64,000 nt of DNA from an uncultured Clostridia bacterium. GTDB taxonomy: Bacteria > Bacillota > Clostridia > Christensenellales > UBA3700. The stretch lies in the NCBI GenBank assembly GCA_948471525.1, contig CAOKSY010000001.1, positions 243,465 through 307,464 on the forward strand. Reading direction: 5' to 3'. Below the pieces are notes generated by a model, which ran no database searches, was not told the origin of the DNA, and worked only from the letters and a program-made list of their open reading frames with translations. This document shows, piece by piece, positions 1 through 64,000 of the stretch (position 1 is the first letter of the stretch; every line of letters starts with the position of its first letter). A program made the translations under genes and the position numbers.

Positions 1-567
1 TATTCCCACAGCGTCTCCGCAAAGATCGGCTACGCAGTACCAGACAAAATTGTCCACTTTCAACAACAACAGTACTACGACTATTATTCCGTAAGTCAGT
101 CTTTGCGCAATTACCGATATCGCATATTTGCCTATACGGTTGGTGATCTGCAACATATACAGACTGTACGTTATCAAATTTTTCGTCACTATGCCTACTG
201 CGACAAGCGCAAAAATCAAACGGTTGGATCCGCTGAATACCGAAAGAGATACCGCCGCCATAGATATCGTGGCAAGCGAAGTAAATATCAAAAGTATTGA
301 AAACTGCGAACGTAATCTAGCCTTGTCGAGTTCTTCGTAATCGTATTTTGCATACCGCAATACAATGCCGTCCAGAAGTCCGAAATGCAACACTCCCACG
401 TAGCCTACATAGAGAACGTACGTCTGCCAATCCGCATAAGAAATCTTACCTATGTATTTAGGGACTATCAAACTCAACAGAAAACTTACTGCCATCGATA
501 TTACTTGCGTACCTATGGAAACAATAACGTTCGTCGCAAATTTTTTGGTGGTAATGCGTTGCACCAT
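1..567 (-). CDS. Polysaccharide/oligosaccharide flippase (Wzx/MOP-like), N-terminal part; gene runs off the left edge
   Basis: Not in the ORF track. I checked every in-frame minus-strand codon from ATG 567-565 to base 1 and found no stop. The translation MVQRITTKKFATNVIVSIGTQVISMAVSFLLSLIVPKYIGKISYADWQTYVLYVGYVGVLHFGLLDGIVLRYAKY... is multi-TM and flippase-like. It lies at the distal end of the glycan operon. Confidence 0.55.
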   Translation of the reverse strand, partial: MVQRITTKKFATNVIVSIGTQVISMAVSFLLSLIVPKYIGKISYADWQTYVLYVGYVGVLHFGLLDGIVLRYAKYDYEELDKARLRSQFSILLIFTSLATISMAAVSLSVFSGSNRLIFALVAVGIVTKNLITYSLYMLQITNRIGKYAISVIAQRLTYGIIVVVLLLLKVDNFVWYCVADLCGDAVGI

Positions 568-591
568 TCTATACCGTCAACCTCTCTTTTC

Positions 592-1572
592 CTATCTTAC
601 CGTCTTCATATGATCGATCATACTCTCAAACGCTTTTTCCAATCCCGTCTTGGGCCGCCATCCCAACGCCTTGAGTTTTGAGCAATCGAGATTCATCTTT
701 AATACGGGAGCATAACCCAAATGCGAAACGTCGCCGCACTCTTCGATCATTACTTTTACTTTTCCCTGTCCGAATCTGTCGGCTACGAGCTGCGCCATTT
801 GATATATGCTGCAATACGTATCTTCATTCGCCGCATTATACGCTTCCCCTACTTTTCCCTTAGCCAAAACCGTCAATATCGCTTCCGCCGCGTCTTCGGT
901 AAACAAATAATTGCGCTTTGTCTCGCCCTTGGTTTTTAGAATTATATCGCGCTTTTCCAAAATGCAACGCGCAAATTCCGCAAATACTCTCGTATCTTGA
1001 TAACATACTCCCGGTCCGAAAGTCTGCGTCAATCTTACTACTTTGGCGGGAACCGCGTACTGCGCCGCATACGACGCGCATAAACACTCGCACAAACGCT
1101 TGCTTTCGGGATATCCCGATCGCGGAGACATTGTATTTAAATTCGACGCGTGCGTCTCGGCTATCTTTTCGTCGCCGTCGGGCGCTCCGTAAACTTCCAT
1201 TGTAGAAAGATACACAAATCCTTTTACCTTATTGACGCGAGCAAATTCCAACAAATTCTCCGCGCCTTTCACCGAGCACTTGATCACCTCGGCAGGTTCA
1301 TTGATAAAAGCGCGGCTGGAAGTGATACTCGCTCCGTGGATGATATAATCCGCGCCTACGTCGACGGCTTGCACCGTTGTTACGTCGCTCTCCAAATATT
1401 CGATCCCTTCGTCGGATATATCTGCAAAAATCGCCCGCGCCCTCTTTTCGTCTCTTACGAGAGCAATGATTTTCGCTCCGCATTGCAATAGTTTGCGCGT
1501 AAGCGCTTTGCCTATAAGTCCGGTCGCTCCGGTGATCAATATGCGCTTGTCTTTAAATACCGAGTAATCCAT
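592..1572 (-). CDS. NAD(P)-dependent epimerase/dehydratase/reductase (extended SDR)
   Basis: 326 aa. Rossmann motif ILITGATGLIGKAL and catalytic YxxxK (YPESK). Adjacent to a cytidylyltransferase, as in CDP-alditol synthases. Confidence 0.85.
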   Translation of the reverse strand: MDYSVFKDKRILITGATGLIGKALTRKLLQCGAKIIALVRDEKRARAIFADISDEGIEYLESDVTTVQAVDVGADYIIHGASITSSRAFINEPAEVIKCSVKGAENLLEFARVNKVKGFVYLSTMEVYGAPDGDEKIAETHASNLNTMSPRSGYPESKRLCECLCASYAAQYAVPAKVVRLTQTFGPGVCYQDTRVFAEFARCILEKRDIILKTKGETKRNYLFTEDAAEAILTVLAKGKVGEAYNAANEDTYCSIYQMAQLVADRFGQGKVKVMIEECGDVSHLGYAPVLKMNLDCSKLKALGWRPKTGLEKAFESMIDHMKTVR

Positions 1573-1576
1573 ATCT

Positions 1577-2317
1577 TCATTCCTCGCGCTCGTCGTAGCC
1601 GTATATCTGAGCGTTTTCTTTGGCTTGCATAATAGCGCGCATAGTGTAATAATCGTCCGGCGTAGTTATCTTTATATTCTCATACGGTCCGTCGATCATA
1701 TGCAACGTAAATCCGTACGATTTCATAAGCGTGCAGGAATCTATCGAATCGCGCAGACCCTCGCTCAACGCTTTTTCGTGTACGGATAAAATATCGTCGA
1801 GAAAAAAACTCTGCGGCGCCTTTGCCACTCTCGAATTTTTGCGCGAAGGCACCTGCTCTATCACGCCGTCGTCGTTCATTACTACTATAGTCTCTTTAAC
1901 TATTCCCGCCGTGATAGCAGATCCGTGCTCTTTTACGCAATTAATATTTTCCGACAGAAGTCGTGAGCTTATCAACGGACGTACTCCGTCGTGTATAAGT
2001 ACTATCGCATTCTCTTTTCCTACGATCTCGCGAGCGGCGCGAAGTCCCCCGTAAATAGATAGTTGTCCCGTCTCTCCGCCTTCGACAATCTTCTTGACTT
2101 TCTCTATCCTGAATTTATAAAGCAATTCCTTTAAATATGGTATCCATTCTTTTACGCATGCGATGACGACCGCGTCTATTTCGACGTTGTTCTCAAAGTG
2201 TTCCAACGTGTGTATAATGATCGGTTTGCCGTAAATCTCGAGGAACTGTTTGGGCTTTGTCTTGCTTTTCATTCGGCTTCCCACACCGCCTGCAAAAATA
2301 ACGCCTATATTCTTCAT
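1577..2317 (-). CDS. IspD/TarI-family sugar- or alditol-phosphate cytidylyltransferase
   Basis: 246 aa. N-terminal nucleotidyltransferase signature GVIFAGGVGSRMKSKTKPKQF. Confidence 0.85.
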   Translation of the reverse strand: MKNIGVIFAGGVGSRMKSKTKPKQFLEIYGKPIIIHTLEHFENNVEIDAVVIACVKEWIPYLKELLYKFRIEKVKKIVEGGETGQLSIYGGLRAAREIVGKENAIVLIHDGVRPLISSRLLSENINCVKEHGSAITAGIVKETIVVMNDDGVIEQVPSRKNSRVAKAPQSFFLDDILSVHEKALSEGLRDSIDSCTLMKSYGFTLHMIDGPYENIKITTPDDYYTMRAIMQAKENAQIYGYDEREE

Positions 2318-2318
2318 T

Positions 2319-3674
2319 CTACGCGCCTCCCTTTTCTGTACTTTCCGTCATTTGTTTTACGCTGATTTTCTCTTTATAACGCGCCTCTTTTTTCCCGTAT
2401 ACGAAATAGTATACCAACGCTACCCAAACAATTTCATATATAAATCCCAAGTGGAATCTTCTGATAAACTGCTCAAGTATAGGGAAGAAAACTATCGGAT
2501 AGATAAGCATACAGTACAATATCCAACTGTATCCGTACTTGTTGCTTTTCATCTTTAAGAAGAGTTTCTGGAAAAACATTCCTATTGCAAACGGGAAAAT
2601 TATTACGCCGAAATATCCGAAATCCTCTACGTAAGGCTTCAACGCGGTATATATATTCGAACTGAATACGTATCCGTTGGGCGAGCTAAACTCTATAAAC
2701 GCGTCAAATCTGTCAACTCCCGTATTGGGTATATATAAACCAAAGCGTCCAATGATCGAATTAATTGCGTTTATCAACGTAGAAAAGGTAGACTGCCCGT
2801 ATAAAAGCGGTTCGTCAAAATTCTCTATCCACAGATTGAAATCATATATGCCCGATCCGCCGTAAATGCTGAGCGACTTGAGAATGCCCGAACTGTACTG
2901 TTTGCTCTTGCCCAAAAGGAAAAAGATAATTACAAGCATCAAAAACAACAGTATAACTTTGATAACGATGCTTTCGTTTACGTTTTTCTTCTTTGTATTC
3001 TCTCTGAAAAACAACACAAAAAGACAGATAAAATATATCGCGTATCTCAAGAATATATTTCTGTCCGAAGATACCATTACGGTAACTATGAAGACAAAAA
3101 TCGGCAACGTCAATTTTATGATGCTGAAAGCTCTGCCTCTCGAGTATATTTCTTGAAATAGCCTGTAAGTATTGACGTAAGCAACGGCAACTGTGATCTC
3201 AAGCAACTGATTAAATACAAAACCGGGAGAATATCCTCCTACTACGCTCTCGTATATGCGTCTCAATCTTTCGCTGATAGATCCTGCGCCGCCTACGTCG
3301 GACAATAATTTCCAGCAATACAGTCCCGCGGCTATCACCGAAACAAATATAAAAAACAACTCGGGATAATTCTTCTTGGGCAGTTCTTTCTTCAAAGACA
3401 CCCTTCCCTCAGCTGCGAAGGCAACGTTTTTTTGCGGCGCGAAACTCTTTATGACAAACGCGCCTACGCCGAAGGATATCAACGCGGTAGTAATATACAG
3501 TACGAACGTTCCGTTTATCCTGACAGACCAATTATTGTAATTCAACAGTACTATCGAATATGCGGTAAGTATCGCCAGACACAGCAAAAACCAAGGCGAG
3601 AGCAAGTCACGCTTTCCGGAAAAATATGCCGTTGCCAAAAGCACACACAAAATTACCAGCATAAATACTGTCAT
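2319..3674 (-). CDS. Polytopic membrane protein, probable glycan polymerase (Wzy/EpsG-like)
   Basis: 451 aa, hydrophobic throughout with many TM segments and no soluble domain. The assignment rests on operon context only. Confidence 0.5.
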   Translation of the reverse strand: MTVFMLVILCVLLATAYFSGKRDLLSPWFLLCLAILTAYSIVLLNYNNWSVRINGTFVLYITTALISFGVGAFVIKSFAPQKNVAFAAEGRVSLKKELPKKNYPELFFIFVSVIAAGLYCWKLLSDVGGAGSISERLRRIYESVVGGYSPGFVFNQLLEITVAVAYVNTYRLFQEIYSRGRAFSIIKLTLPIFVFIVTVMVSSDRNIFLRYAIYFICLFVLFFRENTKKKNVNESIVIKVILLFLMLVIIFFLLGKSKQYSSGILKSLSIYGGSGIYDFNLWIENFDEPLLYGQSTFSTLINAINSIIGRFGLYIPNTGVDRFDAFIEFSSPNGYVFSSNIYTALKPYVEDFGYFGVIIFPFAIGMFFQKLFLKMKSNKYGYSWILYCMLIYPIVFFPILEQFIRRFHLGFIYEIVWVALVYYFVYGKKEARYKEKISVKQMTESTEKGGA

Positions 3675-3701
3675 ATAGATCTCCGTACTCCTCCCGTTGT
3701 T

Positions 3702-4625
3702 TTAAAAATATCCCAGCGTTACTTTCATCAAGAATCCGAAATAACTTTCTTTCGTATATGAACGAAGCAATTTGTTATTCTTCATTATTCTATGTTTCCC
3801 GCCGAGCGTATTTATATCCGCGCAAACTTTTATCAGAGGGAAATTTTTTGCCTGTTCGGGAAACTTTTCCAAAATTTCTTTCGCCAATGCGCTCCTTCCG
3901 TTGCGGAACTTCTTCTTGAAAACTTTTTTGGTTTTTTCCTTTATTTTTTTTGCAAGGCCGTCCTCGTATGCTCCGACGACGTTATTTTCGTGTTGACGGT
4001 ACTTCATAAACGATCTTTCGTCATAGATGATTCCGCCGTTGATCGACGCCGTCATCGCCAGCCACACGTCGTGAATCCTGTTGCGCAAAAGTTCCTCGGA
4101 CGGGCGGCTTTTTTTATCTGTGATCGCTTCATACAGGCTGCGCTTAAAAACCATTGTGCATCCCGCGAGCGTATTCTTCTCCAAAATCGCAATAGGGTCG
4201 AGATGTATTTGACTGTCTCTCCCATATCTCAATCCCAGAGAATTGCCGTATTTATCCACACACTCCTGATTTGAAGCATATAAAACTTTGTCGCTCTGCT
4301 CAAGCATCGCCACGGCTGCGGCAAGCTTATCTTCTTCCCATATATCATCCTGATCCGCAAACGAATAGTAATCGTGATCGCCTTCGACAGAATATAAAAG
4401 GTTCATAAAGCTGTTGCCAACGCCGACGTTTCCTTCGATAAACAACTTTACGTTGTCGTTGTCTTCCGCATAAGCGGACAGTATCTCCAGCGTGGAATCC
4501 TTTGAGCCGTCGTCTCTGATAAAAAGTTCCACATCCACTCCGGTTTGGTTGAGAATGCTGTCAATTTGTTCTTTGATAAATTTTTCGCCGTTGTACGCGC
4601 TCAACATAACCGCTACTTTACTCAT
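3702..4625 (-). CDS. Glycosyltransferase family 2
   Basis: 307 aa. GT-A signature VAVMLSAYNGEKFIKEQIDSILNQT, DDGSKD, ADQDD. Confidence 0.85.
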   Translation of the reverse strand: MSKVAVMLSAYNGEKFIKEQIDSILNQTGVDVELFIRDDGSKDSTLEILSAYAEDNDNVKLFIEGNVGVGNSFMNLLYSVEGDHDYYSFADQDDIWEEDKLAAAVAMLEQSDKVLYASNQECVDKYGNSLGLRYGRDSQIHLDPIAILEKNTLAGCTMVFKRSLYEAITDKKSRPSEELLRNRIHDVWLAMTASINGGIIYDERSFMKYRQHENNVVGAYEDGLAKKIKEKTKKVFKKKFRNGRSALAKEILEKFPEQAKNFPLIKVCADINTLGGKHRIMKNNKLLRSYTKESYFGFLMKVTLGYF

Positions 4626-5458
4626 TGACCGTCAGCCTCCTTGACGTACGCCTTGAAAGAGTGATGGGACACTCTCTTTTCTTCTGGCGGCAACTTCATA
4701 TAATCCCCGTAAATACTCGAAAGATAAGTATCGTATTTTGCCACTGCATAAAACTCCTTATTTTCAAACGGTATTTTCATCAAATCGGTAAATACGCTCT
4801 TTTCCAAGATCTCTTTCTCGCGATACGCCCCGCCCACTGCCGCGGCAAATCCTACTTGATCAAAATCTATTTTCTTGTATTTTTTCTGAATCTTATCGAA
4901 CAGTTTCCGTTTATTGACAAAGCGACTGAGTATAAACATTCCCAATCTAAAAGGTTCGTAATACCAAGCGTGGGTCTTTGATTTAAAATATCTCTTCCAC
5001 TGAGCCGCAACGAGAAGCGCCCTATTGAACGACGTCGAATTGAATATCTTTTTTGCTTTTTTATAGGTATCCGCAAGTCCGTCTATAGGAAATATATCTA
5101 TGAATACTCCTATTTTTTCTTCATAATCGCAAGTGTTTTCATCTATAAGTACGGTCGAGGTATCGTACACTTTTGCCGACAAGTCCACAAAAGACTTGTC
5201 CGTCTCCCATGATTTGATCTTGAACGGCACGTCGTCATGAGTCAGGCAATATTTTATAAACGCGTCATAATCGGGTCGCGGCATCATTATGTCTATATCG
5301 TCGTCCCAAGGTATGAACCCGCCGTGTCTCACAGCGCCCAACAGAGTTCCTCCGCCCAAAGAATACCTAAACCCCTTTTTTTCGCATATATCGTGAACTT
5401 CCGAAAGCAATCTTATTTCGACGTCTTTCAGTTGTTGCAAACTCAATTCTTCCATCAA
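4622..5458 (-). CDS. licD: LicD-family phosphotransferase (transfers phospho-alcohol/phosphocholine-type groups from CDP donors)
   Basis: 278 aa. LicD core LGGGTLLGAVRHGGFIPWDDDIDIMMPR. 4-nt overlaps with both neighbours. Confidence 0.85.
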   Translation of the reverse strand: MMEELSLQQLKDVEIRLLSEVHDICEKKGFRYSLGGGTLLGAVRHGGFIPWDDDIDIMMPRPDYDAFIKYCLTHDDVPFKIKSWETDKSFVDLSAKVYDTSTVLIDENTCDYEEKIGVFIDIFPIDGLADTYKKAKKIFNSTSFNRALLVAAQWKRYFKSKTHAWYYEPFRLGMFILSRFVNKRKLFDKIQKKYKKIDFDQVGFAAAVGGAYREKEILEKSVFTDLMKIPFENKEFYAVAKYDTYLSSIYGDYMKLPPEEKRVSHHSFKAYVKEADGQ

Positions 5459-6306
5459 TCCTGCTTGTCCTTAGATTTAATTTTTTTTCTCAAAACGGTC
5501 TTGTATAAAATCTTTTTTACCCATTTCGGCATGATTATGAAGCAAAAACATCTAAAATTGCTCATTGCCTCGGTTAGACGGGAATGTTTGCCGTTTTGAC
5601 GCAGATACTTTTGATCTTTCTTCCAATCCCTGTATATTCTCATATCGTGACGTCTGCCGACCATATCGTTGCCGACGCGCACTTTGACCAATATTTTCTG
5701 AATATTATAAAACTTTGCGCCGCTGACCCACATATGCGCATAGGCCGAATAGTCCTCGTTTACCGTATCTCTGCCGTAACCGCCTGCGTCTATTATCGCT
5801 TGCTTGCGCATCATAACCGTCACATTGTTCAACGGCATTCTCTTGCGGAACATTTTGACGATATCTTCGTGAAGTTCGGGTACTTCTCGGACAGTGCTTA
5901 CGATTTCCGGATCGTCGTCAAACTCTGCGATCCATCCGCCGACAACGAAAATATCCGGATTTTCTTCCAGTATTCTATACTCTTGCTCGAATCTGTCGGA
6001 CAAGCACAAATCGTCGGAATCCATACGCGCAAAAATATCGTTCTTGATATATTCCAGACCTTTAGCGGACGCTTTGCTCTGTCCCAAGTTTTCGGGTAAA
6101 TAGACGATTTCCATAATTTCCGGAAACTTCTCTTTATATCCGGCTATCACGTCGTTCAACTCGTCGGGTATAGGCCCGTCTACGACCAAAACCATTTGAT
6201 CGGGCGTCACCGTCTGATCGACTAATACGCTGTTTAACGAAGCGTCCAAAAACTGCGGTTTTTCGCCTCTATAAGTTGTCATCAGGACAGAAAATTCTTT
6301 GACCAC
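5455..6306 (-). CDS. Glycosyltransferase family 2
   Basis: 283 aa. SVLMTTYRGEKPQFLDASLNSVL, VVDGP, DSDD motifs. Confidence 0.8.
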   Translation of the reverse strand: MVKEFSVLMTTYRGEKPQFLDASLNSVLVDQTVTPDQMVLVVDGPIPDELNDVIAGYKEKFPEIMEIVYLPENLGQSKASAKGLEYIKNDIFARMDSDDLCLSDRFEQEYRILEENPDIFVVGGWIAEFDDDPEIVSTVREVPELHEDIVKMFRKRMPLNNVTVMMRKQAIIDAGGYGRDTVNEDYSAYAHMWVSGAKFYNIQKILVKVRVGNDMVGRRHDMRIYRDWKKDQKYLRQNGKHSRLTEAMSNFRCFCFIIMPKWVKKILYKTVLRKKIKSKDKQD

Positions 6307-6309
6307 GTC

Positions 6310-7230
6310 TCAATATACCTCCGTCAGCCATTCTTTATATTTGGGGAACTGTCCTCTGACGATCTGCAAATAAAGTTTGTGTATCGTATCGGTGACTGAA
6401 TTCTCTATCGTCGGCAATTCATACTTGTCCACTGACAGTATAGGCGTGATCTCCATTGCCGAACCGCACAGGAACGCTTCGTCGCAGGTATACAGCTCAG
6501 TACGGTCGATGCTTCTTTCCTCAACTCGGATATTGAGATCGTCTCTCGCTATCTTTATTACGGTATCTCTCGTAATGCTTTCCAATACGCTGTCTGTCAA
6601 AAGCGGCGTGTAAAGCACCCCGTCTCTGACCATAAACAAACAAGATCCGGGACCTTCGGATACGGTGCCGTTTTCATTTATAAATATAGCGGTATCATAG
6701 CCGTTTCTCAAAGCCTCGAGCTGGGCCATTCTGCTGTTTATATAATTTGCTCCGCACTTTATTCTGGGCGAAAGACTGTTATCCGATATGCGACGCCAAG
6801 AACTTATACTGCATCTCAAACCTTTTTTGTTGTACTCCGCGTTTGTTTTTCTCTTAGGAACAGGCGAGATAAACATATTCACCGGACTGCTCGAACTCCA
6901 AGAGCCGAATCCGTCGATAAACAGCGTCTGTCTGACAGCGATATCCTCGCGGTATTTATTTGCAAGCACGGTATCCAAAAAAGCTTTTTTCAATTCTTCA
7001 AAAGTGAATTTGTCTTCCATGCACATAAGTTTTTGCGATCTCTTCAATCGCTTTATATGATCGTCCAAACGAAAAGCATACAACTGATTTTCGCTTTCGT
7101 TGTAATAACAGCGCACTCCTTCAAAGACGTTAAGTCCAAACTGCGCGGTAGGCGCAAGTACGTTTATCTTTGCGTCGTTTACGTCCACTATTTTTCCGTC
7201 AAACCATATAAATCTGCTTTCGGTTTTCAC
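6310..7230 (-). CDS. Class IV aminotransferase (branched-chain/D-amino-acid aminotransferase fold)
   Basis: 306 aa. FGLNVFEGVRCY, RIKCGANYINS (PLP lysine region), SEGPGSCLFMV. Confidence 0.8.
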   Translation of the reverse strand: MKTESRFIWFDGKIVDVNDAKINVLAPTAQFGLNVFEGVRCYYNESENQLYAFRLDDHIKRLKRSQKLMCMEDKFTFEELKKAFLDTVLANKYREDIAVRQTLFIDGFGSWSSSSPVNMFISPVPKRKTNAEYNKKGLRCSISSWRRISDNSLSPRIKCGANYINSRMAQLEALRNGYDTAIFINENGTVSEGPGSCLFMVRDGVLYTPLLTDSVLESITRDTVIKIARDDLNIRVEERSIDRTELYTCDEAFLCGSAMEITPILSVDKYELPTIENSVTDTIHKLYLQIVRGQFPKYKEWLTEVY

Positions 7231-7231
7231 T

Positions 7232-8071
7232 TTATCCCTCCGTTATTTCCTGATTATTTTCGCCGTCTTTATTTTCGCCGTTCTCGGTCTCAGATTGCGG
7301 CTGATCTTCGATCGTATCGGCTCCGCCTTCGCCGTCGATATTGATTTCTTCCGTATCTTTTCCCGCGATATCCGCCGAATCTTCATCGGGAAGATGAGCA
7401 AGCCTTATTATTTCTTCTTCGGCAAGTTTTGCAGATTCCGCATCGGAAAGAGCGTCGTCTACTTTTTCTTCGCAGATATTCTTTTTTGCAAATACCTTAC
7501 CCACCGTACCGAACAGAATTTTTATATCTATCCAAATTCCTTTTTTTCTGAAAAGATCTATGTATTCGTTATCGTAACCTACTTTTTCTTCCCAAGAATT
7601 TTCGTTTCTGCCTTTTATCTGCGCCAATCCCGTAATTCCCGCGCGCACTTCAAAGCGTTTTTTATACTTGCGATTGAGAGTATCGAAATCTCCAAGTTCG
7701 TATTCCACGCAAGGGCGGGGTCCTACTATCGACAGATCTCCTTTTATTACGTTGAACAGTTGAGGCAGTTCGTCGAGACTTGTACTTCTCAAAAATCTTC
7801 CTACTTTTGTGACTCTGGGATCGCCTGCGTAATTGAATATGCCCACGTCCTGTTTTTCGGCGTTGACTACCATCGAACGGAATTTATACATAGTAAAAAC
7901 GCGCCCGTTTTTAGTTCTGCGTTTCTGCTTAAAAAGCACCGGGCCTTTGGAATCGCATTTTATTGCTATAGCCAATATTATCCAGACCGGCAAAAGCAAG
8001 ATCACCAGCAGAAGGGACGATGTAAAATCAAATAATCTCTTAAAAAATCTGTTGATAGCAACCATTCTCAA
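7232..8071 (-). CDS. Priming sugar-phosphate transferase (bacterial sugar transferase family, WbaP/EpsL-like)
   Basis: 279 aa. One N-terminal TM, then KGPVLFKQKRRTKNGRVFTMYKFRSM and DELPQLFNVIKGDLSIVGPRP. Acidic low-complexity C-terminal tail. Confidence 0.85.
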   Translation of the reverse strand: MRMVAINRFFKRLFDFTSSLLLVILLLPVWIILAIAIKCDSKGPVLFKQKRRTKNGRVFTMYKFRSMVVNAEKQDVGIFNYAGDPRVTKVGRFLRSTSLDELPQLFNVIKGDLSIVGPRPCVEYELGDFDTLNRKYKKRFEVRAGITGLAQIKGRNENSWEEKVGYDNEYIDLFRKKGIWIDIKILFGTVGKVFAKKNICEEKVDDALSDAESAKLAEEEIIRLAHLPDEDSADIAGKDTEEINIDGEGGADTIEDQPQSETENGENKDGENNQEITEG

Positions 8072-10116
8072 CTCCTTTCAAAACTGAACGTATGAAATAA
8101 GTCGTCAAAATTCTCGGCTCTCTTGACAATTTCCGCTTTTCCGTCCTCGATGTCCAACATCGGGAAGTTAGGCAATATAAACGGCGGCTTGAGCACTACG
8201 GAATAGGAACCGACGTTGCCGAATACAACTATATCTCCTACCGCCAATTCTCCGTTGTAACCGCGATATAAGTAATCGGATTCTATACAGGTAAAACCTC
8301 CGAAATCCAAACCTTCGTATCTTTTACGCTCTCCGCGTCCGACCGGCACTAAAGTAAGCGGCGGATTTTTCTTGTTGAGAGTAGGATTTATGTTATAGAT
8401 ACTTCCCAGCAAAGTCGCGATCGACTTGCCCCTTACGGTTTTGATCCCGCTCACGCGAGCGGCAAAACGCATACAGTCTCCGACAAGCGCGGAACCCGGT
8501 TCTATCAAGAGCGTAGGACGTTTGGTTTCATTCTCATAACGTTTTTTGAAAATAGGCGCTACTTCCGCCGCATATTCGGCGTAAGTAGGGATCTTAGTAT
8601 CAAATTGCGCTTTGAGAGAATCGTCCATTTTACCGAACAAACCTCCGCCGAGATCTACGTAGTCGGGACACAGGCCGTGCTTATCCAAAAGCTCGATCAT
8701 CTTCTCCGCTCTCGGTCTCCAAGTATGCAACGCGCGCGTGGCAAAATGACATTGCATTCCGTTCAAAGTCAGATTTTTCTTTTCGCGCACAAGAGCGAGC
8801 GCGTCGGCAAATTCCTTTGATTCGACATCGAATCCAAATCTGGAAACCACATTGTCTCCTATGTCGAAATTACAACGGATTCCCACCCTCAAATTGCTGT
8901 CGGGATAAGCCTCGGCAATACGTCTGATATTTTCCGTATCCGTAGCGTTATCCAAATTGACTACGCCGCCTCTTAAAAGCAGTTCTTCCACTTTTTTAGT
9001 ATTTTTATACGGACCGTTCCAAATAATATTCTCGGGCGCGACGCCTACGCCGAGCGCGATCTCCATTTCCATATCCGATACGACTTCCGCAAAACCGCCG
9101 AGTTCATTGACGATCCGACACAGTTTCGGAGTATAATTGGTCTTATACGAATAAGCGATATTAAAGTCGGGATATATATCGGCAAACGCCTTTTTTAACT
9201 CCAGAAAATTCTTTTTAAATTGCAAAGAATCGAGTATATAAAACGCGTCGCCGTATTCGTTCATCAACTTGTCCAGCATATCGTTTATTTTTTTTACTGT
9301 CATACTTTCCACCACCTTCTGCACGCACGCTTTGACTTCTTCCGCATTTTTATCAAATTGGTTTTTATCGGCCTTGGCAGCTACTTTTTCCACTTCTCTC
9401 ATCTCTTGAAGATTTTCTTTAAAGATTTTCTCTATCGAATCAATATCTTTCGTTATGCCGGTATCGCAAAAACTGCGAGACAGTATAACGCGCGACGAAC
9501 CTAATCTGTAATGCTCGAATAAAATCTTTTCTGCAGGCAAACTTCCCTGTCCTATCTTTGCTATCCCGCCGAATCCGTAAGGAATACCCGCTCTATCGAG
9601 TTTTTTGCAGATCCTCTCTACCGTTCCGTTTGCAAGAAGCTCGAACATAAATGTCAGACCGTAACTTAAATGCAAGTCGTTTAGTCCGATATGAATCTCG
9701 TCGGGACGGTATTTTTCCAATACGGTATCCAGACATTGCTCGGCTTCTGCGGTTTCCAACAAAAGCACCGTTTTCGCTCTTTTGTTTACCGCTTTGAGAA
9801 AGGCTCCGACTTCCTCGACGCTCTTCCACATCGGCAACATTATTACGTCCGCGCCGCCGTCGATTACTTTTTCTATCTCTTCTTCGGAATTTTTATTCCA
9901 TCCGTTGATCCTTACCAACAATTCTGAAGTCGTAAGAACGGATTTTATTTTTTTTACATCCTCGATAGCGTGATTAGATTTGACGGTATTCATACCGTGC
10001 TGCCTTTCTTCTTTCCCCAAAGTCTCGAGATCTACCCAAATGCGGTCAACTCCGTATTTTTCAGCAATCAAAGCTACTTCTCTATCGTTGGTTATATACA
10101 TTAATTTCATAGCCAT
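8068..10116 (-). CDS. Fusion protein: HpcH/HpaI-like aldolase (TIM barrel) + fold-type III PLP-dependent decarboxylase (Orn/DAP/Arg family)
   Basis: 682 aa. Residues ~1-250 carry GGADVIMLPMWKSVEEV, LLLETAEA and DEIHIGLNDLHLSYGL. Residues ~285-682 carry YSYKTN, DLGGGL, LIEPGSALVG and FTCIESDYL. First gene of the operon, with a 4-nt overlap with the next gene. Confidence 0.7.
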   Translation of the reverse strand: MAMKLMYITNDREVALIAEKYGVDRIWVDLETLGKEERQHGMNTVKSNHAIEDVKKIKSVLTTSELLVRINGWNKNSEEEIEKVIDGGADVIMLPMWKSVEEVGAFLKAVNKRAKTVLLLETAEAEQCLDTVLEKYRPDEIHIGLNDLHLSYGLTFMFELLANGTVERICKKLDRAGIPYGFGGIAKIGQGSLPAEKILFEHYRLGSSRVILSRSFCDTGITKDIDSIEKIFKENLQEMREVEKVAAKADKNQFDKNAEEVKACVQKVVESMTVKKINDMLDKLMNEYGDAFYILDSLQFKKNFLELKKAFADIYPDFNIAYSYKTNYTPKLCRIVNELGGFAEVVSDMEMEIALGVGVAPENIIWNGPYKNTKKVEELLLRGGVVNLDNATDTENIRRIAEAYPDSNLRVGIRCNFDIGDNVVSRFGFDVESKEFADALALVREKKNLTLNGMQCHFATRALHTWRPRAEKMIELLDKHGLCPDYVDLGGGLFGKMDDSLKAQFDTKIPTYAEYAAEVAPIFKKRYENETKRPTLLIEPGSALVGDCMRFAARVSGIKTVRGKSIATLLGSIYNINPTLNKKNPPLTLVPVGRGERKRYEGLDFGGFTCIESDYLYRGYNGELAVGDIVVFGNVGSYSVVLKPPFILPNFPMLDIEDGKAEIVKRAENFDDLFHTFSFERS

Positions 10117-10414
10117 TTATCACAGATCTCCGTCGCAGAACCGTTTTGAGAGTTTAATTTCTGCACCGCGACAATTTTTTTACAGTATACCATACTGAAA
10201 TATTAAAAGCAAGTACTTTATATTTAATAAATATATATAAGTATATCGGCTCGACGTTTAAGTCTATTTATATTCCCGTTAAAATTATTTATTTGCGCCC
10301 TTAATTATCATATTCATTATATATTTTTTCATAACTGTTCATTAATTTAATTGCGCGTCATTCACCGATTTTTTTTACAATTTTTTAAAAATAGGGGTTG
10401 TATTATATCACTTT

Positions 10415-11008
10415 TTGTGTTATCATATAAATATGAAGAATCTTATCGTAAAAATAAACAAAAACAAACCGCGGGCGCGCTTCATTCTGATGATAGTTTA
10501 TCTGCTATTATTATGCTTTCCGCCTGTCGAGATCAGAATAAACGAAACTCCGATAATTCTTCCTTACGTCTACTCGGCTTCGATTATGTGGATCATTGTT
10601 CCTAGCTCTACTTTCAGCATGTTAGGCATAACGCACGATACGGCTTTAAGAAAAAATCTTTTATTAAATCTCCTAAATCAGTCAATCCTGCAAGCGTTGC
10701 TGATTGCAAGCATTGTCTTGGCTATAATAAGCGTATACAGTCTCACCAGAAAGAAAAATTTCAACTTTGTGTGGGCATTGCTGACAGCGTTTCTCAATTC
10801 TTTCTTAAACTCGCTGACAGCATTCATATCTATTGCTGTATCAGGTAACAAAATCAATTTATTTCATATATTGAATCCCATTTTTACGTGCTTATTTCTT
10901 ATACTTTTGATCCTAGATATTCTATATCTAAGATCAGAACGCAAGTATATTACCTCTGAGGACATAAAGCAGGAAGACGAAACATCAATTAACAACGTTG
11001 AACAATAA
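10415..11008 (+). CDS. Hypothetical polytopic membrane protein
   Basis: 197 aa, about 5 TM segments. The C-terminal motif LILDILYLRSERKY is shared with the next ORF. Confidence 0.45.
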   Translation: MCYHINMKNLIVKINKNKPRARFILMIVYLLLLCFPPVEIRINETPIILPYVYSASIMWIIVPSSTFSMLGITHDTALRKNLLLNLLNQSILQALLIASIVLAIISVYSLTRKKNFNFVWALLTAFLNSFLNSLTAFISIAVSGNKINLFHILNPIFTCLFLILLILDILYLRSERKYITSEDIKQEDETSINNVEQ

Positions 11009-11104
11009 CCGTAGAATATACTGATATTACAGACCGCGTTATCTCAAAATTACGAAAGACTTTGCGCCTAATACAACGACGGCATATCAACTCAAAAAAA
11101 TAAT

Positions 11105-11458
11105 TTGAGCCGAAACATTTTTCAGACAATCTTACAAGGGGGTCGGCGCATCGCCGTATACGCTATATACAAAATATCTAATATGGATTATATACTACCC
11201 TATATGGTCCTGACCTGCGTAATGCTGATCTTAGACGTGATATATCTGCGAATGGAGCGCAAATATTTCCCCGAGACGGCGGAGGCGCGGCAGGCGGCAA
11301 AAAAAGCAAAACGCGAAGCCTCAAGACAGGCGACGGAAGAAATAGCCGCCGTTAACAGACAGAACAGGATCAGACAACTGGAAAACGAATTGAAAAGAAT
11401 CAAAGCCACGGACGAAACTCCCGATCAAAAAGACGATAAAGAAGATCAAACGTTCTAA
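11105..11458 (+). CDS. Small membrane-anchored protein with charged coiled tail; start uncertain (TTG 11105 or ATG 11183)
   Basis: Shares MLILDVIYLRMERKY with the C-terminus of the 10415 ORF, also at the DNA level. No clear RBS at either start. Confidence 0.35.
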   Translation: MSRNIFQTILQGGRRIAVYAIYKISNMDYILPYMVLTCVMLILDVIYLRMERKYFPETAEARQAAKKAKREASRQATEEIAAVNRQNRIRQLENELKRIKATDETPDQKDDKEDQTF

Positions 11459-11493
11459 AAAAATACGAACTTCATTCGAAGTTCGTATTTTTA
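11457..11493. terminator. Bidirectional rho-independent terminator between convergent genes
   Basis: ATACGAACTTC-attc-GAAGTTCGTAT perfect stem, flanked by an A-run and a T-run. Confidence 0.6.
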
Positions 11494-11516
11494 TATTATA
11501 TTCGCTAGCTAACGTT

Positions 11517-13148
11517 TTACCAAGATCCCTTATTCCATTTGTCGTGCCTTTTTTGACTTTTAAGGCTTTCGGCAAGCGATTCTTTCTCTACAAGTGCGAT
11601 CGCATTCGATCCGTCGTATGCTACCGTGACGTCGCAATCTCCTTTCTGCATTCTCTCTCTGACGTAACTGCCGCCGACTTTGACGTGCTTTATCTCTCCC
11701 GACAAGGTCTTATAGACGCAATAAAACGAGTTTTCATTATCCGAAGAATACGTCTTGCTGTTGGTCTTGAGCTTACCCTTGACATATTTTGCCCCGCCTT
11801 TGCAGATCTTCTTATACTTGCCTACTGCTTTGAGCGGCGGAATTATAAAATACGTTCCCACTCCCGCAAAAATCGAGACGCCGATCGCCATAAATACCCA
11901 TATCAGATACGACGTCTTGCCATAAGAGACTCCCGACTGCTTGGCTATTATAAAGTTTAAACTCAATACTGTTACCGCTATTATCGCCGCCACGGCATAT
12001 GCGGATATCGGATATAGATAACTGCGCGTCTGCGCCGCTATCGGCACGAGATTTTTATGCGGAACTTCTTTTGCCTGCAGTCCGTCCGCAATATCTTCCG
12101 TATCGAGATTTTTATCTTCAGGCAGATCGAGCAAACTTTGATCGCCGACAAACGAATATTTTTTCAACAGATAGCATTTGTCCTTCGAGTATGCTACTAT
12201 AAGTTCCTGCCCTTTATAAAAAAACTCCGCTTTGGTCCTGTATTTGCGATCGAAATTTACCGTATGACGTTTCATATCGTCGTCATAGTACATATACGTA
12301 AAAGCGCATCTCTCGTATATTTTTCTATCTTCGCTGTCATTGTTATTTCTGTATTCCATACGTTCGCAGACCACGTCGGATACTATCACAGCGTTTGTAA
12401 CTCCCATTGAAAGAATCTCTTTTTTCAATTTTGACTTTCTGACAAAGTAAACTATAAAAAACGATAGCGATATCAGCCACAAAATACTCACTGCAGCGAT
12501 TGCGATCTTGTAATTGTTTGCCAACCCGCCGTCGGAATTTTTTAAATTGACTATCGAAATTACGAAAAATACCGCCGCAATAAAACTAGTCACTATCAAA
12601 AAAAGTATCGGCCATCCCGTCAACTCGCCTTCGGTCGATATCGGCTTGGACGGATCGAGCTTAAATCTTTTCACGCTGTCGGAAGAGAATTCCGCCTGCG
12701 ATTTATCTTGAATTTCCTTGACCATAAACGACTCGCCGCCGCCTTGCGAATCGTAGATCTCGAATCCGAATTTTTTCAATACGGACTCCGATCTCTCGGT
12801 CGACAGCGCGCTGAGCGTCTGCAACTCTTTTTTTAGGGCGTTGCGTTCCAGCGCGCGTAATAAAGCGGTCGACGTCTTTTTATAATCTTCGTCGGCGCTT
12901 ACGTACAGCATTCCTATATTGCCCTCTTTGTCCATGCTCGCCAATCCGCAAACGACTTCGTCTTCCTTTGCGATAACGGTATAATGCCCGGCGAAAGCCC
13001 TAATGAGTTTGTCTGAATCGACGGGATCTATTGAAAGAATCTCTGCCGCCTTAAAAAACATCGTAGGCAAGTCGACGGAATTTTCCGCGCCCGTCAACAG
13101 CAATTTTGCTTCTTCGATATCTTCTTTATTTAATTTTAAGGTCTTCAT
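11517..13148 (-). CDS. GNAT-like acetyltransferase domain fused to a membrane protein with two TM pairs and two beta-rich soluble segments
   Basis: 543 aa. N-terminal GMLYVSADEDYKKTSTALLRALERNA...KKFGFE is GNAT-like. Two hydrophobic pairs follow. Confidence 0.55.
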   Translation of the reverse strand: MKTLKLNKEDIEEAKLLLTGAENSVDLPTMFFKAAEILSIDPVDSDKLIRAFAGHYTVIAKEDEVVCGLASMDKEGNIGMLYVSADEDYKKTSTALLRALERNALKKELQTLSALSTERSESVLKKFGFEIYDSQGGGESFMVKEIQDKSQAEFSSDSVKRFKLDPSKPISTEGELTGWPILFLIVTSFIAAVFFVISIVNLKNSDGGLANNYKIAIAAVSILWLISLSFFIVYFVRKSKLKKEILSMGVTNAVIVSDVVCERMEYRNNNDSEDRKIYERCAFTYMYYDDDMKRHTVNFDRKYRTKAEFFYKGQELIVAYSKDKCYLLKKYSFVGDQSLLDLPEDKNLDTEDIADGLQAKEVPHKNLVPIAAQTRSYLYPISAYAVAAIIAVTVLSLNFIIAKQSGVSYGKTSYLIWVFMAIGVSIFAGVGTYFIIPPLKAVGKYKKICKGGAKYVKGKLKTNSKTYSSDNENSFYCVYKTLSGEIKHVKVGGSYVRERMQKGDCDVTVAYDGSNAIALVEKESLAESLKSQKRHDKWNKGSW

Positions 13149-13311
13149 ATTATTATTTTATCAAAACCTTCGGTATGATGCAATCCAATTGAACAAATAT
13201 TTTCAATACATACGCTCTGTATTTTTTCATTCCCCCGAGACTTTACGATCGAATAAAATTTGATTTGCATAAACAAAAGAAAGATGATATAATTCTTTTA
13301 CGGAGAAAAAA

Positions 13312-15483
13312 ATGGCAAGAGATTTTTCGGCAAAAGAAGCCAAAACGCTTATAAAAAAACATGAATCTTACCTCGTTTCTTTGACGCAAGCCAAGGGACT
13401 CGATCTGCTTTTCAGAGACAAAATAAAGCAAGCCGTAGACGTCTATGCGGAGAACGAAGTGTTGAATGTCCTGGCAAAAGTACCTGTGGAAGAACTGAAC
13501 CGCGACAAAAAAGGCATCAGAGTCAAGTCGCTCGCCGACGACGGATACGTAGATCTTGCGACGTTACATCTCGCTACCGAAGAAGAAATATCCGACGTCA
13601 ACGGAATAAGCGACGACACGGCATTTTCTATAAAAAAGACCGTGAACAGATTTGCCGACAGCGTGCGCCGCGAGATAAAGCTCAAACTCAGCATAGATAA
13701 CCGAGACGAGTTTTCTACCGAGATCGTACGCGCCGTCTCTATCTTCAAAAACGGAAGAAAGTACGTCTCGAAGTGCAAATCGCTCCTCAAAGATCATTAC
13801 GGCAAAGTCACGCTGTCGATACACGGACTGATGCCGGGAACGAAAAGCGTAGGATGGCTTTTCGTCTCCAAAAAAAATAAAGCCGCCGCTTTGACCGCAT
13901 ACAATGAATTGAATTCTTTGCTCAACGGAGAGTACGGCGCGCAAGCTAATGAGCTTATCGACGGAATAAACGCCGTCCTCAAGACGGATAAAGTCGACGC
14001 TTGGGAGGATTTTTCCAAACATACGGTAGAGTTTTATAATATACTTGAGGAGATAGCGCCCGAGTACCTAGGCGCCGACGACACCGTATACGGACTGCCC
14101 GAAGAACTCGCGCTGGATATACAGAAAGTCCCCGTAGATCTCAACGGATTGAAGTGCACGCTTCGCCGCTATCAGGAACTGGGATTGAAATACATACTGC
14201 ACCAAGGAAGAGTGCTGCTCGGCGACGAAATGGGGCTGGGAAAAACTATTCAGGCGATCGCCGCCATGGTATCGCTGAGAAATTCCGGCGCGACGCATTT
14301 TCTTGTAATATGCCCTGCGAGCGTACTTGCCAACTGGCGCAGAGAGATAACAAAGCACAGCGATCTCGACGCGATAAAGATCCACGGCGCGGACAGAGCG
14401 TCGGCTCTGAAACAATGGATAGAACACGGCGGCGTGGGCGTGACAACGTACGAGACTACGGCGTTTTTCCAACTCGAAGAAGGATTTACGTTCGCTATGG
14501 CGGTTGTGGACGAAGCCCACTATATCAAAAATCCGCAAGCAATGCGCTCTCGCAACACAAAGAAACTTTGCAAGCTGGCGACAAACGTACTCTTTATGAC
14601 GGGTACCGCTCTAGAAAACGACGTGGACGAAATGATAAGTCTTATTTCCGCGCTACAGCCCAAGATCGCCGCTCAGGTAGAAAGTATGAAATTGATGGCT
14701 TTCGCGCCGCAGTTCAGACAGACGGTCGCGCCGGTATATTATCGCAGAAAACGCGACGACGTGTTGAAAGAACTGCCCGATCTGATAGAAAATGAAGAAT
14801 GGTGCGAAATGACGGCAGAGGAAGAACGCGTATACGAAAGCTGCGTCTTGGAAAAGAGATTTGCAGACGCGCGACGGGTATCGTGGAACGCGCCCGATCT
14901 TAAGAAGTCGTCCAAAGCCGCGCGCTTGCTGGAAATCGTAGAAGACGCGCAGGCTGACAACCGCAAGATAATAGTATTCTCTTTCTTCCTTGACACCGTG
15001 CGCGCGGTATGCCGTCTGCTCGGCGACAAGTGCGTAAATCCGATAAACGGATCGCTCGATCCCAACAGAAGACAGGAGATAATAGACGAATTCGACGCCG
15101 CTCCCGCAGGCAGCGTATTGCCCGCTCAGATACAGTCGGGCGGAACGGGACTCAATATCCAATCTGCAAGCGTAGTCGTAATATGCGAACCGCAATTCAA
15201 ACCGTCTACCGAAAATCAGGCCATATCCCGCGCTTACAGAATGGGACAGTCTCGAAACGTGCTTGTATACAGACTTCTCTGCGAGGATACCGTAGACGAG
15301 AGCGTGACGGAACTTCTCAAACGTAAACAGTCCGTATTCGACGCTTTTGCCGACGAATCGGTAGCCGCCGCCGACACTATAGAGATCGACGAAAGCGCGT
15401 TCGGCGACGTTATGGAACGGGAATTGGAAAGGATCCGCGAAAAGCGCGGAGACGTCTCTCCCGTAATCGATAAAGAAATTTAA
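13312..15483 (+). CDS. SNF2-family DEAD/H helicase/translocase
   Basis: 723 aa. LRRYQELGLKYIL, DEMGLGKTIQAIA, DEAHYIKN, GGTGLNIQSASVVVICEPQFKPSTENQAISRAYRMGQ. Confidence 0.85.
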   Translation: MARDFSAKEAKTLIKKHESYLVSLTQAKGLDLLFRDKIKQAVDVYAENEVLNVLAKVPVEELNRDKKGIRVKSLADDGYVDLATLHLATEEEISDVNGISDDTAFSIKKTVNRFADSVRREIKLKLSIDNRDEFSTEIVRAVSIFKNGRKYVSKCKSLLKDHYGKVTLSIHGLMPGTKSVGWLFVSKKNKAAALTAYNELNSLLNGEYGAQANELIDGINAVLKTDKVDAWEDFSKHTVEFYNILEEIAPEYLGADDTVYGLPEELALDIQKVPVDLNGLKCTLRRYQELGLKYILHQGRVLLGDEMGLGKTIQAIAAMVSLRNSGATHFLVICPASVLANWRREITKHSDLDAIKIHGADRASALKQWIEHGGVGVTTYETTAFFQLEEGFTFAMAVVDEAHYIKNPQAMRSRNTKKLCKLATNVLFMTGTALENDVDEMISLISALQPKIAAQVESMKLMAFAPQFRQTVAPVYYRRKRDDVLKELPDLIENEEWCEMTAEEERVYESCVLEKRFADARRVSWNAPDLKKSSKAARLLEIVEDAQADNRKIIVFSFFLDTVRAVCRLLGDKCVNPINGSLDPNRRQEIIDEFDAAPAGSVLPAQIQSGGTGLNIQSASVVVICEPQFKPSTENQAISRAYRMGQSRNVLVYRLLCEDTVDESVTELLKRKQSVFDAFADESVAAADTIEIDESAFGDVMERELERIREKRGDVSPVIDKEI

Positions 15484-15506
15484 AAGTATCTCGTTTTGAT
15501 ACAAAT

Positions 15507-15541
15507 AAAAAAGAGTTTGACTTCTATCAAACTCTTTTTTC
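15507..15541. terminator. Bidirectional terminator between the SNF2 helicase and ftsH
   Basis: AAGAGTTTGA-cttcta-TCAAACTCTT stem with an A-run before and a T-run after. Confidence 0.65.
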
Positions 15542-15559
15542 TATTCATTGAAATTCGCT

Positions 15560-17623
15560 TTATTCCGTCTTGTCGGTCGGCTTGGTTTCTTCCGCCGTCT
15601 CCTTCGGCTCGCTGTCCGCGACGTCTTTATTTTCCGCAACCGTTTCTTTTTCGGGAACGATATTGATCTTTACGCTTTCGGTATTTTTATAGCTGTCCTT
15701 CTTCGCCTGTTTCTCGTCGATATAGGCGATGACTTCTTCGGCGGATCTGCCATCGAAAAGCATATTGACTTCCTCGGTATAAATCGTCTCTTTTTCAAAC
15801 AGAACTTTTACCATATTATCCATTATAGTACGGTTGGTCTGGAGTATCTCCAAAGCCTTGGCGTAACTGTCGTCGAGTATCGTCTTGACTTCGTTGTCTA
15901 TTACGCCGCCGAGCTGATCGCTGTAAGAATGCGTCGTGCCGTAGTCTCTGCCCAAGAATACCTCTTTGTCTCCGCCGAGATACATATTGCCGATAGCCTT
16001 CGACATTCCCCATTGCGTGACCATCTTCTTGGCGATATTGCTTGCTCTTTCGATATCGTTGGACGCGCCTGTGGAAATATCCTTTATCACTATCTCCTCC
16101 GCAGCTCTGCCGCCGAGCATCATTGTGATCATATCCAAGAGTTTGTTGCGCGTGATATGACTGTCGTCGTTCTCGGGACGGGTGAGCGTATAACCTGCCG
16201 CCATTCCTCTGGGGATGATGCTGACTTCCTGTACGTCGTCGCAGTTTTCCAACAGCTTGCCTATTATCGCGTGTCCCGACTCGTGATAAGCGGTGATCCT
16301 CTTGTCGCTGTCGGTAACTATCCTGCTCTTCTTCTGCGGACCTGCGATGACTTTGTTGATACCCTCGAGGATATCTTCCATCACTATTACCTTTCTGTTG
16401 GCTCTCGCCGCGAGTATAGCCGATTCGTTGAGAAGATTTTCAAGATCCGCGCCGCTGAAGCCGCTGGTCATTCTTGCAAGCACTTTGAAAGATACGTCGT
16501 CGGCGAGTTTTTTGTTTCTCGCGTGTACTCTCAAAATCTCTTCTCTGCCCTTGACGTCGGGGACGTTGACGTATATCTGACGGTCGAATCTGCCCGGTCT
16601 CAAAAGCGCGGGATCGAGTATATCCGCTCTGTTGGTCGCCGCCATTATTATTATGCCGTCGTTTTTCTCAAATCCGTCCATCTGCACGAGCAGCTGGTTG
16701 AGCGTCTGCTCTCTCTCGTCGTGACCGCCGCCGAGACCGGATCCTCTTTGACGTCCGACCGCGTCTATTTCGTCTATAAAAATTATGCAAGGCATATTTT
16801 TCTTCGCCTGATTGAAAAGGTCTCTTACTCTCGCCGCGCCGGTACCGACGAACATCTCCACGAAGTCGCTGCCGCTTATCGAGAAGAACGGCACGTTGGA
16901 CTCGCCTGCGACTGCCTTTGCAAACAGCGTCTTACCGGTACCCGGAGGTCCGACCAACAGCACGCCCTTGGGTATTCTCGCGCCGAGCTGAAGGAACTTG
17001 TTGGGATCTTTGAGGAATTCGACTATCTCCTGCAACTCCTCCTTTTCCTCTTCCGCGCCCGCAACGTCGGTAAATCTCACGGTGACGTTGGTGTTGAGTC
17101 TCGCCTTGGTCTTGCCGAAATCCATAGCCTGACGGTTGGCGCCCGCGTTCTGTCTGAATATTATAAATACCACGACAGCGCAAAGTATGAGCGCGATTAT
17201 CGGGAATATCAGCGAACTGATATTGACCCCCGAATTGGGGTCGTTGAATTCGTATCTGGGAACGGGATTCCCGTCCTGACGGCGCTCTTCGAGATACTCT
17301 TTGAAATTGGTACGGTAATCTATTTTTGCAAAATAAGTAGCCTTTTTAGTAGGATTCTTATAGAATGCCTTTACTTCGGCTTCGGTAGGCTCGCCCACTA
17401 AAGCGTAAACTTTATAAGATTCAACGTACAGCGCGGCAACGTTGCCGTTCTCTATCCTCTGGACGAGACCTTGCGCGTCTCCGTCTATATCGTTGCTATA
17501 AGATATTTCAGTAGGTTTGACATTGAAAAACACATAGTATACAAGCACTATCACGAGCACTATGCTCAGCGCCAGAACCAAATATCTTCCAATCATTGCT
17601 TTTTTATTCACTTTTTCCTCCAA
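15560..17623 (-). CDS. ftsH: ATP-dependent zinc metalloprotease FtsH
   Basis: 687 aa. TM segments, Walker A GPPGTGKT, Walker [15 protein letters not shown] (YHESGHAI). Confidence 0.95.
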
Positions 17624-17762
17624 ACTGGCGGATTATTCACCGATATTATCCATTATATTGATAAATAGCCGTAATTATTATAACTTATTACAAAAGAAAT
17701 AGTCAATAATCCTTGACGTAACTTTTGTAAAGATTTGGTTAATCGGAAGTAAAAGCTCGAAT

Positions 17763-18209
17763 TTAAGCGAGCGAGAGCATATATCCGTTGGCGAAATCCA
17801 CGACTTTTTCCACCAATTTGTCTATAAATACGCTGTCCCGCGTCTTGAGTTCCGTCATTCTGTCGGCGTCTGCGTCGCCCACTACGGCGAGTATACCCAC
17901 GTCTCCGACGCGCTCTTTGCTCTTGTCAAATGCGCCGCCCGGTTTGATGCCGTTTTTGGTGACCTTTATCGTGCCTATGTCGTCGGTCTTTCCCAAAGCC
18001 GAATCAATGACGACCAACAGATCGTCCGCGTGCTTCGCCTTTATCATGCGCACGTAATCGTCTACGTTGATAGCCGTAACCTGACGCTGCGAATTGCCGT
18101 AAACAAACGCCTCGATGTTGTTTTCTCTCAGCCTGTCGCCCACCTTCGGACCTACGCTGTCGCCTATGATCTTAGTTGTTCCCACACATAAAAATACCAA
18201 GTTTTTCAT
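17763..18209 (-). CDS. yyaC: YyaC-family putative sporulation protease (DUF1256)
   Basis: VFLCVGTTKIIGDSVGPKVG. The ORF-track ORF starts at TTG 18269; I prefer ATG 18209, but the start is uncertain. Confidence 0.65.
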   Translation of the reverse strand: MKNLVFLCVGTTKIIGDSVGPKVGDRLRENNIEAFVYGNSQRQVTAINVDDYVRMIKAKHADDLLVVIDSALGKTDDIGTIKVTKNGIKPGGAFDKSKERVGDVGILAVVGDADADRMTELKTRDSVFIDKLVEKVVDFANGYMLSLA

Positions 18210-18402
18210 AATGATAATTTTGGACAGCGACGCGCTATTTATACTGCTTAGACGAAAAAAATCCGTCAAGTAGTCAATAATCGATATTGCTGATATTTTT
18301 TATGTAAAAACCGCAGAAATATTGCAAATCGCAGGTTATAATAAATTTGACATTTTTCGCGCGCGGCAATATAATGGAATCAGAAAACAAGCGAGGTGAC
18401 CG

Positions 18403-18996
18403 ATGTCATACATCACTATTGGGGCGATAATCATATTGGGAATATGCTTTACGGTAGGTCTGTTCAGGGGCTTTGTACGAGCTTTGTTCAAACTTCTGTC
18501 CGTAGCGGGCACGTGCATACTCACCGTGACTCTTACCCCGTATTTGGCGAAACAACTCAACTCTACCGCATTTGCTCAGGGCCGAAATATATCGGCGGGA
18601 GTACTGTCGGGATTGAGCGCGATTATAATAGTGATAGCGTGCGCGCTGGTATTCGGCATAATATCCTTCATCGTCAACAAGCGAGTCTCCCAGTCTCCCG
18701 TCAACGGAGTCAACAGATTTTTGGGCGCGCTTTTCTACAGCGCGATAGGTATGGCGGTATTGATACTCATCGGATACGTGATAAAGATCTTCGGAGATTC
18801 GCAGTTTATGCAGCCGGTGATAGCCGAATCGCAAAAAGACGCGTTTGCCAACTGGCTGGTGACGAATAATATTTTCAACAAGATAATGGACGCCGTGGCA
18901 AAAGAAGGAAGCGTGTTCCGCGATTTCCTAAACGGATTTAAAGAGATATCTTCGGGCGACGTTGCCCGAATGGCCGCGACGGCAGGCAGGATCTGA
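18403..18996 (+). CDS. cvpA: CvpA-family membrane protein
   Basis: 197 aa, 4 TM, CvpA-like N-terminus IIILGICFTVGLFRGFVRALFKLLS. Confidence 0.7.
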   Translation: MSYITIGAIIILGICFTVGLFRGFVRALFKLLSVAGTCILTVTLTPYLAKQLNSTAFAQGRNISAGVLSGLSAIIIVIACALVFGIISFIVNKRVSQSPVNGVNRFLGALFYSAIGMAVLILIGYVIKIFGDSQFMQPVIAESQKDAFANWLVTNNIFNKIMDAVAKEGSVFRDFLNGFKEISSGDVARMAATAGRI

Positions 18997-19008
18997 TCCC
19001 TGCCTTTT

Positions 19009-19260
19009 TTATACCGCCGATCTTATCAGACGTCCCGCGCAGTATAAAAAATCAAAGATCACTCCCCCCGCTCCGCTGAGTAAAAAAGAATAGTAATCCG
19101 CGCCGAAAAGCGTTGCGTTCAAAGCGCACGACGCACCCCCGAAAAGCACGTTTAAAGCAACGTATCCCGCATGCTTTTTGCGGTATCCGAGTATATATCT
19201 GGCAATCACTCCCAACGCAGCTCCCGCCAAAAAAATAAAAAACAGTTCATAAAGCTTCAT
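19009..19260 (-). CDS. Small hypothetical membrane protein
   Basis: 83 aa, 3 hydrophobic segments, no recognisable family. Confidence 0.35.
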   Translation of the reverse strand: MKLYELFFIFLAGAALGVIARYILGYRKKHAGYVALNVLFGGASCALNATLFGADYYSFLLSGAGGVIFDFLYCAGRLIRSAV

Positions 19261-19399
19261 ACCATAAATATATACTTATCCCGTTTGAAAAATTACCGTC
19301 GCGTTTTGTCATATCCCGATAGCGTCTTGCGAAAATAAAATCATATTCCGTCAAATCGGTAATAATTATGTAATATGCGCGGATTATAGCCTGCTCCCC

Positions 19400-19429
19400 T
19401 TGCTTAATCCGCCGTCGATATGGTATAAT
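19400..19429 (+). promoter_or_regulatory. Sigma-A-type promoter (TTGCTT-18-TGgTATAAT) for the acyltransferase operon
   Basis: -35 at 19400-19405 and an extended -10 at 19421-19429. This leaves a ~135-nt leader before ATG 19572. Confidence 0.45.
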
Positions 19430-19571
19430 TTAAACGTGACGGCTTCGCAGAACAAGGCGCAACGCCTTAAACGCTACAACATCAAAATTTATGTCGTGAA
19501 AACGACGGAATTCAAGCGGAAAACTTGGGACGGAAACTATTATCCCGATTTGTCGTCAAACGGAGAATTGC

Positions 19572-20876
19572 ATGGCAAAATCACTCGAGACTTGGAGCAA
19601 GCTGGATAACTCGGCAAAGATATATCCTATGCTCGTAAGCAAAAAAAATCAGAATATATTCCGACTGAGCGTCAATCTCAAAGAGAGTGTCGATCCCGAG
19701 ATATTACACAACGCTTTGGCGATCACAATAGGCAGATTCCCCGGGTTTCAGGTCAGACTGATGAAGGGCGCGTTTTGGTACTATTTCGATCAAAACACCG
19801 CAAAGACAAAAGTATTTCCGCTCGATCCTCTATCTTTCAAAAAGATCACGGATAAGAATTGCAACGGATACTGTTTCCGAGTAAGTTATTTTGAAAATAC
19901 GATCGCATGCGACTATTTCCACGCTATCTGCGACGCGACGGGCGCGGCGGAATTTCTCAAAAGTCTCGTGTACACGTATCTCAATCTGACGGGAAAAGAG
20001 ATCTTTTCCGATCGAAAAATACTCACGGTCGGCTCTCCGGTCTCCCCCGAGGAACTGGAAGATTCGTTTTTGGCAAACTATACGAAAGTGCCGCTCAAAA
20101 AACTCAAAGTAAAAGAGCTTCAAGGAAAAAAAGCATACCATATAGACGGCATACTTTTCAACAATTCGGGCAACGGCATAATCCATATGTACGCCGACGT
20201 CAGGCAAATACTGGATATATGTCACAAACGCAACTGCACGATAACCGAATATCTGGGAGCGGTATTTATCCTGTCGATCTACGAAAGTCAGATCAAGGAC
20301 AAAAAGGAAGACGCAAACGATATTCAACTCTTCGTGCCTATAAATCTGCGCAAGATATTTCCGTCCAAGACGTTGCGCAACTTTTCGCTATTTTCGCGCG
20401 TCGGCGCAAATCCCTATCAAGATATGACCTTGGACAGACTTATCGAGATAATGCACGAAAACCTAAAACGCGACACCGATAAAGCGTATCTCAAAGACAA
20501 GATATCCACGACGGTATGGGCGGAGAAATTTTTCTTGATAAGATTCGTGCCGCTCTTTCTCAAGAGATTCTTTTTCAACTTCTCGAATATGTTTTGGGGA
20601 AAGACGAAAAAGACCGCTACGCTGTCCAACTTCGGCGTAATGGATATCCCAGACAGTATGAAGGAATACGTAGACAGCGCGAGTTTTTCTATATCTTCCA
20701 ATACTACCACGCCGCTGTCGCTGTCTGTCATATCGTGCAACGGCAAGCTGTGCATCACGTTCACGAGACGCATAACGGATACCGACATAGCCAAGACTTT
20801 TGCCAGACATCTTGCCGAAGACGGAGCGGAACTGTCGGTCACTTCGAATTTCTGGGAGGTGGACAATGCGCTGTAA
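19572..20876 (+). CDS. HxxxD-motif acyltransferase (condensation/alcohol-acetyltransferase-like)
   Basis: 434 aa. YFHAICDATGAAEFL matches the HxxxD catalytic motif. Confidence 0.6.
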   Translation: MAKSLETWSKLDNSAKIYPMLVSKKNQNIFRLSVNLKESVDPEILHNALAITIGRFPGFQVRLMKGAFWYYFDQNTAKTKVFPLDPLSFKKITDKNCNGYCFRVSYFENTIACDYFHAICDATGAAEFLKSLVYTYLNLTGKEIFSDRKILTVGSPVSPEELEDSFLANYTKVPLKKLKVKELQGKKAYHIDGILFNNSGNGIIHMYADVRQILDICHKRNCTITEYLGAVFILSIYESQIKDKKEDANDIQLFVPINLRKIFPSKTLRNFSLFSRVGANPYQDMTLDRLIEIMHENLKRDTDKAYLKDKISTTVWAEKFFLIRFVPLFLKRFFFNFSNMFWGKTKKTATLSNFGVMDIPDSMKEYVDSASFSISSNTTTPLSLSVISCNGKLCITFTRRITDTDIAKTFARHLAEDGAELSVTSNFWEVDNAL

Positions 20877-21561
20877 ATACTGCAATATAGAGGTGGGCTG
20901 CGAGAGCAAGATCTGCCCTCTCTGTCATGAAAAACTGCAAATAGACGAAAGTGTGGATCTGCCTATGGCGTATCCGCCCAAAAAACGCGAAAAAGTACCT
21001 GTAAAGAAGAAACTGCTGTCGCCGGGAAGCCTGTATACCAGTATCGCTCTGACAGTCTTCACGCTTTGTCTCGCGATAAATCTGAGACTTACTCCGACTA
21101 TATACTGGTTTGCCATCGTCGGCGCGGTGCTCATCTACGGACTTATACTCACCAAACACACTATCCTATCCAACAACAGTATCGGCATAAAGATATTCTG
21201 GCAGGCGGTCGCGATATTCGCCATACTGCTCGCATTGAACTATCTTCTGAAACATCAAATATCCAATTATATAAAAAATTGGGTGTGGGATCTCGGACTG
21301 CCCGTGATACTGATAGTATCTACGCTTGTGATAGGCATCTACACCGCTATCGCTTTCCACAAATGGCACAGCGTGATAATCGACGCGCTTACTGTGTCGG
21401 CACTGGGATTTCTGCCTGTGATATTATACGGATGCGGAGTGGTACACAACCCCGTAATGTCGATAATTTCCGCGTGTCTTTCCTCGGCGGGAATAATCTT
21501 CTGTTCGATACTGGGCAGAAAAACACTTATATCGGAATTCAAAAAGAAATTCCACGTCTGA
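20866..21561 (+). CDS. Zinc-ribbon plus polytopic membrane protein
   Basis: Start taken at ATG 20866 (GGGAGG upstream; 11-nt overlap with the upstream gene). CKYCNIEVGCESKICPLCH, then about 6 TM. Confidence 0.55.
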   Translation: MRCKYCNIEVGCESKICPLCHEKLQIDESVDLPMAYPPKKREKVPVKKKLLSPGSLYTSIALTVFTLCLAINLRLTPTIYWFAIVGAVLIYGLILTKHTILSNNSIGIKIFWQAVAIFAILLALNYLLKHQISNYIKNWVWDLGLPVILIVSTLVIGIYTAIAFHKWHSVIIDALTVSALGFLPVILYGCGVVHNPVMSIISACLSSAGIIFCSILGRKTLISEFKKKFHV

Positions 21562-21700
21562 TAAACGGTCGGCGCAAAATATCGCCGCTCTAGAATACGC
21601 ATAAACGACATAAAATCCTTGCAAATATCCATAAAATATACTATAATTATTTTGGTTTTGCGCAAGGCGGCAAATACAGTCACTATACAAGGAGAAAATT

Positions 21701-22654
21701 ATGTATCTGATAGGAATAGACGTAGGCGGTATGAGCATAAAAGGCGGAATAGTTTCGTCGGAAGGTCAAATAATATATAAGACGACGGTTCCCACCGCCG
21801 AAAAGTATACCGCTGACTACAGCATAAGCGAAGATATACGCAAAGTGATAGACGCGCTTCTGGACGGAGCGAAGATATCGGTAAAAGAGATAAAAGGCGT
21901 TGGCATAGGTCAGCCGGGCTCGATAGATTCTAAAAGAGGCGTTATCAGATACAGCAACAATATCGCGCTCGAAAACGTGCCGGTAGTAGACGAACTCAAA
22001 AAATACTACGACCTGCCGATATTTATCAACAACGACGCAAACTGCGCTGCGCTCGGAGAATACGTATTCGGCGCGGGCAAAGGCTTCAACGACATAGTAT
22101 TTGTGACCTTGGGCACGGGCGTAGGCACCGGATTTATCATAGACGGCAAACTCTTTGAAGGAAGAGAATGCGCGGGCACCGAAGGCGGACATATGCAGAT
22201 AGACATATCCGACTCCGCTCAGGCATGTTCTTGCGGAAGAAAAGGCTGTTGGGAGGCCTATGCTTCGGCTACAGCCCTTATGCGTCAGACCAAAGCCGCT
22301 ATGAATAAATACCCCGACTCTCTTATGCATAAACTTGCCGAAGAAGAAGGCAAAGTCTCGGGTAAGACCGCTTTTGAAGCGGCTAAGAAAGGAGACGCGG
22401 CAGGTCAAAAAGTCGTCGATACGTATATAAGTTACATAACGAGCGGACTGATAAATCTCACCAATATATTCTGCCCCGACGCAATTCTGATCGGCGGAGG
22501 TATAAGCAACGAGAAAGAGTATTTGACCGATCCTATACAGAAAGCTATCAACGAAGAGAGATTCGGAGCGGCTTTCAATCCTTATGTGGAAATCAAGACG
22601 GCAAGTCTCAAAAACGACGCCGGCATACTCGGCGCGGCGGCTCTAGCTCTTTGA
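21701..22654 (+). CDS. glcK: ROK-family glucokinase
   Basis: 317 aa. IGIDVGGMSIKGG and zinc motif CSCGRKGCWEAYAS. Confidence 0.85.
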   Translation: MYLIGIDVGGMSIKGGIVSSEGQIIYKTTVPTAEKYTADYSISEDIRKVIDALLDGAKISVKEIKGVGIGQPGSIDSKRGVIRYSNNIALENVPVVDELKKYYDLPIFINNDANCAALGEYVFGAGKGFNDIVFVTLGTGVGTGFIIDGKLFEGRECAGTEGGHMQIDISDSAQACSCGRKGCWEAYASATALMRQTKAAMNKYPDSLMHKLAEEEGKVSGKTAFEAAKKGDAAGQKVVDTYISYITSGLINLTNIFCPDAILIGGGISNEKEYLTDPIQKAINEERFGAAFNPYVEIKTASLKNDAGILGAAALAL

Positions 22655-22666
22655 TCGGAGGTAATA

Positions 22667-23029
22667 ATGAAAGACAAATATAAATTGCTCAACGCTTACG
22701 GAGACGAACTCAATCAAGGACTTGTTCCCGCCACGGAAGAAGAGACCAAGATGTGCGAGGAAAAGGAAAAAAGTATAGGCGCTCTGCCTGTAGGCTACGT
22801 AAAAGTAGACAGCGGAAGACCGGGAATCAAATCTACGGCGAAATATTATAAACTCGTCAAACTCGATACCGAACAGCAAGAACAAAAACTTAAGGCGGAA
22901 AATCTTCGCAGAATCCGCAATATCGACAGACATACCCGCGTACAGGTAATATTGCAAAGCATCTCGCTTGGATTTGTCGTATTGACTTCTATATTTGTGT
23001 TTGCGGCGCTCTTCCTATTGGACAAATAA
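22667..23029 (+). CDS. Hypothetical protein with C-terminal TM anchor
   Basis: 120 aa, 13 nt after glcK, no recognisable family. Confidence 0.45.
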   Translation: MKDKYKLLNAYGDELNQGLVPATEEETKMCEEKEKSIGALPVGYVKVDSGRPGIKSTAKYYKLVKLDTEQQEQKLKAENLRRIRNIDRHTRVQVILQSISLGFVVLTSIFVFAALFLLDK

Positions 23030-23052
23030 TATTTACCTTCTATAAATAAAAT

Positions 23053-23084
23053 AAAAACGGCATCGCTCGATGCCGTTTATTTAT
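23053..23084. terminator. Bidirectional terminator
   Basis: AAACGGCATCG..CGATGCCGTTT stem flanked by A- and T-runs. Confidence 0.6.
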
Positions 23085-23098
23085 TTCCCCGCTTTAAA

Positions 23099-23689
23099 TT
23101 ACAGACCTTGGAGTCTGGCTTTGATCTCCGGTCCGCCGTAAGTCTGCGCCATATCCAAAAGCCCGTCTTCGACGGTTTGGATCTCTCGCGACATACACAT
23201 TATCTTAGCCAAAAAAACTTCTGCCTTCTGAAGATACTCCACTTCCTTCTCGATATTGAAATTGCGATTGTTGTTTCTCAAAATAAATAAGAATACGCAC
23301 AATCCTAAATTAAAGATCGAAATCGTCACCGCAAACGCAAAAAAGATATGAAGTACTATAACGACCGAATTTGCCTTTTCGACGCCGAAAAGTTTGACGG
23401 AACAGAACAGCGAGCCCGCTATAGACAACACGAATAAAAATCCGATCAAAGCGTACGCAACCAAATATCCCACGTCCTTTTTGATAAGTTTTCTGATCTT
23501 TGCCGCTTCCGCGCAGTCGCTGTCGATCTTCTTGCGAATAAGCTCTATATTCTTTTTTTCCGTCGCCAAAACCTCTTTCAATTCAGTCAGTTTTTCGTCG
23601 TTCATACTGTCGCAAAAATCCGATATTATCGCTTCTTGATCGATTGAGGCAACTTTTTTCTCAGTTTCTTCAATTTTATTATTTTTCAT
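23099..23689 (-). CDS. Hypothetical coiled-coil plus 3-TM membrane protein
   Basis: Start chosen at ATG 23689 (AGGTG upstream). The ORF-track ORF extends to 23740. Confidence 0.45.
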   Translation of the reverse strand: MKNNKIEETEKKVASIDQEAIISDFCDSMNDEKLTELKEVLATEKKNIELIRKKIDSDCAEAAKIRKLIKKDVGYLVAYALIGFLFVLSIAGSLFCSVKLFGVEKANSVVIVLHIFFAFAVTISIFNLGLCVFLFILRNNNRNFNIEKEVEYLQKAEVFLAKIMCMSREIQTVEDGLLDMAQTYGGPEIKARLQGL

Positions 23690-23761
23690 ACTACACCTAT
23701 TATATTGATTTTTTATGCTGTATGGCTTGTTATAGGTCAAAAGACCTGATATAATTAAATT

Positions 23762-23962
23762 ATGCCGTACGTAGAAGCCTTAAAAGAAATAATGAAAATA
23801 CACGATCTCAGTCAAAAAGAGTTGGCCGATATACTGGGCGTCAACCAAACTACCGTCAGTCAGTGGCTACTGGGAAGAAAAAAACCCGGTTACGACAGTA
23901 TTATGGCTATTTACAAAAATTTTGACGTCGAACCGAATTTTCTCTTCGGCATCGATTACTGA
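23762..23962 (+). CDS. XRE-family HTH transcriptional regulator
   Basis: 66 aa. LSQKELADILGVNQTTVSQWL. Confidence 0.75.
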   Translation: MPYVEALKEIMKIHDLSQKELADILGVNQTTVSQWLLGRKKPGYDSIMAIYKNFDVEPNFLFGIDY

Positions 23963-24113
23963 TTTATATCGTTTGTCGCCCGTTCATCCTCAAATAACCT
24001 GCGCAAATCATAAATAATTTATCAAAGTATATTTATAATATACTATTGTTTTTTAAAATTGTCAACTGTTCTTTATATAATAGTATTGTAATAATAGACT
24101 AAAGAGGACAGTT

Positions 24114-24398
24114 ATGTTAGAAGAAAATATCAAAATGCTGAGAAAATCTTTCTCGTTAAGTCAAGTAGAACTCGCGCATGTACTGGGCGTAAGCAAACAA
24201 TGCGTTTCCAACTGGGAGAACGGGTACATCCAACCTTCTCTGGATATGTTTATCAAAATAGCCCAATACTTTAACGTCTCTACAGATTATTTGCTAGGAC
24301 TTAGCAAAAGCAATCCCATATCTACGGACGGATTGAGCGAAAAGGAGATCGCTCATATAAAACTGATCGTTCAGGATATGCTGGCAAATAAAAAATAA
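24114..24398 (+). CDS. XRE-family HTH transcriptional regulator
   Basis: 94 aa. LSQVELAHVLGVSKQCVSNWENG. Confidence 0.75.
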   Translation: MLEENIKMLRKSFSLSQVELAHVLGVSKQCVSNWENGYIQPSLDMFIKIAQYFNVSTDYLLGLSKSNPISTDGLSEKEIAHIKLIVQDMLANKK

Positions 24399-24429
24399 AC
24401 CGATCAAGCCGCAAAACTTAGTTAAATTC

Positions 24430-24466
24430 AGGGTCTTCCCGTCTTTGGGAAGACCCTTTGTCTTTA
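24430..24466. terminator. Bidirectional terminator (XRE / gyrA convergent)
   Basis: GGGTCTTCCC-gtcttt-GGGAAGACCC followed by a T-rich run. Confidence 0.65.
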
Positions 24467-24467
24467 A

Positions 24468-27026
24468 TTATTCTTCCGTTGCGTTATCGGACTGCTCCGC
24501 CGCGCTTTCGCTCGTTTGTGGCTCCGCCGCCGCTCCGTCTTGGTTGTTTTCCTCAGTCGGTTCTGCTTCTTCTTCCTGATGAGGTACGATCGTAAATGCT
24601 ACGACTTTCGCCTTGTCGTCTTTCATCTTCATTACTTTGACGCCCTGCGTATTTCTGCCTATCTTAGATATCTCGTCCGCCTTGACTCTGATGATAATTC
24701 CATTGTCCGCGATTATCATTACGTCGTCGGTCTCGGGATTGACGAGTTTGAGATTAACGACGTTGCCCGTCTTATCGTTGAGCACGCCCACTTTGATACC
24801 GCTGCCGGCTCTGCCCTGTACGCGATACTCTTCGAGATCCGTACGCTTGCCGTAACCGTTTTCGGTGATCGTCAGCACTTCGCAACCGTCCTTGACTATT
24901 GTCATATCGACGACGACTTCGCCCTTGTCGAGACGGATGGACTTGACGCCCATACTTGTTCTTCCCGTCGCTCTGACGTCTTCTTCGGCAAATCTGATAC
25001 ACTTGCCGCCGCTCGAGGCCATTATTATCTGCTCGTCGCCGCGAGTGAGCTGTACGCTTATCAATTCGTCGTCTTCGCTTGCAAAGTTGATCGCCTTCTT
25101 GCCGTTGCTGTTGATACGCACGAATTCGTCGAGCGTAGTCTTCTTAATAAGACCTTGTTTCGTCGCCATCATCAGATAGCCTTCGCTCTCCTTCGGCACG
25201 GGCACGTATGCGTTGATGACCTCTCCCGGCTCAAGATTGAGAAGATTGACGATAGCTCTTCCTTTTGCTCCCTTGCTCGCCTCGGGTATCTGATAGCCCT
25301 TGGTGCGATATACCTTGCCCTTATTGGAGAAGAAAAGAATATTGTCGTGCGTGGACGTGGTGATGACGTTCTCGACAAAATCCTCTTCCTTCGTCTTGTG
25401 AGCGGATACGCCTACGCCGCCGCGGCGCTGCGCCTTGTACTCGTCGACGGGCATACGTTTGATATAACCGTTGTGAGTAATGGACAGTATTACATCCTCT
25501 ACTTCTATAAGATCTTCTATGTCGATATCCGAATAGTCGTAGGTTATTTCCGAACGTCTCGGTTCGTTATACTTATCCTTTATCTCCAGAAGTTCCGTCT
25601 TGATTATCTCTACGACCCTGTTCGGATTGGCGAGTATGTCTCTCAAGTCTGCGATAAGTTTTTCAAGTTCCGCCAACTCTTCCTGTATCTTTTCTACTTC
25701 GAGAGCGGTAAGTCTCTGCAATCTCATCTCGAGGATCGCGATCGCCTGCTTTTCGCTGAGTTCAAATCTTGCGGTAAGATTTTCTATCGCCGACTGTCTG
25801 TCTTTGGATTTCTTTATCGTATCTATTACTTCGTCTATGTTGGTCAAAGCCTTGACGAGTCCAAGCAAAATATGTTCTCTCTCGAGCGCCTTGTCGAGAT
25901 CGAACTGCGTTCTTCTCGTAATGACGGATTTTTGATGCTTGACGTACTCTTGCAATATCTCCTTGAGATTGAGTACCTTGGGAGTTCCGTCTACGAGCGC
26001 AAGCATTATCATAGAATGCGATATCTGCAGTTGGGTGTGCTTATAGAGCATATTGAGCACTACCTGCGGATTGGCGTCCTTCTTGACGTCGATTACAATA
26101 CGCATACCTTCCTTGTCGGAAAGCTCGTGTATATCCGAAATGCCCTCTATTCTCTTCTGCTTCACAAGATCCGCCATATTCTCTATCAGCTTGGCTTTGT
26201 TGACCTGATAAGGTATCTCGGATATCGTGATCTTGGATTTTCCGTTGTTGTTTTCCTCTATTTCAGCCCTAGCGCGGATGATACAGTTACCGCGTCCCGT
26301 GCGATACGCTTTCTTTATTCCGCCGCCGCCCATGATATACGCTCCCGTCGGATAGTCCGGAGCGGGGATCAAATCCATAAGCTGTTCTATATCTATATCG
26401 GGGTCGTCGAGCAATGCGATTGTGCCGTCGATAACTTCGCCGAGATTGTGCGGGGGAATAGACGTCGCCATACCTACGGCGATACCGTCGGATCCGTTGA
26501 CGAGCAAATTGGGATATCTGGACGGCAATACGACAGGCTGTTCTCTCGTATCGTCGAAGTTGGGATAAAAATCTACCGTCTTCTTGTCAATTCCTCTTAT
26601 CATCTCGTCGGCTATCTTGCTGAGTCTCGCCTCAGTATAACGGTAAGCCGCCGCCGGGTCGCCGTCGACGGAACCGAAGTTACCGTGTCCGTCTACAAGC
26701 GTGCATCTTATAGAGAAATCCTGCGCAAGTCTTACAAGCGCGTCGTATACAGACAAGTCTCCGTGCGGATGGTATTTACCCAGCACGTCTCCGACTATAA
26801 GCGCGCACTTTCTGTACGGCTTGTCGGATGTCAGACCTAGCTCGTTCATAGCGTAAAGTATTCTTCTGTGAACGGGCTTGAGACCGTCTCTTACGTCGGG
26901 GATCGCTCTCGATACGTTGACCGCCATAGCGTAGGCAATAAACGACGTCTTCATCTCTTTGACCGCGTCTACCTCGACTACGTTGGTCTTGTCAAGCATC
27001 TCGAATATATCTTTCTTATCTTCCAT
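24468..27026 (-). CDS. gyrA: DNA gyrase subunit A
   Basis: 852 aa. Active-site region [11 protein letters not shown], full length including the C-terminal beta-pinwheel, acidic tail. GGAGGG RBS. Confidence 0.97.
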
Positions 27027-27041
27027 TATTCGTCCCTCCTA

Positions 27042-28952
27042 TCACACGTCAAGATCTTTGACGAGGTTGGCGTTTTCTTCGATAAACGTGCGTCGTTTCT
27101 CAGGTTCGTCGCCCATAAGCACCGTAAATATCTCGTCTGCTTCTTCCGCGTCTTTGAGATTTACTCTCAAAAGCGTACGTCTCTCAGGATCCATAGTCGT
27201 TTCCCAAAGCTGTTCCGCATCCATCTCTCCGAGACCTTTATAACGCTGTATTTCCGCTTTTCTGCCTATGCTTACCAAAAACTCTTCAAGCGACGGATCG
27301 TCATAGAAATAGTTTTCTTTCTTGCTGCCTTTCTGAACTACTTTATAGAGCGGCGGCTGAGCGATATAGACGTGTCCCTGCTCTACTATCGGCTTCATAA
27401 AGCGGTAGAAGAACGTCAGCAAAAGTATTCTGATGTGGCTGCCGTCTACGTCGGCATCGGTCATACATATTATTCTGTCGTACTTGAGTTTGTTGACGTC
27501 GCAGTCTTCGTTGATGCCGCAGCCGAACGTCGTAATCATATTCTTTATCTCTTCGCTCTCGAGTACTCTGTTGAGCCTTGCTTTCTCCACGTTAAGTATC
27601 TTGCCTCTGAGCGGCAATATCGCCTGAAAACGTCTGTCTCTGCCTTGCTTTGCGGTACCGCCCGCGCTATCGCCCTCTACGAGATATATCTCGCACTTTC
27701 TCGGATCTTTGTCCGAACAGTCCGCGAGTTTTCCCGGAAGAGTGGTAGATTCGAGCACTGATTTTCTTCTCGTGAGATCTCTTGCGTTTCTAGCCGCGTC
27801 TCTTGCCTTTTTAGCGTTGACGGCTTTGAGTATAAGCTCTTTTGCCTCGCGTGGGTTTTCTTCCAAAAATTCGCCGAATTTCTCGCTGAAAACCTTTGAT
27901 ACGACTCCGCGCATAAAGCTGTTGCCGAGTTTTGTTTTCGTCTGTCCTTCGAATTGAGGATCTATGAGTTTTACGCTCACTATGGCGACAAGACCTTCTC
28001 TGCAATCGTCGCCGGAAAGTTTTTCGTCGTTTTTAAGTATCTTGAGAGAAGTGCCGTAATCGTTGAACAACTTGGTCAATACCGATTTAAATCCGTCGAG
28101 ATGAGTACCGCCCTCGTGGGTATTGATATTGTTGGCGTAACTGTATATATTCTCGCTGTAGCTGTCGTTGTATTGCATAGCGATCTCCACCTGATAGTCG
28201 TCGGTCGCGGAATAGATATACAGCGGTTTTTCAAGCACGCCCTTGTCTTTATTGAGCACGTCCACGTATTCCACTATACCGCCTTCGTAGTGGAATTCTA
28301 TCTCGTTTTCTTTCAAAGGTCTGCTGTCTTTGAGGACGATCCTCAAGCCTTTGTTGAGATAAGCCAATTCCTGTATGCGGTGTTTTAAGGTATCGAAATC
28401 GAAATCTGTGGTCTCGAATATATCGGGATCGGGATAGAAAGTGATCTTCGTACCTCTTCTGGTAGTTGCTCCCACCACTGCCAAAGGTCTCTGCGCAACG
28501 CCGCGGTTGAAAGACATCTTGAAGAGTTTGCCGTTTTGCGCGACTTCTACGTCAAGCCATTCGGAAAGCGCGTTTACGCACGAAACGCCTACGCCGTGCA
28601 GACCGCCGGAAAACTTATATCCGCCTCCGCCGAACTTGCCGCCCGCGTGCAATTTGGTCAATACGACTTCTACAGCCGATTTACCTTCTTTTTCTATTAT
28701 GCCTGTTGGGATACCTCTTCCGTTATCGGTCACGCTGACAGAACCGTCCTGCATTATCTCTACGACGACTTTGTCGCAGTATCCCGCCATAGCTTCGTCA
28801 ATAGAGTTATCTACAACTTCGTATACCAAATGGTGCAGACCTCTCTCGTCTGTCGAACCGATATACATTCCGGGACGCTTTCTGACAGGTTCCAGTCCTT
28901 CGAGGACTTGAATATTTTCCTGAGTATAACCGTTGTGTCCGTTTTCGCCCAT
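27042..28952 (-). CDS. gyrB: DNA gyrase subunit B
   Basis: Start at ATG 28952 (GGAGG RBS). [16 protein letters not shown] (GHKL), [12 protein letters not shown] (Toprim), [12 protein letters not shown]. Confidence 0.97.
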
Positions 28953-28981
28953 ATTTACCTCCGTTTGTTTTACTTGTCTCT

Positions 28982-29015
28982 CACACGCACACACGTGCGT
29001 ACGTGCGCATACGCA
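28982..29015. repeat. 34-nt strictly alternating pyrimidine/purine tract (Z-DNA-prone) in the gyrB leader/promoter
   Basis: CACACGCACACACGTGCGTACGTGCGCATACGCA. I checked every position and each one alternates Py/Pu. Confidence 0.9.
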
Positions 29016-29106
29016 AGATTATAATATTATAATAAAATAATTATATCATATTAATATACTGCAATACAAGCATTTTGAGAAAATCTATTAAATTAAAAGA
29101 CGGTCG

Positions 29107-29655
29107 TCACCGATCGCCTTTTACTATACCGTAAAAACACATATCCTTTATTCCCGTATTATTGATAAAGTATTCTCGCAGCGTCCCTTCGTATTTCATT
29201 CCGCATTTCGTCATAACTTTGCCGGAATTGACGTTTTCTTTATCGTGCATAGACTCTATCCTGTTTGCGCCCACCTCGTCAAAAAAGAAATCCATCAACG
29301 CGGAAAGCGCTTCCGAAGTTATCCCCTTCCGCCAATATTTTTTTCCTATACAATATCCAATATGTACCTTTTGAGATCTCTCGTCAATATCTACAACGCC
29401 TATAGATCCGATAGGCTCGTCGGTTTCTTTCAAAACTATCGCCCAATCGTAATAATTTTTTCTAATATAAGCGCGTTTTAACAAACAAATTCTTCTTCTG
29501 CTGTCTTTGACGTTTTTATGAGGCTGCCAACTGAGATATTTTGTCACTTCGCTGTCATTTGCCCAATTGTAAAACATAAACTTCGCGTCTTTGAGACAAA
29601 ACCGCCTTAATATCAGTCTTTCCGTCTCTATGGTGACAGTGCCTTTATGATTCAT
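29107..29655 (-). CDS. GNAT N-acetyltransferase (RimJ/RimL-like)
   Basis: 182 aa, typical GNAT core (YCIGKKYWRKGITSEAL). Confidence 0.85.
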   Translation of the reverse strand: MNHKGTVTIETERLILRRFCLKDAKFMFYNWANDSEVTKYLSWQPHKNVKDSRRRICLLKRAYIRKNYYDWAIVLKETDEPIGSIGVVDIDERSQKVHIGYCIGKKYWRKGITSEALSALMDFFFDEVGANRIESMHDKENVNSGKVMTKCGMKYEGTLREYFINNTGIKDMCFYGIVKGDR

Positions 29656-29658
29656 TAT

Positions 29659-30735
29659 CTACTCCTTTTTCTCTATAAACACGGTATTTCTGGGCAGATC
29701 CATATCAAAATCCGTACAAGTTATTATCGTCTGCAATCCGCTTGAGAGTTCCATAAGTTTTTGACGTCTGTATAAGTCCAATTCACTGAGTACGTCGTCG
29801 AGAAGCAATACCGGCTTTTCTCCTATCTCGCTCTCGAAAAGATATATCTCCGCAAGTTTCAACGATAAAGCAACTGTCCTCTGCTGTCCCTGAGATCCGT
29901 ATTTTCTCACGTCAATACCGTTTATCTTGATAGCTATATCGTCTCTGTGACATCCGAACGACGTATAAGACAAATTAGTATCCTTTTCTATATTCGATCT
30001 CAATTTGTCGAAAAAGACAGTTTGCATTTCCTTTACGTCGCCGTATTGCACGTTGCTCTCATACTCCAACTGAAGATCTTCTTTCCCGTCTGTGATCTCC
30101 AAATGTATCTTTTTGGCAAACGTCTGTATCTTTTCTACAAATTCGTATCTCTTACCTATCATATAAGCGCCGTGCTCGGCAAGCTGAACGTCCCATCCGT
30201 AGAGCATCTCGGGAAGAGATCTCATATCTCGGCTTTCCTTGAGAAGTTTATTTCTTTGCACTAAGACGTTGTTATATTTGGACAGCGAATAAAAATATTT
30301 TTTATTTTGCTGAGACAGACTTATATCCGCAAATCTGCGTCTTTCCTGAGGACTTTCCTTTATCAATCTCATCTCGTCGGGCGAAAAAAATACTATGTTG
30401 AGCATTCCCAATATTTCGCTGAGTTTGACGAGCGGTATGCCGTCTATGGCGATTCGCTTCTTATCCTGACTGTCGATAGAATATTCTATTGTATGCGTGG
30501 AACGGTTTTTCTTGAGAGTGACTTTTATATACGCGTAATCGCTGTCCCATCTTATCATTTCTCTGTATTTATTCGTGCGCGGCGACTTGCCTATACCCAA
30601 ACAGTAAAGACTTTCCAAAAGATTGGTTTTTCCGCTCGCATTACGTCCTATTATGACGTTAAGCCCGTCTTTAAACTCAACGGTCTTATTTTCGTAGTTA
30701 CGGAAATTTTTCAAAGTGACTCTCTCTATATACAT
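29659..30735 (-). CDS. recF: DNA replication/repair protein RecF
   Basis: 358 aa. Walker A GRNASGKTNLLESL, signature GSQGQQRTVALSLKLAE, Walker B VLLLDDVLSELD. Confidence 0.93.
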   Translation of the reverse strand: MYIERVTLKNFRNYENKTVEFKDGLNVIIGRNASGKTNLLESLYCLGIGKSPRTNKYREMIRWDSDYAYIKVTLKKNRSTHTIEYSIDSQDKKRIAIDGIPLVKLSEILGMLNIVFFSPDEMRLIKESPQERRRFADISLSQQNKKYFYSLSKYNNVLVQRNKLLKESRDMRSLPEMLYGWDVQLAEHGAYMIGKRYEFVEKIQTFAKKIHLEITDGKEDLQLEYESNVQYGDVKEMQTVFFDKLRSNIEKDTNLSYTSFGCHRDDIAIKINGIDVRKYGSQGQQRTVALSLKLAEIYLFESEIGEKPVLLLDDVLSELDLYRRQKLMELSSGLQTIITCTDFDMDLPRNTVFIEKKE

Positions 30736-30891
30736 ATATTTATTTTACATTATACGGATATTTTTATCAAGCGATATAAAAAATTTGAGAGATTGTACTT
30801 TTATATAATATATAATTACAAAGTGCTTTTATCGCCAAAATTAAGCGGTAAATCCATTGAAATTTCATTAATTTTATATTATAATATACGT

Positions 30892-32238
30892 ATGGAAGAA
30901 TGTAAGAAATTGTGGAATATTTTGTTGTCGGAAATATCCAATAGGATTTCAACGGTAAACTACGATATGTGGTTCAGTTCGTTGGAACCTTTGACCGTAT
31001 CTTATAACAAACTTATTATTGTTGCAAAACTCAAATCGGTCAAAAACGTAATAAACAAAGAATTCAGAAATATAGTCTGCGACGAAATAAAAAAACTCAA
31101 TTCTTATATCGACGACTTTATTATCATCACTCCCGACGAGATTTCGGTATATGAAAATCAAATCAAAGAGGAAGTAAAATTGCCCGATCCGGTAGAAAAT
31201 ACCGCCTTGTTCGACAATAATTTTACTTTCGATAAATTCGTCGTCGGTCAAAGCAACCAGATAGTGTACGTTGCCGCAAAAGCCGTAGCAAATCAACCGG
31301 GCACTCTACACAATCCCCTCTTTATTTACGGAGGCGTAGGATTGGGAAAGACCCATATAATGCACGCTATAGGAAACGAGATACTCAAAACTAATAAAAA
31401 GTCAAAGATCCTTTACTGCACTACCGAGCAATTCGTAAACGACTTTATCGACAGTATAAGAAACAATAAAGACAACGAACAAAATAAGAGATTTAGAGAA
31501 AAATACAGAAACGTTGATATCCTAATATTAGACGATATACAGTTTCTTGCGGGAAAGACAGGTACTCAGGAAGCGCTTTTCCATACTTTCAACGATCTCT
31601 ATCAAAGAAAAAAACAGATCATACTTTCTTCGGACAGGCATCCTAAAGAACTTACCTTTTTGGAAGAAAGACTTCAATCGAGATTTGCAAGCGGTCTGAC
31701 GGTAGATATATCCGCTCCCGACCTAGAGACGAGAATAGCTATACTTCAAAAGAAAGCGTTTTATAAAAACGTAAATCTGCCGATAGAAGTAGTATATTTT
31801 ATTGCGGAAAAATTCGACAGTAATATAAGAGAACTCGAAGGAGCGCTTCAAAAGGTAATATTCTACTGTCAGCTTCTGGGCAAAGAACCTGATAATATAG
31901 ATATCATAAAAGAAGCTTTGAAGGACGATATAGACGTGACTACGCATATACTCTCCCTCGACACTATAGTGGAAGCGACCTGTTCTTATTACAACATAAA
32001 AAAAGAAGAAGTCATAGGAAAGAAAAAACTTAAACCTATAGTGACGGCTAGACAGATAGCAATATATCTTATAAACGATATGCTCGGAGTTCCGCTGGCT
32101 ACTATAGGAAGTTATTTCGGCGGAAGAGATCATACTACTATCATCTACGCTAGAGATAAGATTGAAGAATTGATCAAGACAGACAATCTGACTGCCAATC
32201 AGATAAAAGATATAAAAAACATGATACAAAAGAGATAA
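30892..32238 (+). CDS. dnaA: Chromosomal replication initiator DnaA
   Basis: Start at ATG 30892 (448 aa). GGVGLGKTH, ILILDDIQF, C-terminal DNA-binding region RQIAIYLINDML...GGRDHTTIIYA. Confidence 0.95.
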   Translation: MEECKKLWNILLSEISNRISTVNYDMWFSSLEPLTVSYNKLIIVAKLKSVKNVINKEFRNIVCDEIKKLNSYIDDFIIITPDEISVYENQIKEEVKLPDPVENTALFDNNFTFDKFVVGQSNQIVYVAAKAVANQPGTLHNPLFIYGGVGLGKTHIMHAIGNEILKTNKKSKILYCTTEQFVNDFIDSIRNNKDNEQNKRFREKYRNVDILILDDIQFLAGKTGTQEALFHTFNDLYQRKKQIILSSDRHPKELTFLEERLQSRFASGLTVDISAPDLETRIAILQKKAFYKNVNLPIEVVYFIAEKFDSNIRELEGALQKVIFYCQLLGKEPDNIDIIKEALKDDIDVTTHILSLDTIVEATCSYYNIKKEEVIGKKKLKPIVTARQIAIYLINDMLGVPLATIGSYFGGRDHTTIIYARDKIEELIKTDNLTANQIKDIKNMIQKR

Positions 32239-32313
32239 TACAATATTTTTAAGTCCAATGATTATATAAAAATAAAAACCGTCGGACATAAAATTACACT
32301 GTATATTTCTCTT

Positions 32314-32423
32314 TGTGGAAAGTGTGGATAACTAAATAATCTTATCAACATATTTTGGTATATAAATGTTGATGTTTTTTTAGAATATGGGTCGATTAAA
32401 GACACTTATCAACACTATCAACA
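32314..32423. promoter_or_regulatory. DnaA-box cluster in the dnaA-dnaN spacer (oriC-like)
   Basis: Perfect TGTGGATAA at 32323-32331. TTATCAACA (1 mismatch) at 32342 and 32406. Weaker boxes at 32314 and 32415. Confidence 0.65.
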
Positions 32424-32437
32424 CAGTTATTATGGTG

Positions 32438-32478
32438 ATTATTATCTAATCAATATAAAATAAATAATATATTATAAG
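32438..32478. promoter_or_regulatory. A+T-rich tract, candidate DNA-unwinding element
   Basis: attattatctaatcaatataaaataaataatatattataag lies directly after the box cluster, as in the Bacillus dnaA-dnaN origin half. Confidence 0.45.
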
Positions 32479-32497
32479 CATCAAGAGGTGAACAAGT

Positions 32498-33604
32498 ATG
32501 AAATTTGTATGTAACGGAACCGATCTGTCGGACGCTTTGTCAAAAGTAATGAAGGCATTGCCGTCCAAGAAAAGTATGCCTATTTTGGAAGGAATAAAGT
32601 TTAGCGCTTTCGGAGATACACTTACTATAATGGCTACCGATATAGATTTTGTGGTTATTATGAAAATCAAAGCGGATATTATAATGGAAGGAGAAGTATT
32701 AGTCCCCGGAAGAACTATATGCGAATATATAAGAAAAATAAGCAAGGAAAACTATATAGAGTTTGATTCTCAAGTAGAAAACGATAAACTCTATATATCT
32801 CACTGCGACAGCTTTATTTATCTTGCTACGATGAATATCAGCGAATACCCCGCTATAGAAGAACTTGAATACGATATGGTAATGAATATCAAACAGAAAG
32901 ATTTCAAAGATCTCGTAAACAAAACGATATTCGCTACTTCTACCGAAGATATAAGACAGCAGCTCAGAGGTTGTCTCTTCTCCGTCAATAAAAATAAAGT
33001 AAGAACGGTAGGTCTCGACGGCTATAGACTTGCTATTTGCAATAAAGAATTGAAAGAAGAATATCCTGTAAAAGATATTATAGTTCCTGCAAAGAGCTTG
33101 AGCGAAATTGCTAAACTTTTTGAAAACGAAGACGACGAACTCAAGGTAAGCATAAACGATAAAAAGATGATGGTAGAGTTTGACAACAGCAAGATCATTA
33201 CGTCTCTTATTGCAGGTCAGTATATTAGATATGAATCTACTATACCTACCAACTTCGAGACTGAAGTGACTGTAGACAGAGCTAGCCTCGAATACAGTAT
33301 GGATAAGGTAGACGTAATTGCAAAGCAGGATAAAAACAACTATATAAAAATGGACATAAAAGAAGGAAAAATGACCATCTACTGCAATACGAGCTACAGC
33401 AATATAAAGGAAGTTATAAATACTTTTACGAAGGGTAAAGACGTTACGGTAAGTCTCAATGCAAAATATCTCACCGACTGTATCAAAAACAGCCACGACG
33501 AATATCTTTCAATAAAGATATCCAACAGCAATAATCCTATAGTTATTACTCCGATAGAAAGCGAAGAATATCTCTATCTCATACTTCCTATAAGAACGAG
33601 ATAA
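32498..33604 (+). CDS. dnaN: DNA polymerase III beta sliding clamp
   Basis: 368 aa, canonical length and N-terminus MKFVCNGTDLSDALSKV, immediately downstream of dnaA. Confidence 0.95.
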   Translation: MKFVCNGTDLSDALSKVMKALPSKKSMPILEGIKFSAFGDTLTIMATDIDFVVIMKIKADIIMEGEVLVPGRTICEYIRKISKENYIEFDSQVENDKLYISHCDSFIYLATMNISEYPAIEELEYDMVMNIKQKDFKDLVNKTIFATSTEDIRQQLRGCLFSVNKNKVRTVGLDGYRLAICNKELKEEYPVKDIIVPAKSLSEIAKLFENEDDELKVSINDKKMMVEFDNSKIITSLIAGQYIRYESTIPTNFETEVTVDRASLEYSMDKVDVIAKQDKNNYIKMDIKEGKMTIYCNTSYSNIKEVINTFTKGKDVTVSLNAKYLTDCIKNSHDEYLSIKISNSNNPIVITPIESEEYLYLILPIRTR

Positions 33605-33624
33605 TTAAAACAGATAAGTGAAAT

Positions 33625-33655
33625 AAAAAAGATCCTTTTCAAAGGATCTTTTTTA
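33625..33655. terminator. Bidirectional terminator (dnaN / parB convergent)
   Basis: AAAAGATCCTTT-tc-AAAGGATCTTTT. Confidence 0.65.
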
Positions 33656-33672
33656 ATGTTTATATTTTTATT

Positions 33673-34536
33673 TTAAAGTTTATTGATAAGATCGAATATT
33701 CTGTCGAGATCAGCCATTGAATAATAGTCGATATATATTCTGCCCTTGTTGTTATTGCCTACGGCGTTTACTTTTGTGCCGAACTTTTTCTGCATAACGT
33801 TGGCAAGATCTTTTAATTCAACGGAAATTTCTTGAACTTTTTGCTGTTTTTTGTTGGGATTGAGATAATTTCTCACCATAAGTTCCAACTGTCTTACGCT
33901 GAGTTGTTTGTCGCATGCGGCGATAGCATAAGTATTCTGAACTATATAGTCCTTTATAGATGAAAGACATCTTGCGTGACCAGCGGATAATCTTCCGTTG
34001 ATGACCATATCTATTACTACAGGATTGAGATTGAGAAGTCTAAGAGAATTAGCAATAACAGGTCTTGATTTACCAAGTCTGTCGGCAAGCTGCTCCTGAG
34101 TAAAATCGTATTCGTCTATAAGCGCTTTATAAGCCTGCGCTTCTTCTATAGGATTGAGATCCTGTCTCTGAAGATTTTCTATGAGAGATATCTCTTTTAT
34201 TTGTTTTCTTGTAAGTTCTTTTACTATAGCGGGAATAGTTGTGTTTCCTGCTATTTTATTTGCTCTGAATCTTCTTTCGCCCGCTACTATCTCATAATTG
34301 CCGTCTTCTGTCGGACTTACTATGATAGGTTGGATAACTCCGTAATTTTTAATTGATACGGAAAGTTCTTCCAAAAGGTTCTGATCGAATTTTTTTCTCG
34401 GTTGATTGGGATTTGTAACAATTTTGTTTATTGACAAAATTTCTACGCCTGCGTTTAGATTTCCGTTTTTGTCAAATGACGTGATATTGGAATCTATATT
34501 AAGCATTCTTTCGATAGTCGAATTTTCTTTTGTCAT
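33673..34536 (-). CDS. parB: ParB/Spo0J-family partition protein (Noc-type paralog not excluded)
   Basis: 287 aa. ParB box AGERRFRA and HTH TQEQLADRLGKSRPVIANSLRLL. Confidence 0.88.
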   Translation of the reverse strand: MTKENSTIERMLNIDSNITSFDKNGNLNAGVEILSINKIVTNPNQPRKKFDQNLLEELSVSIKNYGVIQPIIVSPTEDGNYEIVAGERRFRANKIAGNTTIPAIVKELTRKQIKEISLIENLQRQDLNPIEEAQAYKALIDEYDFTQEQLADRLGKSRPVIANSLRLLNLNPVVIDMVINGRLSAGHARCLSSIKDYIVQNTYAIAACDKQLSVRQLELMVRNYLNPNKKQQKVQEISVELKDLANVMQKKFGTKVNAVGNNNKGRIYIDYYSMADLDRIFDLINKL

Positions 34537-34663
34537 AGGTATGCCTCCACTCTAAGCAGTTATGATAACATCAACCGTAAGCCGTATTAGACGGGCTGAT
34601 AAAACTGAACAGCGTTATCTTCTATATTATATCAAATAAAATCTCTATATGCAAGTGAAAATA

Positions 34664-35371
34664 TTATCCGACAATAGGTTGAAGTCGAGGTTTATTTCCG
34701 CCTCTCGGGTATTTGTCGGAACAATTTTCTATCTTTTTTATACAAATAAGATATCTTTTTTCGTCATTTGACAAAATATATTCTCTTACGTAGTCTATCT
34801 TTGAATTTAAGAGGCAAATAATTTTTTTTGATATATCCAATTCTTCTTTATAATTTATTCCTTTATAAGCAATCAATACCCCGTTTTTTCTCAATAAAGG
34901 AAGAGTATATTCCGCCAAAGTAGGCATTTGAGCGACGGCTCGCGCTATGCAGCAATCGAATTTTTGAAAGTTGGATCTAGAAAAATCCTCTATTCTCGAA
35001 TGATAAGCAGTGACGTTTTTGATACAAAGATTTTTGATTATTTCTTCTATAAAAGTTATCTTTTTATTTACGCTGTCAATGAGAGTAAAATTTATATCGG
35101 GATTAACTATTGCCAGCGGTATACTTGGAAATCCGGCTCCGCATCCTATGTCGCATATAGATGAATAATTTTGTATATCGACGTTTGCCGACAGACTGTC
35201 TATAAAATGTTTTATCTGTATATCTTCTATATCGGTAATAGAAGTAAGATTGAATTTATTGTTCCATTCCAAGAGAATATCGCAATAAATTTCAAATTTA
35301 TTTATTAATTCGGGTATGTTTTCGTATTTATTGTCTATTAGATATTTTTCCAGTAAATTTAGTCTTGTCAT
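34664..35371 (-). CDS. rsmG: 16S rRNA (guanine527-N7)-methyltransferase RsmG
   Basis: 235 aa. SAM motif DIGCGAGFPSIPLAI. 1-nt gap after mnmG. Confidence 0.9.
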   Translation of the reverse strand: MTRLNLLEKYLIDNKYENIPELINKFEIYCDILLEWNNKFNLTSITDIEDIQIKHFIDSLSANVDIQNYSSICDIGCGAGFPSIPLAIVNPDINFTLIDSVNKKITFIEEIIKNLCIKNVTAYHSRIEDFSRSNFQKFDCCIARAVAQMPTLAEYTLPLLRKNGVLIAYKGINYKEELDISKKIICLLNSKIDYVREYILSNDEKRYLICIKKIENCSDKYPRGGNKPRLQPIVG

Positions 35372-35372
35372 A

Positions 35373-37244
35373 TCAGTTATTTTTGTTTTTAGAAAGATAT
35401 ACGAGAAGTACCGTTATATCCGCAGGAGATACTCCGCTTATTCTCGACGCCTGTCCGAGATTAGAAGGTCTGATCTTATCGAGTTTTTGTCTCGCTTCTA
35501 TTCTAAGACCTTTTATAAGAGAATAATCTAAATATTGAGGTAAAGACTTGGATTCCAATTTATCTACGTCGGCAATGATATTTTTTTGCTTTGACAGATA
35601 ACCTTCGTATTTTATTTCTACCGCTACTTCTTCAAAACATCTTCTGTCGAGATTTGAAAGCTCATCAAAATTATCCATCAAGAGATCGTAAGTGATTGCA
35701 GAACGCTTTAACATATCTCTATAAGAGAGACCGTTGTGAGGGATAGGTTCGCCTAATTTTTCAAAGAAATCTTTAAAATCTTTAGGAGATATAATCTTTT
35801 CAAGAGTCTTTTTTATCAAAGACGATTTGTTTTCTTTTTCGCAGAATTTATTCCATCTCGTATCGTCTACAAGTCCTATCTCTCTTCCCGACGGCGTGAG
35901 TCTTCTGTCGGCGTTTTCCTGTCTTAAAATAAGTCTGTGCTCCGCTCTTGCGGTCATCATTCTATAAGGTTCGTTGGTGCCTTTCGTCACCAGATCGTCG
36001 ATCAGAACTCCTATATAAGAGCTGTCTCTTTTGAGAATAAAAGGTTGTTTGTTTTGTATATACAAAGAAGCGTTGATTCCTGCGACTAGACCTTGCGCCG
36101 CCGCTTCTTCGTATCCGCTGCTGCCGTTGAGCTGTCCTGCCAAAAACAAACCCTCAATATTTTTTACCATAAGATAAGGAGTAAGCGCGAGAGAATCTAT
36201 ACAGTCGTATTCTATAGCGTAAGCGAATCTGAGTATTTTGACTTTTTCGAGACCTATAACGGATCTGTACATCTCAAGCTGAACGTCAAACGGCAGAGAC
36301 GAACTCATACCCTGTACGTACATCTCGTTGGTAAGACTGCTTTCAGGTTCGATAAATATTTGATGACGTTCTTTGTCAGCAAATCTCATTACTTTATCTT
36401 CGATAGAAGGACAGTATCTCGGACCAATGCTGTGTATAGATCCGTTATATAGAGGCGAACGGTCAATATTTGACGTAATTATATCCTTTGTCTTTTGAGT
36501 AGTGTAAGTGAGATAACATACGTCTTTGTTGGGCACGAATCCTTCCGTCATGAAAGAAAACGGATATATATCGTCGTCGCCTTTCTGTACTTGCATTACG
36601 TCGAAATTTATAGAATTTTTGTCTACTCTGGCAGGCGTGCCCGTCTTAAATCTTCTTGTTGGAATTCCGAGAGATATTAGACTGTCGGTGAGCTTTGTAG
36701 CGCGGGAAAAACCGTTGGGACCCGTATGCGTAACGTTGTCGCCGATAATTATATTTGCATTGAGATAAACGCCGGTGCATACCACTATAGCGTCGCAGAA
36801 AAATTCCTGTCCGAGAGTAGTTTTTATACCTATTACTTTATCGTTTTGAGTGAGTATATCGGAGACTTCGCCTTGCAATATATCGAGGTTTTCTTGTGTC
36901 TCCATAACGTTCTTCATATAATGATGATACATGGTCTTATCGGCTTGACCTCTCAACGACTGCACTGCCGCGCCTTTACCCATATTAAGCATACGTATCT
37001 GAAGAAGATTGTTGTCGGCGGAAATACCCATCTGTCCGCCCAAAGCGTCGATTTCTCTCACTAAATGACCTTTTGCCGTTCCGCCTATAGCGGGATTACA
37101 AGCCATAAAAGCTATTGCGTCCAAAGAAAGAGTTACCGCCAAAGTCTTGTGTCCAAGACGCGCCAAAGCAAGGCTTGCTTCAACTCCCGCGTGTCCGCAA
37201 CCTATCACTATCGCGTCGTAATTTTTCTGGTAACTGTCGAGCAT
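35373..37244 (-). CDS. mnmG: tRNA uridine 5-carboxymethylaminomethyl modification enzyme MnmG
   Basis: 623 aa. FAD motif VIGCGHAGVEA, full-length GidA architecture. Confidence 0.95.
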   Translation of the reverse strand: MLDSYQKNYDAIVIGCGHAGVEASLALARLGHKTLAVTLSLDAIAFMACNPAIGGTAKGHLVREIDALGGQMGISADNNLLQIRMLNMGKGAAVQSLRGQADKTMYHHYMKNVMETQENLDILQGEVSDILTQNDKVIGIKTTLGQEFFCDAIVVCTGVYLNANIIIGDNVTHTGPNGFSRATKLTDSLISLGIPTRRFKTGTPARVDKNSINFDVMQVQKGDDDIYPFSFMTEGFVPNKDVCYLTYTTQKTKDIITSNIDRSPLYNGSIHSIGPRYCPSIEDKVMRFADKERHQIFIEPESSLTNEMYVQGMSSSLPFDVQLEMYRSVIGLEKVKILRFAYAIEYDCIDSLALTPYLMVKNIEGLFLAGQLNGSSGYEEAAAQGLVAGINASLYIQNKQPFILKRDSSYIGVLIDDLVTKGTNEPYRMMTARAEHRLILRQENADRRLTPSGREIGLVDDTRWNKFCEKENKSSLIKKTLEKIISPKDFKDFFEKLGEPIPHNGLSYRDMLKRSAITYDLLMDNFDELSNLDRRCFEEVAVEIKYEGYLSKQKNIIADVDKLESKSLPQYLDYSLIKGLRIEARQKLDKIRPSNLGQASRISGVSPADITVLLVYLSKNKNN

Positions 37245-37361
37245 ATTTTATTACCTCTTTCTTGGAAAAAACAATCGAAAAGATCGCTGATTTCTGTGTT
37301 TTATTATATCATAACAACCGTTGTATTTGCAAATATTACGCGCTTGTGATATAATATTATT

Positions 37362-38690
37362 ATGAATACCGTAGCAACTATTTCTACCCCGATAGGTCGC
37401 GGAGCGATAGCTATAGTGAGAATGAGCGGAGACAACGCGTTAAGTATTGCGGCAAGTTTGTTTGAATGTAAAAAACTTGCCTCTTTTTGCGACGCTGTTC
37501 CCAACTATATGTATTATGGAAGCATTACTGCGGGTAAGGTCAAGGATAACGTGCTTGCCGTCTATTTTAAAGCGCCTCACTCATATACGGGAGAAGATGT
37601 GGTAGAGTTTCAGTGTCACGGCGGAATTAGACTTGTCGACGAAATTCTTAAGGGCTGTATCGAAAACGGAGCGGCTGTCGCCGATAAGGGAGAATTCACC
37701 AAGAGAGCTTTTCTCAACGGCAAGATAGCGCTGAGCGACGCTGAAGGAATAATCGATATGATAAACGGCGAGAGCATAGCCTCGCTCAATGCCGGATACA
37801 GACTTTCCAAAGGATATATAGCGCAAGAGATAAGCGCTATTCAAGAGAAATTACTCGATTGTATTTCAGAACTCGAGGCAAGCCTCGACTATCCCGAAGA
37901 AATGGAAGAAGAGGCAAAACAGAATTCTCAAAAGACTGTAAAAGAAGAGATACGCGCTTTAGAAAAATTATATTCGTCTTCCCGATCGGGCGGATATATC
38001 CGTCAGGGAATAAGCGTGGCGATAGTAGGACAAGCCAACGTCGGCAAGTCTTCTCTGCTCAACGCGTTTTTAGGAAGAGACAGAGCTATAGTCACAGATA
38101 TTGCTGGCACTACCAGAGACAGTCTCGAAGAGTATACGGAAGTCGACGGAATAATGCTAAAACTGATAGATACCGCGGGAATAAGAGATACGGACGACGT
38201 CGTGGAATCTATCGGCGTAGAAAGAAGTATAGAAGCCGCCAAAGGCAGCGATATAGTGCTGTTTGTCACAGAGGCCGGAAGAGAACTCAACGACTACGAA
38301 AGATCGCTTATATCGCAATTTGACAAAGACAGTAAATTGATGCTTGTGATAAACAAGTGCGATAAGGCGGACGACAGTAGAGACGGCGCGCATATAAGTG
38401 CCAAAAACGGCAAAGGAGTGACGCAGTTAAAAAAATCTATAGTCGACGCATTTATTGATAAAAATATCGACGCAAACGGCGATATAATCACAAACGTAAG
38501 ACACGCACAAGCGATAAAAATGTCTCTCGACGCTTTGAAAAACGCTTTTATGAATATAGACGATATGCCCACCGAATGCACGTTGATCGATTTGAGAGAA
38601 GCATATTTTGCGCTCGGAGAGATCACCGGAAATACCGCAAGCGAAGATATTATCGATACTATATTTTCAAAATTCTGTCTCGGCAAATAA
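37362..38690 (+). CDS. mnmE: tRNA modification GTPase MnmE
   Basis: 442 aa. GQANVGKSSLLNA, DTAGIR, NKCD, C-terminal CLGK. Confidence 0.95.
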   Translation: MNTVATISTPIGRGAIAIVRMSGDNALSIAASLFECKKLASFCDAVPNYMYYGSITAGKVKDNVLAVYFKAPHSYTGEDVVEFQCHGGIRLVDEILKGCIENGAAVADKGEFTKRAFLNGKIALSDAEGIIDMINGESIASLNAGYRLSKGYIAQEISAIQEKLLDCISELEASLDYPEEMEEEAKQNSQKTVKEEIRALEKLYSSSRSGGYIRQGISVAIVGQANVGKSSLLNAFLGRDRAIVTDIAGTTRDSLEEYTEVDGIMLKLIDTAGIRDTDDVVESIGVERSIEAAKGSDIVLFVTEAGRELNDYERSLISQFDKDSKLMLVINKCDKADDSRDGAHISAKNGKGVTQLKKSIVDAFIDKNIDANGDIITNVRHAQAIKMSLDALKNAFMNIDDMPTECTLIDLREAYFALGEITGNTASEDIIDTIFSKFCLGK

Positions 38691-38749
38691 TAATTTATAT
38701 AATATCAATTTAAAATTATTTGTCTTTTTTCAATTAATGAGGAAATTAT

Positions 38750-38893
38750 ATGAAAAATTATGAACTGGTACCCTATTGCGACAGCGATCACGACAGTTAT
38801 ATAAAAAGTCAGTTGGAGGCTTTTACAAAATATATAAGTGAGTTTTTCGGCAAGTGCGACGTATCGATAATGGAAGGTCATTTGAAGATATGA
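38750..38893 (+). pseudogene. 47-aa ORF with RBS, possibly a remnant of a longer gene
   Basis: GAGGAAATTATATG. The product MKNYELVPYCDSDHDSYIKSQLEAFTKYISEFFGKCDVSIMEGHLKI resembles the start of an acetyltransferase-type protein and stops early. Not in the ORF track. Confidence 0.2.
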
Positions 38894-38935
38894 AAACCTT
38901 ATCTATTCAAAATTACTGTCCGAGACGAATTATTA

Positions 38936-38973
38936 GTATAAAAATGCCGCTCCTTGGTTTCAAACGGAGCGGC
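38936..38973 (-). terminator. Terminator of the rpmH...jag transcription unit
   Basis: GCCGCTCC...GGAGCGGC stem, followed on the minus strand by ATTTTTATA. Confidence 0.55.
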
Positions 38974-39058
38974 GTAATATTTGAGTATTAAGAACTTTAG
39001 AAAACAAACTGAGTTTTTTACTTTAAAAGTATTTTAGTATGAATTCTTACTCTGCAGA

Positions 39059-39844
39059 TTAAAAGAACTTTTTCATATCGCCGCCGTAAGATTTCATTCT
39101 GGTTACGCCGGTCTTATTAAAGTTGCGGGGTTCTTTTTCCTGAGCCTGTTGATTTGACGGAGCCGATTGCTTTGGTCTTGCAGGACGGTCTCCGCCGCGT
39201 CTTTCTCTGCCTTCATTATTGCGGTCTCTTTTATCGAAAGAAGGCTTTTTTGGAGCGATAACGACGTATCTGTTGGGTTCTTCTCCGTGGCTTTCCGTTG
39301 TGACGAATCTGTCGTCGTGAAGAGCGGAGTGGATAATTCTTCTTTCAAAAGGATTCATAGGCTCCAGAGATTCCGCCTTGCGGTTTTTAGCTACTCTGAA
39401 TGCGATCTTTTTAGCGAGTTTTGAAAGCGTGGCAATACGTTTTGCGCGATAGTTTTCTCCGTCGATTACAAGTCTCTTGCCCATAGGGTTGTCCTTATTT
39501 ACGACCAAGAGAGAAAGGTACTGCAAAGAGTCGAGTACGTCTCCTCTGTATCCGATAAGCACGCCCGTATCGTCTCCCGAAAGAGATATGTAGAATGCGT
39601 CTTCCTTTTCCTCTACCGTTGCCTCGCACTTGATGCCCATTCTCTGTATTATACCGTTGATAAAGTCGTTTACAAGAGTTGCGCCGCTTACCTTTTGCGT
39701 TACTTTTACAGTGACTTTTTTGCGGATAAGCCCCGTCTCTTTGATCTTTTCCGCTTCTACCTGACTTTCGTCAAGTCCCAGTTCTTCCAAAGCCTGCTTA
39801 AGCGCTTCGGCATAACTGTTTGCAGTAATTTCTATACTTTTCAT
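39059..39844 (-). CDS. jag: Jag/KhpB RNA-binding protein (Jag_N, KH, R3H)
   Basis: 261 aa. R3H region ERRIIHSAL, basic Arg/Gly-rich tail, located downstream of yidC. Confidence 0.85.
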   Translation of the reverse strand: MKSIEITANSYAEALKQALEELGLDESQVEAEKIKETGLIRKKVTVKVTQKVSGATLVNDFINGIIQRMGIKCEATVEEKEDAFYISLSGDDTGVLIGYRGDVLDSLQYLSLLVVNKDNPMGKRLVIDGENYRAKRIATLSKLAKKIAFRVAKNRKAESLEPMNPFERRIIHSALHDDRFVTTESHGEEPNRYVVIAPKKPSFDKRDRNNEGRERRGGDRPARPKQSAPSNQQAQEKEPRNFNKTGVTRMKSYGGDMKKFF

Positions 39845-39896
39845 ATATATCTCCTCAAAGACGCCATCGCGTCCTTTTGTGTAATAATCGATCTTG

Positions 39897-41054
39897 TTAT
39901 TTTTTCTTTTTATCGTTGTTCTTTGCGCCGAAATAAGTCTTCTGTGAAGAAGAGGATACTGTGACGGCTGAGTTGGTTTTTTTCTCGTCGGATTTCTTTG
40001 CGATTATATTGAATATAAGAGTAACTATTGTCATAAACAGATTGCTCATAAAGTAATATATCGCAAATGCCGCGCTGTATACGATCGCGAAAAATCCGAG
40101 TACCAACGGCATAAGATACGTCATTATTTTATTCATCATCTTCTGTTGCTTTTGCTGAGCTTCGTCGCCTGTAGTCATAGGTTGCATAGGCTGAAGTTTC
40201 TGCTGAAGCATAGTAGAGAAAAAGCTTGTCAGTATCGAAAGTATCGGCAAGATGAAATATCCGTTCCAGTTGCCCATATCGAAGAATTTCTTCTTGTTGT
40301 ACGCATTGATGATAGGAGACATCAATTCGTTATAGCACGTGCCGGGCAATTCGGGTATCGTAGCCGCAATTCCGCCGAAGCCCGTAGCCTCGAAGTTCTT
40401 CTGACTGGGAATTACGTTGGCAAACGTGTCTGACATAAATACGTTCTTTACCCACAGCCAGCTTTCGGGCTTGTATCCGTCAACAAGAGCCGCGTTGAGC
40501 TGCTCGACTAAGCCTGCGTTTTCAATCAAATTATACGACGGTATGGAGACAAGTTTTCCCGCTTCGACCACGGTCTGTCCCGCCGCGGCGTTTATAGCGT
40601 CGGCGTTTTCTATAAAGAAATTGACGTACAGCGCGTATTGATTGCTTACTATCTCTTCGTTTTTGGAAATGATATATTCTCTGAAACCTTGGAAGATAAG
40701 AGCGAATATCACCAACGTAAAGATCATCGGCAAACAAGATGCAAACATATTGATATGCGCGGATTTTTGCAGTTCGAACTGCTTTTGACGCAGTATATCC
40801 GGTCTGTTGGCGTACTGTCTTTGCAGTTTTTCCATCTGCGGACGCAACGCGTCCATCTTGGCCTTCTGTTTGCGCATGCTGATCTTTTGCCATATGTCGA
40901 ATGGCGTGAGTAAAAGCCTCAGCAAAAGAGTGAAGACCACTACCGTCCAACCGAAATTGCCGATGCCTTTGTTCATCCAATCCAACAACTTTATAATAGG
41001 TTGCCAGACGGAGCTTACGGCAGCCAGCATATTACTTAAATTCATAATAGCCAT
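39897..41054 (-). CDS. yidC: Membrane protein insertase YidC
   Basis: 385 aa, multi-TM, canonical position after yidD/rnpA, Lys-rich C-terminus. Confidence 0.9.
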
Positions 41055-41281
41055 TTTGCGTTTCCTTTAAAATCGTCTTTGACGGGATCGTATCCGCCTT
41101 TTGAAAAGGGATTGCATCTCAATATTCTCGCTATACCCTGCGCCGTGCCGCGAAGCCGTCCGTATTTGGCGATCGCCTGCGACATATACGCGGAACAACT
41201 CGGCGTATATTTGCACCTGTGCGGCAAAACGGGGTTTATAAACCGCTTATAATATCGAATTAATAAATTTCCGCTTTTCAT
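41042..41281 (-). CDS. yidD: Membrane protein insertion efficiency factor YidD
   Basis: Start chosen at ATG 41281 (79 aa). [19 protein letters not shown] motif. Confidence 0.8.
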
Positions 41282-41417
41282 CTTAATCTTTTTATCTTTT
41301 GACAGTTTAAAATAAGCCGTCAAAGATAATTTCTTGGTCCGATTTAGTCAAGAAAACTTTCGGACCGGGTATTTCTGTAGGCGCAAACGACAAGTTTACG
41401 CGGCTTTTTTATAAAAA

Positions 41418-41819
41418 TCAAGTATTCTGCGCGATCGACTCTCTCTTTTTCAACGAAAGTTTTTCGACCGTTTCTTCGTCAATATTATTGACCAGAAGTT
41501 TGGATTTTTTCAAAGCCTGTACGATGGAATCCGCAATTTGAGAAAAAGTCGAGTCGGCGCATTCCGCTCTCGCTATGATTATATAGTTGCATTTATCCTC
41601 GACAAACGGTATCAGTGCGCGAAATGCTTCTCTCAGACGTCTGCGAACCTTGTTTCTGACGACGGCTTTGCCTACTTTTTTGCTTACGATAAATCCTACC
41701 TTAAGCGAATATTTCGACGGCGCATAAACAAGTACAAGCCGCTTATTTGCAGTGGATACTCCTCTTCTGTGCAGATAATTGAATACTCTGCTGCTTTTGA
41801 GCCTGTACTTTTTTTGCAT
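41418..41819 (-). CDS. rnpA: Ribonuclease P protein component
   Basis: 133 aa, basic, KKVGKAVVRNKVRRRLRE. Confidence 0.88.
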   Translation of the reverse strand: MQKKYRLKSSRVFNYLHRRGVSTANKRLVLVYAPSKYSLKVGFIVSKKVGKAVVRNKVRRRLREAFRALIPFVEDKCNYIIIARAECADSTFSQIADSIVQALKKSKLLVNNIDEETVEKLSLKKRESIAQNT

Positions 41820-41826
41820 TGCAATA

Positions 41827-41961
41827 TTATGCGGTCAGTTGCTTTCTGCCCTTGTTGCGACGTCTTTTGATTACGTTTCTGCCGTTTTTGGTACGCATTC
41901 TCTCACGGAAGCCGTGAACCTTGGATCTCTGTCTTTTTTTAGGTTGATAAGTCTGTTTCAT
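41827..41961 (-). CDS. rpmH: 50S ribosomal protein L34
   Basis: Below the ORF-track cutoff. I translated [44 protein letters not shown] (44 aa). Confidence 0.9.
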
Positions 41962-42005
41962 TTTTGTATCCTCTCTTTTATATATAAATAAAATTATGCT
42001 ATATC

Positions 42006-42034
42006 AGTATATATAAATTGGAGACGGGTGTCAA
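42006..42034 (-). promoter_or_regulatory. Sigma-A-type promoter of rpmH operon (TTGACA-17-TATACT)
   Basis: On the minus strand, -35 at 42034-42029 and -10 at 42011-42006. Confidence 0.55.
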
Positions 42035-42144
42035 GTAATTTGGCGCAGTTGAATACAAATGCGTTTGGGAGCATTGACAATAAAGATGTAAAAAGCAAAA
42101 ATAATTCTTAAAATAAATGATAACGCAGTTGATTTACAGGACTT

Positions 42145-42172
42145 TTGACACAGCCCTCGGTAATACTATAAT
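42145..42172 (+). promoter_or_regulatory. Near-consensus promoter-like element (TTGACA-16-TATAAT) pointing antisense into the flavoprotein gene
   Basis: TTGACA at 42145-42150 and TATAAT at 42167-42172. No plus-strand gene follows. Confidence 0.4.
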
Positions 42173-42181
42173 GCAATAATA

Positions 42182-43213
42182 TCAAATACTCCTCATATTT
42201 TTAAACCTGTCGGACATAAACGATAACAAATGCCACTGTCGTTTCATATATTTCTCAGTTTGGGAAGCGTTTATAATATACTGTGAAATTACTTTGTTCG
42301 GGCGGTCGAAGTTCTCGGCAATGGCTTTTGCGGCGGCATATCCGCTCTCTATTGCCGACGAGATTCCTTCGCCCATAGGATTGAGAAAACCTGCGGCTTC
42401 CCCTGCGCGCAAAATCCTTTCGCATCCGTAGTCGACCGAGAAGTCGGGGCGAATACGCGGCATTATCCACTTCTCTTCCTTTACTTTTTCAAAAATATTT
42501 AAATTGTAGGACCTCTCCAAGTGAACTTTAAAAGCGCTGTAAAATCCATTTAATTTGCCGATATCGTTATTTTTGACAGCCGTTCCTATCACGAGCATAC
42601 CGTCTTTGACGTTGAGCCAAGCGTCATATTGCGAAAATTCAGGCTGAAGAAAAGCATAGAAATAATGCGGGTCGAGATCTATCGTTCCGCGAAAAAAACA
42701 TTGATATGTGACGATAAAATCTTTTTTTGACGGAGAATCGGTTAATATTATCGAATTTGCCGCTCCGCCGCAGTTGATGAAATAAGCGGCTTTTTCTCGA
42801 TATGATTTGTCAAACTCAACGTCGACGCGATCGCTGAAAGAAGCGCAGCTAATTATAGAACGGTTGTCGATCAACTTTGCTCCCGAGTCGATCGCCATAT
42901 CCGTAAGCCAGCTATCAAAAGAACTCCGCCATACGTTAAGCCCTTTTTGTTCAAAACGGTACTCATTTCCCTCGTCATTGACAAATATCATTCCTTTATT
43001 GTCTGAAGGCGCGCATTTTACGCGATCAGGTATATCCGAGCCGAAATAATCACTGATAAGTCGTATAGTTTTTTCGATTATCATACCCGAGCAAGACTTA
43101 TATCGAGGTAATTTATGTCTTTCGGTAATCAATACCGAAAAACCTTTATCTGCTAATACTTTAGCGCAAGTTGCGCCGGCTGGACCGGCGCCGGCAATAA
43201 TAACGTCGCACAT
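42182..43213 (-). CDS. FAD-dependent oxidoreductase (geranylgeranyl-reductase-like flavoprotein)
   Basis: Start at ATG 43213 (AAGGA RBS), 343 aa. DVIIAGAGPAGATCA dinucleotide-binding motif. Confidence 0.8.
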   Translation of the reverse strand: MCDVIIAGAGPAGATCAKVLADKGFSVLITERHKLPRYKSCSGMIIEKTIRLISDYFGSDIPDRVKCAPSDNKGMIFVNDEGNEYRFEQKGLNVWRSSFDSWLTDMAIDSGAKLIDNRSIISCASFSDRVDVEFDKSYREKAAYFINCGGAANSIILTDSPSKKDFIVTYQCFFRGTIDLDPHYFYAFLQPEFSQYDAWLNVKDGMLVIGTAVKNNDIGKLNGFYSAFKVHLERSYNLNIFEKVKEEKWIMPRIRPDFSVDYGCERILRAGEAAGFLNPMGEGISSAIESGYAAAKAIAENFDRPNKVISQYIINASQTEKYMKRQWHLLSFMSDRFKNMRSI

Positions 43214-43496
43214 TTTATTCCTTTTGCTGATTGATATCGCTATTATAATACCATATCGCCGGCAATATATCAAGTAATAGGTATTCAAGATCAATATAAC
43301 CAATAATTAAACACAGTGCAAAAATATATGCAGATAAAATAACTTTAAGTAAATAGTTTGATGGCGCAATATAGCCTATAATAAATAACGGAAGAAAAAT
43401 AATTAATTTTTAATATTGATTATGGGTCAATAGGCAATATGATGCTCCAATATTTATCCTAGAGCCGCTGTATTTCGTATCTAAATTTGCGAGGCA

Positions 43497-43521
43497 AAGA
43501 ATGCTTGGTAAAGCATTTTTT
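43497..43521 (+). terminator. Terminator-like hairpin plus T-run
   Basis: AATGCTT-ggta-AAGCATT followed by TTTT. Confidence 0.4.
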
Positions 43522-43627
43522 ACATACTCAGTAAATATGTGTATGTCACAATAGGCGTTACCACATCAATGTAACAGATATGGATACATAATGGGAATAA
43601 TAGCTTAAAAGGACAAGCTACTGTATT

Positions 43628-43643
43628 TGTTCCACGTGAAACG
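43628..43643. promoter_or_regulatory. parS site (ParB/Spo0J binding), 15/16 match
   Basis: TGTTCCACGTGAAACG versus the Bacillus consensus TGTTNCACGTGAAACA. Confidence 0.8.
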
Positions 43644-44147
43644 GGACAATAATTCCCAACAGTATTTGATAACTTGGATATTGTCTTGAGATGAGAATTA
43701 ATAAAACTGTCTATCCTTTCGTAAGTTTAAATGGTGCTTGTCTGCAGAGAGAAACTTAAGATTAATTGAAAACGTCTTAGATAATAGATCATAAATAGTA
43801 TGTTAGTAGTTGTGGCGACTAAGTCAACATATCAAAAGTAGTGAATTGTTGATGCAGTAATGATGCTTATATTATTCTACACGACACGTGCTTTGCCCTA
43901 TCTCAAGCAATAAAGAGATCGGCGGTAAAATAAATTTATGAAAATCTACAACGCGGCTTACTCGTATTATTTGGTTACGTAAGAGCTTAATGATTCCATA
44001 GTTTAAAGCAATGAAATATCCAGATCATCTTTCTTATCTGAAAATTGCGCTAGCACTGTCTCAAAAGTTCGGGAAAATCTATTTTTCATTTCAATTGTAA
44101 TTTTAAAATAACAAAGTTATTTTAATTTTGCCAACTTGCAGATAATG

Positions 44148-44173
44148 CAGTATGCGAATTCAATCGCATACTG
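44148..44173. other. Perfect 10-bp hairpin/inverted repeat
   Basis: CAGTATGCGA-attcaa-TCGCATACTG. Confidence 0.6.
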
Positions 44174-44335
44174 TTCTCTTCCATTCTACTCTTTTGAAGA
44201 TGACGTAATGTGACGTTGTTAGTGGCATAATAAGTATTTGAGTTGATATTAGATCTACAGGCGCTTTATATCTATTGAATCGCACGTAGCGTCATAGGAT
44301 AACTTTTATATGGTAAACTTTAACATGCGCGCAAA

Positions 44336-44344
44336 TGTGGATAA
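44336..44344 (-). promoter_or_regulatory. Perfect DnaA box
   Basis: TGTGGATAA, the complement of TTATCCACA, followed by C. Confidence 0.7.
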
Positions 44345-44392
44345 CTAGCTAGCTTAGAAATATCCAACGGACATAACAGTATGTATATATGA

Positions 44393-44408
44393 AGTTTCAC
44401 GTGCAACA
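44393..44408. promoter_or_regulatory. parS-like site, 14/16 match
   Basis: AGTTTCACGTGCAACA. Confidence 0.6.
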
Positions 44409-44452
44409 ATTTACAAAAACAAGACGGTTGCAACTATTAATGAGTGTGGAAT

Positions 44453-44461
44453 TGTGGATAA
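44453..44461 (-). promoter_or_regulatory. Perfect DnaA box
   Basis: TGTGGATAA followed by C. A degenerate TGTGGAATT lies directly upstream (44445). Confidence 0.7.
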
Positions 44462-44774
44462 CGCACAAGCAGATAACGATACCCACATATTTAATCCTAA
44501 GCAGCAGTTGCTATAAAGTAATAAAGATTAGCAACGTTCCCACCAGTATTGCTATCTACAGTGACAATCAAGTTTCACAGCGATCGGGATAGGTTTTATA
44601 TTTGCAATAACATAGTATGAAGCCTTTGCCCCTTTTTTACTGCTCTGACATTTGTCTGTTCATCTATGACTGATGGATATTGCGTATATCTATTGGATCT
44701 ATTCCATCGCTAAATCATACTGTGCTCTGTCGTACTCCCAATGGCATAACGGAACCGTATTGTGTCAGGTCAAG

Positions 44775-44802
44775 TTATCTTGCTGAGATTTATCTTGAGA
44801 TC
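44775..44802 (+). repeat. Adjacent direct repeat TTATCTTG(CT)GAGAT
   Basis: TTATCTTGCTGAGAT is immediately followed by TTATCTTGAGATC. Confidence 0.6.
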
Positions 44803-44880
44803 TGCTGAATACACTGTAATATTAGCGATTTAAGGTAGAAATTGAGTTGTTTCATGACAGGTTGTCTTGCTTGTCCAAAT

Positions 44881-44896
44881 TGTTTCCTGTGAAACA
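44881..44896. promoter_or_regulatory. parS-like site, 14/16 match
   Basis: TGTTTCCTGTGAAACA, with mismatches only at the two central-left positions. Confidence 0.6.
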
Positions 44897-45024
44897 TTAT
44901 TGAGACATCTATATTCTAAAAACGACGATTCTAGCACTTTATTTTCTCAAATTGGGTGATTTTGCTAGACAATTACTGATATATTTCTGTATAAAATTGG
45001 CTGTCTTGCTACTTTTTCAGGCTT

Positions 45025-45047
45025 TGTTTCACGATTTTTGTGAAACA
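45025..45047. promoter_or_regulatory. Split parS: both half-sites perfect, separated by 7 bp
   Basis: TGTTTCAC-gattttt-GTGAAACA. The arms extend to 9 bp (TTGTTTCAC/GTGAAACAA). Confidence 0.5.
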
Positions 45048-45102
45048 ATTTGGCGATTAAAAATACGACTATATTTCGTTGGTTTTAGTATTATATCTAC
45101 TG

Positions 45103-45128
45103 AAAATGGCATGTTTTTGCCATTTTTT
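45103..45128. terminator. Terminator-like hairpin (bidirectional form)
   Basis: AAAATGGCA-tgtttt-TGCCATTTT plus extra Ts. Confidence 0.5.
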
Positions 45129-45175
45129 ACTGAACAGGTTCAATAATTTCAAATTTTCAAAGATAAAATCCGATT

Positions 45176-45235
45176 TTGAATAAATTAACTGATAAAGTTT
45201 ATAATTAATACTGTAGATATTTTAGTAGATCTACT
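45176..45235 (+). promoter_or_regulatory. Promoter (TTGAAT-18-TATAAT) and 12-bp palindrome AGTAGATCTACT upstream of the 48-aa ORF
   Basis: -35 at 45176-45181, -10 at 45200-45205, perfect palindrome at 45224-45235 between the -10 and the RBS. Confidence 0.45.
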
Positions 45236-45251
45236 CTATCGGGAGGGAAAT

Positions 45252-45398
45252 ATGCCTAGATGTATAATTTGCAACAGACACATCGAATATGAAAATGCAT
45301 ATATGTGCGATAAATGCAACAGTTGTACGTGCGCGGAATGCATTATAAGGTATGGCAAAGACTGCGATTGCGGCGGTAGATTGCATCACGTAAATTAA
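45252..45398 (+). CDS. 48-aa cysteine-rich (11 Cys) zinc-ribbon-like small protein
   Basis: Below the ORF-track cutoff. GGGAGGG RBS 4 nt upstream. MPRCIICNRHIEYENAYMCDKCNSCTCAECIIRYGKDCDCGGRLHHVN. Has its own promoter and terminator. Confidence 0.55.
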   Translation: MPRCIICNRHIEYENAYMCDKCNSCTCAECIIRYGKDCDCGGRLHHVN

Positions 45399-45400
45399 AA

Positions 45401-45436
45401 ACGGCCTTGATGATCTCAAGGTCGTTATTTTTTTAT
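45401..45436. terminator. Bidirectional terminator (small ORF / yabQ convergent)
   Basis: ACGGCCTTGA-tgatc-TCAAGGTCGT (one G-T pair), then a T-run. Confidence 0.65.
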
Positions 45437-45796
45437 GCGTTTTGCAAATTTGCTTTGTGAAATTTTGCGGATCAGTGCGTCGCATTTGCGTTTAATGGTT
45501 TTTCTGTATCTCATTATAGGCATATTTATTGCCAATCCGATAGCTACGCTCGCAAACAGCGATATCAAAATATGGTAGAAATGCAGATTGTATTCGAATT
45601 TATTTAATATGCAATAAAAAAAGCATATACCGTACGTTAATGCATATAAAATCTGCGATATGTGACGGTAAAATACATTCTTTATCAGAAATGCGCAGAC
45701 AAACCAGTTCAGCGAATACAGCAGTCCGAAAGCCGCTCCGATCGCCGAACATATCAGCAACGCATATGGCTGAGATAACGTGTCTCCCAATATCAT
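45425..45796 (-). CDS. yabQ: Spore cortex biosynthesis protein YabQ-like membrane protein
   Basis: Start at ATG 45796 in an ATGA overlap with the yabP stop. 123 aa, 3-4 TM, basic tail. Confidence 0.7.
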   Translation of the reverse strand: MILGDTLSQPYALLICSAIGAAFGLLYSLNWFVCAFLIKNVFYRHISQILYALTYGICFFYCILNKFEYNLHFYHILISLFASVAIGLAINMPIMRYRKTIKRKCDALIRKISQSKFAKRIKK

Positions 45797-46077
45797 TTGA
45801 ATACCCGTTTGAAGAAGGATACTTTTTGCTTTCCTTTTATGTATTTCAGCGTCGCCAGACTGCCGGATATAGTGCACGTGTAGCGTACTGTGTCTAGATT
45901 GACTACCGTCAGCTTTTCGCCTGTTATTATAAGCGTTTTGTCGCCGAGAGCGGCAACTATCTGTTTGTCGTCGCTTTCGATCATATTTGTGATGCCGTTG
46001 ACCGTAATGCTGCTGTCAAAATCTATGCCTACCGATTTCGGCGTCTTTGCCGACACGGAAGAAGTTATCTGGCTCAT
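45793..46077 (-). CDS. yabP: Sporulation protein YabP
   Basis: 94 aa. LIITGEKLTVVNLD...ISGSLATLKY is typical of YabP. Confidence 0.85.
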   Translation of the reverse strand: MSQITSSVSAKTPKSVGIDFDSSITVNGITNMIESDDKQIVAALGDKTLIITGEKLTVVNLDTVRYTCTISGSLATLKYIKGKQKVSFFKRVFK

Positions 46078-46325
46078 TTTTACACCTCTTTGTTATTATG
46101 CGCTCAATTATAGATATTTTTGCAACTTATTTCGTTAAATCGGAACTATTATTCCCGTGGGCGATAAATATTCGTTCGCTATCGATTTGTGAAATTGGTT
46201 GCGTTAGATAATATAATATATTTTAATTTGTTCCAAATATGCGGAAATTCTGACATTTTTTTATATTTTTAAATTTGTTCGAGCTTTGTCGTACTTATGT
46301 TTTTGGATAAATTGGCGTTTATATG

Positions 46326-46354
46326 TTGACTAAAATAAGGATATTTGTTAATAT
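46326..46354 (+). promoter_or_regulatory. Promoter for tRNA-Leu (TTGACT-17-TAATAT)
   Basis: -35 at 46326-46331 and -10 at 46349-46354, about 20 nt before the tRNA. Confidence 0.5.
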
Positions 46355-46374
46355 AATACTTGCCTAAATAATTT

Positions 46375-46461
46375 GCGGATATGGCGGAATTGGCAGACGC
46401 GTAAGATTCAGGTTCTTATGGTCGTAAGGCTGTGCAGGTTCAAGTCCTGTTATCCGCACCA
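46375..46461 (+). tRNA. tRNA-Leu (anticodon CAG), type II with long variable arm, encoded CCA
   Basis: I folded it by hand: acceptor GCGGATA/TATCCGC, 3-bp D stem, anticodon stem TAAGA/TCTTA with loop TTCAGGT, T arm GCAGG-TTCAAGT-CCTGT. Confidence 0.93.
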
Positions 46462-46469
46462 GGAAAAGC

Positions 46470-46502
46470 GTAAGTCAAAAATATTTGACTTACTCTTTTT
46501 TA
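46470..46502 (+). terminator. Rho-independent terminator after tRNA-Leu
   Basis: GTAAGTCAAA-aata-TTTGACTTAC followed by TCTTTTTTT. Confidence 0.75.
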
Positions 46503-46619
46503 TTATGTATAACTAATGACTTGAATAACAAATATTGCTGATTTTCTAATTGTAATAAACATTTGGTGTAAAAATAAACAGAGGAACAAATTATTCCGCG
46601 ATATTGCATTGATTATACT

Positions 46620-46823
46620 TTAATCTTCTCTTCCAAAAAGATAATCGATTGAAACGTTAAAAAAGTCCGCAATGATTATCGTGGTTTTTTGGTCAGGTTC
46701 GAACTGACCTTTTTCCCATCTTTGCAGATTTGGTTGGGAGGTTTTGATTATCGCTGCTAATTGTCTTTGCGATAATCCGTTTTCCTCACGTAGTTCTTTC
46801 AATCGTTGTCCGAAAATTTCCAT
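46620..46823 (-). CDS. XRE-family HTH regulator (cI-like)
   Basis: LSQRQLAAIIKTSQPNLQRWEKG. I prefer ATG 46823, which has TATAAT 7 nt upstream (possibly leaderless). The ORF track starts at TTG 46850. Confidence 0.75.
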   Translation of the reverse strand: MEIFGQRLKELREENGLSQRQLAAIIKTSQPNLQRWEKGQFEPDQKTTIIIADFFNVSIDYLFGRED

Positions 46824-46856
46824 AAATTTATTATACATTAAATACATCAAAAATAC

Positions 46857-46886
46857 TTGACTAATACATTTAATGTATCATATAAT
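46857..46886 (+). promoter_or_regulatory. Promoter (TTGACT-18-TATAAT) with near-palindromic operator TACATTTAATGTA in the divergent XRE spacer
   Basis: -35 at 46857-46862 and -10 at 46881-46886. The related word ACATTAAATACAT lies nearby. Confidence 0.5.
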
Positions 46887-46921
46887 GATTATATATAAAA
46901 CGTATCAGAGGAGGAATTGTA

Positions 46922-47209
46922 GTGGAGGAATCAGAAATTTATAATTTACTAGGCCACAGATTTTTGCTGAATTGGAAAGAAAAAATAGAGAAAGATGAGG
47001 GGGATACGTGGTTTTTTACCAATGAAAAGCAAGAATTAGAAAAAATAAAAGAATTTTTTAATGAAGACGAGCAGAAATTGATATTTCGTTATACGTTGGC
47101 TATGGAAAACAAATTTGAATATCTTTATTATAATTTAAATATCAAAATCCTAAATTTTGGAGTTAAAATCGGTATGGAATTACAAAAAGCATTTTTAAAG
47201 GATGATTAA
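46922..47209 (+). CDS. Hypothetical protein (GTG start, GAGGAGG RBS)
   Basis: 95 aa, acidic/helical, no family recognised. Confidence 0.5.
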   Translation: MEESEIYNLLGHRFLLNWKEKIEKDEGDTWFFTNEKQELEKIKEFFNEDEQKLIFRYTLAMENKFEYLYYNLNIKILNFGVKIGMELQKAFLKDD

Positions 47210-47344
47210 GAAATTTTGTTAATTTCAACTTCTCAAATTATTGAAAAAAGAGTATTATATGTCTGCAATTTTACGCATATTGCTATTTACAATTTAGTAA
47301 AAATATGAGATACTAATAAAAATATTTTAACGGAAGTATAAATT

Positions 47345-47854
47345 ATGTTTAACGACGATAAAGGTATGAGGGAAATGGCATTGGCTATTACTCATTATGT
47401 TTATAGGAATACTGCTATAGAAGACCATCATACAAATAACGTGAGAATGGATATGCAGTTCTATAAAAAAATATATAATTTGGTTTATAAAAAACTTAAT
47501 ACGGTAAAAGCGCTGCATAAATATATTGCCGACTATCCAAGCGCTGCAATAAAAAGAAAGGAAGATTACCAAGGACTTTTAAAGAGTGTGCCTGAAGAAT
47601 ATCAATTTAAATTTATAATTTACGTTCAAGATATTTTTGAATTAATTATTAATAAATTCGGTCTAGCATGGGAACCGGCTCAGGAGATAACTTGTGACTT
47701 GAAAGATAAAAGCCTTGCAAATTATGTTTTGTCGGGATGCTTTTTGGAAAGTTGTAAAAACAATGCGATTTTGGATGATCCGACAATGTGTTACATCAAT
47801 AAAGATATACACAATAGGATCTATACTTTGCTAATAAACGGTCATCTTAATTAG
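47345..47854 (+). CDS. Hypothetical protein
   Basis: 169 aa, no family recognised. Confidence 0.5.
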   Translation: MFNDDKGMREMALAITHYVYRNTAIEDHHTNNVRMDMQFYKKIYNLVYKKLNTVKALHKYIADYPSAAIKRKEDYQGLLKSVPEEYQFKFIIYVQDIFELIINKFGLAWEPAQEITCDLKDKSLANYVLSGCFLESCKNNAILDDPTMCYINKDIHNRIYTLLINGHLN

Positions 47855-47908
47855 TTATTTATTGTCAATTAAGCATATAAAAGAATTGTCGGGAACTAGG
47901 AGAATAAA

Positions 47909-48631
47909 ATGCCAACGTGGAATCCGTGGCGAGGTTGTCAAAAATATAGCGAAGGTTGCAAATATTGTTATATCCATAAAGGGGATTTCAAACGGAAGAT
48001 CGATACGAACGATATCGTAAAGACGGATAATTTTTATGCTCCCATAGCCAAGAATAAATCGGGCGAATATAAAATCAAATCGGGGCAGACGGTGTATCTT
48101 TGCTTTTCCACGGATTTTTTGATTGAGGAAGCCGATGACTGGCGGTCGGAATGTTGGCAGATGATCAGGGAGCGTTCCGATTTGCACATTTTGTTTTTAA
48201 CAAAACGCATCGAGCGGTTTATGGATTGCATACCCGATGATTGGCAAGACGGATACGACAACGTTACCGTAGGATGTACGGTAGAGAATCTCTTTATTAT
48301 GATTATAAAACTTAAACTGTTGCGTGAAAAGCGGAATTACGCGATTTACAAGGCGTTGGGATATACTATCGTCGACATAATGACGCAGATAGCGATCTCT
48401 ATGGTCATACTGGGCGCGATAGGAAGTCTGGTAGGGGCGCTGGTCGGGGCGTTTACTACGTCCCCCATACTGTCGCTATTCGGCGGATATATCGGCGCGG
48501 GGCATTTTGATTTTGTGATACCGTGGGGATTTACCGTTGCGATAATTTTCGGTATTTGCGCGTTGGTTTATCTTGTTTCTATGCTTTGCGCGATATCGGT
48601 AAGACGTATCCGACCGGCTATGGAAAGATAA
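47909..48631 (+). pseudogene. Chimeric ORF: N-terminal half of a phage Gp37/Gp68-like (DUF5131) protein fused in frame to the C-terminal TM bundle of an FtsX-type ABC permease
   Basis: MPTWNPWRGCQKYSEGCKYCY... runs to about residue 128. Then LLREKRNYAIYKALGYTIVDIMTQIAISMVILGAIGSLVGA... is FtsX-like. The junction is near 48290-48310. Confidence 0.55.
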
Positions 48632-48680
48632 TATACTGCGGCGTCGTAATAGTCTTGTAATTTGCGTTTTCGGCGAGTAT

Positions 48681-48715
48681 TTAATAGACGGCAAAACTTG
48701 TTTGCCGTCTATTAA
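48681..48715. other. Perfect 15-bp hairpin
   Basis: TTAATAGACGGCAAA-acttg-TTTGCCGTCTATTAA. No clean T-run follows, so terminator function is uncertain. Confidence 0.5.
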
Positions 48716-48791
48716 AATAATTCGATATTGACAGAATAAATAATATATAGTATCCTTATACAGTAATAATTGAAACCAAAAGGAGCCCTAT

Positions 48792-50453
48792 ATGGACGCA
48801 AGATCGTTATCGTTCGACATAAAGTATAAAGCCGACGGCAAAAAGTATATCTGCAAAAGCGATAAATGCGAGCATTTTTCTCTCAAATATGATTTGACCG
48901 ACGGAGTGCTGAATTTATCTGTTTTTCCAAATGCAAAAATAGAATTTTTATCTTTCAATATTATTACCCCTTACAAATACTCGTCGGACGACAGGATATT
49001 TGTCAACGGATATCAGAGCTGGACGGACAGTATGGAATATTTTACCGACGGCAAGATGAGCGAACTCAAGGGAACCGTAAGAAGATTCATAAAGAGTCCT
49101 ATGGGCAAGAAGATAGGACTTTCTAAATCGGGCGATACGCTTTTTTGGAAATATCCTAAGAAATCGGGAGTATTTTACGGCTGGTCGTACGGATACGTGC
49201 GCAGAGGCAACCGCGTAGACATATTCGGTTCGCTCGACGAAAGATGCGGATATACGGCGGTTACTTTCGACTGCACCGCAAACGCCGTCGTCATCACCAA
49301 AGAATTGCAGGGAGTTGTATTCGAGAGCGAGAAGAAATTACTCGCGTTTGCTACCGTCAGCGGAGAGTACGACGCGGCGTTTGACGAATATTTCGACAAG
49401 ATGAACGTCAAATCCAGAGAGAACAAAAAGCGAGTCGGATATACGTCTTGGTATAACTACTATTCAAATATAAGCGAAGAAATAATAAATCGCGATCTTG
49501 ACAGTATCGCAAATCAAGATACTCACTTCGACTGTTTTCAGATCGACGACGGATATCAGAGAGCTGTAGGCGACTGGCTGATCACGGATACCAAGAAATT
49601 CCCCAACGGGATGAAGGTCATAGCGGACAGCATTCACGCGCACGGTATGCTTGCGGGACTGTGGCTTGCGCCCTTTGCCGCGACAAGAAAGTCGTTGCTT
49701 TTTCAGGAGCACCCGGATTGGTTTATAAAAGACAAAAACGGCAAGCCGTATAATACCGGTCCCAACTGGGGAGGCTTCTATTCGCTGGACGTTTACAATC
49801 CTCAGGCAAGAGATTATCTCAAGCGCGTATTCGACGTCGTGCTCAACGAATGGGGATACGATCTCGTCAAACTGGATTTCCTTTACGGCGCTTGCGTGCT
49901 GCCTATGTACAATAAGACTCGCGGCGAGATCATGTGCGACGCTATGGATTTTATAAGAGAATGCTGCAAAGATAAGCTGATACTCGGTTGCGGCGTTCCG
50001 CTTATGCCCGCATTCGGCAAAGTAGATTACTGCCGAATAGGCGCGGATATAGATCTTGCGTGGAAAAACAAACCCAATACCATTCGCGAAGACGTCTCCA
50101 CTCCGCACGCCGTATGCAATACCGTATTCAGAAGGCATCTCGACGGCAGAGCTTGGAAAAACGACCCCGACGTATTTATGCTCAGAGACAACAATATGTT
50201 TATGCCTTTGAAGAAGAGAAAACTTCTGGCAAAGATAAATTCCACTTTCGGAAGTTTACTGTTTATTTCCGACGACGTGCGAGAGTACGACGAAGAAAAG
50301 AAAGCCGCGCTCAAAGACACTTTTGAACAAAAGGACGTCGAGATCATTTCGGCGGGCTTTGAGAAAAAAGATATATTGAAGTTGGTCTTCAGCGAGAACG
50401 GCGAGAGCAAGACGCTTGTTTTCAACGTGCGCAACGGAGAAGAATTCCAATAA
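48792..50453 (+). CDS. Alpha-galactosidase (GH36/melibiase-like)
   Basis: 553 aa. DCFQIDDGYQRAVGDWL, LVKLDFLY, CRIGADI. Confidence 0.85.
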   Translation: MDARSLSFDIKYKADGKKYICKSDKCEHFSLKYDLTDGVLNLSVFPNAKIEFLSFNIITPYKYSSDDRIFVNGYQSWTDSMEYFTDGKMSELKGTVRRFIKSPMGKKIGLSKSGDTLFWKYPKKSGVFYGWSYGYVRRGNRVDIFGSLDERCGYTAVTFDCTANAVVITKELQGVVFESEKKLLAFATVSGEYDAAFDEYFDKMNVKSRENKKRVGYTSWYNYYSNISEEIINRDLDSIANQDTHFDCFQIDDGYQRAVGDWLITDTKKFPNGMKVIADSIHAHGMLAGLWLAPFAATRKSLLFQEHPDWFIKDKNGKPYNTGPNWGGFYSLDVYNPQARDYLKRVFDVVLNEWGYDLVKLDFLYGACVLPMYNKTRGEIMCDAMDFIRECCKDKLILGCGVPLMPAFGKVDYCRIGADIDLAWKNKPNTIREDVSTPHAVCNTVFRRHLDGRAWKNDPDVFMLRDNNMFMPLKKRKLLAKINSTFGSLLFISDDVREYDEEKKAALKDTFEQKDVEIISAGFEKKDILKLVFSENGESKTLVFNVRNGEEFQ

Positions 50454-50483
50454 TTTTTCAATAGTAAAATAACTGTATCGATA

Positions 50484-50538
50484 ATTGTCAACTTGTTTAT
50501 CAAAATTGGTTGACAATTATTTTTTATTTCTGTATACT
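50484..50538 (+). promoter_or_regulatory. BirA operator (inverted repeat) overlapping the birA-bioY promoter
   Basis: ATTGTCAAC-N16-GTTGACAAT is a perfect 9-bp inverted repeat. TTGACA (50510) -17- TATACT (50533). Confidence 0.65.
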
Positions 50539-50570
50539 TGCAAAGAACAAGGCCTTGAGAGGTAAGAGCT

Positions 50571-51557
50571 ATGACTTTAAAAAACAGGATATTGCAGATT
50601 TTCGAGAATCACAGAGGAGAAAGCATCTCGGGGCAGCAGCTTGCCGACGAGCTTTGCGTATCGCGCAACAGCGTGTGGAAGAGCGTCAAATCTCTTCAGA
50701 ACGAGGGCTACAGGATCTTGGCGGCGACCAACAAAGGATATATCCTCGAAGAGGACAACGATATCGTCTCGCGTGAGAGCGTCATAGCCGCCCTGGGAGA
50801 CAGGTATTCGCTGGCTGACATCTCAGTGCTCAAGACTACGCCGTCGACCAATACAGAGGCAATGACGAGGCTTTTGGACGGCAGGATAACGCACGGATCG
50901 CTCATCGTCGCCGACGAGCAGTCCAAGGGCAGGGGAAGAATGGGCAAGAGTTTCTTCTCTCCCAAGAGCGGTATATATATGAGCGTCTGTCTGTGTAAGA
51001 GCGTGGAGAATATGTCGGACGTGATGGTCATCACTCCCGCGGCGGCGGTGGCGGTGCGCAGGAGCATAGCCAAATTTACCGATATAGACGCGCGGATAAA
51101 GTGGGTCAACGATATATATATCGGTAAGAAAAAAGTATGCGGTATCCTCACGCAGGCGGATATAGATTTCGAGAGCGGCAAGGCGGGCACTTTTATCGTA
51201 GGTATAGGGATAAACTTTATAAATCAAAAATTCCCCGACGATATCAAGGACAGAGCGTGCGCGCTGTTTGACGAGCGTCCCGTCTCGGTGACGAGAAGCA
51301 AGATGATAGCGGAGATATATTCTCAGTTGCTCGATCTTACGGACGATCTTTCCGATAGATCGTTTATGGACGAATACAGACGTTATTCGTTGGTCTTAGG
51401 CAAGGAGATAAGCTATTCGCTCAACGGCGAGGAAAAACGCGGAACCGTGAGAGATATAGACGACGACGGCGCGCTGATAGTGAGAGAAGGGGAAAAGGAG
51501 CGCAAACTTAATTGCGGAGAAATTTCTATAAGGAGTGCGGACAATGAATGGATCTGA
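50571..51557 (+). CDS. birA: Bifunctional biotin--[acetyl-CoA-carboxylase] ligase / repressor BirA
   Basis: 328 aa. N-terminal winged HTH (ISGQQLADELCVSRNSVWKSV) and ligase core KGRGRMGKSFFS. Confidence 0.9.
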   Translation: MTLKNRILQIFENHRGESISGQQLADELCVSRNSVWKSVKSLQNEGYRILAATNKGYILEEDNDIVSRESVIAALGDRYSLADISVLKTTPSTNTEAMTRLLDGRITHGSLIVADEQSKGRGRMGKSFFSPKSGIYMSVCLCKSVENMSDVMVITPAAAVAVRRSIAKFTDIDARIKWVNDIYIGKKKVCGILTQADIDFESGKAGTFIVGIGINFINQKFPDDIKDRACALFDERPVSVTRSKMIAEIYSQLLDLTDDLSDRSFMDEYRRYSLVLGKEISYSLNGEEKRGTVRDIDDDGALIVREGEKERKLNCGEISIRSADNEWI

Positions 51558-52230
51558 CAAAAGACAAGACCCGATAGACGGGGAAGACAATGCCGTTTGC
51601 GAGAGCGAAAACGGCGCTATCGAAATGACTGACGGCGCGAGAGCGCAGGCGGTTGCGGCTCGAGACAAGAGGAGAACTTATCTTCTGGGAATAGCGATGG
51701 CGGGTATTTTTATCGCATTCATCGCGGTCGGCGCGTATATCAATATTCCGATCGGCACGATAAAGATAACGATGCAGTTTTTGGTTACTAATATCTGCGT
51801 GCTGTTGCTCGGCAAAAAGTGGGGAACCCTCACCGTTGCGCTATACGTATTCCTCGGACTTTGCGGATTGCCGATATTTTCCGATTTCAGCGGCGGTTTC
51901 GCGTATGCGCTCAAGCCCTCCTTCGGATTTTTGATAGGCTTTGTGGTAGGCGGATTTTTTGCATCTTGGTACCGTGAGAAGACGGGCAAGAATACCTTCG
52001 GCGTATATATGACGGCTTCTATGATAAATCTTGTGATAATGGATATCATAGGCACTGTTTACGGCGCGGTGATCATGTACGGATATATGCATTCGACTAT
52101 GGGCGCGTGGGCTTTTCTTATGACGTTTTTGCTGCCGTTTATTCCGATAGACATAGCAAAGTGCGCGGTGGGCAGCGTCGTATGTTGCAGACTGTACAGA
52201 TTCGGTCTCGCGGAGAGAAGGGCGTCCTGA
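51535..52230 (+). CDS. bioY: Biotin transporter BioY; start uncertain
   Basis: 5-6 TM BioY-like core. The N-terminal ~45 aa are acidic or unstructured, so a later start is possible. Confidence 0.8.
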   Translation: MRTMNGSDKRQDPIDGEDNAVCESENGAIEMTDGARAQAVAARDKRRTYLLGIAMAGIFIAFIAVGAYINIPIGTIKITMQFLVTNICVLLLGKKWGTLTVALYVFLGLCGLPIFSDFSGGFAYALKPSFGFLIGFVVGGFFASWYREKTGKNTFGVYMTASMINLVIMDIIGTVYGAVIMYGYMHSTMGAWAFLMTFLLPFIPIDIAKCAVGSVVCCRLYRFGLAERRAS

Positions 52231-52260
52231 CGGATAAAAAATAAATACAGATACGGCTTT

Positions 52261-53787
52261 ATGGCGGCATGTCGTTTTGGCACGCCGCTATTGCTTTTTT
52301 GTATAAGCGTGATAGACTGGATAGTAGTCTCTGCTCTTTCCCCGAAGAATGGAGAATTTATGATTTTGAAATTCAAATATCGCGCCGAAGACGGAATTCT
52401 CGAGCCTTACCGCGAATATACCGTCGCCCGATACAGCTCGATGTCCGACAGAGTCGTCATTGATTTCGACGGTGATTCATTCGATCCGACGCGGTATATT
52501 TTTTATCTCGAATTCGTAAGCTACGACGGCCGCGGTATACCAAGATCGCGTTGCGTTACGCCTATATTGGAATATAACGGCGGAATAACTTACGATTTGC
52601 CTGCCTCTCTTACTCAATACGCCGGACACGTAGATATGCAGCTGACGGGATGCGACGGGACCGATTCGTCCAAAGTCTTCAAGAGCGTGAGCAAATATTG
52701 CAAAGCCTTCGAGGTAGAAGACTCGGCGGGCGTAGTGGAAAACGAGATTGCGCAGACTCCCAATATTTTTACTCAGATCGTCAAGCAGTTGGATGAATTC
52801 GGCAGACAGTGCGAGAGCGAGATAGAGAATATCAGAGCTCAGCTCAAAGACTCTCTGCCCGCGCTTCTCGACGGAAAAAATATCTATACCGTGGAATTCG
52901 TCGTATACGGAAATACGGTAAAGAAAATAAACGTCATAGAGGGAAGCAAGCTGAGCGAACCGCAGTATTCTCTGCCCGAAAAATGTTCGGTCGTAGACGG
53001 TTGGTATATCATCGACGGGATAGATGGCAGACTGTGGGATTTTTCGACGGACAGGGTGGAGGACAATATGCGCCTCACGCTCAATTTTATGAGCGACGGA
53101 CTTGTATTTTCCCAAGGAAAACTTATCGGCGCGGGCAATGCTTCAGGGGCGATATACGTGCCCGAGTTTTATGATGGAAAGGCTGTTACGGAAATTGACG
53201 GCAATATCGCGCTTAATGCTTTCGGCTTGGAATTCTATATGCCGAGCAATATGGATATATCCTGTTTTGCCGCGCTCAAAAACAGCAAAGTAAAGCATAT
53301 CAAATTCCCTGCAGGCGGCTTGTTTAAAATAAGTCCCGACGACGGCGTATATACGGACAGGGATAAAGTCGGGGTCGAGGCTTGTTTTTTTCTCCCGAGG
53401 GTTTATATAAGCGAGGTTAGAGTAAACGGTCCCGCCGAATATCTAGGTCCCTATGCGATAAGCGACAACACTTACGTTACGTCGATCTCTCTGCCCGCGA
53501 CTATGAGATATTTTATCGAGGGATGTATTTGCAATACCGGCGTCAGATCTCTTAAGATCCCCGCGGCGGCGGAGAGCATCGAAGAATATGCGATAAAAGA
53601 CAATACCTCCCTTCAGGCGGTGTATTTGGAAGGGGATTGCTCGCAAGGGATAAACGAAAATTCTTTTGTCGATACGACGGTAACTCCGCACAGAAGACCT
53701 ACGCTCTACGTGAGATCGGAATATTACGGTAAGTACGCCGCGAGAAATTTGCCTTACGTCTTGAAGAAGATAGGCGAGGACAACTGA
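52261..53787 (+). CDS. Leucine-rich-repeat (BspA-type) protein with an unassigned N-terminal domain; alternative start ATG 52360
   Basis: C-terminal repeats (FPAGGLFKI..., LPATMRYFIEGCICNTGVRSLKIP, IEEYAIKDNTSLQAVYLEG). The long form adds a signal-anchor-like GTPLLLFCISVIDWIVVSAL. The short form has a GGAG RBS. Confidence 0.65.
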   Translation: MAACRFGTPLLLFCISVIDWIVVSALSPKNGEFMILKFKYRAEDGILEPYREYTVARYSSMSDRVVIDFDGDSFDPTRYIFYLEFVSYDGRGIPRSRCVTPILEYNGGITYDLPASLTQYAGHVDMQLTGCDGTDSSKVFKSVSKYCKAFEVEDSAGVVENEIAQTPNIFTQIVKQLDEFGRQCESEIENIRAQLKDSLPALLDGKNIYTVEFVVYGNTVKKINVIEGSKLSEPQYSLPEKCSVVDGWYIIDGIDGRLWDFSTDRVEDNMRLTLNFMSDGLVFSQGKLIGAGNASGAIYVPEFYDGKAVTEIDGNIALNAFGLEFYMPSNMDISCFAALKNSKVKHIKFPAGGLFKISPDDGVYTDRDKVGVEACFFLPRVYISEVRVNGPAEYLGPYAISDNTYVTSISLPATMRYFIEGCICNTGVRSLKIPAAAESIEEYAIKDNTSLQAVYLEGDCSQGINENSFVDTTVTPHRRPTLYVRSEYYGKYAARNLPYVLKKIGEDN

Positions 53788-53797
53788 GGAGCGCGTC

Positions 53798-54085
53798 GTG
53801 AAAAGGTGTAAATTTTTCAGAAAAGCCGCGGAAGGAAAAGTACTCGCCAAGGCGGACGGCGGCAGACTTATCTATGCCAGAGGAAGAGTAGGATCGAATA
53901 CCGAGTACGGAATAAGTACCTGGAGAGAGTTCGACTCGGTGGAAGAGGCGGCGAAGGCGCTTGGAGTGCCCGTGCCGCAGATAAGAAGAGCGCGCATATA
54001 TCCGCCTTCCTTTATGGCTGACGGATTGGACAGACCTGCGCTCAGGGGATATTCGTACAGAGATATATTCGACGTAAAAAATTAG
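53798..54085 (+). CDS. Hypothetical protein (GTG start)
   Basis: 95 aa, no family recognised. Confidence 0.35.
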   Translation: MKRCKFFRKAAEGKVLAKADGGRLIYARGRVGSNTEYGISTWREFDSVEEAAKALGVPVPQIRRARIYPPSFMADGLDRPALRGYSYRDIFDVKN

Positions 54086-54133
54086 TTTTACATAATTATT
54101 TCGCCTTTGCCTATACTATCGTCGGAGGTCAAT

Positions 54134-54658
54134 ATGAAAGAGACGGGAATAGTAAGAAGAATCGACGAGTTGGGCAGAGTGGTGATACCCAAAGAATTGA
54201 GAAAAGTGCTCAAACTCAAAGAGGGCGAACTGCTCGAGATATATACCAACGACAAGAGCGAACTGGTATTCAAGAAATATAACGAAGTCGGCGCGACTCA
54301 GGATCAGCTCGATCTTATCAGCAAGATACTGTACAAGAACACGGGCAAAGAAGTGGCGATATGCGATACGAGCAGCATACTCGCGCATTACGGCGGCAAA
54401 AACTATCTTCAGGGCGAAGATATAAGCGACGAACTTTACGGCGTGCTCGACGACAGAAAGTCGCGGCTTATAAAGGACAGAAACGTCAAGATCTCGGACG
54501 AAGGAGAAAAGCCGAAAGACGTGGAGCAGTATATAGTGCCGCTTATCAGCAGCGGAGATCTCTACGGAGGTATCATTCTTTCCGCGGACAAACTCGGCAG
54601 CGTGGACATGGCGCTCTGCGACGCGATGGCTCAGTATTTGATATACAATATAGGCTGA
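54134..54658 (+). CDS. spoVT: Stage V sporulation protein T (AbrB-type N-terminus plus sensor domain)
   Basis: Start at ATG 54134 (GGAGG RBS). IVRRIDELGRVVIPKELRKVLKLKEGELLEIY. Confidence 0.85.
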   Translation: MKETGIVRRIDELGRVVIPKELRKVLKLKEGELLEIYTNDKSELVFKKYNEVGATQDQLDLISKILYKNTGKEVAICDTSSILAHYGGKNYLQGEDISDELYGVLDDRKSRLIKDRNVKISDEGEKPKDVEQYIVPLISSGDLYGGIILSADKLGSVDMALCDAMAQYLIYNIG

Positions 54659-54659
54659 T

Positions 54660-56252
54660 ATGAAAAAGAGATCGTTTGCCTACGGCGCGGTAGTACTTGC
54701 CGTATGCAGTATCGTCGCAAAACTCTTGGGCGGAGTTTATAGGATCGCGCTTACGTCGGCGCTGGGCGCGGAGGGAATAGGATATTATCAGTTGGTATTT
54801 CCCTTTTTTGCTCTTGTGCTTGCAATAAGCAGCAACGCCATACCTATCGCGCTGTCTAGGCAGATATCCGCCGAACTCGCGCAGGACAGGGGCGGAGCGG
54901 TCAGATGGCTTATGAAAAAAGCCTTGCTCTACGCTCTGGCTGCAGGTTTCATCGGCGTAATTTTCACAATAGCACTCTCTCGGCTTATGGCAGGCGCGCA
55001 GTCGCAAGCCGGAGTATATATATGTTATATTGCCATTTCCCCCGCGATAATGTTCGTAGCGCTGGCCAACGTATTCAAAGGTTGGTTTTTGGGACACGGC
55101 AATACTACTCCTGCCGGCGTAAGCCAGATAGCGGAAGTCGTCGCCAAAATGGCGATAGGGCTTCTAGTCATCTACAAATTGCAAAGCCGCGGATTGATGC
55201 AAGCGGTGGCGGGCGGTTTGCTGGCAGTGAGCGTAAGCGAATTCACTTCTTTCGCGACGGTATTCGTTTGGTATCTCGCCGCCGGCAGGGAAGAACGCAG
55301 GCTAAAACCCGAGCGTTCGGGCTATAGATTTTTTTCTTCGTTTTTGCCTATTACGGCAAGCGGACTTATATTTCCCGCAATAGCTTTTATCGACAGTATT
55401 ATGGTCGTCAATCTGCTTGCTCTCGGTTCGCACTCGGACGCGGTAAGCCAATACGGAATCCTTACGGGACCGGTGGCGTCGCTCGTCAATATGCCTATAG
55501 TTTTGGCAATGTCTATATCCGTGGCGATAGTGCCGGCGATCGCAGGAGCGATGTCGGGCTACGACGTGGTGTCGGTCAAAAACAAGACGGCGTCGTCTAT
55601 AAAGATGTGTCTTTTAATATCCACTCCCTTTTTCGTCGGCGCGACGCTTATGTCGGGTAGCATAGTCAGACTTCTGTATCCCGCTTTGAGCGCCGAGCAT
55701 AAAAGTCTTACCGCGTATCTCCTGTCGGTTATGTCTGCGAATATAATAGTGCTGTCCTTGCTAGAAGTGCTTGACGCGGTGTTGCAGGGCATAGGCAGAT
55801 TAAAGCCCGTTCTCGTCAATATAGCGGTGGGCGGCGCGGTCAAGATCGCGGCGGAACTCTTGTTTGTGCCTCGCTTTGGGATAGTGGCGAGCGGACTGTC
55901 GACTATAGCTTTCTATCTTATCGCGCTGTCGCTCAACGGGGCGCAGTACAACAGGCTTGTAGGCAAAAATACAAATCTCTTCAAAAGTATTGGCAAAATA
56001 CTGCTTTCGGGTGCTATAATGTCTTTGGCGGTCGCGCCTGCGGCGTTTATATCGAGCGATATATATTCGGTGATCTACGCCGTGACGGTCGGGGGGCTGG
56101 TATACGCGCTGTCGCTCTTATTCACCAGAGCGGTGGACGAGAAGGAGCTGGCAATGCTGCCTATGGGCGGCAGACTGTCGTCGGCGCTCAAAAGATTAGG
56201 GTATTTCAAGGAGAAAAAGCATTATGATAACGGTAGTGGCATTGGGCTGTGA
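54660..56252 (+). CDS. MOP-superfamily flippase (SpoVB/YabM-like)
   Basis: 530 aa, about 14 TM. Its position between spoVT and yabN matches Bacillus yabM. Confidence 0.8.
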   Translation: MKKRSFAYGAVVLAVCSIVAKLLGGVYRIALTSALGAEGIGYYQLVFPFFALVLAISSNAIPIALSRQISAELAQDRGGAVRWLMKKALLYALAAGFIGVIFTIALSRLMAGAQSQAGVYICYIAISPAIMFVALANVFKGWFLGHGNTTPAGVSQIAEVVAKMAIGLLVIYKLQSRGLMQAVAGGLLAVSVSEFTSFATVFVWYLAAGREERRLKPERSGYRFFSSFLPITASGLIFPAIAFIDSIMVVNLLALGSHSDAVSQYGILTGPVASLVNMPIVLAMSISVAIVPAIAGAMSGYDVVSVKNKTASSIKMCLLISTPFFVGATLMSGSIVRLLYPALSAEHKSLTAYLLSVMSANIIVLSLLEVLDAVLQGIGRLKPVLVNIAVGGAVKIAAELLFVPRFGIVASGLSTIAFYLIALSLNGAQYNRLVGKNTNLFKSIGKILLSGAIMSLAVAPAAFISSDIYSVIYAVTVGGLVYALSLLFTRAVDEKELAMLPMGGRLSSALKRLGYFKEKKHYDNGSGIGL

Positions 56253-57606
56253 AAAAGATCAGATCACGCTTGCGGGAGCGCAGGCTTTGGAAAGAGCGGA
56301 CAAAATTTTCGTAAAGACCGCTCTTACCGATACATACGAATATTTCGACGAGAAAGGCATACCCAACGTATGCCTCGATTTCATTTACGACACTTCGGAA
56401 AATTTCGACGATCTCGACGATAGAATAGCCGAGTATCTTATTGCGCAAGACGGCGGCAATATTGTCTATTGCGTAAACGGCAGCGGCTACGACGACAGAT
56501 CTGTCATAGTGCTCGGGCAGAGGACGGAAACGACGATAATCCCCTCCGTATCTGCGGGAATAAACGGCGGCAGACCCAGCGTCGGCGCAGTGACCGTGAG
56601 CGCGTATGAACTCGTCAATATGGCAGGTTTTAACTACGACACGAGGCTTACGCTCGCGGTGATTGATGTGGACAATGAGTATATAGCCGCGGAAGTCAAA
56701 CTTGTGTTGATGAACATTCTCGGCGACGAAGAGGAGATACTTTTCAACGGCAGTTCCATACCGGTATACGAATTGGACAGACAGAGGGGTTACGGTCATT
56801 CCGCAACTGTATTCGTACCTGCCAAAGAACTTACGGCAAAGAAGAGATTTAATTTCTTTGATCTCTATTGCATAATGAAGATTTTGCGCGGAGACAACGG
56901 CTGTCAGTGGGACAGAGCGCAGACGCATTCGAGTATCAGACAAAACGTGATAGAAGAGGCGTACGAGCTTGCCGAAGCCATAGACAACGACGATATTGAC
57001 AATATCATCGAAGAGAGCGGAGACATAATGTTGCAGAGCGTTTTTCACGGCGTGATAGGCGAGGATACGGGAGAGTTCAACGTAGAGGACGTGCTGAGCG
57101 CTATCTGCAGAAAACTTATAGACAGACATACGCATATATTCGGCGACGTAGTGGCGAACACTCCCGAAGAGGCGCTCAAAGCGTGGGACAGCGCCAAAGC
57201 CAAAGAAAAGAACTATACTTCCGCAAGCGGCAAAATGGACAAGATAGCCAAGGCCCTGCCCGCGCTTATGAGAGCTTATAAAGTGCAGAAGGCGGCGGGC
57301 AAAGAGGGATTTGAGTTTGACGAATTCGATCAGGTCATGGCGAAAATAGAAGAAGAGATAGCCGAGTTTAAAGCCGCGAATAACGCCGTCGAGTATGAGG
57401 ACGAAGGCGGAGATATACTGTTTGCGGCGGTCAACGCGCTGAGATGGAAAAAGATCGATCCCGAGATCGCTCTTTCCAAAGCGACGGAGAAGTTTGTCAA
57501 AAGATTCAGATATGTGGAAAAGAAGTGCGACGGCGATATGAAGAACAAGAGTCTCGACGAATTGACGGCACTTTGGCAGGAGGCGAAAGTTGAGACAAAA
57601 GATTGA
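56224..57606 (+). CDS. mazG: YabN-like tetrapyrrole-methylase-domain / MazG nucleotide pyrophosphohydrolase fusion
   Basis: 460 aa. Methylase-like N-terminus and tandem MazG repeats (EEAYELAEAI, EEIAEFKAA). Confidence 0.85.
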   Translation: MITVVALGCEKDQITLAGAQALERADKIFVKTALTDTYEYFDEKGIPNVCLDFIYDTSENFDDLDDRIAEYLIAQDGGNIVYCVNGSGYDDRSVIVLGQRTETTIIPSVSAGINGGRPSVGAVTVSAYELVNMAGFNYDTRLTLAVIDVDNEYIAAEVKLVLMNILGDEEEILFNGSSIPVYELDRQRGYGHSATVFVPAKELTAKKRFNFFDLYCIMKILRGDNGCQWDRAQTHSSIRQNVIEEAYELAEAIDNDDIDNIIEESGDIMLQSVFHGVIGEDTGEFNVEDVLSAICRKLIDRHTHIFGDVVANTPEEALKAWDSAKAKEKNYTSASGKMDKIAKALPALMRAYKVQKAAGKEGFEFDEFDQVMAKIEEEIAEFKAANNAVEYEDEGGDILFAAVNALRWKKIDPEIALSKATEKFVKRFRYVEKKCDGDMKNKSLDELTALWQEAKVETKD

Positions 57607-58513
57607 TTTCTCGGCGGTAGCGTTCGCGCCGGTCGCGGGATATAGCGACGTGGGATTGAGAAGAGTGTGCGCCAAGCGCGGAGCGGATATCACTTATACG
57701 GAGATGATCTCCGCCAAAGGACTCGTTTACGGAAGCGATAAGACGGAAGATCTGTTGCATACCACCGACTACGAAAGAATAAAGTGCGTGCAGATATTCG
57801 GTAGCGAGCCGTATTTTATATCAAAAGCCGCAGAGCACAGAGCGCTGGAAAAGTTTGACTTAATAGATATCAATATGGGCTGTCCCGTGCCCAAGATCGT
57901 CAAAAACGGCGAGGGCAGCGCGCTTATGGAAAACGTAAGTCTTGCAACGGAAGTAGTCAAGGCGGCGAAGAGCGGCGGCAGACCTGTGAGCGTAAAATTC
58001 AGGATCGGAGTGACGGCGGACAAGATAATCGCGGTCGACTTCGCCAAAGCTATGCAGGACGCGGGAGCGGACGCTATCGCGGTGCACGGACGCACACGCG
58101 AGCAGATGTACTCCGGCAAAGCCGATTGGCAGACGATAGCCGAGGTCAAGAAAGCCGTCGATATACCCGTGCTGGCAAACGGAGATATAGTAGACGCAAA
58201 GAGTTATAAAGAGGCGATGCAGATCACGGGATGCGACGGGGCAATGATAGCCAGAGGCGCTCTGGGCAATCCCAAGATTTTCAGTGAAATAAAGGGCTTG
58301 AGCGTCGAGGGTTATTCGCTAAAAGAAGATATACTTTTGCATCTTCAAACGATGCTTGAGTTCCACAGCGAGGCTTACGCGGCGGCGAATTTCAAAAAGC
58401 ATCTCGCATACTATTGCAGAGGTATGAGAGGGCAGAAAGAGATCAAACTCAAAGCGTTTGCAAGCAAGAGTATCGAGGATATAAAGGAGATTGTGGACGA
58501 GTATTTCGATTGA
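57590..58513 (+). CDS. dusB: tRNA-dihydrouridine synthase
   Basis: 307 aa. APVAGYSDVGLRRVC, DINMGCPVPKIVKNGEGSAL. Confidence 0.88.
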   Translation: MRQKIDFSAVAFAPVAGYSDVGLRRVCAKRGADITYTEMISAKGLVYGSDKTEDLLHTTDYERIKCVQIFGSEPYFISKAAEHRALEKFDLIDINMGCPVPKIVKNGEGSALMENVSLATEVVKAAKSGGRPVSVKFRIGVTADKIIAVDFAKAMQDAGADAIAVHGRTREQMYSGKADWQTIAEVKKAVDIPVLANGDIVDAKSYKEAMQITGCDGAMIARGALGNPKIFSEIKGLSVEGYSLKEDILLHLQTMLEFHSEAYAAANFKKHLAYYCRGMRGQKEIKLKAFASKSIEDIKEIVDEYFD

Positions 58514-58539
58514 GGAAAACGCGTTCGTCGGAGGAAAAA

Positions 58540-59088
58540 ATGATAAACGTAGTATTGGTAAATCCCGAGATACCCAACAATACGGGAAATATAGTGCGCA
58601 CCTGCGCGGCGACGGGCGCGAAATTACATATTATCGAGCCGTGCGGATTCAGCTGGGAAGACAAATATCTCAAGCGCAGCGGTTTGGATTATTGGGAGAT
58701 ATCCGACGTCAACCGCTATGAGAGCATGCAGGCTTTTTTGGCGGCGAATTTCAAGGACGACGCCGATATTGACGGCAATATCGCGCAGGCGGTCCTCAAG
58801 ACGAAACTCAAGTCGGGAGCGCAGTTTTTCTTTGCGTCTACAAAGTCAGATCACAACCATACCGACGTCGAGTATAAAGAGGACTGTTGGGTATTCTTCG
58901 GCAGGGAGACGAGAGGGCTTGACGAGGAACTGTTGCGCGACAATTATAGCGACTGCATACGTATCCCCATGCGCGCGGAGGCGCGTTCGCTCAATCTCGC
59001 CAACAGCGTTGCGATAATCGTCTACGAGTATCACCGTCAGATGGATTACGTCGGACTTAAAGAAGAGGGAAATTTGACAAAGTATTGA
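58540..59088 (+). CDS. trmL: tRNA (cytidine/uridine-2'-O-)-methyltransferase TrmL (SpoU family)
   Basis: Start at ATG 58540 (GGAGGAAAAA upstream). NVVLVNPEIPNNTGNIVRTCAATG, SLNLANSVAIIVYE. Confidence 0.85.
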   Translation: MINVVLVNPEIPNNTGNIVRTCAATGAKLHIIEPCGFSWEDKYLKRSGLDYWEISDVNRYESMQAFLAANFKDDADIDGNIAQAVLKTKLKSGAQFFFASTKSDHNHTDVEYKEDCWVFFGRETRGLDEELLRDNYSDCIRIPMRAEARSLNLANSVAIIVYEYHRQMDYVGLKEEGNLTKY

Positions 59089-59091
59089 TAC

Positions 59092-59121
59092 AAAAACCGC
59101 CTTACGTCGAGGCGGTTTTTG
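59092..59121. terminator. Bidirectional terminator (trmL / radC convergent)
   Basis: AAAAACCGCC-ttacgtcga-GGCGGTTTTT. Confidence 0.7.
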
Positions 59122-59132
59122 TATATTACTGT

Positions 59133-59918
59133 CTATCTGAAGGAATTGTTTTTGAAATGATGTATCTTCATAGAATACTTGTCGGACGCATTGACTACCG
59201 AAGATAAATACTGTCGGAATGCGCCTGCATATCTTTCGAGATCGTCGTTTTCTCTAAAAGAGTAGTAACCTTCGTCTGCGATCACCAAATGGTCTATCAA
59301 AGATACCGTCAGCACTTCGCATAGTGAGACCAGCCATTTTGTAAAATCGTAATCGGATAGGGAAGGCGTCGGATCGCCCGACGGATGATTGTGCGCGAGG
59401 ATCACGTTGTTGCCGTTGGCGAAAGCTGTGCGCAATATAAATTCCTTTATATCGAGTTTACAGCTGTTGATATCTCCGTTGCCTACTTTGCAGATTTCGA
59501 GAAGTTTTCCTTTAGCGTTTACTATCGCCATATAGATCACTTCTTCTTTTTCGTCAAAGAAGAGTTCTCTGAAATAATTCGCCGTATTGCCGGTGGTGTC
59601 GAGACAGGGTTTTTCTCCTAGTTTTTGCAGAGAATATCTCTTGAAAAGCTGAGGCATCGAAGTTATATACAGAGCCGCGGTCTCAGTCATATTTTTGACG
59701 TCCTGCAGGAGTTTGGGAGACGTCTCGAATACGTTTTGGAGAGAACCGAAACGGTCGATAAGTTCGTGGGCGATAGGGTTGGTATCTTTCATAGGTATGT
59801 ACGGATACAGCAGAAATTCCAATATCTCGTGTTCGGGCATATGCGCCATACCTTCTATCCGTATCCTCTGCCTCATTCTTTCGCGGTGGTTTGCGTGAGG
59901 ATTGTCTTTCGGGGGCAT
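59133..59918 (-). CDS. radC: RadC-like JAB/MPN domain protein
   Basis: 261 aa. JAMM motif ILAHNHPSGDPTPSLSD. Confidence 0.85.
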   Translation of the reverse strand: MPPKDNPHANHRERMRQRIRIEGMAHMPEHEILEFLLYPYIPMKDTNPIAHELIDRFGSLQNVFETSPKLLQDVKNMTETAALYITSMPQLFKRYSLQKLGEKPCLDTTGNTANYFRELFFDEKEEVIYMAIVNAKGKLLEICKVGNGDINSCKLDIKEFILRTAFANGNNVILAHNHPSGDPTPSLSDYDFTKWLVSLCEVLTVSLIDHLVIADEGYYSFRENDDLERYAGAFRQYLSSVVNASDKYSMKIHHFKNNSFR

Positions 59919-59939
59919 CTTTTGTAAGTTCCTTGTGTT

Positions 59940-60830
59940 TTATTGTTGCTGAGCGTCTCCGCTCGGCGCGGGAGCCGGTTCGTATTCGTTGAAAGGAATA
60001 TTGTTGTTTTTCAAAAATTCCGTTACGACTTGCGCGGGTAGTGCGCAACTGAGTCCGTATATTTCGTCTTTAAAGTCCGGGCTAGCCGTTGTAATGCGCG
60101 CAAAAATAAGACCGACTACGTTGCTTTGGCAGTTGATCAACGGTCCGCCGCTGTTGCCGTGATTGGTGTTGCCGTCGAGTATGATCGTATTGTGCTTGTC
60201 TGAAGAACTGAGTTTGAACGCAGGGGAACCTACTGAAAGTTCCGTAAAGATAAGCCCCATATTGTTGGGATTGCCTATAGTATACAGCCTGTCTCCGTAA
60301 AACAATTCGTCTTGCGAGTCAAAAGTCACCGGATCGAACGTATTCGGCGCGCCGACTATGGAATCTATAACGGTGTTTTTGATCTTCAGCACCGCTATAT
60401 CGGCGGTAAGACTATAAGTTACCAGTTCTGCGGAATATACGTAATTGTCAGCCGTCACAACTTCGTATTTTTTTACGCTCTGCGGTTTTTCGTCAGGGTT
60501 GTTCGCCGAAGGCAGATCGGTTCCCGTCGACGCAAACTTGACTACGCAGTGTCTATTGGTCACCACGTATCCGTCTTCGCTGATAAAGAAGCCTGTGCCT
60601 GCGCTCGGAAGCGCTTGATTTCTGAAAGTGGAGAGCACTCTTACGCAGGACGCAATATTGTTGTTGGCGACTATGCTTGCCACGCGCGAATCTTCTACTT
60701 GAGAGATGTCGATATAATAGGGAGTGCGTTGCGGCGTTCCCGAATAGAAAAGCGAGCACGCGGTGAGCGCGCAGAGTAGTGTCATTATCAATATCAGGCA
60801 AATTGCCGACGCAGCTATCTTCTTTTTCAT
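59940..60830 (-). CDS. Trypsin-like serine protease lipoprotein (S1 family, no PDZ)
   Basis: Lipobox LCALTAC. His region TNRHCV and Ser region GNSGGPLIN. Confidence 0.8.
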   Translation of the reverse strand: MKKKIAASAICLILIMTLLCALTACSLFYSGTPQRTPYYIDISQVEDSRVASIVANNNIASCVRVLSTFRNQALPSAGTGFFISEDGYVVTNRHCVVKFASTGTDLPSANNPDEKPQSVKKYEVVTADNYVYSAELVTYSLTADIAVLKIKNTVIDSIVGAPNTFDPVTFDSQDELFYGDRLYTIGNPNNMGLIFTELSVGSPAFKLSSSDKHNTIILDGNTNHGNSGGPLINCQSNVVGLIFARITTASPDFKDEIYGLSCALPAQVVTEFLKNNNIPFNEYEPAPAPSGDAQQQ

Positions 60831-61676
60831 TTATTTAGTCAAACTCCATTTTACCGTGTGGACGGCGCTTTCTCCCTTTTTCAGTTCTTTGAGAGAAGAC
60901 AGCGTCTCTATCTCAAGCATTATATCGTTGGTATAAGTCTCGACGTTGCAGCAGAAATCCGCATACTCGCCTCGCGGAGCGGGATATTCTATACGCAACG
61001 TCATTCCTTTGACTTTGACCTCGATAGGTTGATCTACGTACATGCCCAATTTTATCGGGCGGGCGATATTCTTCTGCGAAAGAGTTACGCAGTCGTTGTC
61101 TATCTGCAGTCTTTCGTCCTTTATATCCGTATAACTCCAAAGCACAAGATTTCTGTTGGGGAGCAATCCCTTGTCTTCTGTGCTGAGCGGGATCTTGGCT
61201 ATCGCGCCCTTTTCCATTACGGACAGCGTCCACAGCGCGATAGGTGGAGTAACGTTTTCTCCGCAGTTGGTAAAGCCGTGTTCGATGATAGCGTTGCCAT
61301 CGTCGCTCATCTTTATTTTTATCGACTTTTTCAAGCCCGTGGTTATTTCTACGGGACTTACGAAAGTCACGCCGTCGTCGGTCTCTTCGACTGCGATGGG
61401 CTCGTTGTCGGGATAGTAAGTATCAATATATTCGGGACTTTTCCACAGTCTGTGTCCGCCGTATATGTGCCAGATACCTTTTCCGACAAGATTTTTCTGA
61501 AGATATTCGTCGTCTTTGTTTATCAGATCGTCTATATCCTCATAGAATATGTTTTCTCCGCCGTCCTCGCCGTAGAATATAATTCTCGGACCAATGTCTA
61601 CGGTGACGAGCATAGTCTTGCCGCCCTTGGATAATTTTGCGCATTTGCCGTACTTTTTATAATTTATGTATTCCAT
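60831..61676 (-). CDS. Hypothetical beta-rich protein
   Basis: 281 aa, abuts the protease gene, no family confidently recognised. Confidence 0.45.
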   Translation of the reverse strand: MEYINYKKYGKCAKLSKGGKTMLVTVDIGPRIIFYGEDGGENIFYEDIDDLINKDDEYLQKNLVGKGIWHIYGGHRLWKSPEYIDTYYPDNEPIAVEETDDGVTFVSPVEITTGLKKSIKIKMSDDGNAIIEHGFTNCGENVTPPIALWTLSVMEKGAIAKIPLSTEDKGLLPNRNLVLWSYTDIKDERLQIDNDCVTLSQKNIARPIKLGMYVDQPIEVKVKGMTLRIEYPAPRGEYADFCCNVETYTNDIMLEIETLSSLKELKKGESAVHTVKWSLTK

Positions 61677-61843
61677 ATGATCACCTCGCTAAATTAAATT
61701 TTATCATATACGCGCGAGAAATTCAATATACTTAGCATAAATTAAACATACTTAAAAGGTAATATATAGATTACAGTGTCAAGATAGTTCCGACAGGCGA
61801 AAAAAACGGGATCTTGCGACCCCGAACGTGAATGAAATTTGCG

Positions 61844-62374
61844 TTACTTGTTATTCTTTGCTTGCTTCTGCGCTTTTTTCTCTTGCTTGGCTTTTTCCTT
61901 CTTGGATTTTTTAACTTGTTTTTTTATAGCTATCGCAACCGAAAGCAGGACAAGTACGAGAGATATTACCGCGACGACGACAGCCACGACGTCGGCGAAT
62001 GAGACTTTTTCCACGTTGACTATCATAAGTACCGACGTGACGAACGTAGTGATTTTCAAAGTCAGCTTCTTTGCCTTTTTGACCCATTTGAGTGTGGTTT
62101 TCTGTATTTTTTCACCTTTGTTAGATCTGGTGCTTATCGCGGTAAAGATCAGGAAAAGCGCTATCTGCAATCCGAGGAAGACGGTGACGATTATATTGAC
62201 GGGAGTCCAACCGTTTTTGACGATCTTATTTGCGTCCAAAGCTATGTATATGGCAAAGGTCGCCAAAGTCCATATCACGGAAAGGATATTCAATTTGGAT
62301 ATCTTTTTGCTTTTTTGTTCCTCTTCCGTCGTCGGAATCTGTTCCTGCGCGGCGTCTTCTTTTAGTTTTTTCAT
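61844..62374 (-). CDS. Hypothetical membrane protein with Lys-rich termini
   Basis: 176 aa, 4 TM, KK-rich N- and C-termini. Confidence 0.45.
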   Translation of the reverse strand: MKKLKEDAAQEQIPTTEEEQKSKKISKLNILSVIWTLATFAIYIALDANKIVKNGWTPVNIIVTVFLGLQIALFLIFTAISTRSNKGEKIQKTTLKWVKKAKKLTLKITTFVTSVLMIVNVEKVSFADVVAVVVAVISLVLVLLSVAIAIKKQVKKSKKEKAKQEKKAQKQAKNNK

Positions 62375-62398
62375 ATTTCCCCGCTTATCCTTTATACG

Positions 62399-63655
62399 TT
62401 AGTTTTTAAAATCGCTGAAATCCAACGTCGCAAAATAGTCCGCGGGAGTTTCCGCTCTTCTGATGAGTTTTACGCTTCCGTCTTCTTGGAGCAAAAGTTC
62501 GGCGGAGCGGAGCTTTCCGTTATAGTTGTATCCCATAGAAAATCCGTGCGCGCCTGCGTCGTGGATATTGACGTAATCGCCTATCTCAATCTCGGGCAAC
62601 ATTCTGTCCACGGCGAATTTATCGTTATTTTCGCACAGACCTCCCGTCACGTCACATTTGTAAGTAAGGGGAGCGTCCTCTTTGCCCAGCACCGTTATAT
62701 GATGGTACGCGCCGTAGATCGCGGGGCGCATAAGATTGGCAGCGCACGCGTCGAGACCGACGTATTCTTTCCAGATATGCTTTTTGTGAATGACTTTTGC
62801 TATAAGCGCGCCGTACGGAGCAAGCATAAATCTTCCCAGCTCTGTGAATATCGCCACGTCGTCCATACCTTGCGGTACAAGTACTTCTTCATAGGCCTTG
62901 CGTACGCCTTCTCCGATGGCGAGAATGTCGTTGCCTTCTTTCTCGGGACGGTACTGTACTCCCACGCCTCCCGAAAGATTTATGAACGCGATATGTATTC
63001 CGAGTTCCGTTTTTAGTTCTACGGCAAGTTCAAAGAGAATCTTGGCAAGAGTGGGATAGTATCCCGTGCCGACGGTATTGCTGGCAAGGAATGCGTGTAT
63101 ACCGAAATGCTTTACCCCATAGTCTCTGAGTTTTGCATAAGCGATTTTGATCTGCTCTTTAGTCATACCGTACTTGGCGTCTTTGGGGGTGTCCATTATC
63201 TCGTTATTGAGCGTAAAGTCGCCGCCGGGATTGTATCTGCAGCACATCGTCTCTTGGAAGGGAGCGATTTCTTTATAATAATCTATATGCGTCAGATCGT
63301 CAAAATTTATTATTACGCCGAGTTTGGCTGCAAGCTCAAAATCTTCTTTGGGGGTAACGTTGGACGAAAACATTATTTCGTGACCCTTGAATCCCACTTT
63401 GTCGCTCATCATCAGTTCCGTCAAAGAAGAGCAGTCTGCGCCCGCGCCTTCCTCTCGGAGTATCTGCAAAATGTGCGGATTTGGCGTAGCCTTGACCGCA
63501 AAATATTCCTTAAATCCTTTGTTCCAAGAAAAAGCTTTTTTCAGCAGTCTCGCATTTTCTCTTATTCCCTTCTCGTCGTAAATGTGGAAAGGAGTAGGGT
63601 ATTTCTGCGCAATTTTTTCTATTTGTTCTTTGGTTACGAAAGGTACTTTTTTCAT
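62399..63655 (-). CDS. lysA: Diaminopimelate decarboxylase (fold-type III PLP enzyme)
   Basis: 418 aa. YPTPFHIYDEKGIRENA, FAVKATPNP (PLP lysine), LSGGVGV, CENNDKF. Confidence 0.8.
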   Translation of the reverse strand: MKKVPFVTKEQIEKIAQKYPTPFHIYDEKGIRENARLLKKAFSWNKGFKEYFAVKATPNPHILQILREEGAGADCSSLTELMMSDKVGFKGHEIMFSSNVTPKEDFELAAKLGVIINFDDLTHIDYYKEIAPFQETMCCRYNPGGDFTLNNEIMDTPKDAKYGMTKEQIKIAYAKLRDYGVKHFGIHAFLASNTVGTGYYPTLAKILFELAVELKTELGIHIAFINLSGGVGVQYRPEKEGNDILAIGEGVRKAYEEVLVPQGMDDVAIFTELGRFMLAPYGALIAKVIHKKHIWKEYVGLDACAANLMRPAIYGAYHHITVLGKEDAPLTYKCDVTGGLCENNDKFAVDRMLPEIEIGDYVNIHDAGAHGFSMGYNYNGKLRSAELLLQEDGSVKLIRRAETPADYFATLDFSDFKN

Positions 63656-63686
63656 CTATTTATTCTCCGTAGAATTTTATAATATG

Positions 63687-63715
63687 AGTATATATCCCGC
63701 ACGCGAGTTTGTCAA
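63687..63715 (-). promoter_or_regulatory. Sigma-A-type promoter of lysA (TTGACA-17-TATACT)
   Basis: On the minus strand, -35 at 63715-63710 and -10 at 63692-63687. Short leader with a GGAG RBS. Confidence 0.55.
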
Positions 63716-64000
63716 CCGATTATATGTCATCTAGAGTATAGTCGAGATCCCGTCCAATATATTCCGTCGTCTCGAACGAAGTGGAGCGGTCTAATTTATC
63801 GTCATTTCGACCAACATGGAGAAATCTCAACCTATTAAAATAAACTAAAAAAAGCATATTTCTTATCATAACCCTTATTTATCTCACCTAAAATTATGTA
63901 AAATTAAAAACAAAAATGTCGACATATCTCGATAATTTCCAAGAAATGTATAGTTTTCCTGACCCAAGGAATTTATACAAAATACGTAGTTTTTAACGAT

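Follow-up and report, generated by a model that had tools for sequence, protein, structure and literature searches.

The chromosomal ParB (Spo0J)–parS system of Firmicutes, said to have been described by Lin and Grossman in 1998 and by Livny et al. in 2007, reportedly uses TGTTNCACGTGAAACA as its parS sequence. parS sites normally lie within genes. ParB clamps load at parS and then slide, and what limits or anchors the complex in cells is debated. The parS of plasmid P1, studied by Funnell and co-workers, is described as a centromere that is bent and contains an IHF site. Engineered parS with spacers of 1–8 bp left the affinity of Bacillus subtilis ParB unchanged in vitro, but failed to stimulate CTP hydrolysis by this protein (Antar et al. 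2021; PMC8494293). The ParB of Pseudomonas aeruginosa binds half-parS heptamers related to GTTTCAC (PMC5961200, PMC10419367). Origin-proximal DnaA-box clusters outside oriC occur in B. subtilis (PMC3245932), and Pseudomonas has the oriCII DnaA boxes at gidAB-parAB (PMC13438810). The oriC of B. subtilis, H. pylori and C. difficile is bipartite (PMC3479198, PMC7561715).

The locus analysed here is a gene-free island within 64 kb of DNA from an uncultured Clostridia bacterium (the window; Table 1). It shares with the Firmicutes system a 16-bp palindrome present at several sites, an origin-proximal position and a cognate CTP-binding ParB. In contrast to B. subtilis, where the sites are scattered inside genes, all sites lie in one dedicated gene-free stretch of 2–5 kb; the contiguous sites are all imperfect whereas the split site is perfect, and most of this clade lacks a ParA gene beside parB. 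As in P1 parS, ParB motifs stand on two arms with bent DNA between them, an arrangement that would bring distant sites together, but the bend is intrinsic (phased A/T tracts, 128 bp) and ParB is of the chromosomal type. The split site resembles the engineered parS in its intact half-sites and in a spacer, 7 bp, within the tested range (PMC8494293). Unlike the engineered sites, the split sites are natural and invariant across species and lie at the edge of a parS cluster; their A-tract spacer is conserved, and each belongs with a fixed partner site to a 151-bp unit. Whereas the P. aeruginosa half-sites are numerous and dispersed genome-wide, those found here hardly occur beyond the island, and their two halves stand in pairs with a constant 7 bp between them. 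The DnaA-box clusters of B. subtilis and Pseudomonas, which have genetic links to Spo0J/ParB, likewise consist of consensus boxes in non-coding DNA that is close to the unwinding origin without being part of it; the boxes of the island, however, stand on either side of a parS site, at start-to-start distances fixed at 53 and about 63 bp, and occur in only part of the clade. Two DnaA-box regions, one with an unwinding element beside dnaA, are also found in the bipartite oriC, but their separation here would be ~11 kb and ten genes rather than one gene, and the distal part has 2–3 boxes and is dominated by parS.

Table 1. Features of the island and of the linked parB and dnaA–dnaN loci (positions in the window).
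Feature	Position	Strand	Basis or remark
dnaA–dnaN spacer, probable unwinding origin	32239–32497	+	Boxes at 32323, 32342 and 32406; tandem boxes 32406–32423
ParB/Spo0J gene	33673–34536	-	Pfam, NCBIfam and PDB match
Gene-free A+T-rich island (whole)	43214–45251		ORF list, Pfam, G+C, equivalent gaps in relatives
parS#3 (TGTTCCACGTGAAACG)	43628–43643		1 mismatch; right flank GGGAATTA conserved (block C, alignment with relatives)
Perfect DnaA box (TTATCCACA on minus strand)	44336–44344	-	~50 bp from parS#2; position kept within 2 bp in L022–L026
Conserved motif TTATGTCC-N4-GG-N-TATT	44359–44376	-	Between parS#2 and DnaA box; alignments and motif scan
parS#2 (AGTTTCACGTGCAACA)	44393–44408		1–2 mismatches; centre of DnaA box–parS–DnaA box module (block B)
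Tandem DnaA boxes, perfect TTATCCACA and degenerate AATTCCACA	44445–44461	-	53 bp from parS#2
parS#1, degenerate (TGTTTCCTGTGAAACA)	44881–44896		2 mismatches
Intrinsically curved DNA, 128 bp	44897–45024		10.5-bp phased AA/TT; links parS#1 to split parS
Split parS, TGTTTCAC-GATTTTT-GTGAAACA	45025–45047		Two perfect half-sites, 7-bp A/T-tract spacer
Conserved palindrome TTGAAC-NN-GTTCA(A)	45130–45143		Alignment and motif scan
Promoter-like site (TTGAAT-18-TATAAT) and orf48	45176–45398	+	Promoter scan; homologues

A gene-free island with conserved parS sites

The architecture, motif statistics and conservation of the island were observed directly in the window and its relatives. The island is bounded by the start of a flavoprotein gene on one side and by orf48 on the other. 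All ORFs of at least 30 aa within 43304–45230 were only 30–67 aa long, a Pfam search of the island's small ORFs returned zero matches, and the G+C content was 0.327 compared with 0.395 in the flanks; an earlier note on this DNA had thus been right in seeing no credible ORF and a composition richer in A+T than the surroundings. Its description of the tract at 45130–45215 as almost pure A/T was overstated (A+T ~79%). The hairpins it listed at 44148–44173, 45103–45126 and 43497–43521 are present, but were unconserved in relatives and unflagged by a terminator scan, and its recurring words (CTTGAGAT, AGATCTAC and others) were also found elsewhere in the window, being neither specific nor enriched. 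Ten independent assemblies of the same species (L001–L010) were 99.96–100% identical to the window sequence, which rules out the assembly artefact that had been considered; because of this identity, they carry no comparative signal.

Matches to the parS consensus, a 16-bp palindrome, with at most three mismatches were found in the 64-kb window only at 43628, 44393 and 44881, as had been claimed along with the split site at 45025. A suggested count of parS sites, run within the window, placed all of them in the island, with 6 strand-hits compared with 0.08 expected from shuffled sequences. All three contiguous sites deviated from the consensus by 1–2 bases, which counts against a centromere, as does the absence of a ParA gene within the 64-kb window. 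A canonical ParB gene was located ~9 kb away from the island. Its product contained the Pfam domains ParB_N, HTH_ParB and ParB_C, scored above the cut-off of NCBIfam parB_part, retained intact GERRFRA and ENLQR motifs and the CTP-binding motif, and had B. subtilis Spo0J (6SDK) as its best PDB match. To judge from its sequence, this ParB is the probable trans-acting partner of the island. The island lies 11–13 kb from dnaA–dnaN, within the skew transition zone, and combines the features by which a centromere is recognised: palindromic sites above chance, a cognate ParB, an origin-proximal position and conservation in relatives.

Relatives were collected via YidC homologues. This anchor was chosen because the GTDB relatives obtained with the flavoprotein gene (L011–L021) were without parS, the rpmH-side genes and the gap. 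A gene-free gap of 2–5 kb between yabP/yabQ/orf48 and rpmH was present in at least ten related uncultured Clostridia, with equivalent gaps documented in L022–L029 and L069. In nine related loci, all parS with at most two mismatches were inside the equivalent gap, and each examined relative had 2–3 contiguous parS and a split site in its syntenic gap. Alignment of the syntenic interval, which the earlier note had proposed as a check, revealed a conserved order of elements: split parS, parS#1, parS#2 between its DnaA boxes, and parS#3. The filler DNA between the elements was unalignable, even between L022 and L026 (YidC 92% identical), and block A showed no covariation. One half-site of parS#1 was invariant across species and the other variable.

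The split parS and the curved 151-bp unit

In both Clostridia clades the split parS had perfect half-sites; L029, with one mismatch, was the exception. Its spacer was 7 bp in all loci, and spacers of only 0 or 7 bp were seen. The 8-mer GTGAAACA occurred in 31 copies in 23 kb of gaps compared with 0 in 141 kb outside gaps. The DNA between parS#1 and the split site had the strongest 10.5-bp A/T periodicity of the whole window (z per species 2.6–8.5), and the start-to-start distance between the two sites was 150–152 bp in 15 of 16 loci. The conserved palindrome was located 95–107 bp from the split parS, directly upstream of the orf48 promoter. Since block A lies just upstream of this promoter, its curvature could be a promoter feature instead.

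Among 45 metagenome loci, 29 combined the split motif with parS arrays. Patescibacteria were among them, and in this group similar split sites bracket the parS arrays. Viral contigs gave nine matches to the split-parS pattern, about the chance level by a rough estimate, and were set aside. With a spacer within the range of 1–8 bp and 0 half-site mismatches, the split site has the sequence of a spacer-containing parS, and by analogy with the engineered sites it is predicted to be a site where ParB binds but does not load.

DnaA boxes and alternative explanations of the island

The 64-kb window contained four perfect DnaA boxes (TGTGGATAA; 0.31 expected), two of which were in the island. As the earlier note had stated, the boxes at 44336 and 44453 are the same as a box in the dnaA–dnaN spacer (32323); they have one orientation and, like the spacer box, are followed by C. 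A degenerate box in the gap had 3 mismatches. With at least two consensus boxes that lie close to oriC in non-coding DNA, the island resembles in sequence a DnaA-box cluster outside oriC (DBC/datA-like). The boxes around parS#2 form a predicted DnaA-binding module, which may be left over from the box cluster of an rpmH-side oriC or may be a DnaA-box cluster with a regulatory role. The motif between parS#2 and one of the boxes is seen again near parS#3 in relatives. The minor motifs matched Spo0A boxes and CIRCE poorly, and these readings were dropped. A basal unwinding system (BUS; PMC8287927) is recognised by a DnaA box with, within 16 bp, at least three DnaA-trios and an A+T-rich DUE, the whole being retained among relatives. 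A module of this kind was found in the dnaA–dnaN spacer, where seven DnaA-trio-like NTN triplets (32426–32446) precede an A+T-rich tract and mean column identity over six species was 70%. It was absent from the gap, where the boxes were followed by at most two NTN triplets, with no DnaA-trio run and no conserved DUE.

The gap adjoins rpmH, the usual oriC neighbour, is A+T-rich and coincides with the switch in gene orientation, which is not at dnaA–dnaN. Together with the two perfect same-orientation boxes and the degenerate tandem box, whose distances are conserved in L022–L026, this could mark the gap as the chromosomal origin, or as an essential half of a bipartite origin with the dnaA–dnaN spacer 11 kb off, the ancestral rpmH-side oriC having been left when dnaA–dnaN moved. 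The sister clade (L038, L067, L074) has 4–5 perfect boxes and a compositional switch within the equivalent gap, and the cumulative GC skew is flat at 32–45 kb. An origin at dnaA–dnaN implies ~10 kb of housekeeping genes head-on, which counts against that model. However, the gaps of L027, L028, L029 and L069 have no perfect boxes, the conserved BUS-like module is in the dnaA–dnaN spacer rather than the gap, and the cumulative skew, which had been named as a check, has its minimum at 31656 before a plateau that extends to about 45 kb. The sense-strand GC skew from parB through the flavoprotein gene was ~0, like that of known lagging-strand genes and in contrast to ~+0.15 for leading-strand genes, a comparison that favours dnaA–dnaN but is confounded by codon bias. 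Per-gene GC3 skew was uninformative for placing the origin, because housekeeping genes on both strands share a sense-strand C3 bias; total sense-strand skew was more useful, although still indirect. The unwinding origin is thus more likely to be the dnaA–dnaN spacer than the gap, the claim of an origin in the sense of an unwinding site in the gap was not borne out, and we regard the gap as an unlikely origin or origin half. That it descends from the rpmH-side half of an ancestral oriC is plausible, with the sister clade keeping its perfect boxes there.

Two further explanations were considered. One is that the gap is a hotspot of integration whose filler is neutral or in decay; function would then be confined to the short parS and DnaA sites, and the gene-free state would have none of its own. 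The length of the gap varies from 2 to 5 kb, its filler evolves too fast for alignment, the flavoprotein gene is inserted only in the window and L024, and in relatives the gap has a serine recombinase (in L024) or restriction-modification genes (in L027) as neighbours. Yet neutral DNA is normally deleted from compact genomes, and a gap of at least 2 kb was kept in every species examined (YidC identity 51–98%); moreover, there was no frame-specific conservation, pseudogene trace, or plasmid or phage similarity, as judged by negative results from tblastx among gaps (the translated search suggested for decayed coding sequence), from Pfam on small ORFs and from blastn against plasmid and phage sequences. 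We consider this explanation improbable. The other explanation, that non-coding RNA is made from the gap, as a single long molecule or as several short ones, and that the DNA motifs are incidental, is very improbable. The hairpin-plus-T-run ends on the plus strand (43521 and 45128) are weak, and promoter-like sites are present, though not above shuffled sequence; a plus-strand G+T excess, mild in the window and relatives and extreme in the sister clade, could reflect transcription. No Rfam match, including curated covariance models (OLE, GOLLD, ROOL, HEARO, raiA and others), reached the gathering threshold in the window or seven related loci, and window matches at E ≤ 10 were chance-level only. 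RNAalifold on block A paired only the parS palindromes (covariation term +0.03), the folding z-scores across the whole gap, -0.62 and -0.25, were like those of coding controls, and close species were unalignable outside the protein-site blocks, all of which speaks against the long structured RNA that had been suggested.

A candidate origin-proximal centromere

We favour, with a probability of roughly 0.6, the interpretation of the island as cis-acting DNA that serves as an origin-proximal chromosome centromere, with ParB loading at parS, a split-site anchor unit and a DnaA module, and with unwinding ~11 kb away. The designation as a centromere-type DNA element in the earlier note is well supported, since parS sites are unique to the interval and above chance, their order is conserved and ParB is encoded 9 kb away. 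From sequence, the island may represent a new architectural variant of the ParB–parS centromere with a DnaA-box module. All protein binding and function are inferred from the motifs. The three contiguous parS would be the places where ParB, as a CTP-dependent clamp, is loaded before it spreads across the surrounding gene-free DNA, while the split parS would dock ParB without clamp closure. Joined to parS#1 by the curved DNA, the split site would form the fixed 151-bp unit at the orf48 edge, which is most likely a static ParB anchor or boundary. The DnaA boxes flanking parS#2 would add a DnaA-binding module, and the DNA would be unwound in the dnaA–dnaN spacer. A centromere role alone leaves the 2–5 kb gene-free state without explanation, because parS normally lies inside genes.

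More tentatively, and at less than even odds, natural split parS may constitute a distinct, widespread class of centromere element, in which non-loading ParB docking sites anchor or bound the sliding-clamp complex. In these Clostridia the split site would act together with a weak parS in the curved 151-bp unit, in Patescibacteria split sites would form brackets around parS arrays, and the island would be a ParB zone insulated from transcription and coupled to DnaA via the boxes flanking the middle parS. A natural counterpart of the engineered parS that binds but does not load would supply a defined sequence on which a boundary or anchor role could be tested. The features that make it worth testing are the near-invariably perfect half-sites, the cluster-edge position in two very distant lineages and the curved, fixed-length link to a weak parS. 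The locus belongs to a common gut Clostridia lineage in which dnaA–dnaN, the centromere and the rpmH cluster are rearranged, and therefore offers a natural experiment on separating the origin, DnaA-box clusters and the centromere.

Beside the island in the clade of the window, orf48 encodes a 48-aa Cys-rich protein. Homologues with 64–70% identity were found in L030, L069 and L073, and uncalled copies were present in L022, L025, L026 and L028.

The gene-free island and its motifs

The gene order of the window was read from Pfam and NCBIfam scans. The gap between the flavoprotein gene and orf48 had been described in an earlier note as devoid of credible genes, and its ORFs were indeed only 30–67 aa long, without a Pfam match. 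Its G+C content was 0.327 versus 0.395 in the flanks, confirming the suspected A+T-richness. The three parS-like 16-mers pointed out previously (parS#1–3) were the only matches with ≤3 mismatches within 64 kb. The parS strand-hits in the window were far above chance (6 observed, 0.08 expected), and 6/6 window copies of the 7-mer half-site GTTTCAC/GTGAAAC fell inside the gap. Four perfect DnaA boxes (4252, 32323, 44336 and 44453; 0.31 expected) occurred in the window, including both boxes reported for the gap. The proposed hairpins were present but not conserved in relatives, and the "recurring words" were not specific to the gap. An assembly artefact was excluded, since ten independent assemblies contained the region with 99.96–100% identity.

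Features of the window and of conserved blocks A (about 44850–45170), B and C in the gap
Feature	Position	Strand	Remarks
gyrA, gyrB, recF		minus	Pfam/NCBIfam; first in listed order, before dnaA
dnaA	30892–32238	plus	Pfam/NCBIfam
dnaN	32498–33604	plus	Pfam/NCBIfam
parB	33673–34536	minus	Pfam/NCBIfam
rsmG, mnmG		minus	Pfam/NCBIfam; after parB
mnmE		plus	Pfam/NCBIfam; between mnmG and jag
jag, yidC, rnpA, rpmH		minus	Pfam/NCBIfam; between mnmE and flavoprotein gene
Flavoprotein gene	42182–43213	minus	Pfam/NCBIfam
Gap	43214–45251		no credible gene
parS#3	43628		block C, with conserved flank
DnaA box	44336		block B, far end past motif
Motif TTATGTCC-N4-GG-N-TATT	44359–44376		block B, between parS#2 and single DnaA box
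parS#2	44393		block B, between tandem boxes and motif
Tandem DnaA boxes	44445–44461		block B, 53 bp from parS#2
parS#1, degenerate	44881		block A, inner end
Split parS TGTTTCAC-N7-GTGAAACA	45025–45047		block A; half-sites perfect in every species except for one mismatch in L029
Palindrome TTGAAC-NN-GTTCA(A)	45130–45143		block A, orf48 side
orf48	45252–45398	plus
Weak YabQ-like gene, yabP		minus	Pfam/NCBIfam; after orf48, then tRNA
tRNA			end of listed order, beyond yabP

The orf48 product (48 aa, nine cysteines) had no family match; in the window's clade its gene lies immediately next to the island, at the end with the split parS, with 64–70% identity in L030, L069 and L073. A 240-aa ORF at 47909–48631 oddly pairs an N-terminal DUF5131 part with an FtsX permease C-terminal domain. 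DUF5131 genes also lay close to the gap in L027, beside restriction-modification genes.

Conserved blocks and curved DNA

Eight related loci (L022–L029) were chosen via YidC homologues with 51–79% identity. The flavoprotein gene was rejected as an anchor, its homologues in other genomes not being syntenic; it was inserted in the window and L024 only. Source names of homologues included uncultured Clostridia, Christensenellales and Eubacteriales MAGs, among others. Each locus had a gene-free stretch of 2–5 kb between yabP/yabQ/orf48 and rpmH, and all parS-like sites (2–3 per species) lay within it. The 8-mer GTGAAACA had 31 copies in 23 kb of gaps and none in 141 kb outside (eight species). In pairwise blastn, the gaps shared short conserved blocks, the remainder being unalignable, even between L022 and L026, despite 92% identical YidC. 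Decayed coding sequence was not indicated, as the only frame-specific conservation that tblastx picked up among the gaps was in copies of orf48 that had not been called. No plasmid or phage similarity of the gap was found. Between jag and mnmE, L022 (12795–14578) and L026 (12342–13905) had an insertion of small HTH_3 (XRE-type) genes in tandem, five or six in number.

When spacers of 0–12 bp were allowed between half-sites, just 0 and 7 bp were found. Among 16 loci representing two clades, 15 had the split site and parS#1 150–152 bp apart; in L029 the distance was one helical turn longer, at 161 bp. In the 128 bp linking them, AA/TT steps were sharply phased at 10.5 bp (pooled z = 18.7; 2.6–8.5 per species), and the six strongest AA/TT-periodic 128-bp windows in the whole 64 kb all started at 44897–45009. 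By its sequence, this linker is intrinsically curved DNA. Block B distances were kept to within 2 bp across L022–L026; its DnaA boxes were lost in L027–L029 and L069.

The architecture, along with its statistical support and conservation, was demonstrated from sequence, and the best-supported reading of it is a centromere island close to the origin that includes a module of DnaA boxes. The gap sites are predicted to bind ParB and DnaA: the curved unit of split parS and parS#1, which may loop, would probably anchor ParB at the island or bound it, and the module would bind DnaA inside it.

Split parS sites and ParB

Scanning metagenomes for ATGTTTCACAAANNNNGTGAAAC gave 45 loci, 29 of them with parS nearby. 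About twenty had 2–5 near-perfect parS, 52–75 bp apart, flanked on both sides by split sites (for example, L035 6576–6950). Such arrays were seen on Patescibacteria-like contigs (L035, L048, L051, L066, L050, L056, L033, L036, L043, L047, L059, L061 and L031 450–700), the spacers of the two bracketing sites being mutual reverse complements (AAGTTTT ... AAAACTT). The L031 array was 2.6 kb upstream of dnaA-dnaN, and the closest proteins to its DnaA were from Paceibacterota/Patescibacteria.

A literature search found no description of a split or interrupted parS. With engineered spacers of 1–8 bp between half-sites, ParB affinity was unchanged and stimulation of CTP hydrolysis was lost (Antar et al., PMC8494293); the window's 7-bp spacer is natural. 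By analogy, the split site may be non-loading with the window's own ParB, which is canonical (GERRFRA and ENLQR motifs; Spo0J as best PDB match). No parA/soj gene was present in the stretch 33673–35371, where parB directly follows rsmG, and tblastn with the ParA of L029 found nothing across the 64-kb window. The more distant relative L029 has parA-parB.

Replication start and alternative readings

The earlier note also considered a long structured RNA, which was not borne out. Rfam gave nothing at the gathering threshold in the window's gap (at E ≤ 10, chance-level matches only), and seven relatives had no Rfam match in their gaps either. RNAalifold recovered only the parS palindromes in block A, without covariation, folding z-scores (−0.62 and −0.25) resembled coding controls, and promoter-like sites were no commoner than in shuffled sequence. 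The gap is thus not read as an RNA gene.

Whether the island is itself the unwinding origin was weighed against the dnaA-dnaN spacer. This spacer was 70% identical over six species and contained boxes TGTGGATAA and TTATCAACA, a tandem pair TTATCAACA-C-TATCAACA, and seven consecutive NTN triplets followed by an A+T-rich tract, a layout fitting the definition of the basal unwinding system (PMC8287927). No such triplet run occurred at the gap's DnaA boxes. The cumulative GC skew had its minimum outside the gap, at 31656, and stayed flat until about 45 kb. Codon bias confounded GC3 skew. Total skew of the sense strand was about 0 from parB through the flavoprotein gene, like known lagging-strand genes, and about +0.15 for leading-strand genes. 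Because of the spacer's conservation and layout, the triplet-less gap boxes, the skew minimum and the sense-strand skews, dnaA-dnaN is favoured as the putative unwinding site, which would leave about 10 kb of housekeeping genes head-on, an oddity common to the clade. Of the proposed "origin/centromere-type element", the centromere part is upheld by parS statistics and conservation; the unwinding part is opposed by the skew minimum and the gap boxes. Descent of the gap from the rpmH-side part of an ancestral oriC stays plausible, because the equivalent sister-clade gap (L038, L067, L074) has 4–5 perfect DnaA boxes.

Within 30892–43213, dnaA-dnaN and mnmE point the opposite way to the genes around them, a layout kept in L023–L029. 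With an origin in the dnaA-dnaN spacer, parB, rsmG, mnmG, jag, yidC, rnpA and rpmH would be head-on. Just 156 bp separate recF from dnaA (30736–30891), and no DnaA box with ≤1 mismatch occurs in them, so the usual cluster upstream of dnaA is missing there.

In the sister clade, the split site adjoins rpmH and the gap holds 3–4 parS. The DnaA boxes of this rpmH-yabP gap are clustered in about 175 bp (L074 7646–7821; L038 7089–7264; L067 3948–4103), far from any dnaA gene within the fetched DNA. The filler between the parS sites (L074 5540–7100; also L038 and L067) is extremely G+T-rich on one strand, with a GC skew of +0.45 to +0.54 and a TA skew of about +0.3 over 1.5 kb, above the skew of flanking genes, and turns A-rich at the first perfect parS.

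Follow-up and report, generated by a model that had tools for sequence, protein, structure and literature searches.

A gene-free gap of 1.95 kb, close to the replication origin in the genome of an uncultured gut Christensenellales bacterium, is probably (with a probability of roughly 0.7) a chromosomal centromere that combines loading parS sites with an outer module built on a split site, in a ParA-less lineage. The gap lies within a stretch of 64 kb, here called the window, which was analysed as a whole. The relevant features of the window are the following:

43304-45251, no strand assigned: putative centromere island, 1.95 kb, AT-rich (GC about 0.33), gene-free
43628-43643, no strand assigned: parS-1, TGTTCCACGTGAAACG, one mismatch; near-canonical, likely ParB clamp-loading site
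44336-44344, minus strand: perfect DnaA box, TTATCCACA, 49 nt from parS-2
44393-44408, no strand assigned: parS-2, TGTTGCACGTGAAACT on the minus strand, one mismatch; near-canonical, likely loading site
44445-44461, minus strand: tandem DnaA boxes, TGTGGAAT-TGTGGATAA on the plus strand, one perfect and one weak; 37-45 nt from parS-2
44571-44578, plus strand: isolated half-site, AGTTTCAC; missing from the alignment of relatives, i.e. unconserved
44848-44855, minus strand: degenerate half-site, TGTTTCAT (CATGAAACA on the minus strand); its location, 33-45 nt from site 3, is conserved
44881-44896, no strand assigned: site 3, TGTTTCCTGTGAAACA, GTTTC-ACAG-GAAAC on the minus strand; one perfect half, deviant centre
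45025-45047, no strand assigned: split parS, TGTTTCAC-N7-GTGAAACA; outermost of the cluster, predicted by analogy to bind ParB without clamp loading
32239-32497, no strand assigned: dnaA-dnaN spacer, probable oriC unwinding module, separate from the island
33673-34536, minus strand: parB, encoding a CTP-clamp ParB with the Pfam domains ParB_N, HTH_ParB and ParB_C

The island is bordered by a FAD-reductase-like gene and rpmH on one side and by a small Cys-rich ORF (Cys48) on the other. No ORF of at least 70 aa is present in 43304-45251, and in tblastx comparisons with relatives the island matches in several frames and on both strands at the sites only, which bears out the non-coding location that a sequence-only reading of the window had assigned to the cluster. 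Hidden genes or pseudogenes were likewise rejected, as no ORF is conserved and the short ORFs of the gap have no NCBIfam match. Relatives were gathered via YidC, and the same gap measures 2.0-4.6 kb in 17 of them, with a GC content of 0.26-0.35. It is found at the syntenic position, with 2-4 parS-type sites, in about 30 Christensenellales relatives down to 35-50% YidC identity, and the only sequence within it that is conserved in this comparison is that of the ParB-type sites. An assembly artefact is ruled out by two assemblies from other samples (L001 and L002) that are 100% identical over 41001-46200. Internal promoters and terminators occur at chance level (11 promoter-like matches, 11.8 expected), Rfam yields only a tRNA-Leu outside the gap under its gathering and E-value thresholds, and no Spo0A boxes were found in the gap of the window. 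An origin from a mobile element or plasmid was discarded because PLSDB holds no similar sequence and the synteny is conserved across the order.

A scan of the whole window with the parS consensus TGTTNCACGTGAAACA returns exactly three 16-mers with two mismatches or fewer, at 43628, 44393 and 44881, where 0.08 are expected. These are the three parS-like 16-mers that the sequence-only reading had listed as the only ones in the window, and the half-sites it had placed at 44571 and 44848 are both present as well. None of 100 shuffles attained the six strand-matches to the consensus, and the shuffles together with the conservation rule out a chance origin of the sites. The distal site, parS-1, is kept in relatives together with its flank GGGAATTA, and parS-2, with DnaA boxes on either side, is kept in all relatives. 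The two mismatches of site 3 both fall within the central tetranucleotide; the site is found in 24/24 aligned loci, in none of them with an ACGT centre, and its distance to the split site is constant in these loci at 144-151 or 183 nt. At the position of the 44848 half-site most relatives carry CGTGAAAC(A). The window sites have a G at position 2 and an A at position 7, as is typical of parS, and do not correspond to the NBS-type sites (ATTTCCCGGGAAAT) of the Noc system. The sites are separated by 144-765 nt, and the intervening DNA contains no repeated unit of the kind that would mark a plasmid-type iterated centromere. The flanks of 16 relatives, about 240 kb in all, contain one further 16-mer with two mismatches (in L026), which is probably due to chance.

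The half-site heptamer GTTTCAC/GTGAAAC is distributed in a similar way, with all six copies of the window inside 43636-45046. Six is also the chance expectation for the window as a whole (6.02), and the lack of any copy outside the island, where about 5.8 are expected, is a suggestive depletion. Across 16 relatives 90 heptamers fall in 52 kb of gaps (expected 4.5-7) as against 9 in 240 kb outside, and a depletion outside the gaps was set aside as weak in these relatives, given 9 observed and 8-25 expected depending on the Markov order.

The ParB of the window, for which the coordinates 33673-34536 had been given correctly, has B. subtilis Spo0J as its best solved relative (E = 1e-51). It contains the motifs GERRFRA, of the GxxRxxA CTP-binding type, and ENLQRQDL, and its residues R158 and G186, the equivalents of Caulobacter R173 and G201, are invariant in the clade. 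At the positions that determine Noc specificity (Q173, K179/K184, R201) it has R, S, N and G. Identity as Noc is ruled out by these parS-type residues, by an NCBIfam Noc score of 231 that is below the cutoff of 315 and by the best match being Spo0J. The locus has the hallmarks of a chromosomal ParB-parS system, namely 16-bp palindromes in an origin-proximal position and a ParB with a CTP domain, the HTH residues and a C-terminal dimerisation domain. Because the sites are conserved, the ParB is a parS-specific CTP clamp and the cluster is tight, intergenic and close to the oriC module, the dedicated ParB loading centre proposed by the sequence-only reading is a fair interpretation of these syntenic sites and this intact protein.

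The N-terminus of the window ParB is missing the LG(R/K)GL motif that activates ParA, which is present as KKGLGRGLSALF in the ParB of L039. The ParA Walker A motif (KGGxGK[ST]) is absent from all reading frames of the 64 kb and from all loci of the clade, and among the loci ParA is limited to the distant L039 and L040, whose ParB retains KKGLGRGLSALF. ParA could in principle be encoded elsewhere in the genome, but this is made less likely by the loss of the N-terminal motif of ParB. With ParA not found in the 64 kb or the clade loci and the LG(R/K)GL motif missing from the window ParB, a full ParABS system is not seen, and the likeness to Caulobacter-type or plasmid centromeres that had been suggested therefore does not extend to a ParABS motor. 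Genes for SMC, ScpA and ScpB are absent from the scanned ORFs of the window.

The DnaA boxes around parS-2 raise the alternative that the island serves mainly in replication control, either as a vestige of oriC or its second half, or as a cluster of boxes that titrate or regulate DnaA, with the parS sites as secondary passengers or modulators. The island lies directly upstream of rpmH, which is the ancestral spot of the dnaA-proximal half of oriC in Firmicutes. Perfect boxes lie on either side of parS-2 in the subclade of the window; the box about 47 nt from the middle parS is kept in L002, L007-L010, L012, L013, L017 and L027, and the counterpart of the tandem boxes in relatives reads TTATCCAC(A/T)tTTcCAC. 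In L029-L045 inverted perfect boxes accompany a parS at distances of 15 and 12 nt, and 18/142 split sites, all within a subset of CPR arrays, have a box at a distance of 14 nt or less (2 nt in examples). The pairing of parS with DnaA boxes is recurrent, and it is seen in lineages without Soj. Soj mediates the cross-talk of ParB with replication initiation in B. subtilis; here Soj was not found, and the boxes physically flank parS or, in CPR, abut the split site. Both B. subtilis, where DnaA-box clusters cooperate with Spo0J in initiation control (PMC3245932), and V. cholerae, where ParB2 governs ori2 via a half-parS (PMC3688505), likewise have ParB-type and initiator sites juxtaposed near an origin, and ParB and replication initiation are linked genetically.

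Several observations nevertheless make a primary role in replication control unlikely. Only two DnaA boxes in the 2-kb gap are within one mismatch of the consensus, neither a DnaA-trio nor an AT-rich unwinding pattern adjoins them, nothing is conserved after them, and the subclade L016-L026 retains the parS sites with no perfect DnaA box. The dnaA-dnaN spacer already has the complete module, in which tandem DnaA boxes are combined with consecutive nAT trinucleotides and a tract rich in AT; this module is conserved down to L036, and the parS sites lie 11-12.6 kb from it within the classical origin gene set. The island was accordingly rejected as an unwinding origin, having two perfect boxes and some weak ones with no DnaA-trio/DUE. 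The whole-gene GC skew switches near dnaA and not at 44 kb, although skew at the third codon position (GC3) is too noisy and too confounded by codon usage to be of use, so that the origin placement by skew is only moderately firm. A replication-control function can be compatible with a centromere, and the boxes flanking parS-2 suggest that cross-talk with DnaA is possible.

The outermost element of the cluster, TGTTTCAC-GATTTTT-GTGAAACA, consists of two parS halves with 0 mismatches each, whereas even with 2 mismatches allowed 0.03 such sites are expected. In the unbiased set of loci selected by YidC the halves are separated by 0 bp in 43 sites and by 7 bp in 26, with no site at any other spacing from 1 to 12 bp. 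The halves of the split site are perfect in 21 relatives and carry one mismatch in the more distant L035, L036, L041 and L044, and the site forms the best-conserved block of the gap; position 5 of the halves is tolerated, as it is in parS. The split site is outermost in 68/72 mixed clusters, a count of position relative to the canonical sites that is unselected, whereas its frequency is uninformative for the metagenomic loci from L060 upwards as these were chosen for the split site. In 26 loci of CPR/Paceibacteria a split site stands at either end of a tight parS array; these arrays consist of units of 52-62 nt and are located between tsaD and yraN. Internal tandem duplication of the array units could also keep the end sites terminal with no need for selection. 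In AT-rich relatives the canonical sites are found on the opposite side of the split site, and the edge therefore has no fixed direction relative to oriC.

Insertion of 1-8 bp between the halves of parS leaves the affinity of B. subtilis ParB unchanged and abolishes the stimulation of CTP hydrolysis (PMC8494293), and it is from this in vitro work that an absence of loading at the split site is predicted. The result was obtained with B. subtilis ParB and synthetic DNA, and the ParBs considered here might use the N7 site differently. The sequence-only reading had included the N7 site among the parS, as the fourth; this is not upheld, since the strict 7-bp spacing, the superior conservation and the position at the cluster edge argue for a class separate from parS. 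The split parS appears to be previously undescribed, as no relevant earlier account of spaced parS, or of parS in Patescibacteria or Christensenellales, was found in a literature search with subscription journals mostly outside its scope. It is probably a new element and, by analogy with the B. subtilis data, would be a non-loading 'bookend'. A more specific proposal, which is tentative and falls somewhat short of even odds, is that split parS represents a distinct class of centromere element that binds open, non-clamp ParB and marks the edges of loading-competent parS clusters, thereby bounding, anchoring or bridging the partition complex. In Christensenellales the split site borders the clusters on a single side, in CPR/Paceibacteria it borders the tight arrays at either end. 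Just as tentatively, the selected 7-bp geometry might correspond in nature to the engineered spaced parS that do not promote closure of the N-gate.

The split site, and perhaps site 3 too, could instead be the operator of some other protein or a DNA or RNA hairpin that shares the parS half-site by accident. The strict spacing and the A-rich, asymmetric spacer do point to a defined complex and not to two independent half-sites, the CPR split sites are embedded in longer palindromes (GTCGCACAATAT...) that are conceivably those of another factor, and the 8-bp arms could conceivably fold into a hairpin. Against this, the halves are parS halves in two phyla with the tolerated position 5 in common, and the site is seen only beside canonical parS clusters in origin regions. 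The consensus boxes of Rex and of CRP/FNR-type factors have the half-site order opposite to TTCAC...GTGAA, and this order, read from the sequence, excludes such boxes. The arms show no covariation across genomes whose YidC proteins are only about 40% identical, which implies that the sequence itself is read and not a stem; there is no terminator tail after the site and no match to an Rfam family. As spaced halves are also bound by B. subtilis ParB at normal affinity (PMC8494293), an accidental likeness to parS is considered quite improbable.

A regulatory role in which the sites are operators, and ParB controls the neighbouring rpmH operon, Cys48 and yabPQ much as it does PA0011/PA0013 in P. 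aeruginosa, is very unlikely: ParB-dependent repression near parS is documented (PMC7022226; PMC4488948) and the module of split site and site 3 does lie about 130 nt upstream of the Cys48 promoter in the window and, in AT-rich relatives (L035, L041, L044, L069 and others), precede the rpmH promoter by about 100-300 nt, but the sites are all clear of -35/-10 elements, a distance of 3 kb separates the module from rpmH in the clade of the window, the neighbouring gene varies between clades and is tsaD or yraN at the CPR arrays, and the sole constant context of the module is the origin region with canonical parS.

The centromere interpretation thus remains the preferred one, and the sequence, conservation and geometry of the sites and the motifs of the protein on which it is built are direct observations. 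ParB binding and clamp loading at the island would be expected by homology. It is proposed that ParB dimers recognise the near-canonical sites at 43628 and 44393, where they would close into CTP-bound clamps and slide onto the flanking DNA to form an origin-proximal partition complex. Because no ParA is found in the lineage and the ParA-activating N-terminus has been lost, the complex would most likely have ParA-independent roles such as SMC loading and organisation of the origin region, as in Streptococcus pneumoniae. The half-site (44848), site 3 (44881) and the split N7 site (45025) would together make up the outer module, in which half-sites are arranged such that, by analogy, they should bind ParB and leave clamp closure uncatalysed. 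In this hypothetical scheme the outer module is an anchor or bookend that retains ParB in its open state where the cluster ends, and it would function as a roadblock, as a bridging point or as a local reservoir. The simple roadblock version is weakened by the report that ParB bypasses roadblocks through dimer-dimer recruitment (PMC9242446).

Among known systems S. pneumoniae is similar in being a Firmicute with ParB, no ParA and a handful of origin-proximal parS sites, and its ParB-parS system recruits SMC independently of ParA and affects neighbouring genes (PMC7022226, PMC4488948). In the window, by contrast, the sites are concentrated in a single conserved stretch of 1.4 kb within a gene-free island, and they are accompanied by DnaA boxes on their flanks, by a 16-mer with a deviant centre and by a split N7 site. 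Clusters of several parS close together near oriC are shared with P. aeruginosa (parS1-4), Myxococcus xanthus (22 sites) and Caulobacter, where they nucleate a single ParB complex (PMC7022226, PMC4368675). Those clusters function with ParA, whereas none was found in the lineage of the window, and they are not described in PMC7022226 or PMC4368675 as having a spaced half-site element at the edge. In P. aeruginosa, ParB binds the half-parS sequences GTTTCAC and GTTCCAC but does not spread from them (PMC7022226, PMC10419367). The heptamer is the same as that of the window, but the P. aeruginosa half-sites number in the hundreds and are dispersed genome-wide, whereas those of the window are confined to the island (6/6, with 0 in the other 62 kb) and include two halves exactly 7 bp apart. 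The closest likeness in geometry is to the synthetic spaced parS used by Antar et al. 2021 with B. subtilis ParB, in which intact halves are separated by additional base pairs and, at 1-8 bp, N-gate closure is not stimulated (PMC8494293). Those sites were engineered as a test of the steric-clash model, whereas the 7-bp version reported here is natural, shows conservation in two phyla and keeps a constant position at cluster edges.

Origin-proximal clusters of parS and ParB systems without ParA are already known, and in this respect the assignment of a centromere is solid yet unremarkable. The novelty lies in the architecture, with loading-type parS and an exactly spaced split parS together in a conserved gene-free island, and in the fact that the split parS also brackets the parS arrays of as remote a phylum as the CPR. 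The combination of split site and parS provides a sequence signature for the annotation of centromeres in uncultured Firmicutes and CPR genomes. According to current models, parS catalyses the closure of ParB clamps because its two half-sites are apposed. That selection has maintained a natural site with both halves intact and their apposition broken implies that binding of ParB in an open, non-sliding state has a function of its own, and with natural N7 DNA and the cognate ParB the bounding or anchoring of partition complexes becomes testable.

The ORF-poor island at 43304-45251 contains no ORF of at least 70 aa and holds four ParB-type sites, three of which are 16-mers with both halves abutting, as in canonical parS, while in the fourth, termed N7, the same halves lie 7 bp apart:

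43628-43643, parS-1, one mismatch to TGTTNCACGTGAAACA
44393-44408, minus strand, parS-2, one mismatch to TGTTNCACGTGAAACA
44881-44896, site 3, two mismatches, both within the central tetranucleotide
45025-45047, split site TGTTTCAC-GATTTTT-GTGAAACA, both halves perfect, 0.03 expected

A scan of the whole 64-kb window returns only three 16-mers with at most two mismatches to TGTTNCACGTGAAACA, where 0.08 would be expected. This bears out the sequence-only reading, which had reported these sites at 43628, 44393 and 44881 in non-coding DNA and no others, and the half-sites it gave at 44571 and 44848 are present as well. Its N7 site at 45025 is also there with perfect halves, but it does not stand as a fourth parS since, judged by its spacing, it is a separate class from canonical parS. 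The window has six copies of the heptamer GTTTCAC/GTGAAAC (chance total 6.02), all of them inside the 1.4 kb of the cluster. The heptamer is missing from the remaining 62 kb (1-43303 and 45252-64000), where shuffles predict about 5.8 copies; this absence hints at an avoidance of ectopic half-sites, although the depletion outside the gap is weak in relatives (9 observed versus 8-25 expected). Over 41001-46200 the window matches two assemblies of other samples at 100% identity.

For comparison, 53 loci (low L-numbers; L060 and above are metagenomic) were retrieved through YidC, with each GTDB species represented by one genome. Every clade locus that covers the region has 2-4 parS-type sites between rpmH and Cys48, a 48-aa Cys-rich ORF beside the island, and the equivalent gap is 2.0-4.6 kb long, AT-rich (GC 0.26-0.35) and ORF-poor. 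The rest of these ~20-kb loci contains a single further site with at most two mismatches (L026 at 3413), which is probably due to chance, and the more distant L044 has another 2-mismatch 16-mer at 3590. By alignment and blastn, conservation in the gap is confined to the four ParB-type sites, the DnaA boxes flanking the middle one and the promoter of rpmH. Translated hits within the gap occur in multiple frames and on both strands, which rules out coding as their source and therefore indicates conservation at the DNA level. In 16 relatives the heptamer has 90 copies in 52 kb of gaps (4.5-7 expected) versus 9 in 240 kb outside.

A FAD-dependent, geranylgeranyl-reductase-like gene between rpmH and the parS sites (42182-43303) is found only in the window's species and L027 (47% identity) and looks like an insertion into the island. 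Cys48 (45252-45398, plus strand) has four CxxC pairs and no Pfam match; it adjoins the island in all close relatives and also in the metagenomic L062 and L134, and a conserved palindrome, TTGAACnnGTTCAA (45131-45142), lies a short way upstream of its probable promoter (TTGAAT-18-TATAAT, 45176-45205). A second AT-rich (GC ~0.31), ORF-poor stretch of ~1.3 kb (46078-47344) has a tRNA-Leu(CAG) at 46375-46461 and no parS-type sites. The ORF at 47909-48631, with an N-terminal part matching DUF5131 and a C-terminal part matching the FtsX permease C-terminus, is an odd fusion or a pseudogene, and L021 carries an 87% identical piece of it at a different position.

The spacing of the split site is strictly conserved. 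In the YidC-selected loci, which are unbiased for it, a scan permitting up to one mismatch and any spacing of the halves from 0 to 12 bp found 43 sites at 0, 26 at 7 and none at any other value. The N7 halves are perfect in 21 relatives and carry one mismatch in four more distant ones, and N7 extends to the AT-rich, distant L035, L036, L041 and L044, farther than the canonical sites do in the DNA retrieved. The spacer opens with an A-tract, AAA(A)nn(C). Site 3 always follows N7, at 144-151 or 183 nt, its central tetranucleotide is never ACGT in relatives, and a half-site lies 33-45 nt past it.

Metagenome contigs scanned for TGTTTCACAAANNNNGTGAAACA gave 84 stretches, chosen for one N7 site, so that neither the location of further sites nor the spacing of any second one was constrained. 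They contain 152 sites at spacing 0 and 109 at 7, and otherwise three overlap artefacts only. One architecture, Christensenellales-like, has a single N7 as the end member of a cluster with 1-4 canonical sites, upstream of rpmH. The other packs 2-5 canonical parS into tight arrays with a unit length of ~52-62 nt and with N7 bracketing both sides, located between tsaD and yraN, 2.5-3.5 kb upstream of yebC-ruvC-dnaA-dnaN; judging from the NCBI names of their DnaA, its hosts are Candidatus Paceibacterota/Parcubacteria/Patescibacteria, i.e. CPR. Across all loci N7 is outermost in 68 of the 72 clusters holding both site types (at one edge in 42, at both in 26), and among the four exceptions are L112 and L140, where bracketed arrays are concatenated, though many loci are related and these counts therefore do not represent independent events. 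Duplication of units inside an array could also leave the terminal sites terminal with no need for selection.

Regular CPR arrays are found at L094:3790-4210, L110:10690-11100, L112:2740-3380 and L074:2040-2380, where each 52-62 nt unit carries TGTTTCACG(T/C)GAAACA between bracketing N7 sites, and L112 and L140 have three bracketed arrays in succession. The CPR N7 sites are often 2 nt from a perfect DnaA box or within a longer palindrome, GTCGCACAATAT...ATATTGTGCGAC. In further lineages (GC 0.40-0.49) N7 and a canonical site lie between dnaN and gyrB (L065:824-1006, L108:3745-3927), or N7 lies just upstream of recF (L066:1226-1248, L104:2546-2568).

The window spans the chromosomal origin region in a Christensenellales bacterium that is uncultured and, since yabP and yabQ are present, of a spore-former lineage; its genes run as follows:

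gyrA, gyrB, GNAT and recF (minus), then dnaA and dnaN (plus)
parB, rsmG and mnmG (minus), mnmE (plus)
jag, yidC, rnpA, rpmH and the FAD-reductase-like gene (minus), then the gap
Cys48 (plus), yabQ and yabP (minus), tRNA-Leu (plus)

The order across 24468-43303 is unusual and conserved in the clade, with mnmE inverted relative to mnmG and dnaA-dnaN facing away from recF-gyrB-gyrA and towards the parB...rpmH block. The dnaA-dnaN spacer (32239-32497) has tandem DnaA boxes adjoining an nAT trinucleotide run and an AT-rich tract, a module kept down to relatives with ~43% YidC identity. A two-term whole-gene model of GC skew (replication side and coding strand) places a switch near dnaA and assigns the rpmH-parB block to the lagging strand; skew at third codon positions was too noisy to use. 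Because of the conserved module and the skew switch the spacer is taken as the unwinding origin, and the parS cluster lies 11-12.6 kb from it. By the whole-gene skew, replication from this origin would meet transcription of the rpmH-rnpA-yidC-jag-mnmG-rsmG-parB block head-on.

ParB (33673-34536) comprises ParB_N, HTH_ParB and ParB_C domains with the motifs GERRFRA and ENLQRQDL, and its best solved relative is B. subtilis Spo0J (E = 1e-51), with Noc behind. Specificity for parS versus NBS is set by four positions, R173, T179, A184 and G201 in Caulobacter (PMC7383237), which read R, S, N and G in the window ParB and place it in the parS class. The loss of ParA in the clade looks genuine, because a Soj-type Walker A motif is absent from every frame of the window and of all clade loci, rsmG and parB are only 127 nt apart and the ParB N-terminus is missing the LG(R/K)GL motif; in contrast, in the distant L039 and L040 a parA separates rsmG from parB, and ParB starts ...KKGLGRGLSALF. 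S. pneumoniae likewise has ParB without ParA (PMC7022226). Residues 1-30 (34447-34536) carry a clade-conserved stretch, ..IDS..T.YD..G.LNEGVE, in place of the ParA-activating LG(R/K)GL. In L039 and L040, the sole relatives keeping ParA, the split site is lacking and 7540-7600 holds a tandem pair, GGTTTCATATGAAACA-6 nt-CGTTTCACGTGAAACA, in both; from these two loci only, split sites may correlate with ParA loss.

DnaA boxes recur beside parS. Perfect boxes flank parS-2 at 44336 and 44453, with a weak tandem box at 44445, and the window's subclade has same-orientation boxes ~50 nt either side of the equivalent site. In subclade L029-L045 perfect boxes in inverted orientation lie 15 and 12 nt away from a parS, and subclade L016-L026 has no such boxes around parS. 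Of 142 split sites, 18 have a box with at most one mismatch within 14 nt; all 18 belong to some of the CPR arrays, and in the examples inspected the box is perfect and 2 nt away. No trio or DUE pattern accompanies any of these boxes. By analogy, the pairing may reflect ParB-DnaA cross-talk without Soj (compare PMC3245932, PMC3688505).

Clustered origin-proximal parS, ParA-less ParB and ParB binding to half-parS are already known (PMC7022226, PMC4368675, PMC10419367). A literature search that mostly did not extend to subscription journals found no description of a natural spaced parS, or of parS in Christensenellales or Patescibacteria. The closest experiment is an engineered one, in which 1-8 bp inserted between the parS halves left the affinity of B. 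subtilis ParB intact but abolished stimulation of CTP hydrolysis, which its authors ascribe to the missing steric clash that otherwise forces the N-gate shut (Antar et al. 2021; PMC8494293).

It is well founded by homology that ParB would bind parS-1 and parS-2, close into a CTP clamp and spread. As spaced halves remove the clash that closes the N-gate, the natural N7 site is predicted by analogy to hold ParB in an open, non-sliding state. Its strict spacing and edge position are compatible with a bookend that would block or retain sliding clamps, a pairing or bridging point, or a local ParB reservoir. Roadblocks have been shown to affect ParB sliding, but the roadblock version is only one option because bypass by recruitment between dimers has been shown as well (PMC7053999, PMC8299390, PMC9242446). 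Most plausibly, the putative role of the ParA-less complex would be in SMC loading and origin organisation.

Follow-up and report, generated by a model that had tools for sequence, protein, structure and literature searches.

Within the analysed stretch of DNA (hereafter the window; 64 kb in length), Pfam scans and a listing of short ORFs revealed gyrA, gyrB, a GNAT gene and recF on the minus strand, dnaA and dnaN on the plus strand, parB, rsmG and mnmG again on the minus strand, mnmE on the plus strand, and jag, yidC, yidD, rnpA, rpmH and a flavoprotein gene on the minus strand, followed by an ORF-free region, small genes and a tRNA-Leu gene. The product of dnaA (30892-32238, plus strand) matches Bac_DnaA with an E-value of 2.9e-65, dnaN (32498-33604, plus strand) shows Pfam matches to all three beta-clamp domains, and parB (33673-34536, minus strand), likewise identified by a Pfam match, is the sole ParB gene of the assembly; a ParA-like gene is present elsewhere on the same contig. 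The rpmH gene (41827-41961, minus strand) was recognized in the short-ORF listing. Except for mnmE, all genes from parB to the flavoprotein gene (33673-43303) are encoded on the minus strand, head-on to a rightward fork. In this block, mnmE (37362-38690) is inverted with respect to its neighbours in all 16 loci of the genus compared here and not in a genome of another family (G035, locus L026), and its flip renders it co-directional with the inferred fork. The flavoprotein gene (42182-43303), which encodes an FAD-dependent oxidoreductase and lies between rpmH and the ORF-free region, was found only in the source genome and in one other species (L011), i.e. in two of the 16 loci, and is probably a recent insertion.

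The comparison within the genus comprised the dnaA-to-rpmH neighbourhood of 16 loci (the source genome and 15 other species), and loci of several other families of the order were also retrieved; all records found are uncultured, metagenome-derived assemblies labelled Christensenella or Christensenellaceae at NCBI. That dnaA and dnaN are located apart from rpmH, as pointed out in a preliminary description of this DNA, proved to be real and a derived state: in each of the 22 further genomes of the genus included in the search, dnaA (plus strand) and rnpA (minus strand) are either approximately 10 to 12 kb apart or on different contigs, whereas the canonical adjacent position of rnpA/rpmH and dnaA has been kept in several other families of the order. 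Misassembly was considered as an explanation and rejected, since the same gene order is present in independent assemblies of at least 15 species. The strand bias noted in the same description could also be reproduced. Left of 43.2 kb we counted 27.9 kb of coding sequence on the minus and 9.5 kb on the plus strand (previously about 28 and 11 kb), right of 45.2 kb the plus strand prevails with 10.6 kb versus 4.8 kb (previously about 12 and 5 kb), and between 33.6 and 43.3 kb there are 7.2 kb on the minus versus 1.3 kb on the plus strand (previously about 7 and 1.3 kb).

The ORF-free region (43304-45230) adjoins rpmH and the flavoprotein gene; in its 1.9 kb no ORF of 80 or more amino acids, no Rfam family and no tRNA gene was detected. 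When the whole assembly (23 contigs, 1.72 Mb, 96% complete) was searched for the parS consensus TGTTNCACGTGAAACA with up to two mismatches, only three sites were returned, all of them located here: parS#1 at 43628-43643 (TGTTCCACGTGAAACG, 15 of 16 positions matching), parS#2 at 44393-44408 (TGTTGCACGTGAAACT on the minus strand, also 15 of 16) and a parS#3-like site at 44881-44896 (TGTTTCCTGTGAAACA), whose right half-site does not vary within the genus. Because the only parS sites of the assembly cluster in this region and there is a single ParB gene, we regard it as the centromere of the chromosome; several copies of the palindrome close to the origin, together with a ParB gene, are what characterizes a parS/ParB centromere. 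An ORF-free gap of 2 to 4 kb beside rpmH is present in all members of the genus, and its layout is shared genus-wide, with parS#1, parS#2 and a degenerate parS#3 followed 144-145 bp further on by a split parS (in the window at 45025-45047, TGTTTCAC-N7-GTGAAACA). The half-sites of this split parS, whose conservation exceeds that of the true parS sites, are invariant in 12 of the 16 loci (L011-L023 and L027 have it at the same place); one further locus of the genus and the sister genus (G024) show it with one mismatch. Downstream of the split parS follow a hairpin with a T-run (45105-45130), in whose stem the changes between species are compensatory, and a conserved palindrome, TGAAC-NN-GTTCA (45131-45142). 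Together these could represent the end of a small transcript and an operator for some regulator.

The preliminary description had drawn attention to two perfect DnaA boxes in the same orientation, 117 bp apart, within this region. Both were recovered by our scan: TTATCCACA occurs without mismatch on the minus strand at 44336-44344 (reading TGTGGATAACT on the plus strand) and at 44453-44461, and the downstream copy is part of a tandem (44445-44461, minus strand) in which a degenerate repeat, TGTGGAAT, adjoins the perfect TGTGGATAA. The window contains only four perfect boxes, the other two being located at 4252 and at 32323 in the dnaA-dnaN spacer, and the 1.72-Mb assembly contains 33, compared with about 17 expected from its base composition. 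At the observed genome density approximately 0.04 perfect boxes are expected in a 1.9-kb stretch, so the presence of two in the ORF-free region is not due to chance. Two perfect boxes and one repeat with three mismatches within 126 bp are denser than expected by chance; nevertheless, the region is sparser in boxes than the 260-bp dnaA-dnaN spacer, which has three boxes with at most one mismatch, or the oriC1 of an outgroup genome with six perfect boxes, and in the whole 1.9 kb no further box with at most one mismatch was found. The two boxes bracket parS#2, the middle site of the cluster, and their first positions precede and follow the start of that site by 57 and 60 bp, respectively, so that DnaA boxes adjoin parS as they do in Caulobacter.

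The arrangement of box, parS#2 and box recurs in other species of the genus. In nine of the 16 loci a perfect TGTGGATAA, followed by CT, is located 54-57 bp before the start of parS#2, and in the same nine loci a box with zero to two mismatches, often in the tandem form TGTGGAAw-TGTGGATAA, is found 51-61 bp after it. The other seven loci contain no match better than three mismatches at either position, and control windows contained none better than two. The upstream 9-mer and its CT flank are perfect in all nine species although the surrounding sequence cannot be aligned, the spacing between upstream box and parS#2 is constant to within 3 bp, and both boxes are either retained (nine loci) or lost (seven loci) jointly. 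Fixed spacing, joint retention and loss, and unalignable surroundings are the signature of a selected unit. In a tree based on six proteins the box-bearing species fall into three separate parts of the genus, and the module looks ancestral in the genus and lost at least three times. As the tree implies at least three losses, the module must be dispensable. The boxes are missing from the sister genus (G024), and in a search of 301 genomes from 150 genera of the order the pattern box-N35-60-parS was confined to this genus, apart from a single unrelated genome. A genome of another family of the order (G295:C8:25700-25764) shows an independent TGTGGATAACT adjoining two parS sites with perfect core.

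In the preliminary description the functional origin of replication, or a second one, had been tentatively placed at these boxes, uncoupled from dnaA. Gene orientation alone would indeed favour an origin at 44 kb, which would leave a head-on block of 3 kb instead of 10 kb. However, both the skew minimum and the change-point of gene composition point to the spacer between dnaA and dnaN (32239-32497, plus strand), an outcome that the preliminary description had itself named as refuting its interpretation. The cumulative G-C curve of the 309-kb contig declines continuously until it reaches its minimum at C1:275119 (position 31,655 of the window, about 600 bp away from the spacer), then stays flat to about 45 kb and rises thereafter. 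As the flat stretch between 31 and 45 kb, which lacks a sharp V, needed interpretation, we trained a classifier for leading- and lagging-strand genes on six features (GC and AT skew at the three codon positions), using 1,109 genes of unambiguous replichore from the source genome alone, and then applied it to the relatives. Its cross-validated AUC was 0.98, with about 96% of the genes in each class assigned correctly. The maximum-likelihood position of the fork switch is 32,368, inside the dnaA-dnaN spacer, and a switch at 44,364 is worse by 11.7 log-likelihood units. Two simpler measures were abandoned. GC skew at four-fold-degenerate sites discriminated only weakly between the classes on a per-gene basis (0.011 versus -0.069, with a standard deviation of about 0.19) and was replaced by the six-feature classifier. 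GC3 skew alone was negative for genes on both strands between 31 and 40 kb and is therefore confounded in this block, probably by codon preference; here we used the multi-feature model together with the 16 species and outgroup controls. Read coverage would offer little resolution at this scale, as copy number is expected to change by approximately 1% over 12 kb (for a peak-to-trough ratio of 2 and a genome of 1.7 Mb), which is below coverage bin noise and GC bias.

The composition of the individual genes is consistent across the genus. Lagging-type composition was assigned to dnaA (plus strand) in all 16 loci and to the minus-strand genes jag in 15, parB in 14, and rsmG and yidC in 12 loci each; leading-type composition was assigned to the plus-strand genes dnaN (15 of 16) and mnmE (12 of 16). 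In relatives with canonical layout, jag, mnmG and mnmE score 0.94-1.0 for leading wherever they were found and parB scores 0.91-1.0; rsmG is lower in three of these genomes, and rnpA mostly reaches 0.96-1.0, one genome with high G+C content being the exception (all others are at or above 0.94). Since the orthologues are leading-type in the canonical layout, the lagging composition is not intrinsic to the genes from parB to yidC. Coding-strand GC skew shows the same difference: jag and parB have values of 0.24 and 0.13 in G025, a canonical-layout genome of similar G+C content, versus means of 0.03 and -0.01 in the genus. The dnaA gene scores low in most canonical-layout relatives as well, which is expected because unwinding takes place just downstream of it. 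The genes nearest to the ORF-free region, yidD, rnpA and the flavoprotein gene, received ambiguous or leading-like scores of 0.58-0.75; yidD and rnpA are short and basic. The switch from lagging to leading composition that marks an origin is thus not found at the 44 kb boxes, and the same applies to the 16 loci of the genus.

The dnaA-dnaN spacer itself has the architecture of an unwinding site. It contains a tandem of boxes, TGTGGAAAG and TGTGGATAA (32313-32331, minus strand), a TTATCAACA (32342-32350), a second tandem composed of TTATCAACA and CTATCAACA (32406-32423) and a trio-like TTA TTA .. TTA TTA (32427-32444), and from position 32438 a stretch with 95% A+T, the highest value for any 40-mer in the three intergenic regions that were compared. 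Across the genus the spacer hardly varies; its elements are, in order, tandem TGTGGAwA-TGTGGATAACT, TTATCAACA, TGTCGATAA, tandem TTATCAACA plus yTATCAACA, TTATTA..ATTATTATCTAAT and an A+T run with a maximum of 95% over 40 bp. It has a trio run of seven triplets, and its genus-invariant block of tandem boxes, trio-like repeats and AT-rich stretch aligns with the box-CTACTA unit ATATCCACA-AGTTCACAG-CCT-CTACTACGGTTACGACTA of the outgroup, and the unit of box and trio matches, with the same polarity, the experimentally supported trio 5'-CTACTACTATTACTACTA of Clostridioides difficile oriC2 (PMC7561715). The spacer also fits the rules formulated for basal unwinding systems (PMC8287927). A motif of the type GGACATAA/GACATAA is conserved both in the spacer, upstream of the tandem boxes (around 32284-32292), and between the upstream box and parS#2 (around 44369-44377), and may be a shared site for some factor.

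The boxes at 44 kb do not conform to the rules for DnaA-trios and unwinding elements, i.e. trios at most 16 bp from a box, then an AT-rich element. Three N-T-N triplets, the bare minimum, follow the box at 44453, the length of the trio run beside the boxes ranges from one to eight among the relatives with no block that could be aligned, and the genus alignment revealed neither a conserved trio nor a conserved AT-rich element next to them. The A/T tract that had been noted about 200 bp upstream of the boxes exists (44080-44129, 90% A+T), and the alignment shows that it is not kept in the relatives. As a discriminator between the candidates the (NAN)x3 trio rule turned out to be too permissive in AT-rich DNA (median runs of 6.5 versus 4), and the argument was therefore based on the conservation of blocks in the alignments. 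Conservation among close relatives, as shown by the spacer, is lacking for the 44 kb boxes, which are present in nine of 16 loci and in none of the sister genus. Taken together, replication most likely starts in the dnaA-dnaN spacer, 12 kb to the left of the boxes.

How the present layout may have arisen can be judged from the other families of the order, where rnpA/rpmH adjoins dnaA with two to six perfect boxes in between (six in G025). In canonical-layout loci where parS was found it is located at that end of the block which carries parB, and it adjoins this gene in two of three cases; 53 kb separate the parS region from dnaA in the sister genus (G024). To derive the present from the canonical layout, at least two inversions would be required, in which the parB-to-rpmH block and the dnaA-dnaN pair were each turned around. 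Inversion of dnaA-dnaN would have been neutral because it is symmetric about the unwinding site; inversion of the block would have placed 10 kb of conserved genes in head-on orientation to the fork. As the derived order is common to the whole genus and to G035 of another family, it is old enough for gene composition to have re-equilibrated; indeed, the genes of the head-on block have moved toward the lagging type. The flip of mnmE, restricted to the genus, would then be later than the inversion of the block, and is in keeping with this direction of the fork. The boxes at parS#2 may descend from a cluster on the rpmH side (oriC1) that was split from dnaA by this genus-wide rearrangement. Concerning the region upstream of dnaA, the preliminary description had stated that it contains no good DnaA box, and we found none with up to one mismatch in the recF-dnaA spacer (30736-30891).

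Perfect boxes also occur far from the origin in this genome. Three perfect and one near-perfect box are located upstream of purE (C10:26361-26446), three perfect boxes beside a regulator-like gene (C22:3902-3945) and two between efp and spoIIIAA close to the terminus (C2:170560-170618). These three clusters, two of them with three perfect boxes each, indicate that DnaA has many targets outside the origin in this organism, and a perfect box need not mark an origin here. In a relative with canonical layout (L057 of G033, positions 6617-6843), three perfect boxes are located between mnmE and jag, a position corresponding to that of the thdF-jag cluster of Bacillus subtilis.

We consider it probable that the origin is the dnaA-dnaN spacer and that the 44 kb boxes, by analogy with characterized systems, serve as an auxiliary site for DnaA close to the origin and within the centromere, conserved yet dispensable. 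According to this reading, unwinding would take place in the spacer, which keeps an architecture of the Firmicute oriC2 type, and the rightward fork would run head-on through the parB-to-rpmH block before reaching the 44 kb region. There, a lineage-specific composite of DnaA box, about 48 bp, parS#2, about 36-44 bp and a tandem DnaA box occupies the centre of the only parS cluster, the presumed ParB loading zone, beside rpmH. DnaA bound on either side of parS#2 might sequester the initiator near the origin and thereby damp initiation, in analogy to the DnaA-box clusters (DBCs) of B. subtilis, or its occupancy might be coupled to the loading or sliding of ParB at the central parS, in analogy to the Caulobacter centromere. 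A specific form of the second option would be a coupling device: DnaA bound on both flanks of the central parS, at a distance of about 50 bp, would control how ParB loads or slides, or conversely ParB would control the availability of DnaA. We regard this tentative proposal as rather unlikely. If it were true, a centromere 12 kb from a stripped-down origin lacking oriC1 would report or control the initiation potential, and the link known from the DnaA-bound centromere of Caulobacter would have been invented independently in a Firmicute.

A role of the boxes in initiation itself has to be weighed against the auxiliary site. The preliminary description had alternatively interpreted the 44 kb region as the box-rich half of a split origin, in which case the boxes would be a displaced oriC1-type cluster and DnaA would loop over 12 kb to the spacer and assist unwinding. 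The location directly upstream of rpmH is that of oriC1 in canonical relatives such as G025, no box is present upstream of dnaA in the genus, oriC2 of C. difficile requires oriC1 for unwinding in vitro, and the tandem TGTGGAAw-TGTGGATAACT as well as the GACATAA motif are found in both the spacer and the module. However, only two boxes with at most one mismatch in 1.9 kb hardly make a box-rich half, no conserved trio or AT-rich element accompanies them, and seven of 16 congeners and the sister genus do without them despite the same spacer architecture. Furthermore, the parS region of the sister genus is 53 kb away from dnaA, and the halves of known bipartite origins are separated by dnaA only, i.e. 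by about 1.4 kb. We consider the split origin improbable.

Slightly more doubtful is a transcriptional operator, with DnaA acting as transcription factor on an unannotated transcript or a neighbouring gene. Box clusters elsewhere in the genome are located upstream of operons (purE and spoIIIAA), and the conserved hairpin with T-run near 45105-45130 suggests transcription of the plus strand in this region. Yet the closest coding gene on either side is about 0.8-1 kb distant from the boxes, a distance that grows to about 2 kb where relatives lack the flavoprotein gene; in a promoter and terminator scan of the ORF-free region promoter-like sites were not enriched and none adjoined the boxes, the region has no Rfam match, and the fixed spacing is to parS and not to a promoter. 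It is very unlikely that the boxes are a decaying relic, i.e. functionless leftovers of an ancestral origin half on the rpmH side. The loss of the module in at least three lineages and its position beside rpmH, where the ancestral oriC1 would have been, could be explained in this way, but a 9-mer with CT flank that is perfect in nine of nine species amid unalignable sequence, a distance to parS held within 3 bp, and upstream and downstream boxes kept or lost together indicate purifying selection on a unit. That DnaA unwinds the region between 43.3 and 45.2 kb and forks diverge there, as a second or the real origin, is highly improbable: co-directionality of the genes between 33.6 and 43.3 kb, two perfect boxes and the 90% A+T tract about 200 bp away speak for it, but the skew minimum and change-point at the spacer (with 11.7 log units in disfavour of 44 kb), the lagging-type genes from parB to yidC in 12 to 15 of 16 species with leading-type orthologues in canonical genomes, the lack of a conserved trio or AT-rich block at the boxes and the absence of the boxes from seven of 16 congeners speak against it.

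A probable auxiliary DnaA site in the centromere and a probable origin in the dnaA-dnaN spacer would have consequences beyond this locus. For the prediction of origins, perfect boxes and tallies of gene orientation were misleading here, and it was the composition of individual genes and the conservation of motifs that restored the spacer as the origin. About 10 kb of conserved, largely essential genes, including rpmH, rnpA, yidC and mnmG, are oriented head-on to the fork beside the origin in this whole genus of gut Clostridia and in at least one other family; both this block and the lack of an oriC1-type cluster upstream of dnaA are unusual for Firmicutes. In the bipartite oriC described for B. 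subtilis and C. difficile, oriC1 is located between rpmH and dnaA and oriC2 between dnaA and dnaN (PMC7561715), and in C. difficile unwinding of oriC2 in vitro needs oriC1 in addition (PMC7561715). The spacer analysed here matches oriC2 in its tandem boxes, CTA/TTA trios and AT-rich DUE, and the 44 kb region is located upstream of rpmH like oriC1. In contrast to the bipartite Firmicute oriC, rpmH and dnaA are 10 kb apart with a conserved block between them that is head-on to the fork, no box cluster is present upstream of dnaA, and the rpmH side is dominated by parS instead of boxes.

The auxiliary site itself resembles two known systems. In B. subtilis, origin-proximal DBCs restrain or delay initiation in synergy with Spo0J (Okumura et al. 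2012, PMC3245932); they interact genetically with Spo0J/Soj and are individually dispensable (PMC3245932). Like the DBCs, the boxes described here form a short intergenic cluster of consensus boxes near but outside the unwinding origin. They differ in that they number two to three and bracket parS at a fixed spacing in the sole parS cluster, whereas DBCs have not been described as linked to parS. In Caulobacter crescentus, DnaA binds to boxes at parS and is required for movement of the centromere (Mera 2014, as reviewed in PMC6399470). The box-parS-box unit shares with this system the location of initiator sites within a ParB/parS centromere that lies a few kb away from the origin, and by analogy suggests that replication initiation is linked to segregation. 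The module is compact and well suited for asking whether the initiator and ParB interact on DNA outside the Alphaproteobacteria; Caulobacter belongs to the latter and the organism studied here to the Firmicutes, in which the arrangement arose independently.
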